Origin: Mustelus asterias
Taxonomy: Eukaryota
Direction: 5' to 3'
DNA: 64,000 bases
Assembly: GCF_964213995.1 (NCBI RefSeq)
Contig: NC_135812.1
Span: forward strand, 16,120,001-16,184,000
The notes under the pieces were generated by a model, which searched no databases, had not been told where the DNA came from, and worked only from the letters and a program-made list of their open reading frames with translations. Positions within the stretch are counted from its first letter, which is position 1. Every line of letters starts with the position of its first letter. Positions 1-64,000 of this stretch are shown here, piece by piece. The translations under genes were made by a program, and so were the position numbers.

Positions 1-160
1 GTTTTCCTCGGCATCTAATGACCCCTAACTGCGAACACTAAAAGAACTTCTGCATTCTTCTCTCCTTCCTGCTATGCCCGCAAGTCTTCTGTTTGAAGAA
101 ATGACTCAGAAAGGCTAAATTATTAAACAGTTGTGATATTGCCTTTCTAATCGAATCTAA

Positions 161-403
161 TCTGTGTGGAATTTGCACATTCTCCCCGTGTCTGCGTGGG
201 TTTCCTCCGGGTGCTCTGGTTTCCTCCCACAGTCCAAAGATGTGCGGGTTAGGTGGATTGGCCATGCTAAATTTCACCTTAGTGTCAGGGGGACTAGCTA
301 GGGTAAATGCATGGGATTATGGGGATAGGGCCTGTGTGGGATTGTGGTCAGTGCAGACTCGATGGGCCAAATGGCCTCCTTCTGCACTGTAGGGATTCTA
401 TGA
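161..403 (+). mobile_element. HE1-like V-SINE, 5'-truncated
   Basis: V-domain (ctccccgtgtctgcgtgggtttcctccggg) and CR1-like tail ending gattctatga. Confidence 0.85.
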
Positions 404-501
404 AAGGTTTTTTTTTGCACTTTTATTCTCCTTTCAACAAACAATAGAAATAGGCAGACTGGATTTGGTTGTGATTCTTACAGGAAACTAGTAGAGCTAG
501 C

Positions 502-744
502 TGATGCGCTATCAATAAGGCGAAAGACTACCTGTGTGCCAATACAAGTGTAGGCTTTTATTCACAACAGAATCAGGAGCAGATCCCAACAAATAACCAA
601 CCTGGACTGAACAAGGGGGAGGAGACAGCCACCTTTATACTAGGTGCCGAGGGGAGGAACCAAACCGGGAGGGGATGTGTCCAGGTATGACAAACACACA
701 ACGGTGGTCCATATAGGACAAAGGCACAACTGAGGTCCACCACA
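502..744 (-). mobile_element. Solo LTR
   Basis: TG...CA termini, TATAAA then AATAAA on the minus strand, flanks ctagc/ctggc (4/5 TSD). Confidence 0.6.
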
Positions 745-764
745 CTGGCATTAATGGAACAAGC

Positions 765-1101
765 TGGCACAGTGGCTAGCACTGTTGCCTCACAGCACCA
801 GGGACCAATTCCAGCCTCAGATTGCAAACATCTCTCATTTCATCGCAAGATTTAAATCAGTGTGCAGTTTGCACGTTCTCCCCGTGTCTGCGTGAGTTTC
901 CTCCGGATGCTCTGGTTTCCTTCCACAGTCTAAAGATGTGCTGTTTAGGTGGATTGGCCATGCTAGGTTGCACCTTAGTGTTAGTGGGATTGGCAGGGTA
1001 GATGTGTGAGGTTACGGGGGTAGGGCCTGGGTGGGATTGTTGTTGGTGCAGGCTCGACGGGCCAAATGGCCTCCTCCTTCATTGTACTGCAGTGATTCTA
1101 T
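765..1101 (+). mobile_element. HE1-like SINE with internal insertion
   Basis: tRNA-like head tggcacagtggctagc, V-domain, CR1-type tail. Confidence 0.8.
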
Positions 1102-1687
1102 AGTGATATTGTAGTGAGCCTCTCGGATTCTGAATTGCCTACTCCGTTTTTCGTCCCTCATTGCTCATTGACTAAGTGTAGAGAGTAGAACGATACTGAG
1201 ACATACACCATCGGTTAAAGGCCTAAGGCCTGGTCTCTGCTCCTGTGAAGTGTCTCGACCATTATAGGAGCCCCCTGTGCCAGCACCACTCATGGACAGC
1301 ACAAGGATCCTATATGTCCGGCTGTAACACAAAAGGTACTGTCTCAGGACACTACCATTTATTGAACGGACTGAGTGGGGACACCCATTGGATTGTGTAG
1401 GACGTTTCGTTTACCCTGCCCAGTAATGCATTCTACTTATGATGCCCGAAGCATTCTTGTTCTCCTTTGTTTCTTGGTGGCCAGTTTAGGCTAAATTGCC
1501 ACCACTGAGCCAGTGACTTGCAGAACCTTTGACTTATTTTTTAAAATAAAGCAAAACTGAGTCATTTGACAATTTATATCCAGTATGTTTAAATTCCACT
1601 TTAGCTGTCTGTGGGTGAGCATTATTATTTCAATAACGAGCAGCGCTGGCACAAGTGTTGCTTGGCACAATAACTCCAGGAGTCAGC

Positions 1688-1923
1688 TGTAAAGGAACGG
1701 TGCTTTATTGGACAAAATATAGCACAAGACTGTGGTGAACACAAACAGGTCCCAAACGGGACGATACAATAATGGACCCACTCAGGGGCCTGCTTTATAC
1801 AGGGCTCAGTATATGAACTCCACCTGGTTAGTTAATTACCAATCCCCAGAGAGCTTGTATTCGATGAGTCCCCCAGGGAGGTCAATTAGTGACTCCCCAT
1901 GCAAGTCATGGGGGGTTATTACA
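1688..1923 (-). mobile_element. Probable solo LTR
   Basis: tgtaa...ttaca inverted termini, minus-strand TATAAA and AATAAA. No clear TSD. Confidence 0.5.
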
Positions 1924-2954
1924 CTTGGTGTAAAAGCAACTGTAGCAATGGAGTGGGGGGCACACTTGAGTATTGCTACACTGGGCCTCTGTGTCTCTCG
2001 GCAAGGGAGAGTTAACCGATTATTCCAGGCTCGTTGTGTGTCTATTGGGATTGGGGAAAGGGTGTGAAGGCAAGAGGAAGAAAGAATCAGCCTTCATTTT
2101 GGATCGTTAAGGAAGCCCACTTACACTTATTGCTCTGGCTCCTTTTGCTTTGTGAGGCAAGGTTAATTGGAATGGGCACTTGGAGTCTGCGACTGTACTC
2201 AGACTAAGCAAAAATGTGCAGGTTAGGTGGATTGGCCATGGTAAATTGCCCCTTAGTGTCGGGGGATTAGTAGGGTAAATATGTGGGGTTGGGCCTGGGT
2301 GGGACAGTTGTCAGTGCAGGACCGAATGGCCTCCTTCTGTACTGTAGGGATTCTATGATACTAAGCTGCCTTGGTGGACAATCAGAAGATGCATTCCTTT
2401 GTTTTATAAGTCACCCCAGGTCAGAGGTACCATTTGAGTGAACAAATTATAAATATACTTTCTCAGTTTGAGGGTTTTGCGGGGCGGAGGTAGTTGGGGG
2501 GGGGTTACTGGAGGAAGGAATCAATAGCTGGCAACTTATCTTCACCTCGCGCGTCTTAAGCCTTCTGAAGTGTTTTGTGTGCACTGTATTCTACTGCTTA
2601 AAGCTTCATGTTAGTAAAACCTGCAGAGCATTCAAATATAAATTGTGTGACATTTCTCCACAACAGCCTGGTGGGGTTGTATTGGTTATATCCAATTCCC
2701 TTCCGAGGATTGTCGAGATTATGCCACTAATACCCAGTCGATTGTTCAAATCGTCAATAAAGCCACCTGCTTTGGACAAAATTGCCAAGAGACGACTTAG
2801 ACCCGAGAGGGTCGGAATGGAGTCTGGATGAGAATAGAAATTTGCCTCCTTGGTGCATGAGAGCGGTTTACCGTACATCTGAAATTCTAGCAATCAAAAG
2901 TGGAGATGTCAGTTATCGATATGCTTTCTCTTTTAGGTTTTGAATGAAAGCAAA

Positions 2955-3765
2955 ATGGGCTGATTCCTGGGATGGACAGGACTGTCATGTGAGGACAGAC
3001 TAAGTCAGTTAGGATTATATTCACTGGAGTTTAGAAGAGTGAGAGGGGATCTCATAGAAACTTATAAAATTCTAACAAGAGGGGGTGGCGCGGTGGCACA
3101 GTGGTTAGCACTGCTGCTTCACAGCTCCAGGGACCTGGGTTTGATTCCCGGCTTGGGTCACTGGCTGTGTGGAGTTTGCACATTCTCCCCGTGTCTGCGT
3201 GGGCTTCCTCCGGGTGCTCCGGTTTCCTCCCGCAGTCCAAAGATGTGCGGGTTAGGTTGATTGGCCATGCTAAAATTGCCCCTTAGTGTCCTGGGATGTG
3301 TAGATTAGAGGGATTAGTGGGTAAAATATGTCGGGATATGGGGGTGGGATTGTGGTCGGTGCAGACTCGATGGGTCGAATGGCCTCTTTCTGTACTGTAG
3401 GGTTTCTATGATTTCTATGAGTAGACAGGGTAGCTTCAGAAAGAATGTTTCCGATGGTGGGGGAGTCCAGAACTAGGGGTCATAGTTTGAGGATAAACCT
3501 TTTAGAACTGAGGTGAGGAGAAATTTCTTCACCCAGAGGGTGGTGCATGTGTGGAATTCACTACCACAGGAAGTAGTTAAGGCCAAATGTTGTGTGATTT
3601 CAAGAAGAAATTTGATATAGCTCTTGGGGCTAAAGGGATCAAGGGATATGGGAGGAAGGCGGGATCAGGATATTGAATTTGATGATAAGCCGTGATCATA
3701 ATGAAAGGCGGGGCAGGCTCGAAGGGCCGAATGGCCCACTCCTGCTATTTTCAATGTTTCTATTA
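2955..3765 (+). mobile_element. CR1/HER1 LINE 3' fragment interrupted by a full HE1 SINE (3083-3420)
   Basis: RGDLIETYKIL motif of the CR1 ORF2 C-terminus; LINE resumes after the SINE; CR1 3' UTR present. Confidence 0.85.
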
Positions 3766-4279
3766 TCATTTATCCTCAATCGTGAGGGTTGGCGCAGGCC
3801 CGGTGGGACCATGGCAAACTTAGACTCTCTCTTTCGTGTGGCCACACCCTCCGCCAACTAAGTATATTGTGTTGAGCAGCTACTTGGTGTTTACCTGGCG
3901 AAAGATGCAACTTGTAACGGTGGACTCAGAGCAATGACTGAATTTTAAAAATAGATTCTGAGCGTAGAAGAGAAAAATGCTTTATTTTTGCTGAAATAAT
4001 TTGCAGGCACTGTTTAGCAATGCCTGGTTTCCACAGGGGAAAGAAAGCTCGCTTAAAAATTAGCATAATGGAACAGTACAGTGTTACTTGCCATGTTGTT
4101 TTAGATTTACGCACACTAAAATTGTGAAAAGAATTTAGTGCTTAGCAGTAGAATGCAGAGGTACTTTACAGAGATTATTGCCTTTATTTAAAGATTTGGA
4201 GACCATTTTGAGCATTTTTTTAACCATTGTTTTTGGAAGGGCAACTTGCTTTTCGCTGCATTTTCTCCCCTGCCCTTTT

Positions 4280-5000
4280 AATTTTATTTATTATTGTCAC
4301 ATGTATTGGAATACAGTGAAAAGTATTGTTTCTTGCGCGCTAAACAGGCAAAACATACCGTTCACAGAGAAGGAAATGAGAGAGTGGGGCGGCACGGTGG
4401 CACAGTGCTTCATAGTGCCAAGGACTCAGGTTCAATTCCGGCCTCGGGTCACTGTCTGAGTGGAATTTGCACATTCTCCCCATGTCTCCATGGGTTTCCT
4501 CCGGGTGCTCCGGTTTCTTCCCACAGTCCAAAGTGTGCAGGTTAGGTTGATTGGCCATGGTAAATTAACCCTAGTGTCAGGGGGATTAGCAGGGATAAAT
4601 ATGAAGGGTTATGGGAATAGGGTCTGGGTGGGATTGTCGTCGGTGCAGACTCGATGGGCTGAATGGCCTCCTTCTGCACTGTAAGGATTCTATGACTGAC
4701 TCTGGTGCAGAATGTAGTGTTACAGTCATAGCTGGGGTGTAGAGAACGATCAACTTAATGTAAGGTAAGTCCATTCAAAAGTCTGATGGCAGCAGGGAAG
4801 AAGCTGTTCTTGAGTAGGTTGGTACGTGACCTCACACTTTTGTATCTTTTTCTCGACGGAAGAAGGTGGAAGAGAGTATGTCCGGGATGTGTGGGGTCCT
4901 TGATTATGCTGGTTGCTTTTCCGAGGCAGTGGGAAGTGTCAACGGAGTCAATGGATGGGAGGCTGGTTTTGCGTGATGGACTGGGCTACATTCACAACCC
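4280..5000 (-). mobile_element. Rex1/Babar LINE 3' end interrupted by HE1 SINE (+, 4386-4696)
   Basis: Matches the reverse complement of the 20361-21011 copy; terminus ttattattgtcacatg. Confidence 0.8.
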
Positions 5001-5014
5001 AACTGGTGCACAAG

Positions 5015-5630
5015 TGAGGCGATGGCCTAATGGCATTACCACGAGACTATTAATCCAGTGACTCAGCTAATGATCTGGGGACCTGGGTTCGAATCCCGCC
5101 ACGGCAGCTGGTGGAATTTGAATTCAATAAAAAAAAATCTGGAATTAAGAATCTACTGATGACCATGAAACCATTGTCGATTGTCGGAAAACCCCATCTG
5201 GTTCACTGATGCCCTTTAGGGAAGGAAATCTGCCCTTCCCTAAAGGGAATTCGGGACATTAGGTCCTTACCTGGTCTGGCCTACATTCTCTCCATGTCTG
5301 CGTGGGTTTCCTCTGGGTGCTCTGGTTTCCTCCTGCAGTCCAAAGATGTGCGGGTTAGGTAGATTGGCCATGCTAAATTGCCCCTTAGTGTCGAGAGCCG
5401 AGTTAGGGTAAATGCTTGTGGTTGCGGGGATAGGGCCTGGGTGGGACTGTGGTCTGTGCAGACTCAATGGGCCAAATGGCCCCCTTCTGCATTGCAGGGC
5501 TTCGATGAAATCTTCATGACGTGTGACTCCAGACCCACAGCAATGTGGCTCACTCTTAACTGCTCTTGGGCAAATAGGGATGGGCAATAAATGCTGGTCA
5601 GCCAGTGACACATGTCCCATGAATGAATGA
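5015..5630 (+). mobile_element. Second tRNA-derived SINE family ('family B') with nested HE1 fragment (5284-5510)
   Basis: A box tggcctaatgg, B box gggttcgaatccc, tail gggatgggcaataaatgctgg...gaatgaa; about 10 copies in the window. Confidence 0.8.
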
Positions 5631-6144
5631 AAACCCTGTGCACCTGTGATGGGAGCAGGCAGCAAATAGAAACATTATCCCTTTCCTGGAAATGTTCCCT
5701 GGTATTATTTATTGAGCTATAAATAGTGCTATCATTATATTTACAGTAAAGAAGATTTCCATTTGGGGAAGGTTTTGATGACCATGAGACATTTGTTTGG
5801 GTTTATTTTTCCGTTAGGTGCTGTGGGCAAACACATTTCACTCGCAACAGCGATGCAGCAAAACACTCGTGAAGGTTTGCCGTTCAGATACACTGCTTGT
5901 GTTTTTTAAACCGATGCATTGTCGTTTGTCTTTGCAGAGTTTTGGAAGGCTCCATCCAATGGGCCAGGGCCAATTGCACCAAATTGTCCCCTTCTTCTGT
6001 CCAAAATCGGGATTATTGGTCTCTCTTACCAGACCTTGGATGGCTAGTGGGGGGAAATTGGGGTGAAGATGGCTACTCTGATGCAACAGTAGGTGCTTGA
6101 AGTTGAGGCACCTGGTGTAGAGGTGAATGCTAATCCTGCCTCGA

Positions 6145-6516
6145 TTGGTCGCACTCTTGCCCCCGAGTCAGTAGGTTGTAAGCAGAAGCCGCAGTACTGG
6201 AGGGACTGCAGCGTTGTCGAAGGTGCCATCTTTTGGGTGAGATATTAAAACTGAGGACCTGCCTGGCCCCTTGTTTGGATGTGAAAGATCCCAGAGCATT
6301 ACATAGCAGAACGGCAGGGGAATTAGCTTTGGATTCCTGGCCAGCATTTATCCCTAAATGGACATCACTAACACAATCACTGTTTTTGGGAGCTTGCTGT
6401 GCATGAATTGGGCTGCTGAGTTTCCTTCTTTACAACACTGACTGTACTACAGTGGCTCTACAGCACTTGGAGTTGTCCTGTGGGTTATGAAAGGTGCTAT
6501 ATAAATGTCAGTATTT
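6145..6516 (+). mobile_element. DeuSINE (SacSINE1-like), old
   Basis: Deu-domain motifs ggtgccatctttt, gtgaaagatccc, ggccagcatttatccct, gagcttgctgtgc; tail aaaggtgctatataaatg. Confidence 0.7.
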
Positions 6517-6570
6517 CCTGGAGCAGAAGGGAGTTTTGTTCTCTGTCTAGCTTTGCGGTCCTGACCTGGG

Positions 6571-6876
6571 AATCATAGAATCCCAACAGTACAGAATGAG
6601 GTCATTCAGCCCATTGAATCTGCACAGAAACGTGCCCATGCTTACCACAAAGCACCACATATTTACCTCACTAATCCCACTAACCTATACATCTTGGGAC
6701 ATTAAGGAGCAATTTGGCATGGCCAATCCAACCTGCACATCTTTGGACTGTGGGAGGAAACTGGAGCGTCCAGAGGAAACTCACGCAGACACGGGGAGAA
6801 TGTGTAGACTCCACAGGCTGGAATTGAACCCGGGTCCCTGGCGCTGAGGCAACAGTTCTGTGCACTGTGCCACCCA
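6571..6876 (-). mobile_element. HE1-like SINE
   Basis: Reverse complement of the HE1 pattern. Confidence 0.8.
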
Positions 6877-7124
6877 CCTTTATATGAGGTAATTTCAATG
6901 TTTGATGCCAACCTTTAGAGCAATGAGGGTGGCGCTATCACCATGGTTCGCTAATAAAAATCCGCACGAGTGCCCCTGGTGAGGATGCTAGTCAAATAAT
7001 AATCACAATGTCCAAACAAACTTTTAAAAACCCTCTCAACATAAGCAGAATTGCCCCAGCAAAAAAACAAAGGGAATCTTCACAGCTAAATTAGAACAAA
7101 ACGTCTGTTCTGTTGGTGTCAGAT

Positions 7125-7280
7125 TAATATCCATAAATTGCCAACATTTTTCTATGTTTCTGACTAATATCCATAAGTTGCCAACATTTTTCTATGTTTC
7201 TGACTAATATCCATAAGTTGCCAACATTTTTCTATGTTTCTGACTAATATCCATAAGTTGCCAACATTTTTCTATGTTTC
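7125..7280. repeat. 40-bp tandem repeat x4, next to a CR1 3' tail (~7295-7373)
   Basis: Unit taatatccataagttgccaacatttttctatgtttctgac starts at 7125, 7165, 7205, 7245. Confidence 0.95.
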
Positions 7281-7480
7281 CATAGCCTAGTAATCGCTAA
7301 GGTAGGGACATGTTCGGCACAACTTTGTGGGCTGAAGGGCCTGTATTGTGCTGTAGTTTTTCTATGTTTCTATTTATATGGGCAGCAGTAGCTAAACTAG
7401 GCAGGACCTGCTGAGATAGTAGTCCTGATGATGGAACTATATATAAATGGAAATGATCTAAAGATGTGGCTTGAATATTT

Positions 7481-7802
7481 CATAGAAACCCTACAGTGTA
7501 GAAGGAGACCATTAAGCCCATTGAGTCTGCACTGACAACAATCCCACCCAGGCTCTATCCCGTAACCCCGCATATTTACCCTGTTAATCCCCCTGACACA
7601 AAGGGGAAATTTATCATGCCCAATCCACCTAACCTGAACATCTTTGGACTGTGGGGGGGGAAACCGGAGCACCCGGTGGAAACTCTCACAGACGCGGGGA
7701 GAATGTGCAAACTCCATGCAGACAGTGACCCGAGGCCGGAATTGAATCTGGGTCCCTGGCACTGAGGCAGCAGTGCGAACCACTGTGCCGCCGTGTCGCC
7801 CC
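7481..7802 (-). mobile_element. HE1-like SINE
   Basis: Full head, V-domain and tail. Confidence 0.85.
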
Positions 7803-8156
7803 ATTTGAAGTGATGGGGGTGTGACTATTTCCACTGGCAGCCTGTTCCGTTCTGGGAATGACCTTGAAGACAGGTTGTTGATACACTGTCTTGGACACAA
7901 GTGGACTTTGTGTGGATCTTGTGTTTTGTCATTGCAGTCCAGAAGACATTGTGCTGTTCACCAATTGGGGAAAGCCTTTAGTGTACTAATGGACACTGCT
8001 TGCCCCCTCTCCACAGAGAACAAACAGGGTGTCACCCCGAGCTTTACTGTGCTTCTAACATCTCTTAAAATTCACACCACTAAAAGCTTAAGTCCTTGCT
8101 GGATGTTTCCAAGTTTCTGCCAATTCCTGTTATCCAGACTGTCTTATAAAATTGTA

Positions 8157-8435
8157 CAGTGGCACAGTGGTGAGCACTGCTGCCTCACAGCACCAGGGAC
8201 CTGGGTTCAATTCCCGGCTCGATCTCCCCGTGTCTGCGTGGGTTTACTCCGGGCGCTCCAGTTTCCTCCCACGGTCCAAAAGACATGCTGGTTAGGGTGC
8301 ATTGGCCATGCTAAATTTTCCCTCAGTGTAACCCGAACAGGTGCCAGAGTGTGGCGACTAGGGGATTTTCACAGTAACTTCATTGCAGTGTTAATGTAAA
8401 CCTACTTGTGACACTAATTTAAAAAACTTTAAACT
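8157..8435 (+). mobile_element. HE1-like SINE, alternative-tail subfamily
   Basis: HE1 head and V-domain, then ctcagtgt...cacagtaacttcattgcagtgttaatgtaa...ttgtgacactaat. Confidence 0.8.
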
Positions 8436-9227
8436 TGAAAGCTTTGGTGTCCGACTGTAGCCACAATCTGACGGGAGGGCTGTAGCAGGTCTCTGGTCTT
8501 ATTCATTTCCAATCTATTTGAGGTCTTGAATCCACGGGGAAGATTTCCTGTCAGGCTGCTGTGCTTTCACTGAAGTGGCCCCAGGTTGTGAATCGTTGAC
8601 ATTCTCAGGTTGCGGATGGTTCGAGTATATTCGAGTCTTTCTGTGAAAGAGGGGGAGGGGTAGATTTTTGGACACTAACTGAATGGAAGAAGGCGGGAAA
8701 GTGGAGTGGATGTGAAAGATCAGCCATGATCTTTCTGAATGGTGGAGCGCAGTCTCGAGGGGCCAGATAGCTCACCTCGCTGCCACTCGCTGCTCCTATT
8801 TCTCATCATGTTGGGCTCCTTTGTTGAAACGACCTTGTGTAAAGGTGAGTGGCAGGGATAATCTCCGAGGTCAGTCTGTCCGTGTTGTAAATGATGGGAG
8901 GCTTGTGGAGATCAGACAAGGGAGGGTAAGCTTCGAGGTACTGCTGCCGTGTGCCGTTTCAGAGGAAATTAATTTACCAAAAATGGAAGCGAGGCTTTAT
9001 CTGTGAAATAACCGTGGATTTGTTGGGATTTCATTTCTTCCAATTGCTTCACCTTCAATCTTTCATGTTATCTTTCTGCAATAATCATAGAATCCCTACA
9101 GGGCAGAAGGAGGCCATTCGGCCCATCGAGCCAACACCAACATTGGATCACGTTGTTGTGTGATATCCTCCCACAGCACCACTTGTAGATGTTGGCTTTT
9201 ACTAGGGTTCCACGATCATCTGTTTTG

Positions 9228-9895
9228 CGGCACAGTGGTTAGCACTGCTGCCTCACAGCGCCAGGGACCCAGATTGGATTCCTGGCTTGGGTCACAGTCT
9301 GTGCGGAGTCTGCACGTTTTCCCCGTGTCTGTGTTTCCTCTGGGTTCTCCGGTTTCCTCCCACGGTCCGAAAGACGTGCTGGTTAGGTGCAATGGCCATG
9401 TCAAATTCTCCCTCAGTGTACCCAGACTAAATTCTCCCTCAGTGTACCCAAACAGACTAAATTCTCCCTCAGTGTACCCAAACAGACTAAATTCTCCCTC
9501 AGTGTACCCAAACAGACTAAATTCTCCCTCAGTGTACCCAAACAGACTAAATTCTCCCTCAGTGTACCCAAACAGACTAAATTCTCCCTCAGTGTACCCA
9601 AACAGACTAAATTCTCCCTCAGTGTACCCAAACAGACTAAATTCTCCCTCAGTGTACCCAAACAGACTAAATTCTCCCTCAGTGTACCCAAACAGACTAA
9701 ATTCTCCCTCAGTGTACCCAAACAGACTAAATTCTCCCTCAGTGTACCCAAACAGACTAAATTCTCCCTCAGTGTACCCAAACAGACTAAATTCTCCCTC
9801 AGTGTACTCAAACAGGTGCTGGAGTATGGGGACTAGGGGATTTTCACAGCAACTTAATTGCAGTGTTAATGCAAGCCTACCTTTGACAAATAAAA
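9228..9895 (+). mobile_element. Alternative-tail SINE containing a minisatellite
   Basis: SINE head at 9228; alternative tail resumes after 9815. Confidence 0.85.
9403..9815. repeat. 30-bp minisatellite (12 identical units plus 2 variant end units)
   Basis: aaattctccctcagtgtacccaaacagact repeated perfectly over 9429-9788. Confidence 0.98.
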
Positions 9896-11614
9896 ATTTT
9901 CTTTATTAAAGAGTATTCAAATGTAAACCTAGGCATGAGAGTTAGGTTATCTGACCATGGGAGACATTGTAACAGAGTCTGATCCCAACATCCCCGCAAA
10001 CCTGTGCTTTCCCCCAAAGTAACCACAGGGCAATAATCAGGAGTTGGCTCCTTTTCACTTTACTTACGGATTAACCAGCTGATTCAGTAGCCAGATACTA
10101 TTCAGCTCATAAACTTCCAAGGGTCACCTTGCTGTCAGAGTTGGCCGCGGTGTTTGTAAGACTGTGTGGATAGGCCGGTGCTGGCTTTTATGTGTTAGTA
10201 ATGTTAATCAATAACAAATGACTGACTGCACACACACAACAGGTGAAGCATCTTTGCTTTCCCACCCCCCCCCACCCCAACTGTTGCATTACTGGGGACA
10301 GAGAGCAAAGTCCCTGCTGCTGTTGGTATCCTGCAGTGTGCAGACTTTGGAAACTGGAAGCTTGCTGTAGTCCTTGATCTCAAAGATATGCTTTGCTGCC
10401 GGTACAAGTGCCTCTGTCAGGTTTATGTAAGCAAACCCGAGGCCGTGGAAAGGAGCACACTCTGAAGCTGTGTATCTTTGAACAGTGCGACTTTTCAAGT
10501 GTACACAGTTGAAACAGTTGGCCGTTCACCCAGGTCAGCAGAACAGGGTGCAGCTGTTTTTCTTTCTAATCGATAAAACCAACAACCAACCTGTTGGCAA
10601 AATTGGACTATGGGCAAACCTGTAAAAGACCACAAGCGAGTATGGATCCCTTGGAACCATCACCCTTTGTAGATTGAATGGTACCCACAAGGGAGTGGCA
10701 CGTGATGGGACCCACGTCTAAGTTCACAAGAAAAGGGTGCGATTCATTTCCAGTCGAAAGAATATGTTCGTTTTTATCCCCCAGTGACTGGACACATGGT
10801 TCTCACGAAAATGTTTAAGTACCTTTTTTTTAGTTGGGGGAAAAGTGACCAGGAAGCCTGAAGTTAAGGTTTCTGCCATTGAAGTGTTTCTTCCGCTTGT
10901 AAATTGTTGCTTCATGTGCCCTGCTCGCTCCAACATGCCAAGAATGGGGCTGCCTAAAAAGATTGAGATTAGAGATGGCGGCAATCTTAGACTACACTGG
11001 AAACCCTCAAGTAATGTCCTTTGCAGTTCAGTTACTCGTTCTCTCTCTCTCTTGGTCTCTCTCTCTATCCAGCACCCTCTCCCCCACTGTCTATCAGAAG
11101 ACTTCTTCCACTGCTAGAGGCCACTCTGTACGTGGGCTAGTGTAATTCTGTTTCTGCTCGGCTGCACATTACCCAATAAGTGCAATGGGATAGTGTTCCT
11201 GGAGCTGATGCTCTCTATCTCCCTTTCACTCTTTCCCCATGCAGAGTCCCCCCAGGGGGATCAATTAACTTCTAAAACAGCCATCATCAGATCCATGACC
11301 TTCCTGCTAAGCCCGTCATTGGCTGGTTCACTTGTTCCCATCAAAATGCTCAGTTTCCAGTGTGATTGGAAATAAATGACTTGAAATGCATTGTTTAAGG
11401 GTTGGAAATCCCTCCAGGCCCTTTGATAGTCTGCAGGATCCTGCTTTTGGGAAAGCAAGGTTGTTCATTGCAAATGAACATTGTTCAGTGCCAAGAGGCC
11501 TCATCACTGATTCATTGGAAGTAGACACACTCAAATTTGCATTATCTTCTGCTTTGTAACTTGGAATGCTGAATGTTACACAAGAAGTAGAACTAGAAAT
11601 TCTTCAGGGATTTA

Positions 11615-11739
11615 GGGCAGAATTTTCCCATCCCGCCCACCACAGGAATCGTAGTGGGTGGGACAGGACCATGCAAAGGTCCATTGACCTTGGGTAGGAT
11701 TTTCCAGTCTTGGGGCGAGTGCGGCTGGAAAACCTGCCC
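11615..11739. mobile_element. PIF/Harbinger-type MITE
   Basis: TIR gggcagaattttcc/ggaaaacctgccc, TTA TSD. Relatives at about 39589-39705, 48416-48540 and 35957-36058. Confidence 0.7.
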
Positions 11740-12228
11740 TTAGAGTCTACAAGTTTGCAAAATATATATAAATATATTTGTTTTAATGTTGGAAAAGTGC
11801 TGGAATGTTTGGAGGACTGGATTCGGGAGTCAGGTGGAGAAGTGGGTTTGTCGCCACCAATCTTAGTTATTGAAGTGATGAGAAATGGGAAGCATGTATT
11901 GAAATAATTCCTGGTGCTTCCTGCAGGTAATGTATTTAGCTAGGATCAAGCCCAAAGTCTGGTGTAATGCCTGTTCTTTCTTGTCAGCTAAGATCCCGTA
12001 TGTTTCTTTCCGTGAGAACCAAAAATTGGATTCGATTTGAATGGTGTTTGGAGCAAGCAAGGAGATGGATTAGGGGCTTGCCCTGTCCGCTCTGCACATT
12101 GGCTTTGTACCTCTGAGAAAGGAATAATGTTTCTTTTTGAAAAGAAGGTAATGTACATTCATTCATTCAACTGCTAAAGAATCTCTGATTATTGTTCTTG
12201 AAGCTTCATCTTTATCTTGCTTGGGCTT

Positions 12229-12549
12229 TCATAGAATCATAGAATCTCTACAGGGCAGAAGAAGGCCATTCAGCCCATCGAGCCTGCACTGACCACCCAG
12301 GCCCTATCCCTGTAACCCACATGTTTACTCCGCTAATTCCCTGACACTAGGGTCAATTTAGCTTGGCCAATCAACCTAACACATACATCTTTGGACTGTG
12401 GGAGGAAACTGGAGCACCCGGAGGAAACCCATGCAGACACGGGGAGAATGTGCAAACTCCACACAGACAGTGACCCAAGGCTGGAATTGAAACTGGGTCC
12501 CTGGCACTGTGAGGCAGCAGTGCTAACCCCCACTGTGTCACCGTGCCGC
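12229..12549 (-). mobile_element. HE1-like SINE
   Basis: Reverse complement of the HE1 pattern. Confidence 0.85.
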
Positions 12550-12639
12550 TTTTTGTTGGAGTCTTTTTATTTATTCACATGATATACGCATCCGGTCATT
12601 TTCACTACCATGTTCTTATTTGGCATCTCCTGCACTAAA

Positions 12640-13655
12640 CAAGTGGCGTTCCTCAGGGATCAGTGCTGAGACCTTTGCTGTTTGTAATATATATAAATGA
12701 TTTGGAGGAAAATGTAACTGGATTGATTAGTAAGTTTGCGGACGACACAAAGGTTGGTGGATTTGCGGATAGCGATGAGGACCATCAGAGAATACAGCAG
12801 GATATAGATCAGTTGGAGACTTGGGTGGAGAAATGGCAGATGGAGTTTAATCCGGACAAATGTGAGGTAATGCATTTTGGAAGGTCTAATACAGATAGGA
12901 AATATATAGTAAATGGCAGAACCCTTAAGAGTATTGATAGGCAGAGATCTGGGTGTACAGGTACGCAGGTCACTGAAAGTGGCAATGCAGGTGGAGAAGG
13001 TAGTCAAGAAGGCATACAGCATGCTTGCCTTCATCGGCCGGGGTATTGAGTTTAAAAATTGGCAAGTCATGTTGCAGCTTTATGTAACCTTAGGTAGGCT
13101 GCACTTGGAATATAGTGTTCAATTCTGGTTGCCACACTACCAGAAGGATGTGGACGCTTTGGAGAGGGTACAGAAAAGATTGACCAGGATGTTGCCTGGT
13201 ATGGAGGGTATTGGCTATGAGGAGAGGTTGAAGAAACTTGGTTTGTTCTCACTGGAGCGACGGAGGTTGAGGGGAGACCTGATAGAAGTCTACAAGATTA
13301 TGAGAGGTATGGACAGAGTGGATAGTCAGAAGCTTTTTCCCAGGGTGGAAGAGTCAATTACTAGGGGGCATAGGTTTAAGGTGTGAGGGGCAAGGTTTAA
13401 AAGAGATGTACGAGGCAGATGTTTTACACAGAGTGGTGGGTGCCTGGAACTCGTTGCTGGGGGAGGTAGTGGAAGCGGATACGATAGTGACTTTTAAGGG
13501 GTGTCTTGACAAGTACATGAATGAGATGGGAATAGAGGGATATGGTCCCCGGAAGGGTAGGGGGTTTTAGTTAAGTCGGGCAGCATGGTCGGTTCAGGCT
13601 TGGAGGGCCGAAGGGCCTGTTCCTGTGCTGTAATTTTCTTTGTTCTTTGTTCTCT
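12640..13655 (+). mobile_element. CR1/HER1 LINE, 5'-truncated, frameshifted RT C-terminus
   Basis: LFVIYINDL, SKFADDTK and WQMEFNPDKC motifs; frameshift near 12945; tail ctgtaattttctttgttctttg. Confidence 0.92.
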
Positions 13656-13941
13656 GTAAACAGCTACCCTGCAAATTGGAGAGTGGTTTAATGGTATCTG
13701 CTAATGGCCAACTACTGGTAGGTGAGGTAGAGTAGATGGTCTGGGGTCACTTAGCTTGTGTGCCACATTTACCAAAGTTTGGAGTGAGGTTTTGCGATGG
13801 TTCCTTTTTTTTCTAGCTCTTGTTGGTGGGGGTGGGATGGGTGAAGACTTGCGTTGAAGCAACACTGAAGCAAGCGTTGATGCATCAAATCCTTCTGGCG
13901 TGGGGGAAGAAAGGGCTGCTTCCGGCCTCCACAAACCACGT

Positions 13942-14252
13942 GGGTGGCACAGTGGTTAGCACTGCTGCATCACAGTTGCCAGGGACGCAGGTTCGATTCC
14001 GGCCTCGGGTGACTGTGTGTGGAGTTTGCACCTTCTCCCCCTGCTTGTGTGCACTTCCTCCGGGTGCTCCAGTTTACTCCCACATGGATTGGCCATTCTA
14101 AATTGACCCTTAGATGTGTAGGTTAGGGAGATTAGCAGGGTAACTGCGAGGAGTTATGGGGAAAGGGCCTGGGTATGATGCTCTTTTGGAGAGTCAGTGC
14201 AGACACAATGGGCTAATAGCCTCCTTCTGTACTGTAGGGATTCTATGATCTA
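13942..14252 (+). mobile_element. HE1-like SINE
   Basis: Head, partly deleted V-domain, tail. Confidence 0.8.
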
Positions 14253-15374
14253 TGTTGTTGCAACCACTTCATTTGTTCTGATGGATATAAACTATTGGCA
14301 GTGTATGTCTATTCTTTTTCAAATGCAGCCGATTGTAGAGAGATGAGCGAGTCGAAGAGTGGCACTTCTGCTGATAGAACAAACTTGCTTAGACACTTAA
14401 TGCATTTTCTAATGTTTGCTTAATAGCAATAATTGGATAAATGGAACACTTTTCTCATTATGTGGGTGTTGCCATTTACTGTCTGAAAGCTTTACAGTGC
14501 ATTTAAGTTGCTGCTGATGGCAGCTCCTCTGGTCTGCGTTGTAATAGGGTGACCTCTTTGCTTCTTGAAGCACCAAAAGTAGTGGCTTCACCTCTCACTA
14601 AGCAACAGCAGCCACAACATCTGACCAGCCAGATGTTGAGCAGCTTACCCCTGGAGGACGCTGCAGAGTATGGAGGGGAACACGAGTCTTGTCTTGCTGC
14701 TGAGGATGAATTCCACCAATCTCCTGGTTACTAAGGCTATTGGGTTCAAGTAACTGGCCTCTCGTTTAAGGCCCATCTGCTACCTAACTGTCTGCAAACA
14801 AACAGTTTCTCTGCATCCCTATAGAGCAAATGCGACACAAAACTGTAAGGGTGCCCTGCTTTTAATAGCTGGAGGATAGGTTAAATACCATTTTAAACGA
14901 CATGAGATATAGGAGCAGAATTAGGCCATTCGGCCCATCGAGTCCGCTCTGTCATTCAATCATGGCTGATATGATTCTCATCATGTGATTCTCTTCCCCA
15001 TTTTCCTGCTTTCTCCCCATAACCCTTGATCCCTTTATTGATCAAGAATGTATCTATCTCTGTCTTAAAGACAGAATGAACTGTAACTTGTCATGCAAGT
15101 ATTTGCAAAGCATCTGAGGTTGCCTGGGAACCTGGTGTAAGCATGGCTCCTGAACTTAGTCTGATTTGAATGCAGCGACTGCTATGCCTTCCCTTGCATC
15201 GATAGAGCTGTGGTTACTCTCTTGACTGGGGGTGAAACAGGATATGAGGAGAAGCCAAAAACTGGAAGGGGAGAAAATAGAGTTTTGGGTTGGGGAAGGG
15301 TTGTGGTGGATGAGAAGAGAGCAAGAGGTGTTTTAAGCTGAATGGGGAACTTTTTTTTATATTGTGTTAATTAC

Positions 15375-15706
15375 AGAATCCCTACAGTGCAGAAGGAGGC
15401 CATTCGGCCCATCGAGTTTGCACCAACAACAATCCCACCTAGGCCTTATCCCCATATCCCTACATATTTACCCCGCTAATCCGTCTAACCTATGCATTCC
15501 AGGAAACTAAGGGGCAATTTAGCATAGCCAATGCACCTAACCCACACACCTTTCGGACTGTGGGAGGGAACCGGAGCATCCAGAGGAAACTCGCACAGAC
15601 ACGAGGAGAATGTGCAAACTCCACACAGACAGTGACCCAAGCCGGGAATCGAACCCAGGTCCCTGGAGCTGTGAGGCAGCCGTGCTAACCACTGTGCTCC
15701 CGTGCC
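15375..15706 (-). mobile_element. HE1-like SINE
   Basis: Reverse complement of the HE1 pattern. Confidence 0.85.
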
Positions 15707-17046
15707 GATAAAGTACCCCCACATTTATAAAAATGAAATGAAAATTGAGTGAAAATATAAAATATTGCACGTTGGCAGCCAGTGATGGCAGAAATTAAGG
15801 AGTCCCCCTCCCCACCCCCCCCACCGCTGGCCCGAACACTCGTTGTTTCAATCGATCCAGTGTCTCTCCCGCTCAGCTGGATACTTCCATTGGTGTCTTT
15901 TAGCTCCGGGCTGTTTGGGGGGAAAAAGAACATCTTCTGTGAAGGTCTTTGTCGGTGAGCTCGGAGGGGGGGCGCAATTTGCTATAACCGTGCCTTGTTC
16001 TCAAGCAGCGCCTGAAGAGAATAAAATAAAATGAAACCTCCATTTTTTGGTTGCATGCAAATGAACGCAGCCAAGAGAAGAAACACTCTTGGTGGAAGAT
16101 TTGCAGTGGGGTCATTCTGAATTACATTCTCATTGTCAAATTTGCATTCCCCTCCTGTAGGGTCTGTTCATCTCTTCGAATAGATGCATGCAACACTGGT
16201 CTTCTTTTATTAAGCATCATTTAAAATTAACACATCAGAAAGCGAAAGACTGAGTCACTGGAGAGAGAGGCTGGCAGAAGCTGGTCCTAATACAGACTTG
16301 ATCCAAACCTTGGCCAGGACAGAACTGAACAGATAACTGTTACTACACTATATGAATTCTTATCTGTGATATTGAAAAAGCTGAGCACACACAGTCTTCA
16401 ACTTACATAAATAATTGGCAGCTGTGTGGCCGTACTAAACTTTGTTTAGCATCATTTCTGCTAACGTTGTATTTTGAAACAATGAAGTCAATTTCTAAGC
16501 TCATCCCAGAATTCCCAGCTGAGTTTTAAAATGTGGCCAAGTTAGCTTTAAAGCTTAGCATAGTTAATTACACTATCAGAAATACTTTAAAAGGAAGTAT
16601 TTTAACTAAAGCAATCCATACAAAGGATGCCACAACCTCCCCACTCCACTGCGGACTCTTAAAATGAGAATCAAATAGTGCTTTTCGTGAAGAACTTAAT
16701 GCTGTAACTTTTTATTCCACTCTCTTTTGCTTTGTGCATGTGCTTTGTTGAACTTTAATGGGTAATGAGATTTTGAATCTTGAGGAGTTGTATATGCCAC
16801 AAGCATGTATAATGTAGCTTATGTCATTGTACATGCAGAAGAATATGAATTTATGTGGTTTTTGGTTCGATAGTACAATTATACAAATTATACAAAGATC
16901 GTGCTGGGGTTTGACAAAACCCCAGCACAATCTTTTAATTTTTGCAACTCAAATTATTTATCACTCACTCTCTCTTTGCCATATTGAGGAACGACCTTAT
17001 CATGTTGGCTTCATTTTAAAGCTACTTCTGGGCCCCTCCATGTTGT

Positions 17047-17170
17047 GGAGATGCCGGCGTTGGACTGGGGTAAACACAGTAAGAAGTCTAACAACACCAG
17101 GTTAAAGTCCAACAGGTTTATTTGGTAGCAAAAGCCACGAGCTTTCGGGACAGGCTGTCCCTTCGTCAGG
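17047..17170 (-). mobile_element. Penelope-like pLTR mini-insertion with hammerhead core
   Basis: 10-bp TSD tccatgttgt (17037-17046 / 17171-17180). Minus strand CUGACGA-A-GGGACA gcc UGUCCC-GAAAGCUC. Tail shared with the 28051 copy. Confidence 0.85.
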
Positions 17171-17185
17171 TCCATGTTGTACAGT

Positions 17186-17380
17186 GATTTAATTTGATTT
17201 ATTATTGTCATGTGTATTGGTATTGTTTCTTGCGCACTATACAGACAAAGCATACCGTCCATAGAGTACATGGGGGAGAAGGAAAGGAGAGGGTGCAGAA
17301 TATGGTGTTACAGTCCTAGCTAGGGTGCAGAGAAAGGTCAGCTTAATATAAGGTTGGTCCATTCAAAGGTCTGATGGCAG
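17186..17380 (-). mobile_element. Rex1/Babar LINE 3' UTR fragment
   Basis: gatttattattgtcatg terminus and family 3' UTR. Confidence 0.75.
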
Positions 17381-17465
17381 AAGGACTGAGTGATTGAGTT
17401 AACCGCATCAGCCACTTGATTTCCCCTATCACCTCCCTCCCATTTTGAGTCTTGACTTTCCACAT

Positions 17466-18115
17466 GGAGGTAATGGTATCTAGTAATCTAGAGACCCCGG
17501 GTAATGCTCAAATCGGAGGTTCAAATCCCACCACAGCAGATGGTGAAATTTGAATTCAATATCAATCTGGAATTAAAAGTCTAATGATGACCATGAAACT
17601 ATTGACGATTGTTGTAAAAACCCATCTGGTTCACTAATGTCCTTTAGGGAAGGAAGTCTGTTAATCCAGAAGGAACTCTTCCTGTGTAGACAATAGTGAT
17701 ATAACAAAACATACTCCAACTTATAAATCAAAGAAATGGTTTAATAAAGAATCTTCATTACTCCAAAATTGAGGCCTCACCCTGGGCCAATCCAAGCTAA
17801 TTTAACAATTCCCAACAGGTTCTTATTTATACTCAGTCAGCTGATCATCACATCATTCTGTCATTGGTTGCATGGTTTACTGGGTCAGCTGACCTTTACA
17901 GCTTGTTGCCATTGGTCACATTACAACAGATCCAATGTTATCACCGGTTACATTCTAACAGCTCTGCTGTCCTTACCTGGTCTGACCTACATGTGACTCA
18001 ATGTGGTTGAATCTTAATTGTGCTCTGAAATGGCCTTGCAAGCCACTGAGTTCAAGGGAACTTGGGGATGGGCAACAAACGCTGGCTTTGCCAGCAACGC
18101 CCTTATCCCAGGATT
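17466..18115 (+). mobile_element. Family-B SINE interrupted by a solo LTR (17659-17960, minus)
   Basis: SINE halves join across a tgtta...taaca element with minus-strand TATAAA and ATTAAA. Confidence 0.7.
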
Positions 18116-18759
18116 TAATATTCGATGCCGATGAGGCAGATTATTTGTGAATTTTCATCAACCAAGCATAGATTTTAACTTTATTTTTAAAGTTGCCTGA
18201 ATTTTAGCGATGAATTGGCTTGGGTTCCAAGAATTCAATGTCTTGCCCGCTAGCTTCTGCGTTGACTCTGCTTATCCTGGAAGCATGTTCGCATATGCCT
18301 GCTGGCTTTTTGCTTGTGCTGTTCTATCTGGGCAGCAAACTTTGCTGCTCTAGTTTAACTGTGAGACTACCCGCAAGAGAAGGAAACTGGAATTAGTAAT
18401 GCCAGTGCTGGGAGCTGGGATCCATCATGGGTGCAGCTAGCTCTGCCTGAATCCACAGTGAAAGCCCCTTCCTTCACCAGGACCAAATGGCCCAACAGTA
18501 ACCCGACCCAAGCCCATCTGTTGGCCACGTGCTGGCTTCCCGGGTGCTGAGCCCTTTGTTGATGCCGGGTTGGTGTTTGCGGATCGCTCGGCTGGATAAA
18601 CTCTTGGCTCCCTTGGCTTTTCACACGGCCGCTTCAAATGTGTGAAGCAGACACTTGGATTGACACTTGCCGATCAAATGGTCTGTGTGCTTTGGCTGGG
18701 AATAGCAGGCTCTGCAAACTTGCTGCCTTTTGTTCATTAGTTACATGGTTCACGCCTAC

Positions 18760-18840
18760 CATTCCCCCCCCCCCCCCCCACCCCCACCCCCATCCCCCGC
18801 CGCCCACCCCCCCCCCATCCCCCGCCGCCCACCCTCCACC
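18760..18840. repeat. C-rich tract (G4-capable on the minus strand)
   Basis: Poly-C plus ccccatcccccgccgcccaccc x2. Confidence 0.85.
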
Positions 18841-18937
18841 TTCACTGGTGTTGTTAAACTAATGAAACCTTTTCAGATGGCAGTTGGCGATTCCACTTTG
18901 AATGCTGAGCCCTGAACCTAGCTCAACAGTCGTTCGT

Positions 18938-19195
18938 AGAATCCCTACAGTGCAGAAGGACAGCATTCGGCCCATCGAATCTGCACTGGCTCAGCATCTT
19001 ATCCAGGCCCACACACTGCCCGTAAGCCTTAATCCAGCGTATCTACACAGGCTTGGGACACTAAGGGGCAATTTAGCATGGCCAATCCACCGAACCCGCA
19101 CATCTTTGGACTGTGGGAGGAAACCCGAGCACCCGGAGGAAACCCACTCAGACACAGGGAGAATGTGCAGACTTCACATGGACATTGAGTTTGAA
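18938..19195 (-). mobile_element. HE1-like SINE, truncated
   Basis: Tail and V-domain on the minus strand. Confidence 0.75.
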
Positions 19196-20360
19196 TCTTG
19201 GTAACGTGTGTTAATTATTTTGTTTTGAGATGGTGAAGAAGCCTGGGTCCGAGCAGTGCTGAGCGGGCTGGTGCTTTTTCCTGACTGCCTGGCGATGAGG
19301 AAAGGGCATCAGCGTTGCATCCAATGCCATTCCATGTGTAATGAAAATGACCTCTATTTGTCTCCTAAGTTGAGAATGCTAAGAGGAGTGTGCTCTCCGG
19401 CCCCTCGAGCCTGTTCTGACATTTAGTTAGATTGTAGCTGATCTCCTGCATCAATTCCACTTTCCTCCTCTATGTCCATATTTTTATTCCATTAGTGTCC
19501 AAAAATCTATCCGTCGTTGTCTTGGGTATTCTCTGACTCAGCATCCACAATTCTTGGGAGTCTAGAATTCTCAAAAACTCTCCTGAAGACATTTCTTTAT
19601 CTCCTAAGTGGCTGACTCCATATCCTGAGAATGTGATGTTTGTAATAGATTTATTTTTCTCCAACCTCATCCTGAAAATTTTTTTTTTTCTTTGCTCCCT
19701 GCCCTTACTCTAACCCCTTTTGTCTCTTCAGTATAGTGCAATAGTCCAGATCACCCTTTACAATTGCTACAAACCATATGGAGTTTGCACTGGTATAACA
19801 TCGTTCACACCCCCAAATGGTTTACTTTAGAAGTTAACTTGTGTTTAGGCAGTGGCTACTTTACACATGGGATGTTTCTGCCAATGTGAGTGGCTAGTTA
19901 ATTGTGGTGGTTGAGGGATAAATATTGGCCAGCGCTCTGCGGGGAGTGGGCCGGGGGGGGGGGGGGGGGGGAGGCGGTGTCAACATCCCATCCAGAAAGA
20001 AGAGGCACCTTCAACAATGTAGCGCTTCCCTCTCTTTTTGATACTGAACCGAGGTGCGGATTATGTGTTCAGTTCCAGAAGTGGGGCTCTTAACCACGAT
20101 TCTCTGATCCTGCAAGAGAGAGTACAAACACTTTGCCAAAGCCATCGATTGAAAGGTTAAACTTTATTTGTTAGCGTTACAAGTAAGTTTACATTAACAC
20201 TGCAATGAAGTTACTGTGAAAATCCCCGAGTTGCCACACCCCAGCGCCTGTTCGGGTACATTGGGAGAATTTAAAATGGCCCATACACCCAACCAGCACA
20301 TCTTTCAGACTGTGGGAGGAAATCAGAGCACCCGGAAGAAACCCATGCAGACACTGGGGC

Positions 20361-21011
20361 ATAGAGATAGAGAATTTGGTGAACTGGTGCGACAACAATA
20401 ATCTCTCCCTCAATGTCAACAAAACGAAGGAGATTGTCATTGACTTCAGGAAGCATAAAGGAGAACATGCCCCTGTCTACATCAATGGGGACGAAGTAGA
20501 AATGGTCGAGAGCTTCAAGTTTTTAGGTGTCCAGATCACCAACAACCTGTCCTGGTCCCCCCATGCCAACACTATAGTTAAGAAAGCCCACCAAAGCCTC
20601 TACTTTCTCAGAAGACTAAGGAAATTTGGCATGTCAGCTACGACTCTCACCAACTTTTACAGATGCACCACTGAAAGCATTCTTTCTGGTTGTATCACAG
20701 CTTGGTATGGCTCCTGCTCTGCCCAAGACTGCAAGGAACTACAAATGGTGGTAAACGAAGCCCAGTCCATCACGCAAACCAGCCTCCCATCTATTGTCAC
20801 GGTCTGTACTTCCCGCTGCCTTGGAAAAGCAGCCAGCATAATTAAGGACCCCACGCACCCCGGAAATACGGTCTTCACCTTCCGATGGGAAAAAGATACA
20901 AAAGTCTGAGGACACGTACCAAGTGACTCAGGAACAGCTTTGTCTGTATAGCGCGCAAGAAACAATACTTTTCACTGTATACTAATACATGTGACAATAA
21001 TAAATCAAATC
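20361..21011 (+). mobile_element. Rex1/Babar LINE ORF2 C-terminus and 3' end, nested in an alternative-tail SINE (minus, 20158-21106)
   Basis: WCDNNNLSLNVNKTKE, FKFLGVQITNNLSW, LYFLRRLRKF and ESILSGCITAWYG motifs; terminus tgtgacaataataaatcaaatc. Confidence 0.9.
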
Positions 21012-21628
21012 AGACTCTGCACAGGCAGTGACCCAAGCCGGGACTCAAACCCGGGTCCCTGGCACTTGTGAGGCAGCAGTGCTAACCACTGTGCCACCGT
21101 GCTGCCCTCAAACCTGCCACCCTCGAGCATGCAAACCCTGGCTGAGGCTGGCAATGTGGTTGTGGCCCTTCATTCTCTCACTGTGATCAATCTTGACAGG
21201 GCAGAGGGTGCGTCTAACACATTCTGTATGCCAGCACATATTGCAAAATAAAAATTAGGATGACACTCTCTTTTTTCCAAGCTTCTCCCTCCCTCTCGCC
21301 AGTGTAATTCTCAAAGCTCAGATGGAGATGACTAAGAGCAACTTGGTGACTCAGCTCCTGGCTCCCAATGGAAAACATTGTGCAGATTTAGCACTTTTCA
21401 GCCATTTGTAGATATTCTGTCTCTTTTTTAGTGTCGTGGGAATGCAGCCAAATCAGATGAGTGATCCTTCTTCAGCTGGCAATGCTCCTTGTAAGAAAGC
21501 AAATGACACTGTAGCCCCATCAATCTGCTGTTATGGCCACCCATCACTTTGCCAACCCTTGCCTCGGCCATTTCATGTTAATTGATCAACCGGATCTGAA
21601 CGCAATGACGTGAAGTCCAACAATATTA

Positions 21629-22295
21629 AGGGCGCACTAGTAGTTAGCAGTGCTGCCTCACAGCGCCAGGGACCCGGGTTCAATTATGGCCTTGGGTCAC
21701 TGTCTGTATGCACGTTCTCCCCGTGTCTGTGGGGTTTCCTCCGGGTGCTCCGTTTAAAAAAAATTAATCCATGGGACATGGGCATTGCTGGCTGGCCAGC
21801 ATTTATTGCCCATCTCTAGTTGCCCTTGGAGCTCAGTTCAGAGTCAACCACATTGCTGTGGCTCTGGAGTCACATGTAGGCCAGACCAGGTAAAGGACGG
21901 CAGATTTTCTTCCCTAAAGGACATTAGTGAACATTAGGGTTTTTCTGACAATCGACAATGGTTTCATGGTCATCAGTAGATTCTTAATTCCAGATATTTT
22001 TTACTGAATTCGAATCCCACCAGCTGCCGTGGCGGGATTCGAACCCAGGATCCTAGAATGTTAGTTGAGTTTCTGAATTAATAGTCTAGCAATAATACCA
22101 CTAGGCTACCGCCTCCCCCTCCACTCCAAAGACGCGTGGGTTAGATTGCTTGGTCATGATAAATTGCCCCTTAGTGTCAAGGGGGGTTAGCAGGGTAAAT
22201 ATGTGGGGTTACAGGAATAGGGCCTGGGTGGGATTGTTGTCGGCGTAGACTTGATGGGCCGAATAGCCTCCTTCTGCACTGTAGGGATTCGATGA
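21629..22295 (+). mobile_element. HE1 SINE interrupted by family-B SINE (minus, ~21755-22119)
   Basis: HE1 V-domain breaks at ~21753 and resumes at ~22119. Confidence 0.8.
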
Positions 22296-22944
22296 ATACA
22301 AAGGAAATGGGCATCAAGTGAAACGGGCAGGAGGGAGCGTTGATACAAGCCCGTTCCCAAAGGGACCATTTTAGTTGGTTAGTGCAGCGAGGTGATCTGG
22401 TTCCACTGTTTTGAATGAGAGATTCTGTGCATGCTGTTGTACAGCAGCATCCACTGAAACAATTTGTGATGACAATATCCCGCAATAGCCGCGGTAATCT
22501 GCTTATTTTGTCCTAACCAAGTTCAATTGGCACACTTAGAATAGAGTTTTCCTCCACTTATAAGATGTAGGTGACTTTGCTAACGAGATGTAACTAGGCT
22601 AATTACAAAAGCCGATCTGGAGATTTAAAATATATTCAATTAAAATCAACTAATTTGTCCTGATTTTTTTTTGTTGTGTGAGAAACGTGATCTAATAGCA
22701 GAGTTGGTAGTGACTGAGGGATTGTGGGACCACGTTCTTTCCCAGAATTGGGGTTATTTTTATCCTCCCCCCTCAAGTTGTGACTTTTTTTCATTTTCTA
22801 GTCATGAAGGATAAAGGGATCCAAGCTTAAAATTAGTGCTAGGACTCTGAGCAGGCATGACAGGAAGCACCCTTTTTGCACCGAGTCGAAATCTGGACTC
22901 CTGTTCCCCAAAAGATAGTGGATGTGGGGTCCATTGGAGCTAAG

Positions 22945-23835
22945 AACATAAGAACTAGGAGCAGGAGTGGGCCATCTGGCCCCTCGAGCCTGCTCCGCCA
23001 TTTAATAAGATCATGGCTGATCTTTTTGTGGACTCAGCTCCACTTACCCACTCGCTCACCGTAACCCTTAATTCCTTTACTGTTTAAAATTTACCTATCC
23101 TTGCCTTAAAAAACATTCAATCAGGTAGCCTCAACTGCTTCACTGAGCAGGGAATTCCACAGATTCACAACCCTTTGGATGAAGAAGTTTCTCCTCAACT
23201 CAGTCCTAAATCTGCTTCCCCTTATTTTGAGGTTATGTCCCCTACTTCTAGTTTCACCCACCAATGGAAACAACTTCCCTGCTTCTATCTTATTTATTCC
23301 CTTCATAATCTTATATGTTTCTGTAAGATCTCCCCTCATTCTTCTGAATTCCAATGAGTATAGTCGCAGTCTACTCGGTCTCTCCTCATAAACCAATCCT
23401 CTCAACTCTGGGATCAACCTAGTGAATCTCCGCTGCACTCCCTCCAGTGCCAGAATATCCTTTCTCAAGTAAGGAGACCAAAACTGTACACAGTACTCCA
23501 GGTGTGGCCTCACCAGCACCTTATACAGCTGCAACATAACCTCCCTGTTTTAAACTCCATCCCTCTCGCAATGAAGGACAAAATTCCATTTGCCACTGTA
23601 ATTACCTGCTGCACCTGCAAACCAACTTTTTGTGGTTCCTGCACAAGGACACCCAGGTCCCACTGCACAGCAGCATGCTGCAATTTTTTACCATTTAAAT
23701 AATAGTCTATTTTGGTGTTATTCCTACCAAAATGGATGACCTCAAATTTAACCAACATTGTACTCCATCTACCAGACCCTTGCCCACTCACTTAGACTAT
23801 CTATGTCCCTTTGCGGACTTTGTGTCCTCTGCACT
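22945..23835 (-). mobile_element. CR1 LINE 3' fragment
   Basis: LYKVLVRPHLEYCVQFWSP and RMRGDLTETYKIM motifs; tail (ttcttatg). Confidence 0.92.
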
Positions 23836-24855
23836 GCTTTCGAGGCTGAGATGGACAGCTTTTATTTGGATATGCAGCTAAGGCAGGTAGATGAAGCTGA
23901 GGTACAGATCGACTATGAATAATACAGTAGCGGTGCAGGATTGAGGAGGGGCTGAATGGCCTCCTCGTATTCATTCATTTCCTTTTCACACAGACTGAAA
24001 GCTCGGCATGTGAAGATCTCCCGTTGCCTGTCCCAGTATGTGTCAGTTTGTGCTTATTAAAATAGTGGTTTCTATCTTTAGGATTGAAAAAAAAAAGGCA
24101 ATCGCTTCGTGCAATGCGGCGCCTGTCACAACCAGGCCCTGATTGAAACGCAAAATGAAGCCCCATTAGTTGCGAAGTGCAGTGGTTTAACATTTGCTCT
24201 GTTGTCACTTAACTTGTGAAGTGGGGTTAGGTTGCAGGGGGACATGGAAATGAAACAGATACCAGGGCACTGACAGCTTTGGCACTTTGCCCAGTCCAGG
24301 CAGCTTCGACTGATCTCCTGTAAATGTGTCTGAGGATTACCCACTGGAGGGAATGTACAAAACATGCTCTTTAGCAGAATCGAGATGGGGCAGTAAACTA
24401 TGAAAAAAAAAGGAACCTTTGTATTTGATTTAACAGTCAAGATCTAAGCTACTTCTTTTTAATTGGCGCTATTTTAATCTGGTTTCTAGGAGACCGGTCC
24501 CTGAGCCAGCTCCCTGTAGGTTGCACTGTTAGATTGACTTGCTGCATCCAGCACTCCAAGGCCGATCTCTCAAAAAATCAAGACAGATGCTACGGCCAGA
24601 ATAAGTGGGTATAACTGGTACATGGGTGCCAGTCACTCAAAACTCCAAACCAGGAGAGCGCTCCGATTTATTGGTGGAAGATTTGTTGCAAGTTTTCAGT
24701 TTGGGGTTGACTTCAGTCATAGTTGCTCTTGCGGTAACCCTTCATTTACTGACGGGGTTTACTGACTACGCGTGTCTTTAAAGAATCGGCTCCAACAGTT
24801 ACAACTGCGTTGCTTTTGTTTCATCTATCTGTTGCTCTGTTTATTTGAACGTGTG

Positions 24856-25165
24856 GGGGAGGCACGGTGGCGCAGTGATTAGCATTGCTGCCTCACAGTG
24901 CCAGAGACCCGGGTTCGATTCCCGGCTTGGGTCACTGTCTGTGTGGAGTCTGCACATTCTCCCCGTGTCTGCGTGGGTTTCCTCTGGGTGCTCCGGTTTC
25001 CTCCCGCAGTCTGAAAGATGTGCTGGTTAGGGGCATTGGCCATGCTAAATTCTCTCTATGTACCCAAACAGACGCCGGGTGTGGCAACTAGGGGATTTTC
25101 ACAGCAACTTTATTGCAGTGTGAAGGTAAGCCTACTTGTGACACTAATAAATAAACTTTACTTTT
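24856..25165 (+). mobile_element. Alternative-tail HE1-like SINE, full length
   Basis: Ends ttgtgacactaataaataaacttt. Confidence 0.85.
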
Positions 25166-25802
25166 GCTGATGGCCAGCTCAAGTGATTTTGTTTTTTCCA
25201 ACGGTGTCACATTCTTCTGACGTCCAAAACACGCCATGTTTGGATTTAAACTTCTCTGTGGGAAGATTTAACCACCCTCCTTTAGCAATGTTCCGTAAAA
25301 AAAACCATAGCAATGCTGTAATAGCCAAACATCTTCTCCGTTGGGGCACCCATTTTCCTCAAGGTCATTAGTCTGGTGGCGATGCTGAAGTGCAGGGTGG
25401 TGGGCTATTTGACTGCAAGAGGTATCACCGCAGCTTGATTCGCACACTTGTGTTTCTCAGTGTGGGAGGGCAGGTTTACTGGCTGACACAAAGTTGTAAC
25501 TGTTCCTGGAAATCTGTAACTTTAAAAAGTGGAAAATCCGGAAACACTCAGCAGGTCAGTCAACATCTGGTAATATGTTCCGGATGTGGGCCTTTAATCA
25601 AGATTCAGATGTTACAGATTAAACCAAACAAGGGCAAGTGGTGGGGGGGGGGGGGGGGCGGGTGTTGGTGGGATGAAGCCTAGCAGATTTTAAAAAATAA
25701 ACAAGAAATAGTGACCTGTAAATGTGCTTAATGGATAGCAGGAGATGGTTAACTGGCAGGAGTTGAAGAAGGAAAAGATATTTTTGAGACACGCATGGGA
25801 GA

Positions 25803-26107
25803 ATAGAATCATAGAATCCTACAGTGCAGAAGGAGGCCATTCAGCCCATCGAGCTGCACCAACAGCAATCCCACCCAGGCCTTATCCCCCACATATTTAC
25901 CCTGCTACTCCCCCTGTCAATTTATCATGGCCAATCTACTTAACCTGCACATCTTTGGAGCATGGGCGGAAACCAGTGGTTAGCACCAGGCAGACACTGG
26001 GGGAATGTGCAAACTCCACACAGGCAGAGTGATCTAAGGCAGGAATCGAACCCAGGTCCCTGGTGCTGTGATGCAGCAGTGCTAACCACTGTGCTACTGT
26101 GCTGCCC
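25803..26107 (-). mobile_element. HE1-like SINE
   Basis: Reverse complement of the HE1 pattern. Confidence 0.8.
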
Positions 26108-28050
26108 TTGGCTGAAGGGCTGGGGAAATAGGCCGGTAGAAAGGCAAGTAGGAATACCTGGTGAAGAGGAACAGGCTCCTGGGGCCTAGTAGAGAAAAAA
26201 AAGCCAACGTGAAGGGTGAAGGTCACTTTGTTAGGGATGGGGGTGAAAGAGTGGGAAACCAATTGCAACAGGTGCTAAGCCCATGCCTGTCATTTGATCA
26301 GAATAACAGTACAATCACTGCCTGCTGGCACTTGCCTGGATGCCTTACCCAGGACTGGGAGTTGCCCCATTGCATAATCCCATCTTTGGAAACGGCCCAT
26401 AGCCCTGCTGATAATGAAAGCCACCGCGCCGCTAAACGAGGTGGGGCAAAAAAAGCCAGTTTTCTGCGTCAGATGCCAAGAATAGTTCCTGGGAAAGGGC
26501 CCGCTGTCACTCAAAAAGCTGCCACGTAAACAACTTTGGTGGCAATTATCCCTCCGCGGAATTGCATTTCGGTGTTAGACCCGCGAGTTAAAGTTTCCCT
26601 CCGGAAGTTTACCCATGGCTCCCACTAAACAATGAAATCAATAGAATCCTCCACGCATAATTGCATCTGTTCCCTGTCGGTCCTCACTGACTGTTTAGTA
26701 GCTATCATTTTTTAATGTCATTGTTCTAAAGCCAATCTCTAAGTCAGCACAACAACATGTGCACAGTCTTGGTCTGCCCGCTTGCTTTTCAGATGCAATT
26801 CGATGACAATTAGGCCATGCTGAAAAATGGCCTGTTTTTGAATTGCGGACGTATTTATAGCTTTACATCCTGACTTGCTGTACTGCGCACTGCACCATTA
26901 GATGGTTTCTACATTCACTCTTAATTGGATTGTAACACCCTCCGCCACTTAACCCCAATCCCCCAGTGCTCAGGTTTGGTACGCTGAACACAGCAGGACA
27001 AAGGGCTCCTCAGGGTCCCCCTATTCACCATTCCTTATTGCTGTAATAACCACACCCGCCACCCCGCCCCGCCACCGTCTGTTTTGACATGTTTATATGC
27101 AGATCTTCCACCCTCATGCCTTTTGTGATTATGCTGTTGGACCCATGGTTTGAAGCTGCCATTAATCTTGCGGGAACTTTCTCTAATGCACTGTTGCCAT
27201 AAATCATTCCCTGACAACCGGGCTGCGTGCAGGTCCTGGTAGGCATGGGGGCGTTTCGCAGGATCCACAAGCGTAGGCTCCACATTGAAGCTGACACAGC
27301 CTGGGCCTGAGTAATGGGCCATCGAAAGCTGGGCTCCTCAGGCTGTCGATGGTTCTAATGCTTCACTTTATTTTGATGTAGTAGTTGCCAGTTTAACAAG
27401 CTTTCATTGATCGCGCTGGTTTCTCGATACTTTTCAATTTCAAAGCTTATTTTAAGATGTGGCTTTGGAACAGAGTGAAGCCAGTTAATACCAGTGTCGT
27501 TCTCAGTTCGGATGGCCGCTCTTTTGCCTCTTGAGCTGGAAGGATGCAAGTTCAAATTAATGTGTGGCCATGAGTCTGTCACTCCATGATGATGTCTACG
27601 CGCAGTATTGAGGGAGTGCTGCATTGTCGGGGCTCACAACAGCAAAGTATTCTTTTAGCTGCTGCTTAGAGAGATGGCGAGCTGGGAGTTGCCTTGCTGT
27701 CTTGGCCAGTGAGCCTTTCGATATCAAATCAGAGTGGAATATGTCTGTGACATACTTTTTGCATGTAGTTTTAAGTTTATAAGTTGATTTATTGGCGTCA
27801 CAAGTAGGCTTACATTAACACTGCAATAAAGTTAGTGTGAAAATCCCCTAGTCATCACACTCCGGGGCCTGTTTGGGTACACTGAGGGAGAATTTAGCAT
27901 GGCCAAGACACCTAACCAACACATCTTTCGGACTGTGGGAGGAAACCGGAGCACCCGGAGGAAACCCACGCAGACCCGGGGAGAACATGTAGACTGCACA
28001 GACAGTGATCCAAGCCGGGAATCGAACCCGGCTCCCTGGCACTGTGAGGC

Positions 28051-28449
28051 CTTCACGACACACGACAGTGCAGAGTCGCTGAGCCGAAACTGATAGCCAA
28101 GTTCCGCACACATGAGGATGGCCTAAACCGGGATGTTGGATTTATGTCACATTATCAGTAACCCCCACAGCTTGCCTCCTGGGCTTGCAGAATCTCACTA
28201 GCTGTTGTCTGGAGACAATACACATCTCTTTAACCTGTGTTTAATGTTCCCTCCACCCACATTGTCTGTACCTTTAAGACCTGGCTGGATTCGCATTCTA
28301 ATCAGCATTCTGCAACTTGATTTTGTCTGTTTGCACTGTTTGAGAGCACATTTCCACTCCATCTGACGAAGGAGCAGTGCTCCAAAAGCTTATGGTATTT
28401 GCTACCAAATAAACCTGTTGGACTTTAACCTGGTGTTGTGAGACTTCTT
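28051..28449 (+). mobile_element. Penelope-like element 3' end (GIY-YIG C-terminus + pLTR), nested in an alternative-tail SINE (minus, ~27775-28492)
   Basis: 10-bp TSD actgtgaggc (28041-28050 / 28450-28459). Translates LHDTRQCRVAEPKLIAKFRTHEDGLNRDVGFMSHYQ*, with the E and GLN motifs typical of PLE endonuclease ends. Hammerhead motif at 28359-28395. Confidence 0.88.
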
Positions 28450-30059
28450 ACTGTGAGGCAGCAGAGCTACCCACTGTGCCACCGGGCCGCCCTATGTAAA
28501 ACGAATTAAAATTTAATTTTGTGTTGAGTTTCCCAACGAAACCTCCTCCTTCAGCTTGTGATGCCTAGAGCCACAGACCTGATTTGAATTGGGTTCATCC
28601 AGTTTGAATGATAGGTTTCTGCTATTTGTAAAATGTTTTGATGGTGGAGCCCTGTCACTTCCTCCCAACATTTTGTGTGGGGTCATCATTTAGCTTGTAC
28701 AAGTGTGCCATGATTCCTGTGTTCAGGTAGGTTTTACCCATCCCCACCACGTGATAATGATTTTAAGCAAACTTGCGAGAGATGAGGATGGGGTATGGGG
28801 GATACTGCAACATTCTTCACTGACTATCAGGCCCTTATCATTGTTGCCGGTCGCCCCTGATTCGAGGTGTCACCCACTCCAGGCTATGAGTTTCTCCTGA
28901 GTCTTTGTGAGGCGACCCAGGCCTCGTATCCAGTCCAGTAAAGTTGATTTTGCAGTTTAGCCTGAATGCTTGTGGAGTTGATTTTTTAAGAAGGACACAA
29001 GGATGGTACACTGGTCAGCACTGCCGCTGTCTTGTAGTGCCAGGGACCCGGGTTCAATTGCAGCCTCAAGTCATTGCGTGTGGAGTCGATTTTAAGGAGG
29101 GCACTGGCATTTGTTTCACAGTCCGCCCATCTTCCCTCCGTTCTATGGCTCAAACCAACCCCCCACCCCCATCACAACCCCATTGAACCTGGAGGGTGCA
29201 GCCAGAGACATTGCAGAAGAAATTCCTTTAGCATCTGAATCATCCCCTGGGGCAATGACCCTGCATTGACGAGTTGGCATGCCTTGCCTAACTGAGACAA
29301 CAGGTAGACCTCGAAAGGTAAAACCTCACTAGCGATGACGTGTTCAGCTTCTGCTTTGTTTTCGTAGCTCGCTTCAGAGTGCGAGCAAGGAAGAAAGCAT
29401 CCCAATGGCAGGAAGATGTGTCTAGTCTGGCCAACAATACAGTGTTGTGAGTAAACAGAATGATGCAGTGCTAACCTTCTGGCCCATTTCACTTAAACAA
29501 GAGCCAACTGACTTCATTTTTAAATGATGAAGTGTTGACATTTGTGAGCAAGCGTTTGCGTTTTTTTTTAAACATTTGTTCAACGTGGTTTAACTTGTGT
29601 TTCCTGGTCTCTCTCAAATGTCAAAACAGCGGGAGGAAATACTCTTGGAAACTTTACAGGTCGAGCAGTCATCCAAGGAGCGAGCTGCAATGTGTTTTGT
29701 CTCCACTCCAGCGAGGAAGAAATGTTCCATCAGTTATTAATGGAAATGCGACAAATTTGCAAGGATGCAGGCAACCCTCTGACCTAATTAACCCTTTCAA
29801 AGACTGTTTGCAAGTGATGTACTTTTATATTAAGGCAGAGTTCAGGGCACAAGGTGAATTACAAATGCTTTTAGTTTTGGAGACAGGTTTGTAGCAGAGT
29901 GTGGTGAACCATCGTTGGTTCCCACTAGATAGTAACTAGTGAATCAGAGACCGCAAAGCAGACTACAAACTCTACCCAGGTTATCTGACCCACCAGGTTG
30001 GAATACATTGAATCAGAAGGGTGACCAGTACGGGTTTAAACAGGTCATGCAAATGATAG

Positions 30060-30358
30060 TGTGGTGGCGTAGTGGTTAACACTGCTGCCTCACAGTGCCA
30101 GGGACCTGGGTTTGATTCCTGGCTTGCGTCAGTGCCTGTGCGGAGTCTGCACATTCTCCCCGTGTTTGCATGCGTTTCCTCCGGGTGCTCCGGTTTCCTC
30201 CCATAGTCCGAAAGATGTGCAGGTTAGGTGCATTGGCCGTGCTAAATTCTCCCTCAGTGTACCCGAACAGGCGCCGCAGTGTGGCGACTAGAGGATTTTC
30301 CACAGTAATTTAATTGCAGCGTTAATGTAAGCCTACTTGTGACGATAATAAATAAATA
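30060..30358 (+). mobile_element. Alternative-tail HE1-like SINE
   Basis: Full head and tail ...ttgtgacgataataaat. Confidence 0.85.
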
Positions 30359-30934
30359 AGTCATACGTTCATTACAACAAAGAAGGAAGCCCTTCGGCCC
30401 ATTGAATCTATGTCAGCTCTTTAGAGCAATGCAGTGCATCCCTTTCCCTAGCTTTATGCTTTGTATCTCTACAAGTTTATTCCTCTCAAGTGACTATAAA
30501 AGTTCAGAAAATGAAATAAAATAAAAGAGTCCAACTCTTTTATTTTAAAAAAGCAGTTAAATGTAAATTTAAAATAAAATGCCCTGCCTTTAATCACCCA
30601 TCACTCACTCCTGATATTAAAACTGCAGTAAGGACACTATAAAAACTAATTTATTGTAAACCCCTAATCTAGCTAGCACCAGGAAACGGCTGCGTCAGTA
30701 TCATCTTCATTTTAGTTCATCATAAGAATAGTTCTCCATTTTCTTAAGACTTCAAATCATCACTGCGGTTCTCTCAATTGCAAGTCATTTTTCAGTGTGC
30801 TCAGAATATTGGACAATTGGAGATACAAAATTTCTACCTTCTTTGGACTTTTTCTCCGTTTCTTGCTCTCCTGAAGATGTTAATTCCTTGCCGGGGTACT
30901 GCTGTATGTGTTTGGGTAACTATTAATAGCTTCC

Positions 30935-31560
30935 CCCACACAGGAGTCCAAAGATGCATGGGTTAGGCGTATTGGCCAGGCTGAATTGCCCCTTAGTGTC
31001 CCAAGGACGGCACGGTGGCACAGTGGTTAGCACTGCTGCCTTACAGCAGCAGGGACCTGGGTTCGATTCCGGTTTGGGTCACTGTCTGTGTGGAGTCTGC
31101 ACGTTCTCCCCAAGTGTGCATGGATTTCCTCCGGGTGCTCCTCCCACACTCCAAAGATATGCGGCTTAGGTTGATAGGCCATGGTAAATTGTTCTTTAGT
31201 GTCAGGGGGTTAGTAAGGTAAATAAGTAGGGTTATGGGGTTAGGGCCTGGGTGGGATTGTGGTCGGTGCAGACTCGATGGGCCGAATGGCCTCCTTCTGC
31301 ACTGGAGGGATTCTATGATTCTAAAATCTGCAGGTTAGATGGATTAGCCATGGTAAGTGTGTGGGGTAACGGGGATAAAGTTAAAGTTTATTTATTAGTC
31401 ACAAGTAAGGCTTACATTAACACTGCAATGAAGTTACTGTGAAATTCCCCGAGGGAATGGGGATAGGACAGGGGAGAGGGCCTGGGTAAGATACTCTGTC
31501 AGAGAGATGGTGCAGACTCAATGGGCTGAATGGCCTCTTTTGCACTACAGGTATTCTGTA
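30935..31560 (+). mobile_element. Nested HE1-in-HE1 cluster plus inverted alternative-tail fragment (~31377-31452)
   Basis: Full HE1 at ~31008-31323 lies within an older HE1. Confidence 0.75.
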
Positions 31561-32089
31561 GTTCAATCTTCACCCACAAGAATGGGCAGAGAGTGTCCAA
31601 AGACAACTTGAATGCGGAGGGCATTTGCCAAATCTGTAAGACGTGGATATTAAACGCACCTATCGTCCAAACAATCGGATTAGAGTTCAGCTGAATTTCA
31701 GGCTGTGGGATTAGGCTTCAACAAGGATTAAATAGTAATTACTGAAAAAGTCCAGGAAACTGCAGCTATGCCCAGTTAAGTACCAAAACAGATTTTATTT
31801 GCTTTTCTCAAAGAGGATCCAAAGTGAAGGATAGATTGCAGTGAATTTAGTGTTTAGACACTTAGACTGAGAGAGAAAGGGGGTTCCGTGCATCTGCACA
31901 GCTATAGAATAAGTATGTTATACGGTAGGAGTGTGTTTTGCATAGTTTCTCCATTCTCAAAAGATTTAAACAATGAACATTATGTTGTTTTGGGCAGGGA
32001 TCAGCAATGGATTTTGGTGCCAAGGTCGCATTCCGAATTCACAAATCAGATTCAGTGAACCAGGTGGTTGCTCTGGGACTTGTTTTTCT

Positions 32090-32415
32090 TAGATTCCCTG
32101 CAGTGCCGAAGAGGCCATTCGGCCCATTGAGATCACACCTCCCTGACAGCATGTCTTACCCAGGCCCTCTTCCCCCACCCTAACCTGACACATTTGCCAT
32201 GGCAAATCCCCTAACCTGCACATCTTGGGACACCAAGAGACAACTTACCATGGCCAATCCACCTAACCCACACATTGGAGGAAACCGGAGCACCTGGAGG
32301 AAACCCATGCAAACGCGGGGAGAACGTGCAGACTCCACACAGACAGTCACCCAAGGCCGGAATTGAACCCGGGTCCCTGGCACTGTGAGGCATCAGTGCT
32401 AACCACCGTGCCACC
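32090..32415 (-). mobile_element. HE1-like SINE
   Basis: Reverse complement of the HE1 pattern. Confidence 0.8.
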
Positions 32416-32984
32416 ATTGATTGATGTTTGCAGATACCTTTTCTAATGGCCTGATTGCATGCTTGTGCTCCAAAAGAGATCCTACCTTTGCATTTCTGAG
32501 GTATAGATTATAAGACATCTTTAAAATTGGAATAAAGCTTGCAGGGCGGATGATGGAGTGGGGAATTTGTCGTTTCTGCGCAGAGCTATTCTTTAAGCTC
32601 CAAGTTGCTGATCAAATGAATTTTCAGTCACCTTTTAGATACTTGAGGATCTTATAGTAGGCTCTGTAGTGGAATATCACTTTGGTCCTTGAATGTAAAG
32701 CACATTGATAGCCTAATGTTGTAATATGATCGTGTGGAGAAACTTCTGGAATCTAGATGATCCCATTGAATTTGCCTCCAATTGAACTCATCTGTTAGAA
32801 CCACGTCAAAAAGGTGGTCTGTGCACAGGTGAGGAAATCGGTACCAATATATCGAAGCAGGAACTGATGAAATGAACAAGGTTAGCCAAGCTATTGGCAC
32901 AAATCCAGCCCTCTCAGGCTGTGGGAGGTAATTAGGTGGATTTTGTGTGATTGGGAGCAGTGGGTTGCACTACTCGCTGCTTCT

Positions 32985-33345
32985 GGAACATAGGAGCAGG
33001 AGGAGGCCATTCAGCCCTTCAAGCCTGCTCTGTCCTTCATCACGATCATGGCTGACCGTCCAACTCAATAGCCTAATCCTGCTTTCTCCCCATAACTTTT
33101 GATCCCGTTCGCCCCAAGTGGTCCATCCAGCCGCCTCTTGAATACATTCAATGTTTTGGCATCAACTACTTCCTGTGGTAATGAATTCCACAGGCTCACC
33201 ATTCTTTGGGTGAAGAAATTTGTCCTCATCTCCGTCCTAAATGGTCTACCACGAATCCTCAGACTGTGACCCCTGGTTCTGGACTCCCCCCACCAACAGG
33301 AACATCCTTCCTGCATCTACCCTGTCTAGTCCTGTTAGAATTTGA
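32985..33345 (-). mobile_element. CR1 LINE 3' fragment
   Basis: ESRTRGHSLRI and FFTQRMVSLWNSLP motifs. Confidence 0.85.
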
Positions 33346-34224
33346 ATTAGAAGTGTTAGAAAGACACTTTTGTACACGGAGGCACCCAAATATATGGTTC
33401 TGATGTTCCAAGATTTATGGGGACACTGAAATAAGTGCAACAAATTCTACACGTTCTCCCTGTGTCTGCGTGGGTTTCCTCCTACAGTCCAAAAGACGTG
33501 CTAGTTAGATGCAATGGCCATGCTAAATTCTCCCTCAGTGTACCTGAACAGGTGCCGGAGTGTGGCGACTCGGGTAATTTCATTGCAGTGTTAATGTAAG
33601 CCTACTTGTGACACTAATAAATAAACTTAAAGCTAAGTGGTGAAAGGCAGGATTGAAACTTTACCTTGAGGCCTTTGTTAAAGATTTTAACAATATTCCA
33701 TATCCACTGGGCTAGTTTTTAAAATATAATCTATTTCAAACCTTCAGAATATTGGATTCTGACTGTATCCTTGTATCCTGCTTTAATTTATTTTTTAAAT
33801 TTAAAAAAAATTAAGAATGACATTGCTTTAACTTTATTAAAAAGTTCGGAGTGTTGATTGAAGCTCAGGAATGGGGCATTAAGAATGAGGAAGACTATCT
33901 AATTTAACAAGTGACAATCTATTATGTATTACAATGGTTATTAAACTCCCTGTCTGTGCGTGCTCATCACTGTCATTTATCAATGACCGTTCTCTGTCCA
34001 AAAGCTATTATTTTGCTCCAACAGCTTTATTATTTTCCAATTGCACTGTCTGACTTCACACACTGATGAAAGGTGATCTGTCCACTTTGATAGATTTTAT
34101 CATTGCAGCTTTAAAGGGGTCTGCATCGTGCTTTTCAGATTTTTCTTTCAAAAGAATGAAAGTAATTTGCATTGCTCCAGTCTCCCTCAACACGAGTGGG
34201 AGTTATCTGGGTGGAGTGGTGCAC

Positions 34225-35155
34225 GTGTGTGGGGCACCCATGTGTATGGGGAGGGGGCCGCCACCCACGTGCCTGGGGGGAGGGTGGGGGCGCCACCCAC
34301 GTGCTTGGGGGGAGGGTGGGGCGCCACCCATGTGCCTGGGGGGAGGGTGGGGGCACCACTCACGTGTCTGGGTGGGGGGGGGGGGGAGGGTGGTGGGGGC
34401 GCCACCCACGCATCTGGGGGGGGAGGTTGGGGGCGCCACGCACGTGTCTGGGGGGAGGGTGGGGGCACCACCCTCACGTCTGGGGGGGGGAGGTTGGGGG
34501 CGCCACCCACGTGTCTGGGGGGAGGGTAGGGGCACCACCCACGCATCTGGGGACGGTGGGGGTGCCATCTGGGGGGGAGGGTGGGGGCGCCACCCACGTG
34601 TCTGGGGGGAGGGTGGGGGCGCCACTCACGTGTCTGGGGGGGGGGGGGGCGCCACCCACGTGCTTGGGGGGAGGGTGGGGGCGCCACCCATGTGCCTGGG
34701 GGGAGGGTGGGGGCGCCACTCACGTGTCTGGGGGGGGGGGGGGTGAGGGGGGGGGGCGCCACCCACGCATCTGGGATGGGGAGGGTGGGGGCGCCACCTA
34801 CATGACTGGGGGGGGGGGGGGAGGTTGGGGGCGCCACCCACGCATCTGGGGACGGAAGGGGTGCCATCTGGGGGGGAGGGTGGGGGCGCCACCCACGTGT
34901 CTGGGGGGAGGGTGGGGGCACCACCCACGCATCTGGGGACGGTGGGGGTGCCATCTGGGGGGGAGGGTGGGGGCGCCACCCACGTGTCTGAGGGGGAGGG
35001 TGGGGGCGCCAACCACGTGCCTTGGGGGAGAGGGTGGGGGCACCAACCATGTGCCTTGGGGGAGAGGGTGGGGCACCAACCACGCGTCATGGGGGGGGGA
35101 GGGTGGGGGCACCACCCACACGTCTGGGGGGGAGGGTGGGGGCGCCACCCACACC
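34225..35155. repeat. G-rich minisatellite, ~32-bp unit with higher-order variants
   Basis: Unit approximately gggggcgccacccacgtgtctggggggagggt; strong G skew. Confidence 0.95.
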
Positions 35156-36435
35156 TTTATGTGGTTTATCTATTTAACTAGCATCCTTTAAAACTATCCA
35201 GTTAAGTTGCCAAGTCTAACGGAAGAAATCCATTGCTGGGCACTCACAGTTAATTTGTACACTCCCAGACCATGATTATGCAAAGCTTACATATTGTCAG
35301 ATGTTTGGCGTGACGATATTATACATAGTGCCTCAAAATGCATCCACACTTCAAGGCATTAGAAGGTTGCTGAGAACTCCAGAAGCCGTGCCCCAGATTC
35401 CTCTTGAGCTTTTATTTTCTTGCCTGTCCTCCTAATACTGAAGCTTTGAGGTACTGTTCTCCGCATGACACTCGCTTTCCTGCACTTTGCCCAAGTGCTG
35501 ATTTTTCTTTGGTGTTGGCTCTGTGTTTTGGCCAGAGGCTGCCGCGTGAACACCTCGTGGCATGAAGCAGCTGTCCCCACCAAATGCCAGATTCTCCACG
35601 ATGCTGCTCGGAAAGCACGTTTGGAAGACCATGGTGTGAAGATGTCGAGACTCACTTCAACAATGCCTGGTGCTGCCCCCCAGAGTTCAGGATGGAGGCT
35701 GACAGCAACCCTGGAACTTCACAGCCGTGGGTTGTGGGGGGTGGGGAGCAAATGCAGGGGGACCTTCCAGCTTCGGCGTCTTGGAGGGGGATCCCATCTT
35801 CCAGCTTCAGAACATTCCCGGAGATCTGTCTTCAGGAGGTGCACCTTCTCTTTCTTCAGTCGCGGGGTCTGCGATGTTGGGCTCGTTTACAATACAATGG
35901 CGGACTGCGCACCATCCAGGCCTGCCCCGCCACGTGGCTACGGTGTTAATTAATGAGGTCGGGTTGGAAGATTTTCCCACCAGCCTCTGCAGTGGGAAAC
36001 ACTCCATGTTTCCGCCCTCACCATGGCACTTAATCCCAAAATGGGAGAATTCCGCCCACCACTTGTGGCCGGAGTACCATCTATCCGAAGTCTAATCCAT
36101 CAACATTTGCTACGTGATGCAAAGCGTAAGTGCCAGAGACACAGCTGGAAAGCCTTTGGTGCCAGTGTAATTCCCACATCTACTCCAAGTACCTAAACAG
36201 CAGAGTAATGAATTGGGGTGAAGTAGTGTGTTGAACTTTCCATCCACAAACCAGCCGATCGATTTGTACAGAAATGCACAAAGCTTGTTAAGCCAGGTCA
36301 GCCCATCCTAAAGTTCACTGTCCGCCTCTGTTCCTTTTATGTTGTGTATCTACAGTGATGACTTTAATAAATAACTTCTAGTGGTTTGCAATGTTTGAAG
36401 CAGCTGTATTAAAAATTGCAGCAGTGTCCTTTTCA

Positions 36436-36935
36436 CAAAGAACAAAGAAAATTACAGCATAGGAACAGGCCCTTCGGCCCTCCAAGTCTGCACCGACCAT
36501 GCTTTCCCACTGAACTAAATCCCCCACCCTTCCTGGGACCATATCCCTCTATTCCGAACAAAGAAAATTACAGTACAGCAACAGGAGGTGATGGCCTAGT
36601 GGTATTATCGCTAGACTATTAATCCAGAAACTCAGTTAATGTTTTGGGGACCTGGATTCGAATCCCGCCACGGCAGGTGATAGAATTTGAATTCTACAAA
36701 AAAAAAATCTGGATTTAAGAATCTACTGATGACCATGAAACCATTATTGATTGTTGGAAAAACCCATCTGGTTCACTAATGCCTTTAGGGAAGGAAATCT
36801 GCTGTCCTTATCCGGTCTGGCCTACATGTGACTCCAGAGCAATGTGGGGGATTCTCAATTGCCCTTGGGCAACTACGGATGGGCAATAAATGCTAGCCAG
36901 CCAGTGACATCTGTGTCTCATGAGTACATTTTTTT
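36436..36935. mobile_element. CR1 tail (minus, doubled 3' end) abutting a family-B SINE (+, ~36583-36935)
   Basis: aacaaagaaaattacag occurs twice; SINE A and B boxes follow. Confidence 0.8.
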
Positions 36936-37621
36936 TTTAAAAAGGCCCTTTCGTTCATTTTTTTTTTGTGGCTAAATCTGTTCATGCCAAAAGACTATTT
37001 TGAGGCACCAGCAGTACTGCAGTTCATTAAAGGGGAAAAAGTAGTTTTCTAGACATTGCTACTCTGTTAATGTGGCTGCTTGATGCAGATTTATTCAAAG
37101 ATGTGATGTCTCTTACGAGATTAAAGAAACCGTCTGTTGCATGGATGTGGGAATTTTCAGGGTGCGTGAGGATACATAGAGCAGGTCCCTGAGAAACATA
37201 TTAGTAATTTTAATCTCACCCTTTTGGGTGGATGACGGGCCTGAATTGTGGCTTTTTGATTCTCTTTTCTTGCTTTGTTCAGTGATTTGGAACAAATGCC
37301 TTGATGAGCTTCAAAGGCTGGAACAGGATCTAAGTGGGACTGCTTGGCAAATGTTTCATCTTTACAACATTCAACTTCATTTTCTCAATAGAAAACTGTG
37401 CTGTCTTAATTAACTGCATAATGTGCCAAAAGCATATTGTAAGAATCTCTGGCTCCCTCCAATGGTTCTGCTTTTTATTGAGCAAGATTCTCACTCTCGA
37501 TTCGCTGGTCATTCCATAGTTTGCCCGTGTCGGAGCAGGACTTTACTTCCAAGTGCATTTTGTCGCAACGACAGCACTTTGGGATGCAGAGACGGAGGGA
37601 GAGAGTAGGTGGTGAAGTGTT

Positions 37622-37966
37622 CCTTTATTCATTCATGGTACATGGGTGTCGCTGGCTGGCCAGCATTTATTACCCATCCCTAGTTGCCCAATGGCAGTTG
37701 AGAGTCAACCACTTTGCTGTGGCTCTGTCACATGTAGGGTAAGGATGGCAGATTTCCTTCCCTATAGGACATTAGTGAACCAATTGTTTTTTCCGACAAT
37801 TGACAATGGTTTCATGGTCATCAGTAGATTCTTCATTCTAGATATTTTTTACTGAATTCAAATTCCACCATCTGCTGTGGTGGGATTCGAACCTGGGGCC
37901 TCAGAACATTAGTTGAGTTTCTGGATTAATAGTCTGGTGATAATACCACTAGGCCACTGCCTCCCC
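37622..37966 (-). mobile_element. Family-B SINE
   Basis: Reverse complement of the 48546-48910 copy. Confidence 0.85.
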
Positions 37967-38182
37967 AATTCTGAATTTATACATCTACCCTTCCCTGATC
38001 ACTGTGCAACAGCATAGGTGCCAAGTGAGGACTGGACTAGAGCAAGGATACTCTTTCTATTCAAATACAAGCTCGCTAACTGTCAGGACTCCTATTGGAA
38101 TATGACCTCGTGGGCAATGGATTGGAAAATGTTCTGCTTACCGATGGGATGGGGTGAATCCTAGGAAGGACATGGCAGTCTC

Positions 38183-38830
38183 TTGATTTGATTTGGTTTA
38201 TTATTGTATCATGTATTGGGATACAATCAAAAGTATTGTTTCTTGCATGCGATACAGACAAAGCATACCGTTCATAGAGAAGGAAAGGAGAGGGTGCAGA
38301 ATATAGTGTTACAGTCATAACTAGTATGTAGAGAAAGATCAATTTACATTCAACTGACTTAGGGGCGGCACGGTAGCACAGTGGTTAGCACTGCTGCTTC
38401 ACAGCTCCAGGGACCTGGGTTCGATTCCCGGCTTGGGTCACTGTCTGTGTGGAGTTTACACATTCTCCTCGTGACTGCGTGGGTTTCCTCCGGGTGCTCC
38501 AGTTTCCTCCCACAGTCCAAAGTTGTGCGGGTTAGCTTGATTGGCTGTGCTAAAAATTGCCCTTAGTGTCCTGAGATGCGTAGGTTAGAGGGATTAGTGG
38601 GTAAATATGTAGGAATATGGGAGTAGGGCCTGGGTGGGATTGTGGTTGGTGCAGACTCGATGGGCCAAATGGCCTCTTTCTGTACTGTAGGGTTTCTATG
38701 ATTTCTATGACGGCAGCAGGGAAGAAGCTGTTCTTGAGTCGGTTGGTACGTGACCTCAGACGTTTGTATCTTTTTCCCGACGGAAGAAGGTGGAAGAGAG
38801 AATGTCTGGGATTGTGGGGTCCTTGATTGT
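38183..38830 (-). mobile_element. Rex1/Babar 3' end interrupted by HE1 (+, 38362-38710)
   Basis: Rex1 UTR on both sides of the SINE. Confidence 0.8.
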
Positions 38831-39705
38831 GTGAACACCCTCGCTGATTCGCACATTTTGAAGATTGCCAGAAGCGGACGTTTTGGAGACGTTTGCCTGT
38901 GGATTTGGTTAGTGCAGTCATATGACCATTTAGGACAACTCTTGACATCCTGACCAGTTGACTGTCAACAGCTAATCAATGAACATTACACTAACCCGAC
39001 AGTGTTGTTTAAAAAACAAAGGTAATTATAGGCCAGGGGCATCAATCAGCTGCGCAAGTGTGAAGTGCTTTTGTGGGGTGCACTTGAGCAGAGAGTGCTG
39101 TTATTAGTATGCACTTAATAGAGTGGGCTTCAATAGAAATTCATCTGAAGGGGCTGGGGTGGCGGGGTGGGGGGTGGTGGATTGTGAAGTTAAATAATAA
39201 AGCGTTTAACAGCTATATAGAAAAGCTTAAATTGGTGCGAGAGCGCGGAATTGGATTTAATTGTCTATCCGCACACTTGTCACATTGTTTGTAGTGCCAC
39301 ACTGGATACAGTCATTGACAATTTAGCAGCGTTTGGCTTCCAATTTGGATTTAAACGGCGGCAAAGTTTGCAGATATGGGAATCGTCTCCCATCGTCCAC
39401 CTAAACCCCAACTGAATAAATATTGAACGTGGGAGAATTTAGTCATTAGCTGCAGATTATTGCTCAGTAAACCTCAGTGATTGCACTGAAGGAGTAGTGA
39501 TCAGGATTTAGACACTATTAAGACAGTAACACACCGGAGTATCATGACATAAAAGAGCTTGAAAGCTATATAGGATGAACACGCATATGCCGGAACTTTA
39601 CCGTCCTGCCTGCTATGGTATTCGGAGCGGGTGAGGGATGGACCGTAGATGACCTCGGGCGGGATTTTACGGTTTTGGGATGAGCGAGGCTGTAATATCC
39701 CGCCC

Positions 39706-40008
39706 ATAGTCTTTTTCCCAGGGAAGGGGAATTGAAAACTAGAGGGCATAGGTTTAAGGTGAGAGGGGAAAGATTTAAAAGGGACCTGAGGCGCAACTTC
39801 TTCACACAGAGGAATGAGCTGCCAGAGAAAGTGGTTGAGGCCGGTATAATAGCAGCATTTAAAAAGCATTAGGATAAGTACATGGACGGGAAAGGATTCG
39901 AGGGATATGGGCCAAACACAGGCAATTGGGACTAGCTGGGAGGGCACCATGGTCGGCATGGGCCAGTTGGGCCGAAGGGCCTGTTTCCGTGTTGTATTGT
40001 TCTATGAC
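39706..40008 (+). mobile_element. CR1 LINE 3' end
   Basis: actagagggcataggtttaagg...gggccgaagggcctgtttcc...ttctatga. Confidence 0.8.
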
Positions 40009-40921
40009 GATCAAATCCTCTGTGCGTACATAACATTTGTTTACATCGTAGAATAACCTTTTCCAAATGTAATATATATATTTAAAGAATGAATTATTGC
40101 AAAGCAATGGGGGGAAAAAGCACGGGGGTGGGATTAATTGGATAGGTCTTTCCGAGTAGCCTCTCACTCGATGGGCCGAATAGTCATCTTTGGAATGATG
40201 CTGCTATCCGAGCACTTGTGTCATCTTCGGGATTGGACAGCTGTTAGGGATCGACAGCAATGAATTGGGTTTATGTAGAACCTTTAATATAAAACATCTC
40301 AAAGTGCTTCCCAGGAGCATTATAAAACAAATTATGCTAGTGGGCCACATAAGACGTTGGCTCTGATGATCAAACGCTTGGCTTCGTGTGTGCTGGCTTG
40401 GCGTGCAATGCATTCTGGGTGTTGGCTGTGGAACAGAGATAATGGAAATCAATCACAAGATAGTCCCCAGGATGGATCACACTGTCTGATCGTTTCCCTC
40501 CAATTTCCTTCTCTCCTGCCCTGAAGGTGCTGACTTGCTGTGTGTGTGTTTTAGTTGGAAACACAATCTCGTTTTATTCCTTCTTGAAATTTTCTGCACT
40601 TCTCCTAATTTTCTCCTTTCATCTCGAAGACACTACTCCACTGTCGGCGTGCACCTCCCATGCTCTGGGGGGCTTCTGCCACCGCCGCTGTGTCAAACTC
40701 TGGGTAAACTGACAAGGCCGAGAGATGGTGTGGGGGTTGGAGGGCATGAGGAGAGAGAGAGAGAGAGAAAGGGAGGGCTAATTTTAGAGCAGGCCTGATC
40801 AACCGTGCCACCCATAGTGAGCATTATCCTGGGTCTCTGGATTACTAGTCCAGTGACAATACCCCACACCATCGCCTCCCCATAGCTGTTGGTGTTTTGT
40901 CACTATAACAATATAACAAGC

Positions 40922-41803
40922 GGGGCGGCACGGTGGCAAAGTGGTTAGCACTGCAGCCTCACAAGCACCAAGGACACGAGTTCGATTCCCGGCTTGGGTC
41001 ACTGTCTGTGTGGAGTGTGCGCATTCTCCCCGTGTCTGCCTGGGTTTCCTCTGGGTGCTCCGGTTTCCTCCCACAGTCCAAAGATGTGCAGATTAGGTTG
41101 ATTGGCCATGCTAATTTGCTCCTTAGTGTCAGGGGGATTGGTAGGGTAAATATGTGGGGTTACGGGGATAGGGCCTGGGTGGGATTGTTGGCCGAATGGC
41201 CTCCTTCTGCACTGCAGGGATTTTATGATATAATTAACTGCTTTCACAAAATGAAGCCACGCGGGATGCTGGAACTCCGGTCACTGCTCGCCGACAGTTA
41301 AAGCAACACCTCTTTTTCCCCCCTCTCTCCATGTGTTTCAGTTTCCCGAGGGTCTTCTCCACTGAGGGCACCAATCCAAGCAAGTTGCCTGAATGTCACC
41401 AAAAAAGGACTGGTGTCCAAGTTGACTTGTGCCATTTGGGAAATTAAGGGTCAATAGTTTTTTTTCTAATGGCTTTTTAAGAATCAGAGAATCCCTACAG
41501 TGCAGAAGGTGGCCATTCGGCCCATCGAGCCTGTACTGATGACAATCCTACCCACACCCGATCCCCTTAACCGCATGTATTTACCCTACTAATCTCCCTG
41601 ATACTAAGGGACAATTTAGCGTGGCCAATCCATCTAACCCGCACATCTTTGGACTGTGGGAGGAAGCCGGAGCACCCGGAGGAAACCCACGTAGACACTG
41701 GGAGACCGCGCAGACTCTACACAGATAGTGACCCGAGGCCGGAATCGAACCCAGGTTTCTGGCGCTGTGAGGCAGCAGTGCTAACCACTGCCACCATGCT
41801 GCT
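40922..41803. mobile_element. Convergent HE1 pair (+ 40922-41228; - 41480-41803)
   Basis: Two near full-length copies in opposite orientation about 250 bp apart. Confidence 0.8.
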
Positions 41804-42049
41804 TAATCAGCTGTTGCATTACAGGGGTTTCCCTGCCAGGCTGAGACGCCCCCCCCCCCCCCCCGCCTTCACTTGCATACTATTCACACTGTGTTCAGTA
41901 AGGATCAGTTGAGTGCATGAAAAATGCCTCCTGCTAGGAGTTCCCCATCCTTTCCAGTTGACCTGACTGATTCCACACCGTAATCAATAAACTCAGCACA
42001 GATTGGAGACTTGATAAGCTACAGCCTTTGGGGGGGATAATACATTGTT

Positions 42050-42525
42050 GTGGGTTCCTCGAATGGCAGGATTGTCGTATGAGGAGAGAGTGGCTCGACC
42101 GGGCCTGTATTCACTGGAATTTAGAAGAACGAGAGGGGAAGCTGACTGAAATGTATAAAATTCTGACAGGGCTGGACAGGAGTGGGTGCAGGGACGCTGC
42201 TTTCTCTGGCTGGAGGGTCTGGAACAGGGGGTCAGAGTCTCATGATACGGAGTAGGCCATTCAGGACTGAGATAGGGAGAAACTTCTTCACTCTGAGGGT
42301 GGTGAACCTGTGGAATTCTCTACCACAGAAAGCTGTGGAGGTCGGATCACTGAATATATTAAAGAAGGAAATAGATAGATTTCTAGACTCCGGTGTCAAG
42401 GGGTATGGGGACAGCTTGGGAATATGGCGTTGAAACAGAGAATCAGCCACGATCATATTGAATGGCAGAGCAGGCTTGAAGGGCTGAATGGCCTACTCCT
42501 GTACCTATTTTCTGTGTTTCTGTAA
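42050..42525 (+). mobile_element. CR1 LINE 3' fragment
   Basis: RNFFTLRVVNLWNSLP motif and 3' UTR. Confidence 0.85.
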
Positions 42526-42929
42526 GGGGAGGTGAAGGGAAAGAGAGAAACTGCTTCTCTGTTTTTCCACCTCTTTATTCCTTCAAGCTGTAAGTGTTCA
42601 CAGCAGTTTACAAAGAAGATTTTTGCAGTTATTACATGCAGTTGCACGACAGATTCAAAGTTTTTCGCCAACCCAGTCGCAGAGAAGCGGCTGTTAAATG
42701 GATCTTTTCATTAATATAAAACAAATGTTGATCCACGTGCAGACATAAAAAAATTAATGATTCTTTTAATCCACATTTACTGAAATAGAATAAACAAAAC
42801 TTTTAAGAGGAAAAAGCAGTGGAAGTCTGTACCAGCCCTGCTGACATTTCAGGGAGTTTGCCTGGGGGAAGGTGTGATTACATTTGGAGTTCGCCTGATA
42901 AGCAAGAGTCAGCTGTCATCTTCCTTCAC

Positions 42930-43535
42930 GGCACGGTGGCACAGTGGTTAGCACTGCTGCCTCACAGCGCCAGGGACCTGGGTTCAATTCCTGGCTTGGG
43001 ACACTGTGCGGAGTCTGCACGTTCTCCCCATGTCTGCGTGGGTTTCTGCCGGGTTCTTTGGTTTCCTCCCACAGTCCGATGATGAGGGTTAGGTGGATTG
43101 GCCATGCTAAATTGTCTTCGTATCTCTCAAGATGTGTAGGTTTTGGGGATTAGTGGGTAAATATGTAGAGTTACCGGGATAGGGCCTGGGTAAGATGCAC
43201 TGATCGAGAGTTGGTGCAGACTCAATGGCCTCCTTCTGCACTGTAGGGATTCCACGCTAAAATTCTCCCTCAGTGTACCCGAACAGACGCCGGAGTGTGG
43301 CGAGTCGGGGATTTTCATAGTAACTTCATTGCAGTGTTAATGTGAGCTGCTTTGTTGATTTTGATTTGATTTATTATTGTCACATGTGTTGGGATACAGT
43401 GAAAAGTATTGTTTCTTGCGTGCTATACAGACAAAGCGTACGGTTAATAGAGAAGGAAAGGAGAGGGTGCAGAATATAGTGTTACAGTCAGGGTGGAGAG
43501 TAAGATAATATACTTGTGACACGAGTAAATAAACT
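42930..43535 (+). mobile_element. HE1 SINE followed by an alternative-tail fragment interrupted by Rex1 UTR (minus)
   Basis: HE1 42930-43252; alternative tail 43255-43345 and 43510-43535; Rex1 ~43353-43500. Confidence 0.75.
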
Positions 43536-43878
43536 TCCTATGATTTTGAATTGGTCTGATTACTAAGCAATTATAAAAGTGAGTGTTTCTTCTCTTTCCC
43601 GAACCCCATGGTGTGCTGAATTTCGAGTTAGGTTTGTGTACACTCCAAGAACATGAGTGTAATCTGCTGTGTAAAACGCGAGGGTGTGTATAAATACAGC
43701 ATTATGTTAAAACAGAGAACCTGCCTCTAAATGTCTCATTAGTGCTAATGGTAAAATTGCCAAGGAAACGCTTGGAGGGACCAGAGATCTCCCTCCCTCC
43801 CATATTGGTTACATATTAAATTATTACTATTGCACGCTGCCTGTGCATTTACCAGTTCTTCTCTCTCTTTTGTTTCAG

Positions 43879-43930
43879 TGAGGGCGTGTTCAAATGTCCT
43901 GAAGACCAGCTTCCACTTGACTACGCAAAG
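43879..43930 (+). CDS. TRAF4: TRAF4 coding exon 2 (52 nt; end of RING region)
   Basis: Pyrimidine tract + tttcAG acceptor, AAG|GTAAGT donor. Translates (S)EGVFKCPEDQLPLDYAK, matching the vertebrate TRAF4 sequence as I recall it. Confidence 0.96.
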
Positions 43931-44368
43931 GTAAGTGACCATCATAAATGCAAATTGCCCTTTTCCTCGCTGCAACTTTTACTTTTAGTTGCGCTAATTA
44001 GGCGGTCTGATTCACTGAGTGTAATTTGCTGTAATTCATCTGCGCGTTCTGCACAGCTCCCTGGTCTGCGAGGGCTGTTGTGTTACCTTGGGGGTCCTTT
44101 GCCTTTGTCATCCAGCTCTCCACAGCATTCAGCTGCTGCTCGGGTAATTGTTGTAATGAGCATGCCTTCGGGCCTCGCAATCATCTTTACCCTTTATTGT
44201 GCTGCTCACAAAGGACACTTTTTTTTTTACAGTCCTCTTCCTGGTTGGCTGTTTTGCTTTGTTGAATGAATTAAGCCGTCACGGTTTTTCTCCCATCTCT
44301 TCCCCACTCGAGTTTTCTCTGGTTCACCTTGTCTAAGTCCCTTTCGTGTGCTGCTAGAAGATGAGTAA

Positions 44369-44708
44369 ATCATAGAAACCCTACAGTACAGAAAGAGGCC
44401 ATTCGGCCCATCGAGTCTGCACCGACCACAATCCCACCCAGGCCGTATCCCCATATCCCTACAGATTTACCCGCTAATCCCTCTAACCTACACATCTCAG
44501 AACACTAAGGGCAATTTTTAGCATGGCCAATCAACCTAACCCGTACATCTTTGGACTGTGGGAGGAAACCGGAGCACCCGGAGGAAACCCACGCAGACAC
44601 GAGGAGAATGTGCAAACTCCACACAGACAGTGACCCAAGCCAGGAATCGAACCCAGGTCCCTGGAGCTGTGAAGCAGCAGTGCTAACCACTGTGCTACCG
44701 TGCTGCCC
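44369..44708 (-). mobile_element. HE1 SINE, young full-length copy
   Basis: Close to the reverse complement of 3083-3420; CpGs retained. Confidence 0.9.
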
Positions 44709-44754
44709 ATTAAAGCTTTTGCTGTGAGGCTGAATAGGCTTGACATCCCCTTTT

Positions 44755-45546
44755 CTATTTATTAGTGTCACAAGTCAGCTTACATTAACACTGCAATGAA
44801 GTTACTGTGAAAATCCCCTAGTCGCCACACTCCGGCGCCTGATTGGGTTCACTGAGGGGACATTTAGCATGGCCAATGCACCTAACCTTAGGGGCAGGCG
44901 ATGGCCTCGTGATATTATCGCTGGACTATTAATCCAGAAACTCAGCTAATTCTCTAAGGACCTGGGTTCGAATCCCACTACGGCAGATAGTGGAATTTGA
45001 ATTCAATAAAAATAAAAAAACAAAATCTGGAATTAAGAATCTACCGATGACCATGGAACCATTGTCAATTGTCGAAAAAACCCATCTGGTTCATTAATGT
45101 CCTTCAGGGAAGGAAATTTGCCATCCTTACCTGGTCTGGCCTACATGTGACTCCAGACCCACAGCGATGTGGTTGATTCTCAACTGCCTTCGAGCAACTA
45201 GGGATGGGCAATAAATGCTGGCCAGCCAGAGAAGCCGATGTCCCAAGAATGAATTTTTAAAAACCCAGCAAGTTTTAAGGCCTGTTCCTGTGCTGTAATT
45301 TTCTTTGGTAGGGGGTTTTAGTTCAGTCGGGCAGCATGGTCAGTGCAGGCTTGGAGGGCCGAAGGGTCTGTTCCTGTGCTGTAATTTTCTTTGTTCTTTC
45401 GGACTGTGGGAGGAAACTGGAGCACCCGGAGGAAACCCACAGGGAGAGCATGCAGACTCTGCACAGTCAGTGCCACAAGCCAGGAATCGAACTCGGGACC
45501 CTGGCACTGTGAGGCAGCAGTGCGAACCACTGTGCCACCGTGCCGC
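44755..45546 (-). mobile_element. Alternative-tail SINE with two nested insertions (family-B SINE 44892-45262 +; CR1 tail ~45279-45395 +)
   Basis: Host SINE reads through once the inserts are removed (cctaacc|cagca|tctttcggactg). Confidence 0.8.
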
Positions 45547-47032
45547 TCCAACCTTGCATGTATGCATTTACAAAAAGCGGTGGTCATTGAATAGCCGTTA
45601 AGAGCCAGTGCTTTCCCCCTCTCCACCCGGTTTCCCGATCCCCATTGTTCCACAACATCGAGGGCAATTAAGAGGACCCAACTTGGCACTGAGCAGGATT
45701 GAACCCTGGCATCTTCTGACCTGCGGAACCAACCGCACACATGACTGGTACAGTCACCCATTAGATTAAACCAGAAAACTCCGATGTTACTGCAACTCTT
45801 GTGTTTTATTGCTACTTTTGGGAGAACATGCCTTCCAATTTTTGGTGTTCTGTCTTGGCTGCTTGTGAGTTCCTTCATGTTACTGTGAGGGAGAGAAGGT
45901 GATGGCTGGGAGGAGCAAACGTCGTGAGAATAAAGACAGACTTGGGTGGGGGGGGGGCGGGGGTCAGAATATTGCCACTCTCCCAAGCTCCTCCAGGAAC
46001 TGCTCAAGGTGTAACCAAGAGCAGATACTCACCACAAAGTGCATGCCAGTTTAAAATATTTATCTGATAGCCATCATCTTTCCAAATTTCTGTGGAAGCA
46101 ATAATAAATCGAAATGGAGGAATTTTGACCAGAGATTTGGCCAATTTGACCAGAGATTGAGTGGGGCTAAAGAACAATTTACTTGAAAAGAATAGATTTT
46201 TTTCTTCACGTAATGTGACACATTTTTGTGTAGTTCTCAGCTATCCTGAAACATTCTATTAGCTCATGCGCAGTCGCAACACTTATTCAGGGTTTTATGC
46301 GTTGCCCCATAAATCCAGCTTGTTTACGAAATTTAAACAGTTGTTGTGACCAGGCTTTCAAACAATAATGCCCTTGATTATGGTCTCCCCCTGCCCTCCC
46401 CCCCCCCCCCCCCTTTTTTTTGTTTCATCAGCTGAGAGCTCACTAAATAGCATTTGACTTTTCAGCGAAAGAGCCCAGGCGCAACGTCTCTCTGAGCGAT
46501 TTGTCCATGAAGAGAAATGGGCATCTGTCTTGGCGGTTTTGCAAAGGATTGCAAACACTATTTATTCTGAACTCGCCACTTGCTCTCGTCCAGTGTTACG
46601 GTGCCAAAAGAAACCTCAATTGAAATCACTTCTTCATTCATTCAGTCAGTAGCTTGAAAAAGTAGCGCAGTAAATGTGGCTATTTGTCAGTAAGCGCTCG
46701 GATACACTTTGTGATATTGCTTCCCTTCATCCATCTGAAATCCCAAAGCCGGGAGAGGTGTGGGGGATGCATCTTGTTATTTTTTGCACAGTTTTATTGA
46801 TACAGATGGTTTTAATGGCCTCTTTCACCTCATCAATCTGCTGACATCAGAAGCAATTTCATTTCCGAAAACATTTGTTCCAGGAATAATTCTTATTGAA
46901 AATATTTTTAGATTGTAATCCTCGCCTGTGCAATTTTTAAAACTCTTGCCTCCCCCCCCACTGCTGTCCAAGCTGTAAATCTTTTGGCTTCCTCTCTCTT
47001 GTTTTAACTTTTCTGTTGGCTTTGAGGTAACG

Positions 47033-47335
47033 ATGTCACAGTGGTTAGCACTGCTGCCTCACAGTGCCAGGGACCCAGGTTCAATTCCGGCCTCAGGTCA
47101 TGGCCTGTGTGGAGTTTGCATGTTCCAGAGAACTGGAGTGTCTGTGTGGGTTTCCTCCGGGTGCTCTGGTTTCCTCCCACAAGTCCGAAAGATCTGCTGG
47201 TTAGATGCATTGGCCATGCTAAATTCTCCCTCGGTGTACCCGAACAGGCGCCGGAGTGTGGCGACTAGGGGATTTTCACAGTAACTTCATTGCAGTGTTA
47301 AAGTAAGCATACCTGTGACACAAATAAACTTAAAC
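47033..47335 (+). mobile_element. Alternative-tail HE1-like SINE
   Basis: Head plus tail ending tgtgacacaaataaacttaaac. Confidence 0.85.
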
Positions 47336-47676
47336 CTATGAGGAGAGAAACAGAGTTAATGTTTTGGATCTAAATGATCCTTCTGGGCATCACAACTGGA
47401 CTTAGTGGTCCTGGATTAAGGAGTGGGGGTTACAAAGGAATATAGCAACAAGAATTGGCAATTTAGTCACTCAAGCCTGCACTGTCATTTATAATGAGAT
47501 CCTGACCTCCATTTACCTGCCTTGGTTCCATATCACTTCATACTCTTGCCAACAAAGTCTTTTCAATCTTTGTTTTGAAGTTTTTAATTTGATCACCAGC
47601 ATCAATAGCCTTCCACCAGATTTCCCCTACCCAGAAACAGAAACCACGACTGTTACTTTCTCTCTAGCTTGTAGGC

Positions 47677-48290
47677 CAGTGATGGGCAACCTCGGCGAGT
47701 GAGGGGACCACATCAGTGGCCCTCCTTCATCCCAGTGGGTCACAAGATTGAAATCGGGCTCGTTCACCAATCATGATCCCACGAATAAGATTAAATACAT
47801 GTAACACACACTGAATATTTCATAACGAGTTATAGAAAATACTAATTTATTAATAGAACTATCAACTTCACATGGTAAAACCAAAATAAATATTTAATTT
47901 TTGATTGGATACAGAGGGAGCGGACGGCTCTCACACTCAATGTCAGCAATCAGCGCACATCTCACTTCACGTGTCCTTGCTTTATGTGCGTATCGCTTTA
48001 GTCAGGCGGTCCATCCAGCAACTAAATTGCCAACTCTTCTTTCTATGCATCCCTCACTCCTTACTCCCAAGAATATCAAGGCCAATTGTGATGTCCAGTC
48101 CTGATAACCGCTCAGAAGGATCATGGAGGGAAAAGGGAATAGTAGGGGGAAAGATCCTATGCAGACAGGAAACCAGCAGAATCTGGCAACCCTGCACATG
48201 GACAACAGTCAACAAAATGTCTTGTGGGCGACACTCAGGAATCTGATGGGCCACACATGTGTCCCCCAGGCTGCAGGTTGTCTACCACTG
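47677..48290. mobile_element. Non-autonomous hAT-type DNA transposon
   Basis: Imperfect TIR cagtgatgggcaacct / aggttgtctaccactg. TSD not preserved. Confidence 0.6.
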
Positions 48291-48545
48291 TGCAACCAAT
48301 CCTTTCACCCAGTTGCGATCATCCAGCACGTTTCTTGACACAAATCGGATGCCACCTTCCCACCTCCGTGACAAACTGTTCCATCTTCAATTTTTCTCTC
48401 TAAAGCTGAGAGATCGCCGGGATTCTACCGCCCTGCCTGCCACAGAATTGGAGCTGGGGAGGGGCGGACAACGGAAATGTCTGTTGACCTCGAGTGGGAT
48501 TTTCCGGCCTTGCTCGAGTGAGGCTGTAAAATCCCACCCGCTGTT

Positions 48546-48910
48546 GGGGAGGCGATGGCCTAGTGGCATTATCGCTGCACTCTTAATCCAGAAACACAGC
48601 TAATGTTCTGGGGACCTGGGTTCGAATCCCGCCTTGGCAGGTGGTGGAATTTGAATTCAATAAAAAAAATCTGGAATTAAGAATCTACTCACGACCAGGA
48701 AACCATTGACGATTGTCGGAAAAACCCATCTGGTTCACTAATGTCCTTTAGGGAAGGAAATCTGCTGTCCTTACCTGGTCTGGCCTACATGTTACTCCAG
48801 AGCCACAGCAATGTGATTGGCTCTCAACTGTCCTCCAAGGTCAACTAGGGATGGCCAATAAATGCTGACCAGCCAGCAACGCCCATGTCCCACGAATGAA
48901 TAAAAAAAAG
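48546..48910 (+). mobile_element. Family-B SINE, full length
   Basis: A and B boxes; ends cccacgaatgaataaaaaaa. Confidence 0.88.
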
Positions 48911-48997
48911 AATAATCTGTAATCGCATCATCTGAAAGTGGTCCAGTTCTGAGACCATCACAGCTGCTGTAGTAATCCTCGGCTGGTTTCAGAGAGG

Positions 48998-49292
48998 ATA
49001 AAGTTAAAATTTATTTATTAGTATCACAAGAAGGCTTACATTAACACTGCAATGAAGTTACTGTGAAAATCCCCTAGTCGCTACACTCCGGCGCCTGTTT
49101 GGGTACACTGAGGGAGAATTTAGCATGGCCAATGCACGTCTTTGGACTGTGGGAGGAAACCGGAGCACCCGGAGGAAACCCACGCAGACACGGGGAGAAT
49201 GTGAAAACTCCACATAGGTAGTGACCCAAGCCGGGAATTAAACCCGGGGTCCCTAGCGCTGTGAGGCAGCAGTGCTAACCCACTGTGCCACC
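48998..49292 (-). mobile_element. Alternative-tail HE1-like SINE
   Basis: Reverse complement of the 24856 copy. Confidence 0.85.
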
Positions 49293-49454
49293 AAGAATGA
49301 TTAGCAGGGTTCCCTAATCCACAGAGGGTACTGCTAAGGTATGTGGCCAGGACAGGGGGTGCATCCAGCTGTGCTGCCCTCTCTAAGTAGTCACTGCTGT
49401 GCTGGGAGCTGGTATCTGGCCTGGTGCCTGACTTGCAATGAGTGGGCTTTGGGT

Positions 49455-49547
49455 ATGGCTCCCGAGGGCTGGAGTTGCTCACGACACCGGCTAGGAGAGC
49501 ACGAGCTGCTGCCTAATGAAGTGCTGGAGGTGGGAGTGGCGAGGAGA
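49455..49547 (+). CDS. Candidate alternative first coding exon of TRAF4 (31 codons)
   Basis: ggtATGG start context, open frame MAPEGWSCSRHRLGEHELLPNEVLEVGVARR, ends phase 0 at AGA|GTAAGT, compatible with exon 3. No homology or transcript evidence. Confidence 0.3.
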
Positions 49548-50670
49548 GTAAGTAGGAACCACATTAATGCGCCTGACTGGCTGGGCTCTTGGGTACACAC
49601 AATTATCTTTGAAAGCTCCCACTGTGTCACTTTGCTCCCCCTGCTAGTGCTGTGTGCACTCTGTAACTCTGCACGATGAATAGGACGGCTTGTCATTCTG
49701 CTTTGTTTTTGCATCAAACGCATCCTTTTCCCCCGCACTTCCTTTCTGGCCCGGGATACATTTGTTCTTCCGTCCCTGGGGAGCAATAAGGTTTCTGTTT
49801 TGGGGGGAGGAGGCGGGGGGGGGGGGGGGGGGGGATGGTTTCCAATGTCGTTCAGCAGGGAAAAGCTGCAGCCAGTTTCAGTAAATGCTTTCGTGTTGCT
49901 TGGCTGAAGAAAGTGCTGCAACAGCAAACCTCCACCGGGGCCACAAATAGCTAGGAAATGAGGTAAAGGCGAACAGTCTGAGCGTGAGTGATGGGACTGT
50001 TCTTTCACATCAGATCTCTTGTGGAAAAAAAAAAGCTGCCTTTTGGTGCTTTTTTTCTCCCCCCACCAAGTCTTGACTCGCGTGAAACGGAAATCTGTCT
50101 GCTTATCCGCCCCGGTAGATGAGCTGCAAAATTGCTGAGTTTTTTTTCTCTTTTTGTTATTGCTGTGGCAGGGCCCAGCAGCCCCCGTGCTGTTGGCATG
50201 CACCTTAATTGGAAACCGTGCTGGGGCAAGATAATGATGAAAGGCTTCCAAGATGAAAAATGGCTTTGATCTCCGTTTTTGCCTTTTCCGAGCTTGCCTC
50301 TTGGTCTGCTGGGTATGGGGCATATCACTGCAGCAGCCCACCCTCCCTCCTCCCCCACAACCCCCCCCCCCCACACACATACGCACGCACACACACACCC
50401 CACCGCACCTAAAGGCTGCCTCATGGACCTCAACAGTGCTGTTCTAATTGTATCTTTCTTCAAGAAAAAAAATTGCATCTTTCGCAATGTCAGAATATCG
50501 CAACCAATTAAATATTTTTGATTTGATTTATTATTGTCACATGTATTAACATACAGTGAAAAGTTTCTTGCGCACTATACAGCCTTTGTAGCAGGGTCAT
50601 TTTTGTAATGTGTGGAAAAGGGCATGGCAGGTCACCTGCAAACGTAGGCACTTTAGTCCCTCCAATCTCA

Positions 50671-51360
50671 TGGGAGGCGGTGGCCTAGTGGTATTATCGC
50701 TAGACTATTAATCCAGAAGCTCAGCTAACGTTCTGGGGACCCGGGTTCCAATCCCGCCACGGCAGATGGTGGAATTTGAATTTGATTTAAAAATATCTGG
50801 AATTCAGGATCTACGGATGACTGTGAAATCGATTGTCGGAAAAACGCAACTGGTTCGCTAATGTCCTTTAGAATCTTAGAATCCCTACAGCACAGAAAGA
50901 GGCCATTCGGCCCATCGAGTCTGCACCGACCACAATCCCACCCAGGCCCTACCCCCACATATTTACCCACTAATCCCTCTAACCTACACATCCCAGGACA
51001 CTGGCCAAGCTAAAATTGCCCTTAATCAACCTAACCCGCACATCTTTGGACTGTGGGAGGAAACCGGGGCACCCGGAGGAAACCCACGCAGACACGAGGA
51101 GAATGGGCAAACTCCACACAGACAGTGACCGAAGCCGGGAATCGAACCCAGGTCCCTGGAGCTGTGAAGCAGCAGTGCTAACCACTGTGCTACCGTGCCG
51201 CCCTAAGAAGGAAATCTGCCATCCTTACCTGGTCTGGCCTACATGTGACTCCAGAGCCAAGACAATGTAGTTGACTCTCAACTGCCCTCGGGCAACTAGG
51301 GATGGGCAATAAATGTTGGCCCAGCCAGCAAAGCCCACATCCCGTGAACAAATAAAAAAA
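50671..51360 (+). mobile_element. Family-B SINE interrupted by HE1 (minus, 50868-51203)
   Basis: Host joins cctttag|gaaggaaatctg. Confidence 0.85.
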
Positions 51361-51637
51361 ATAAACTTGTTTTGCCCATCAATATCTGCAACCTTGCTCC
51401 AGACACCAACCATCGATTTCCTTTGTTACATCTGGTTGACACAAATCTATCGATCTCCAATCAATTGTTAATTTTGAATCTCGGATCACTGCCAGTTTGT
51501 GGGAGTGAATTCCAAACTTGTGCCACCCTTTCTATGATGAAGTGTTTCCTAATATCACGCCTTTGAAAGTTCTGGCTCTAACTTGACCATATCCCCGAGT
51601 TCTGGTCTTCCCAATCGACAGAAATGTTTCCCCTAAT

Positions 51638-51953
51638 CGGCACGGTGGCACAGTGGTTAGCGCTGCTGCCTCTCAGCGCCGGGGACCCGGGTTCAATTCC
51701 GGCCTCGGGTCACTGTCTGTGTGGAGTTTGCACGTTCTCCCCGTGTCTGCGTGGGTTTCCTCCGGGTGCTCCGGTTTCCTCCCACACTCCAAACGACATG
51801 CTGATTGGGTGTATTGGTCATGCTAAATTGGCCCTTAGTGTCAGGGGGGATTTTCAGGGTAAATATGTGGGGTTACGGGGATACGGCCTGGGTGGGATTG
51901 TTGTTAGTGCAGGCTCAATGGACCGAATGGCCTCCTGTACTGTGGTGATTCTA
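51638..51953 (+). mobile_element. HE1 SINE inside an old minus-strand CR1 relic (~51440-52060)
   Basis: Full HE1 with degenerate CR1 on both sides. Confidence 0.75.
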
Positions 51954-52509
51954 TCCATTCACCTTGATATCTTGAAAACTGATTAAATCATCCCCATACC
52001 TTCTAAATTCAAGAAAAAGCCACCCCAGTTTGTCTGATACCCGCTTGTGGCTTAATTCCTGGAGTCCAAGAATGGGAACTCTCTCTCGATCTTTTCCATT
52101 CACTGTCTGAAGGACAGTCCTCCTCCGATCATGCATTGTCCCCTCCAAATAGTGCACTTAATCTGGTTTTAATAATTGACTGGGGGGGGGAGGACCCACG
52201 ATATTGCCATGGGAACACCCATTTAGTCCAGCAGCTGGGATTCATAGCTCATCCCAAATGATGCAGCGCCTTCAACAATGCAGCACTCCCTCAATAAGTC
52301 ACTGACATCAATATAAACTTATATCCCAAAAGCCTGTCTGGGCCTTAAACCCAAGGCCTTCTGACTTGGCAGGAGTGTTGAGTGGAGTTCACACGTTCCT
52401 TAGACAACCTGAGCAAAAACCAACCAATCTTTTCCTAGAGGAACAGGTGAAGGCCATTCAGCCCATTAAGCCTGTTCTACCATCCAGTGAGATCTATCTT
52501 ATCTCAGCT

Positions 52510-52890
52510 GTTTTATTCAATCATGGGATATGCATGTGGCTGGCTGGGCCAGCATTTGTTGCCCATTCCTAATTGCTGTTGGATTGAGTGGCTTGCTAGG
52601 TCATTTCAGAGGGCATTTGAAGAGTCAACCACATTGCTGAGGATCTGGAGTCACATATAGGCCAGACCAGGTAAGGGTGGCAGATTTCCTTCCCTAGAGG
52701 ACATTAGTGAACCAGATGAGCTTTGATGGCAATCGACAATGGTTTCATGGTCATCATTAGATTTTTAATTCCAGATATTTTTGATTCAAATTCAAATTTC
52801 ACAAATCTGCTGTGGCGGGATTCGAACCCGGGTCCGCAGAGCATTACCCCTGGTCTCTGGACTCTGCAGTGCCGCTAGGCCACTATCTCC
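52510..52890 (-). mobile_element. Family-B SINE
   Basis: Reverse complement of the family pattern. Confidence 0.8.
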
Positions 52891-54009
52891 CTCAACCATT
52901 TTCCATGACATTCTTACCAAATCTGAGAAACTGTCTCTCCACTGACTTTTTGAGAGTAAGAATTCTAGGTTTTTTTGCTTTAATTTGCTTGAAAGATTAG
53001 AGGAGAACATTTTTTTCCTCAGTAGAGTCTGGGACCTGTGCTTGTTGCTGCAGCTTCTTTTGCCATCTTGACGCCATCGCACCCTCCAAACTCCCTCTGG
53101 CTTCTTTTGTGAATGTTCTGTTTTACACTCTCCCCATTTCCACGGTGAAATGTTGATCCCGACCAAAGCATTCAAATCGCTGGACTAAAGGTGCATTGTG
53201 AGTCAGCGTTGAACTGTGGACAATATAGGGGCTTTCATCGGCAGCCAAGTTAGGAAACACACACACACACAACGCTGGAACCTACTACAACCAGTATAAA
53301 TAAAACCATCGCAGCACGCTTTAGAATTGAGCACAAATAGCATAAATAAATCCTTTTCCGCTGCCAACACTTCCTTTCAATTTTCTGATTCATTCCGAGG
53401 GGATTCTTCACCGATTGTACCCAATCCCTCTACTTGACTCTTAAATAACAGGCAGCTCTATTCAAATAAGCGTCCAGGTTCTGAATCTCCCTTGCTTTCC
53501 GCAACCACTGCTTTGCCTTTTGGAGTAAGTGACATGGGTTTTGAAGCTGCCCTGGGCTGTGCTTCACGCTGGAGGTGAATTGTACCATCACGGGGTAGGG
53601 GGGGATCAGTACCCCTCCCTTTAACAGCCAGTCCAGTTCTGTGTGTGGCGAATATTGTAACTTTTTGGGGTGCTGAGGGGCCTCCTGAGATTGAACTGAT
53701 GCCAGGGATGGGGAGGCAACTGAGGCATACGAGAGCTTTTTTCCTCATTCTGAAACGTTGGCACAATTACATTTCCACAGCTTAGTTGAAAGCCCTCCTT
53801 TCTAATTCCCTTTTCGCTTGCCTTTCCCCCCAGCCTGAGGGATCATTCATCTAAAAGTCAGATGGGGGTCGCATTGTATCAATTGAATTGTGGTAAAGGT
53901 GACTTGTTTTTGTTTGAAGCAAGTATGGCTGTGAGGGCCTGAGATGGATCTTCTTATCCCACCACCCCATGTACAAAATAATAACACAGCAAATATCCTG
54001 GACACTGAC

Positions 54010-54770
54010 TTCGATTTGATTTATTAGTGTCACATAGAATTGTAGACTCACTAGAGTGCAGAAAGAGGCCATTTGGCCCACCGAGTCTGCACCGACTATT
54101 ACCCAGGTTTACCCAGTAATCCCACTAACCGAAGGGGCAATTTATCATGGCCAATCTTTGGAGTGTGAGAGGAAACCGGAGCACCCGGCGAAAGCCCACG
54201 CAGACATGGGGAGAACGTGCAAACTCTACACCGAGAATCACCCTGGCGCTGTGAGGCAACAGTGCTAACTTATTGGGATGCAGTGAAAAGTATTGCTTCT
54301 TGCGCCAAACAGACATAACATACCATTCATAGAGTCTGTAGGGGAGAAGGAAAAGAGAGGGTGCAGAATGTTACAGTCACAGCTGGGGTGTAGAACACAA
54401 TTAAAGTTTAAAAGAGTAAGAGGACAGTTTTAAGAGCATAGAATGAGAGTAACGGCACAGTGGCACAGTTGTTAGCACTGCTGCCTCACACCGCCAGGGA
54501 CCCAGGTTCGATTCTCGGCTTGGGTCACTGTTTGTGTGAAGTCTGCACATTCTCCCCATGTCTGCGTGGGTTTCCTCCAGGTGCTCCGGTTTCCTCCCAT
54601 ACTCCAAAGGTGTTCGGATTGGGTAGATTGGCCATGGTAAATTGACCCGAGTGTCAGGGGAAGTAGTAGGGTAAATACATGGGGTTATGGGGACAGGGCC
54701 TGGGTGGGATTGTGGTCGGTGCAGACTCTATGAGCCAAATAGCCTCCTTCTGCACTTAAGGGATTCTATG
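54010..54770. mobile_element. Rex1 3' UTR (minus) with nested HE1 (minus, ~54033-54270), then HE1 (+, 54452-54770)
   Basis: Pattern matches to other copies in the window. Confidence 0.75.
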
Positions 54771-55510
54771 ATAGAACAGGGGAGTGGGTGGAAAACAGCT
54801 AATATCCTGGGAACTAACAGCGGGGGCGGATGGGGGTTGTGGTGGGAATTATCTTCCTTACTGCCCGGGCTGGGATATCGAATAGATTGAACTCTTGTGC
54901 AGTGCAGTGTATCAGCAAGGCTTGCAGAGGGTTAATAAAGTTTACCTTACAACTTGAGCTGCTGAATGTAGGATGAGTGTAAGCCAGGGTGGAGCATTAG
55001 TGCCAACATCTTGAGCCAAGTGGCTTGTTTCTGCGTTGTACACTCCATGCGCGGTTAAGAGCCCCGGGGCTTTTGGGTTTGGTTGCAAGAACGCAGCTGT
55101 GGTATATCGTTGGTGCTGCAAATACTCTCCACTGCCCTCATCGCACAATGTACGGTGTGCCCCCACACTCCCCGGATAGTCAGCACTGCAATAACTTTTT
55201 TAAAATGTTCTTTTGTTCCACATCAATGAATACACAACTGGTAGACAAATGTATTCCACTCTGCAGCACTGTGTGGCTGCAGTCCAGAGAGTGGATGAAT
55301 GTCGCTCTCAGAGACTCCTACCACCTGCCTTGGGAACCAGTGACGGGTAGACATTCTTTGAGGGGGGGAATCGGAACCCACATGACCTGTGGCCAAACAC
55401 AGCAGATTCATTGGAGCGTCGCTGCCAATGATGTCTTTTTAGAATTGTGCAGCTTTGAATTTATGTCTGGCTGTTATTTTAGTTTCATCTCCAGTTAGTT
55501 TATGCCAAGC

Positions 55511-55865
55511 GATGGCACGGTGGTTAGCACTGCTGCCTCACAGCGCCAGGGACCCGGGTTCAATTCCAGCCTTGGGTCACTGTCTGTGCGGAGTTTGCAC
55601 GCTCTTCCCATGTCTGTGTGGGTTTCCTCCGGGTGCTCTGGTTTCCTCCCACACTCCAAATATGTGCAGGTTACGTTGATTGGCCGTGTTAAATTGACCC
55701 TAGTGTCAGGGAGATTAGCAGGGTAAATATGTGGGGTTATGGCGATAGGTCCATATTCGATTGGACCTATTCGATTGGCGATAGGTCCAATCGAATATGG
55801 ACCCATTGTGGTGGGTCCATGTTCGATGGACCAAATGGCCTCCTTCTGCACTGCAGGGATTCTAT
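55511..55865 (+). mobile_element. HE1 SINE with palindromic replacement in its tail
   Basis: HE1 pattern except 55741-55825. Confidence 0.85.
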
Positions 55866-56128
55866 TCAAGATGTCAAGGGTTCCTATTGTGTGATGAAGA
55901 TAAAGTTTGTTCATTCGTTTCACAAGTAGACTTACATTAACACTGCAATGAAGTTACTGTGCAAATCCCCTTGTTGCCACATTACAGCTGTTGGACTAGA
56001 GTCATATATGGGACAGTCAGAGTAAGGATGGTGGATTTCCTTTCATAAAGGGCATTAATGAACCAGAATGGTTTTTAATGACAATTAGGGAGTTTCATCT
56101 AATTGAATATAAATTAACTTCTGAATTA

Positions 56129-56500
56129 AGGGTGGCACGGTGACACAGTGGTTAGTGCTGCTACCTCACAGCACCAGGGACCCGGCTTCAATTCCGGCTT
56201 TGGGTGACTGGCTGTGTGGAGTTTGCACGTTCTCCCCGTGTTTGCGTGGGTTTCCTCCGGGTGCTCTGTTTTCCTCCCACAGTCCAAAGATGTGCAGGTT
56301 AGGTGGATTGGCCATGCTAAATTGACTCTTGGTGTCCAAAGATGTGCAGGTTAGGTGGGTTGACCATGCCAAATTGTCCCTTAGTGTCAGGGGGATTAGT
56401 GGTGTAGATGCGCAGGGTTAGGGCCTGGGTGGGATTGTTGTCGGTGCAGGCTCGATGGGCCGAATGGCCTCCTTCTGCACTGAAGAGATTTTACGATTCT
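56129..56500 (+). mobile_element. HE1 SINE with internal duplication
   Basis: gtccaaagatgtgcaggttaggtgg...aaattg occurs twice. Confidence 0.85.
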
Positions 56501-57769
56501 AATTGCCGTTAATATTGAAGTTGCTTTGTTGACTAGCTAGGTGTATCTGAACGAGGTGAGAAAGCTCCTGCTTGGTGAGTGAAGCCGTTCTTTGGCATGA
56601 CCCTCGAGTTCTAATATCTGTCAAAGCTTTGATTTATTTCCCTTCAGTCTCAATCATGTACAGAACTGGTAATTCAGACCAACTGTTCTGGCCTTGTTAC
56701 AATAACTTCAGGGACCGTGCACTGACTTTACAGATTTACATCATGCGTTATATCGGTAAAAAGTTTTAACTGGCACCAGGTTCAAATCTATTTTGGATTT
56801 GATTCAGTCAGAGTCCTGTCCGCTCCCTGAACCAAACTGTGATTAATCAGCAGGACCTGAATTTCAACGATTTTCCAAGTGTTTGTATTCCAAAAGTACA
56901 GCATGAATTTGGGATTGAGTTTGGAGTTCCAAGCACGCACCATGATTTTTACTTGTTGATCTTTCTCTCCTAACCCCAGTTGATGCATCATTTATCAGGG
57001 CAGCATTTGTTCGAATTGGAGCAGAACATTTAGTCTTTTGAATATCGCTCTGCGCTGCAGAATTCGATTCATTTTTAAATACAAGATTTCTGGTGTATTA
57101 AAGAAACAAGGGCAATGGTACATGTTCCAGAGTTGTCCCTCTTACCTTGCTTCTTGATCGTAGTTGCAGACGGTTCTCTTAACACAAGATTAGTTATGAA
57201 TATTTTAAGAGCAATAAATCTACTCTTCAGGTTGACCTTGGCATTTTCATCAGCTGATTAGTGGTTATTAAAATAATGTGATGCCCCATCAAATGTCCCT
57301 CATGTAGACTTTAACCTGGTTACTGTCCTCACGTTTCTGACAGCTTTGCCAACATTTTAATTCTCTGCGTCTCTCCTTGTGTCACTGGGAGTAAAGGGGA
57401 CTTGTGTTGCAGTGCCATCTCTCCGGCAATACCAACCTGTTGCCTTACGCATTTGACTGGCGAGGCCACAGAGTGGTGCGAAAGCATGACCGGGTGCATT
57501 GCTGCACCGTTTTAGACCGGGTGCGTTGCGGCGCCGGTTTGGACCGGGTTCAATCCCCGGCCTGTGCTGCACATATATAGCCCCAGTTTACCGAATTGTC
57601 GCTGTGGTCCTAGCCGATCTTTACTGGATGATTCTTGCTGGAACAGTGGAGGACTTCTGATGAGCACAGGATCTAGCTCAGCAGTGACGGCTCTGTGCAG
57701 GAATATTCTTTTCACACTACCAAACCTCACATGCAAGCTTAGATAGGCAAAGTAGCATGTACTGATCAC

Positions 57770-58612
57770 ACATCTTGATCAATTGGGCCAGTGGGCCGAT
57801 GAATGGCAGATGGAGTTTAATTTAGATAAATGTGATGTGATGCATTTTGGTAGATTGAATCGGGGCAGGATCTACTCAGTTAATGGTAGGGCGTTGGGGA
57901 GTGTTATGGAACAAAGAGATCTAGGAGTACAGGCTCATAGCTCCTTGAACGTGGAGTCACAGGTGGACAGAGTGGTGAAGAAGGCATTTAGCTTGCTTGG
58001 TTTCATTGGTCAGAACATTGAATACAGGATTTGGGACGTCTTGTTGAAGTTGTACAAGACATTGGTACGGTCACACTTGGAATACTGTGTATAGTTCTGG
58101 TCACCCTATTATAGAAAGGATATTATTAAACTAGAAAGAGTGCAGAAGAGATTTATTCGGATGCTATCGGGACTTGATGGTTTGAGTTATAAGGAGAGGC
58201 TGGATAGACTGGGACTCTTTTCCCTGGAGTGTAGGAGGCTGAGGGGTGATCTTACAGAGGTCTATAAAATAATGTGGGGCATAGATAAGGTAGATAGTCA
58301 ATATCTTTTCCCAAAGATAGGGGAGTCTAAAACTAGAGGGCATAGCTTTGAGAGGAGCGATACAAAAGAGTTCAAAGGGGCAATTTTTTCACAGAGGGTG
58401 GTGAGTGTCTAGAACAAGCTGCCAGAGGCATTCAGGACATTCCAGAGGTTGGTACAATTTGTCTTTTAAAAAGCATTTAGACAGATGGGTACGGTTGGTA
58501 TAGAGGGATATGTGCCAAACACGGGCAATTGGGGCTACCTTTGTGGTTAAAAACTGGGTGGCATGGACAAGTTGGGCCGAAGGGCCTGTTTCCATGCTGT
58601 AAGGGCCTGTTT
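57770..58612 (+). mobile_element. CR1 LINE 3' fragment
   Basis: WQMEFNLDKC, LYKTLVRSHLEYCV and RLRGDLTEVYKIM motifs, with stops. Confidence 0.9.
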
Positions 58613-59374
58613 CCTCTACTGGTGGGCCATGCCAAAGAGACAAAGGAAGGTTGTGACTGAGGAGAGATGCATTGTTCGCATTCTTAAAGGGTCTCTCTGT
58701 GTTGGGCTGAATATCTGTAAACAGCCGTAAACATTGATCAGCACTGTAACCTCTCCAAGATTTTAACAAATCATTAACAATTTGGACGTTCCACCCGTCA
58801 GTGGGGGCGACTTAAAATTGACGTTGCTGCAGGTACTCTCACTCACACCGCATCGCACAGGCAGCATTTAACAATTCAGAGGTGAAGAAAAGAGTGGAGA
58901 CAAAGGATCTTGAAGGGGTAGAAAGGATACATTTCACATTGCAGTTACCATAAATGAGAGTTATTCACTGTCTGCTCATTATTCGGAGCTGTTGCGTGCT
59001 TGTGGGTTGCCCTCAGCAATGCGCTAACCTTTTGCACTGTGCAGTGACGATGCTGTTCTAATCCTGTAAGTCCTCGCCACCGTCACACTGAGCTATTGAC
59101 TTGTAATGAAGGGTAACCAAGTGGGCCTCCCACTCGTCCTTGGCACAAGAGTTGCCAGCCCACCAGGATTGAACTGGAGTCTCCAGTAATTGAAGATTAA
59201 TTTTCAGGGCATTGCTGCAAGCAACATAGGAGAAGAATCAGTGGAGAATTAAAAACAACTTTCTTTTTTTCCCTTTGAACTCTGCTGTTTTGGCAATTAT
59301 CAAAATATTGGGAGTTGTGAAAAACTGTTTGGTCATTTAACTTGGGTCATTGAAGGACTTCTTGCTTTCCATTT

Positions 59375-59930
59375 AGAACATAGAACATAGAACAGTACAG
59401 CACAGAACAGGCCCTTCGGCCCACGATGTTGTGCCGACCTTCATCTGAAACCAAGATCAAGCTATCCCACTCCCTACCATCCTGGTGTGCTCCATGTGCC
59501 TATCCAATAACCGCTTAAATGTTCCTAAAGTGTCTGACTCCACTATCACTGCAGGCAGTCCATTCCACACCCCAACCACTCTCTGCGTGAAGAACCTACC
59601 TCTGATATCCTTCCTATATCTCCCACCATGAACCCTATAGTTATGCCCCCTCGTAATAGCTCCATCCACCCGAGGAAATAGTCTTTGAACGTTCACTCGA
59701 TCTATCCCCTTCATCATTTTATAAACCTCTATTAAGTCTCCCCTCAATCTCCTCCGCTCCAGAGAGAACAGCCCCAGCTCCCTCAACCTTTCCTCATAAG
59801 ACCGACACTCCAAACCAGGCAGCATCCTGGTAAATCTCCTCTGCACTCTTTCCAGCGCTTCCACATCCTTCTTATAGTGAGGTGACCAGAACTGCACGCA
59901 ATATTCCAAATGCGGTCTCACCAAGGTCCT
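59375..59930 (-). mobile_element. Young CR1 LINE 3' end
   Basis: Uninterrupted 155-aa ORF2 C-terminus; (tagaaca)3 tail. Confidence 0.92.
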
Positions 59931-59989
59931 GGGATGATGGTGAACATGAACATTTTAAACTACTTGTCTAGCTTGTGAGGATGGACAAG

Positions 59990-60325
59990 TTCATAGAAAC
60001 CCTACAGTGCAGAAGAGGCCTTTCGGTCCATCAGGTCTGCACCCACTCTCCGACAGAACATCTTACCCAGGCTCTATCCCCATAACCCAACATATTTACC
60101 CCATTAATTCCCCTAACCTATCCATCTTGGGACACTAAAGGACAATTTAGCATGTCCAATACACCTAACTTGCACATCTTTGGAGTGTGGGAGGAAACTG
60201 GAGCACCCGGAGGAAACCCACGCAGACACGGGGAGAACGTGTAAACTCCACACAGTCACCCAAGGCGGGAATTGAACCCGGGTCCCTGGCGCTGTGAGGC
60301 AGCAGGGCTAACCACTGTGCCACGC
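59990..60325 (-). mobile_element. HE1-like SINE
   Basis: Reverse complement of the HE1 pattern. Confidence 0.85.
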
Positions 60326-61889
60326 CAATGAAGACAAGAGATCATGCGATGAAACCTCTAGGAATATGTCCAGCCGCAATTGTCAGCCTTGTCTCTGCAT
60401 GCTGGGATAACCCCATCGCTTGACAACAATTCTCATCTTCTGTCACTGGGGAGAAAAGACGAGGAGAGAAATATTTTGAGTGGAAATACTACTCTGTGAT
60501 AAGAAAACCGCGACATTGGTAAAAGCAAAACACAAGGAAAGGACGACCACTTCCTGCTATTGTCTGGGTCATGTCGAGAAGGCAAATCCCAAAATATTCA
60601 TGTTGAATATTGTGAGGTGGTATAGTGTCCTCGCTCACCTTCAATATCTTGTGGTTATTTTCAGAATTGCATATTTAGAGCCACTAAACATTGGATTAGT
60701 CTTGACAGATCTTTGACGTTCTAAATTCAGCCAGTTAAAGCTCTGTAGGAAAGGGAGAGGCTATTCGGCCCATTGTGCTTTCAGCTGTCCCAATCGTCTG
60801 TCCTCTGCTCTCACTCTCTTTCTAAATTGCTCCCTTGTTTGAGTAGTTGCCTTTTCTGAAAAGCTGCTCGAATCTGAATGCAGCACGTTAATCTGGCAAG
60901 ACATTTCAATGTCCCAACAATCCTCTGTGTCTCCAAAGTGGTATCTTTGTGAACTCTCCCCGTTGCTATTTCTGTGATCCTCACGTATGTGCTCCATCTG
61001 TTCCATTTGCCCCAAGGGGGAAATTCACAAATCCTACTCTGGTATAATGCAGTAGTCTTGTGTTTAAACACTAAATTTAAGCTAGCCTGAATTTACCATT
61101 TGATTTTTCAATTCACCGGGAGCAAAGGCCAGTAAACCTTCCTATTTCTGTTGAATTTAAAGCCCACCCAGTTGTGTGTTTGAAATTCTTTGCACCGTTT
61201 TTCAGTGCCTATTTTTGCCGCTAAATGATTCCAGAGCCCTTGTACCTTGTATTTGTGTATTTCCTCCGCCTTGCTTCCAGCGGCCTTGCTGTTAACCTGA
61301 TTGCACTGACATTTAGTACCTATCTCGTTTGAATTTGTAATTAAAAATAGCAGCTCAGACGCGCATACAATAAACCATAATTCATCATAATGGCAAGATT
61401 GCCAAATCATCACAGCTCAGTTTTCAAATGACTTTTTATTTATAACATGGGGAGCACCAATGGAAATATCAAGTTGAAGGACATTATTTGCAGCAAGTAG
61501 GGGTGATCTCCAGAAATGCAGCAGGGTGTCTCAATCCTATCGCTGGGATGTGAGTGCGCCCATTGAAAGCCACAGCTCCTGACGCGCGATCCTGGGCACG
61601 CCAATAGATTCAAGGTGTGTCGGCACTTGGGGTTTCCCCTGCATGGTGATCACAGCAACGCACGTCACAGGCAAACCAGGAGTCTCTCCTCACGGCAGTT
61701 GGATGGATCTCAGCTGCCAGGAACACACAGCCAGGCAAGCTTCTTGGTGGAATGTGAATCGTCAGACTGAGGGGCAAGTCCAACTTTCATGTAACAGCTG
61801 ATCTGCACATTTACTACACGTGGCAGAGGGTTTAAAAACATTGGCACTGCAACACGACATAACTGTTTCAATTAACCTGTGTATGCGTC

Positions 61890-61917
61890 CGTGTGTGTGT
61901 GTGTGTGTGTGTGTGTG
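61890..61917. repeat. (GT)n microsatellite
   Basis: Read directly. Confidence 0.9.
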
Positions 61918-62031
61918 GGGAGACATGATTACCTATTGGCTGGGCAGGCAGCACGCAGTGAGATGGCCCTGTTATTTATATGACATCTGGAACACGGTCA
62001 CTGGCTTTCAGCCGAGAATAAAATATGTCCG

Positions 62032-62269
62032 AGATAAAAGCAAAATAGTGCGGATGCTGGAAGCTGAAACAAAAACAGAAAATGCTGGAAAATCTCAGCA
62101 GGTCTGGCAGCGTCTGTGGGGAGAGAATAGAGCTAATGTCCCGAGTCTGGATGACCCTTCCTCAGAGCCCAGCTCTGACGAAGGGTCATCGGGACTCGAA
62201 ACGTTGGCTCTATTCTCTCCCCACAGATGCTGTCAGACTTGCTGAGATTTTCCAGCACTTCCTGTTTTT
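62032..62269. mobile_element. Fold-back Penelope-like pLTR insertion
   Basis: Imperfect inverted arms ~62070-62168 / 62172-62270; 16-bp TSD gaataaaat(a/t)tgtccg (62016-62031 / 62270-62285). Confidence 0.85.
62171..62209 (+). ncRNA. Minimal type I hammerhead ribozyme motif
   Basis: AGCU-CUGACGA-A-GGGUC aucgg GACUC-GAAACGUU-GGCU: intact core, stems I and II pair, palindromic AACGUU stem III. Confidence 0.7.
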
Positions 62270-62555
62270 GAATAAAATTTGTCCGCTGCTCGAATCTCTC
62301 GTATCAAAACACTTCTTTTTAAAATAAAGTCTGCAAAAAAAGCTGATGCCATAATTGTCCCACTCTGAAGGTCTCTTATCTGTTTTGCAGTCGGAGCATA
62401 ACATGAACCTGCATTTGTATAGCACCTGTAATGTAGTAAAACATTCTAAGGTGCTTCGCAGGGTTATTTTAATTTCCATATTCATATTTTTAAAAGATTA
62501 TTTTCTGAAGCATAAAGAAATATCTTGTGTTTGCATTTGGCAGCCCAGTTGTGCA

Positions 62556-63270
62556 GGGCACGGTAGCACAGTGATTAGCACTGCTGCCTCACAATGCTAG
62601 GGACCCGGGTTCAATTCCCAGCTGGGGTCACTGCCTGTGCAGAGTCTGCACGTTCTCCCCGTGTCTGCGTAGGTTTTCTCCTGGTGCCCCAGTTTTCTCC
62701 TACACTCCAAAGATGTGCAGGTTAGGTGGATTGGCCACGGTAAATTGCCCCTTAGTGTCAGGGGGACTAGTTACGGTAAATGCATAGGGTCATGGGGGTA
62801 GGGCCTGGGTGGGATTGTGGTCGATGCAGACTTGATGGGCTGAATGGCCCCCTTCTGCACAGTAGGATTGTATGATTGTTATGAAGCTATTTGGCCCATT
62901 GAGTCTGCACCCACAGCAATCCCAACCATTTACCCTGCTAATCCCTCCAATTTATGCATCCCGGGACACTAAGGGGCAATTTAGCATGGCCAATGCACCT
63001 AACCTGCACATCTTTGGACTGTGGGAGGAAAACTGGAGCACCCAAAAGAAACCCACGCAGACATGGGGAGAATGTGCAAACTCCACACAGACAACGACCC
63101 AAGCCAGGAATTGAACCCAGGTCCCTGGAGCTGTGAGACAGCAGTGCTAACCACTGTGCCATCGTGCCGCCCCAGGTTACGAGGATAGGGTGAGATTGTT
63201 GTCGATGCAGGCTCGATGGGCCGAATGGCTTCCTTCTGCACTGTAGGGATTCTGTGAATCTATGACTCTA
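62556..63270. mobile_element. HE1 cluster (+ 62556-62880; - 62888-63172; + tail 63172-63270)
   Basis: Tail-to-tail adjacent copies forming a near-contiguous inverted repeat. Confidence 0.8.
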
Positions 63271-63894
63271 TGAAATAGCATAAGCATTAAATGGTTTGAC
63301 GTGGGCTAAGGAGTTAATTCTTTCTCCCAGAACAGGGTAGATTCATTAAATTCCAAATACCACCTAGGAATCTTTTAAATGTAGCGAAATAGACCAGGTT
63401 TCTGTCTATGCAGCACTCCCATTAGTGCAGCACTGAAGTGTCTCACTACATTGAGTTCCCCAATCCTAAAGGGGGGCTTGAGGCTGCCACCTCTTTAATT
63501 TGGAGGCAAGTGGGTTACCAGTGATCCAAAGTGATGAGTGATGTTTTGGTTGTGTTCTGGTCTTGTGAACTAAAATGAAATATTTTTTTAAATGCATGTG
63601 TTATTTCTTGAGCGCTGAAGGACAGAGAGAATCCAGAGTCGAAGGCTGGTTTATGGGGAGTTAGTTCATCTTGGTCTGAGAGGTGATGGATATGTGTCCT
63701 TGGGCTAAATGTTCTGCCAACAGAGGAATAAAAAAAAAAAGGTTTTAATATAGCCTTGCTCAATCGCTTATAATTTCTCTCCCTGAAACTTCTGTTGCTG
63801 ATTGGATTTATTATTAATAATCAATCTTGTGTTACCGAGTCGCATGAACATATTTTATTCATTGAGTTTAAGCGTCGTGTTCTTGCTTTTTCAG

Positions 63895-63999
63895 ATCTAT
63901 CCTGATCCCGAGTTGGAGGGCCAGATTCTGGCCCTGCCCATTCGTTGCATTCACAGTGAGGAGGGCTGCAGGTGGACAGGACAGATTAAACAGCTACAG
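63895..63999 (+). CDS. TRAF4: TRAF4 coding exon 3 (105 nt)
   Basis: tcttgctttttcAG acceptor, phase 0 and in frame with exon 2. Translates IYPDPELEGQILALPIRCIHSEEGCRWTGQIKQLQ (human, recalled: IYPDPELEVQVLGLPIRCIHSEEGCRWSGPLRHLQ). G64000 fits the first base of a GT donor. Confidence 0.96.
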   Translation, partial: MYPDPELEGQILALPIRCIHSEEGCRWTGQIKQLQ

Positions 64000-64000
64000 G

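Follow-up and report, generated by a model that had tools for sequence, protein, structure and literature searches.

The 20-kb intron of TRAF4 that crosses the analysed window (a stretch of 64,000 nucleotides of Mustelus asterias DNA) carries a 238-bp insert. We interpret it, with a probability of roughly 70%, as a short, decayed head-to-head insertion of the pLTR of a Penelope-like element (PLE), likely made as both nicked target strands primed cDNA from two RT start sites, with a hammerhead ribozyme that is predicted to be trapped in the resulting hairpin and inactive. The insert is an ordinary copy, one of hundreds of such copies in the genome, and nothing at it points to selection.

Architecture of the insert

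The insert lies between the two copies of a single TSD that are identical at 15 of 16 positions. Its inverted arms are separated by a 3-nt spacer and are complementary at 87 of 99 positions (62070-62168 and 62172-62270). A preliminary description of this DNA had claimed a 238-bp insert with a 15/16 TSD and hence one integration event, which we confirm, as one TSD encloses both arms. It had also described two inverted arms of ~100 bp with a 3-nt spacer. Arms and spacer are as described, but the arms are not equal: the left arm extends 38 nt beyond the 99-nt match, over 62032-62069, into the antisense 3' tail of Penelope, and thus measures ~137 nt versus 99-100 nt for the right arm. The final base of the right arm (62270) is also the first base of the right TSD. 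The features of the insert and its host intron are as follows.

62016-62031, unstranded: left TSD, 16 nt, 15/16 identical to 62270-62285
62032-62069, minus strand: Penelope 3' tail, ~35-38 nt, in the left arm only; aligns to the 3' extension of the family
62070-62168, minus strand: left arm, antisense pLTR segment from family position -3; over 135 nt, arm plus tail shows 10 differences from the family majority
62131-62168, minus strand: mirror hammerhead, decayed; GAAA changed to GGGA (62139-62142), stem III palindrome broken at 62137
62169-62171, unstranded: arm junction CCA, unique to the locus; the A is family position -4
62171-62270, plus strand: right arm, sense pLTR segment that begins at -4 and has the tail-less end; over 100 nt it shows 6 differences from the family majority
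62171-62209, plus strand: predicted minimal type I hammerhead motif, mapped manually to the features described in PMC4209133
62270-62285, unstranded: right TSD, 15/16 identical to the left TSD
43880-43930 (approximate), plus strand: TRAF4 exon upstream of the host intron, from the translated peptide
63895-64000 (reaching the window edge), plus strand: TRAF4 exon downstream of the host intron, from the translated peptide; later exons match TRAF4

As RNA, the insert is predicted to fold at -177.6 kcal/mol (z = -20.7), and none of 200 shuffled sequences was equally stable. The earlier suggestion that the insert forms a long hairpin and is a possible source of dsRNA is supported. The insert is not an assembly artefact: in one study, the arm junction is spanned by public DNA contigs from two samples, the second of which also has contigs across both flank junctions. 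No empty-site joint occurred among the matches listed for three DNA runs.

Parent element and shared 5' start

Longer copies of the family run upstream into a TATA motif, a pyrimidine-rich stretch and then GIY-YIG-like coding sequence; in two of them, a common stretch of 2.1 kb (82%) contains RT motifs. These parent remnants match RVT_1 (E = 2.5e-5) and GIY-YIG (E = 0.09); as the copies are broken, both matches fall below the curated Pfam cut-offs. A search of 30 body-matched loci and two 8-kb extensions found no intact parent. The RT and GIY-YIG remnants upstream of longer copies bear out the Penelope-like origin claimed earlier. Judged from sequence, the insert is the pLTR segment of an endonuclease-positive PLE, with RT followed by GIY-YIG.

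Most arms share one starting point. Relative to the core, 69 of 99 arms start at -5 to 0, of which 33 start exactly at -4, while 20 extend at least 21 nt upstream. Of 34 long copies, 20 have a TATA motif that begins exactly 30 nt before -4, and nine lack the motif. The T of the parent at -6 is present in 32/34 long copies versus 11/31 short copies, and a G at -5, as the copying of a cap might leave, occurs in 8/31 short copies versus 0/34 long ones. We infer from this spacing that -5/-4 is a putative transcription start of the element, so that each arm would reproduce in full the first 100 or 135 nt of the element's RNA. For comparison, Penelope of D. virilis has a TATA-less internal promoter (PMC2377424). 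The arms hold the whole uncleaved ribozyme, in line with the main template of the anole PLE, which is described as uncleaved, unprocessed RNA (PMC11167929).

Two other explanations of the shared 5' end were considered. The parent has a pyrimidine run and then YAG before the core, which suggested a splice acceptor. That reading predicts a boundary at -2 and a constant upstream exon; the boundary is found at -5/-4 with nothing shared upstream, and it was rejected, a very short exon being the one form that still fits. Stalling of the RT at stem I is unlikely by reasoning, because the 3' strand of that stem is where the RT would begin to unwind it.

The sense arm of the family forms an open frame through core and tail (in the window, the frame of 62049-62324), and about a third of the copies read ATG in the core. 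The ORF of the anole element starts at stem II.

Fold-backs pair one tailed with one tail-less arm

Our sample consisted of the 100 core matches listed first, which represent 99 loci on two contigs; it was not selected for fold-backs and is not a random sample of the genome. Counted from the C of CUGA, the 3' ends of the arms fall into two groups ~35 nt apart, at +92 to +104 (tail-less) and at +129 to +132 (tailed). The tail-less end lies at a pyrimidine run and then CAG, which resembles a splice acceptor. An inverted partner was present at 36 of the 99 loci and absent from the other 63; five of the 36 fold-backs were interrupted and 31 could be classified. All 31 combined a tailed with a tail-less arm, whereas the single copies (32 tailed, 22 tail-less) lead one to expect ~49% (p = 2.5e-10).

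Other sets gave similar counts. The 30 loci most similar to the insert comprised 29 mixed pairs and one double tail (L017), and the 19 copies selected by their junction comprised 12 mixed pairs, six unclassed pairs and one that was scored as double tail-less, with a deletion. In L194, which the script scored as two tail-less arms, the tail is visible behind the deletion. In L017 (1420-1830) both arms are tailed and the flanking repeat is inverted as well, forming a larger palindrome that is probably a secondary inverted duplication or a conversion. A second family had one tail in 20 of 23 pairs and two tails in none, the remaining three being unclassed.

TSDs of 8-17 nt flanked 23 of the 31 fold-backs versus 2 of 31 controls with mismatched flanks, and an adjacent TSD was present in only 10 of 38 short single copies. 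Hidden short inverted starts were detected in 2 of 54 single copies (L048, L116); most single copies are therefore not cryptic fold-backs.

The second family (L122-L136, L195-L206) shows the same fold-back geometry and the same tail rule. Its junctions often have GTGAGT directly after CAG, which gives the antisense arm a perfect splice-donor consensus, and a short duplication in L200 and L204 repeats the first half of the core. The window itself contains, at approximately 17049-17175 on the minus strand, a single tailed copy of a second hammerhead PLE family with a different stem II and an AGCU palindrome, which would not pair with the ACGU stem III of the family in the TRAF4 intron. A decayed fragment of the insert's own family lies antisense on the plus strand at 25506-25569. 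A tandem array of ~36-nt units inside a SINE-like repeat, at 9100-9830, shows up as repeated peptides in the six-frame translation.

Probable priming on both target strands

According to the model that we prefer, the PLE enzyme, a predicted dimer, would cut the two target strands ~8-17 nt apart, and each strand would prime one cDNA, one from the outer start site (with tail) and one from the inner start site (no tail). The two cDNAs would often be copied from different RNA molecules. They would run to the 5' end of the RNA or stop early, and their 3' ends would be joined head to head by repair, which would leave variable junctions. The parent remnants, the shared start, the end rule, the TSDs and the diverse junctions are the observations from which we infer the cut, the priming, the joining and the two RNAs. 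Work on the anole PLE describes both target strands as cut and extended, finds two RT start sites flanking the tail and predicts a dimer (PMC11167929). However, that work does not explain the strict rule of one start each, because its in vitro reactions, as reported, showed no strand difference in start site. We give even odds to the more general proposition that a dimeric RNP with two RNAs uses the outer start on one strand and the inner start on the opposite strand, always with a different start for each, copies to the cap site and joins the products head to head.

A rather improbable alternative is that the tail-primed cDNA reaches the 5' end of the RNA, folds back on AGCT, copies itself, stops ~35 nt short and joins the target. 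Such snap-back would account directly for the one-tail rule. The most frequent junction, AGCT, occurs in 5 of 19 copies, and self-priming has been proposed for palindromic PLE junctions (PMC3846280). However, snap-back predicts arms that are identical at birth, and the arms often disagree at +16 and +45, two common non-CpG variants that are diagnostic of subfamilies. They were discordant in 11/51 pairs at +16 and in 15/60 pairs at +45, compared with 121/2,546 (4.8%) at background sites, i.e. about five times background. Without the loci selected by similarity, discordance was 6/28 at +16 and 8/32 at +45, with a background of 5.4%. In the second family, L197 joins two stem II types and is thus a chimera of two subfamilies. 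Furthermore, the single copies end at the same two points as the fold-backs, so the short end is a start site rather than a stall. Either arm may be the more 5'-truncated one, the tailed arm being longer or more truncated at random, and many junctions carry filler of up to hundreds of bases.

The arms are nevertheless more alike than random pairs, as snap-back would have it. Discordance at the diagnostic sites is ~22-25% within insertions versus 49% expected for random pairs, within-pair divergence is 9.5% versus 10.3% after permutation, and several pairs of the second family share rare variants (L127, L130, L198, L205). This likeness and the shared variants fit one template, snap-back for many copies, or arm-to-arm conversion. 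It could also be that +16 and +45 are mutation hot spots, and +45 borders a TC run. The simplest reading is that the two RNAs come from the small number of sources that are active at any one time. Pre-insertion editing of the template was rejected, as the sense strand shows no excess of A-to-G over T-to-C. The insert in the TRAF4 intron does not lend itself to typing for two templates, because its odd variants are nearly private (2 matches). Snap-back would lead to the same verdict on this insert, a neutral by-product, through another mechanism.

A recurrent layout with diverse junctions

With the insert as query, the 3.68-Gb genome yielded 4,533 candidates, and all 40 places that were scored cover nearly the whole insert. 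A 33-nt core pattern had 1,250 exact matches in the genome (control: 0). Since an exact match to this pattern was present in just one of 13 partner arms and in eight of 50 similar arms, we estimate that the family probably comprises about 10,000 arms. Two cores stand head to head within 12 nt at 437 loci from at least two families (control: 1). One region (G000:C16:87.32-87.48 Mb; L159, L169) contains a segmental or tandem duplication with a unit of ~7 kb, in which a truncated PLE is present in at least five copies of equal score.

The preliminary description had considered two accounts of the fold-back: a replicated, non-autonomous hairpin family, or a one-off inversion of an ordinary PLE. 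A search with the 31-nt arm junction of the locus returned a single genomic match, the locus itself, and the 19 copies of the family selected by junction had 10 different spacers. The layout thus recurs while the junction does not, and no hairpin master is being copied. The first account is not borne out; the second is right about the unique junction, but such inversions are routine in the family rather than a one-off.

For the same reasons, we regard it as very improbable, and largely refuted, that a non-autonomous hairpin element is transcribed and re-inserted as a unit, like a SINE, a MITE or a retrozyme. The very many copies with the same layout and TSDs are what such an element would produce, and non-autonomous PLE derivatives exist (bioRxiv 10.64898/2026.07.22.740005). 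However, besides the unique junction of the locus and the diverse junctions of the family, tailed and tail-less arms have no fixed differences, the sense strand lacks an A-to-G excess, and long ORF-bearing copies can bear the same inverted cap (L155, L095). Nor is the insert a tandem array. The non-LTR retrozymes described in the same preprint share with it a non-coding nature, a PLE origin, a type I hammerhead and dispersed monomers, but they consist of head-to-tail tandem units that supply the dimer in cis, whereas the insert has two head-to-head arms that block the ribozyme fold, with no further sense copy in 74 kb.

The hammerhead and its predicted fold

The right arm contains the core CUGACGA (62175-62181) with an extra A at 62182, a stem II of 5 bp (62183-62187/62193-62197), GAAA at 62198-62201, the stem III palindrome ACGU (62201-62204), a predicted cut after U62205 and a stem I of 4 bp (62171-62174/62206-62209). 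By manual mapping, it has the published features of minimal PLE hammerheads: a CUGANGA...GAAA...UH core, a bulged base 9/10.1, G10.1-C11.1 and a palindromic stem III. The complete plus-strand core reported earlier, with its cut after 62205, is thus confirmed as a predicted minimal type I motif. The left arm deviates from this pattern. The reported change of GAAA to GGGA in the mirror copy was correct (changes at 62140 and 62141), and the G of the palindrome at 62137 is lost as well. An Rfam scan of 58000-64000 with E up to 10 gave no hammerhead match, and its hairpin matches, which bear on the question of a known miRNA or siRNA precursor, were all sub-threshold.

The GGGA form of the left arm has only two matches in the whole genome and is therefore most likely private decay. 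A loop variant in the right arm also has two matches, and both variants were rejected as subfamily marks.

Folding predictions place the ensemble of the whole insert that is constrained to form the hammerhead 50.9 kcal/mol above the hairpin. The predicted probability of stem II is 3e-17 in the insert and remains below 1e-12 in nascent transcripts that end just past the core, because the left arm is transcribed first. Even in the right arm alone, other folds are favoured over the hammerhead by a predicted 5-7 kcal/mol. Furthermore, no second sense copy of the family that might serve as dimer partner is present in 74 kb (the window plus 10 kb). The competition between ribozyme and hairpin that had been put forward is therefore not supported, since the hairpin is predicted to be ahead by ~51 kcal/mol and to trap the core already in the nascent transcript, and since the motif needs a dimer partner, of which there is none in these 74 kb. 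In the published tests of minimal PLE hammerheads, monomers were inactive and dimers had low activity (PMC4209133), and the ribozyme of the anole PLE is reported to require the protein (PMC11167929). The hammerhead is predicted to be locked in the hairpin and so likely has no effect on TRAF4.

Position in TRAF4

The host intron extends from about 43931 to 63894, and the insert lies 1.6 kb from the closest exon. The next acceptor, at 63894/63895, is 1.69 kb beyond the predicted cut. The distance of 1.7 kb given earlier therefore holds; that the next exon is exon 3, like the identity of the upstream exon, is our assumption from human TRAF4. The downstream exons match the TRAF4 structures 2EOD and 2YUC and zf-TRAF, and a search of the window with two short motifs did not find exon 1 of TRAF4.

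In the TRAF4 pre-mRNA, the left arm, made first, would capture the emerging right arm. The insert would then amount to a neutral ~100-bp hairpin in the intron that serves at most as a substrate of ADAR, and it is probably neutral at TRAF4. Penelope repeats are heavily A-to-I edited in a lizard, and self-palindromic repeats are described as good ADAR targets (PMC5625713); by analogy, the hairpin in the TRAF4 intron could be edited. The same intron contains a second possible source of dsRNA at 62557-63168, two opposed SINE-like repeats of 141 nt that are 330 nt apart and 81% complementary. Four presumed-RNA contig sets from other organisms, matched to 61940-62400 of the window, cover the repeat only and not its flanks, and thus have no bearing on the locus in the TRAF4 intron. 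In one of these sets (run X1), and in none of the other three, six arm positions show A>G and T>C changes that make up 13-55% of depth; either editing of transcripts from the family or a variant of that species could account for them.

That the host uses the element, as a sequestered or switchable ribozyme or as a functional dsRNA that regulates TRAF4 pre-mRNA, is highly doubtful. The idea draws on the intact core on the pre-mRNA strand opposite a broken mirror copy, on the presence of the insert in two samples and on the editing of Penelope repeats in the lizard. However, core and palindrome are intact in 14 of 51 arms of the most similar copies, so that the special intactness implied earlier is not supported. 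Among 30 similar loci, exactly one arm is intact in 10 and both arms in two; hence one intact and one broken arm need no selection. The predicted barrier of 51 kcal/mol, the other folds preferred by the right arm alone, the published lack of monomer activity and low dimer activity (PMC4209133), the lack of a second sense copy in the window plus 10 kb, and the distance to the nearest exon within a 20-kb intron argue in the same direction.

Least probable of all is a chance head-to-head arrangement of two independent insertions or of a later inverted duplication: L017, with its inverted flank, resembles a secondary duplication of this kind, but chance would give the same end type in about half of the pairs (observed: 0/31), TSDs surround most fold-backs, and the single 16-nt TSD around both arms refutes it for this locus.

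Comparison with known systems

An inverted pLTR with one tail and a TSD is already a published PLE layout, and so are opposite-strand pairs of minimal hammerheads. In Adineta vaga, Pen2a/Pen2 has an inverted 5'-truncated pLTR, one tail and a TSD (PMC3846280; scheme in PMC8557442). It shares with the present family the head-to-head inverted copy, a tail of 30-40 nt at one end, TSDs of similar size, a palindrome-prone junction and a TATA plus initiator-like motif in the pLTR. In contrast to Pen2a/Pen2, the insert has no ORF, and both of its arms run ~100-135 nt from one start point. The tail rule counted here on 31 + 20 pairs from two families, and the frequent differences between arms at diagnostic sites, are not reported in the passages on Pen2a/Pen2. 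The Adineta study favours self-priming on an antisense template (PMC3846280).

Poseidon of Anolis carolinensis (PAc) likewise has a hammerhead in the pLTR and two RT starts that bound the tail (PMC11167929). The PAc paper, in its available sections, offers no model of how insertions become inverted, and the start sites it observed did not differ by strand, whereas use of the two sites is strictly complementary in the family studied here. The minimal hammerheads of metazoan PLEs share the extra base 9/10.1, G10.1-C11.1, the short helix I and the palindromic stem III, and they too occur as thousands of dispersed copies with some close opposite-strand pairs (PMC4209133). Helix II has 5 bp here versus 7-8 bp in Schistosoma, and unlike the pairs described in that study, the pairs here lie within a few bases of each other and together make up a single hairpin.

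L1 elements can be inverted at integration by twin priming, in which both target strands prime and one TSD encloses the product. The two primers then copy adjacent, non-overlapping parts of one RNA, whereas in the present family the two arms are copies of one segment, begun at two defined start sites. In the openly accessible literature that we searched, we found no paper on a dual- or twin-priming model of PLE inversions or on fold-backs of shark PLEs.

Significance for PLE integration

The origin of the inverted repeats and tails of PLEs has been described as an open problem (PMC8557442), and the fixed layout of one long and one short arm is a useful hint to the likely mode of PLE insertion. 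The value of the present data lies in family statistics that provide a testable model of PLE integration. For the anole in vitro system, the model predicts complementary use of the start sites, chimeras of two RNAs and cDNAs that end at the cap site. A further implication of the counts is that 100-bp hairpins number in the hundreds to thousands in such genomes and would form dsRNA without a partner repeat.

If the model of a dimeric RNP with two RNAs is true, it would explain the combination of an inverted pLTR with a single tail and would speak against self-priming on an antisense template. Lone minimal hammerheads, which occur in thousands, would then be full copies of the 5' end of the RNA. 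PLEs would be a steady source of ready-made intronic dsRNA, and their stubs would be fossils of integration.
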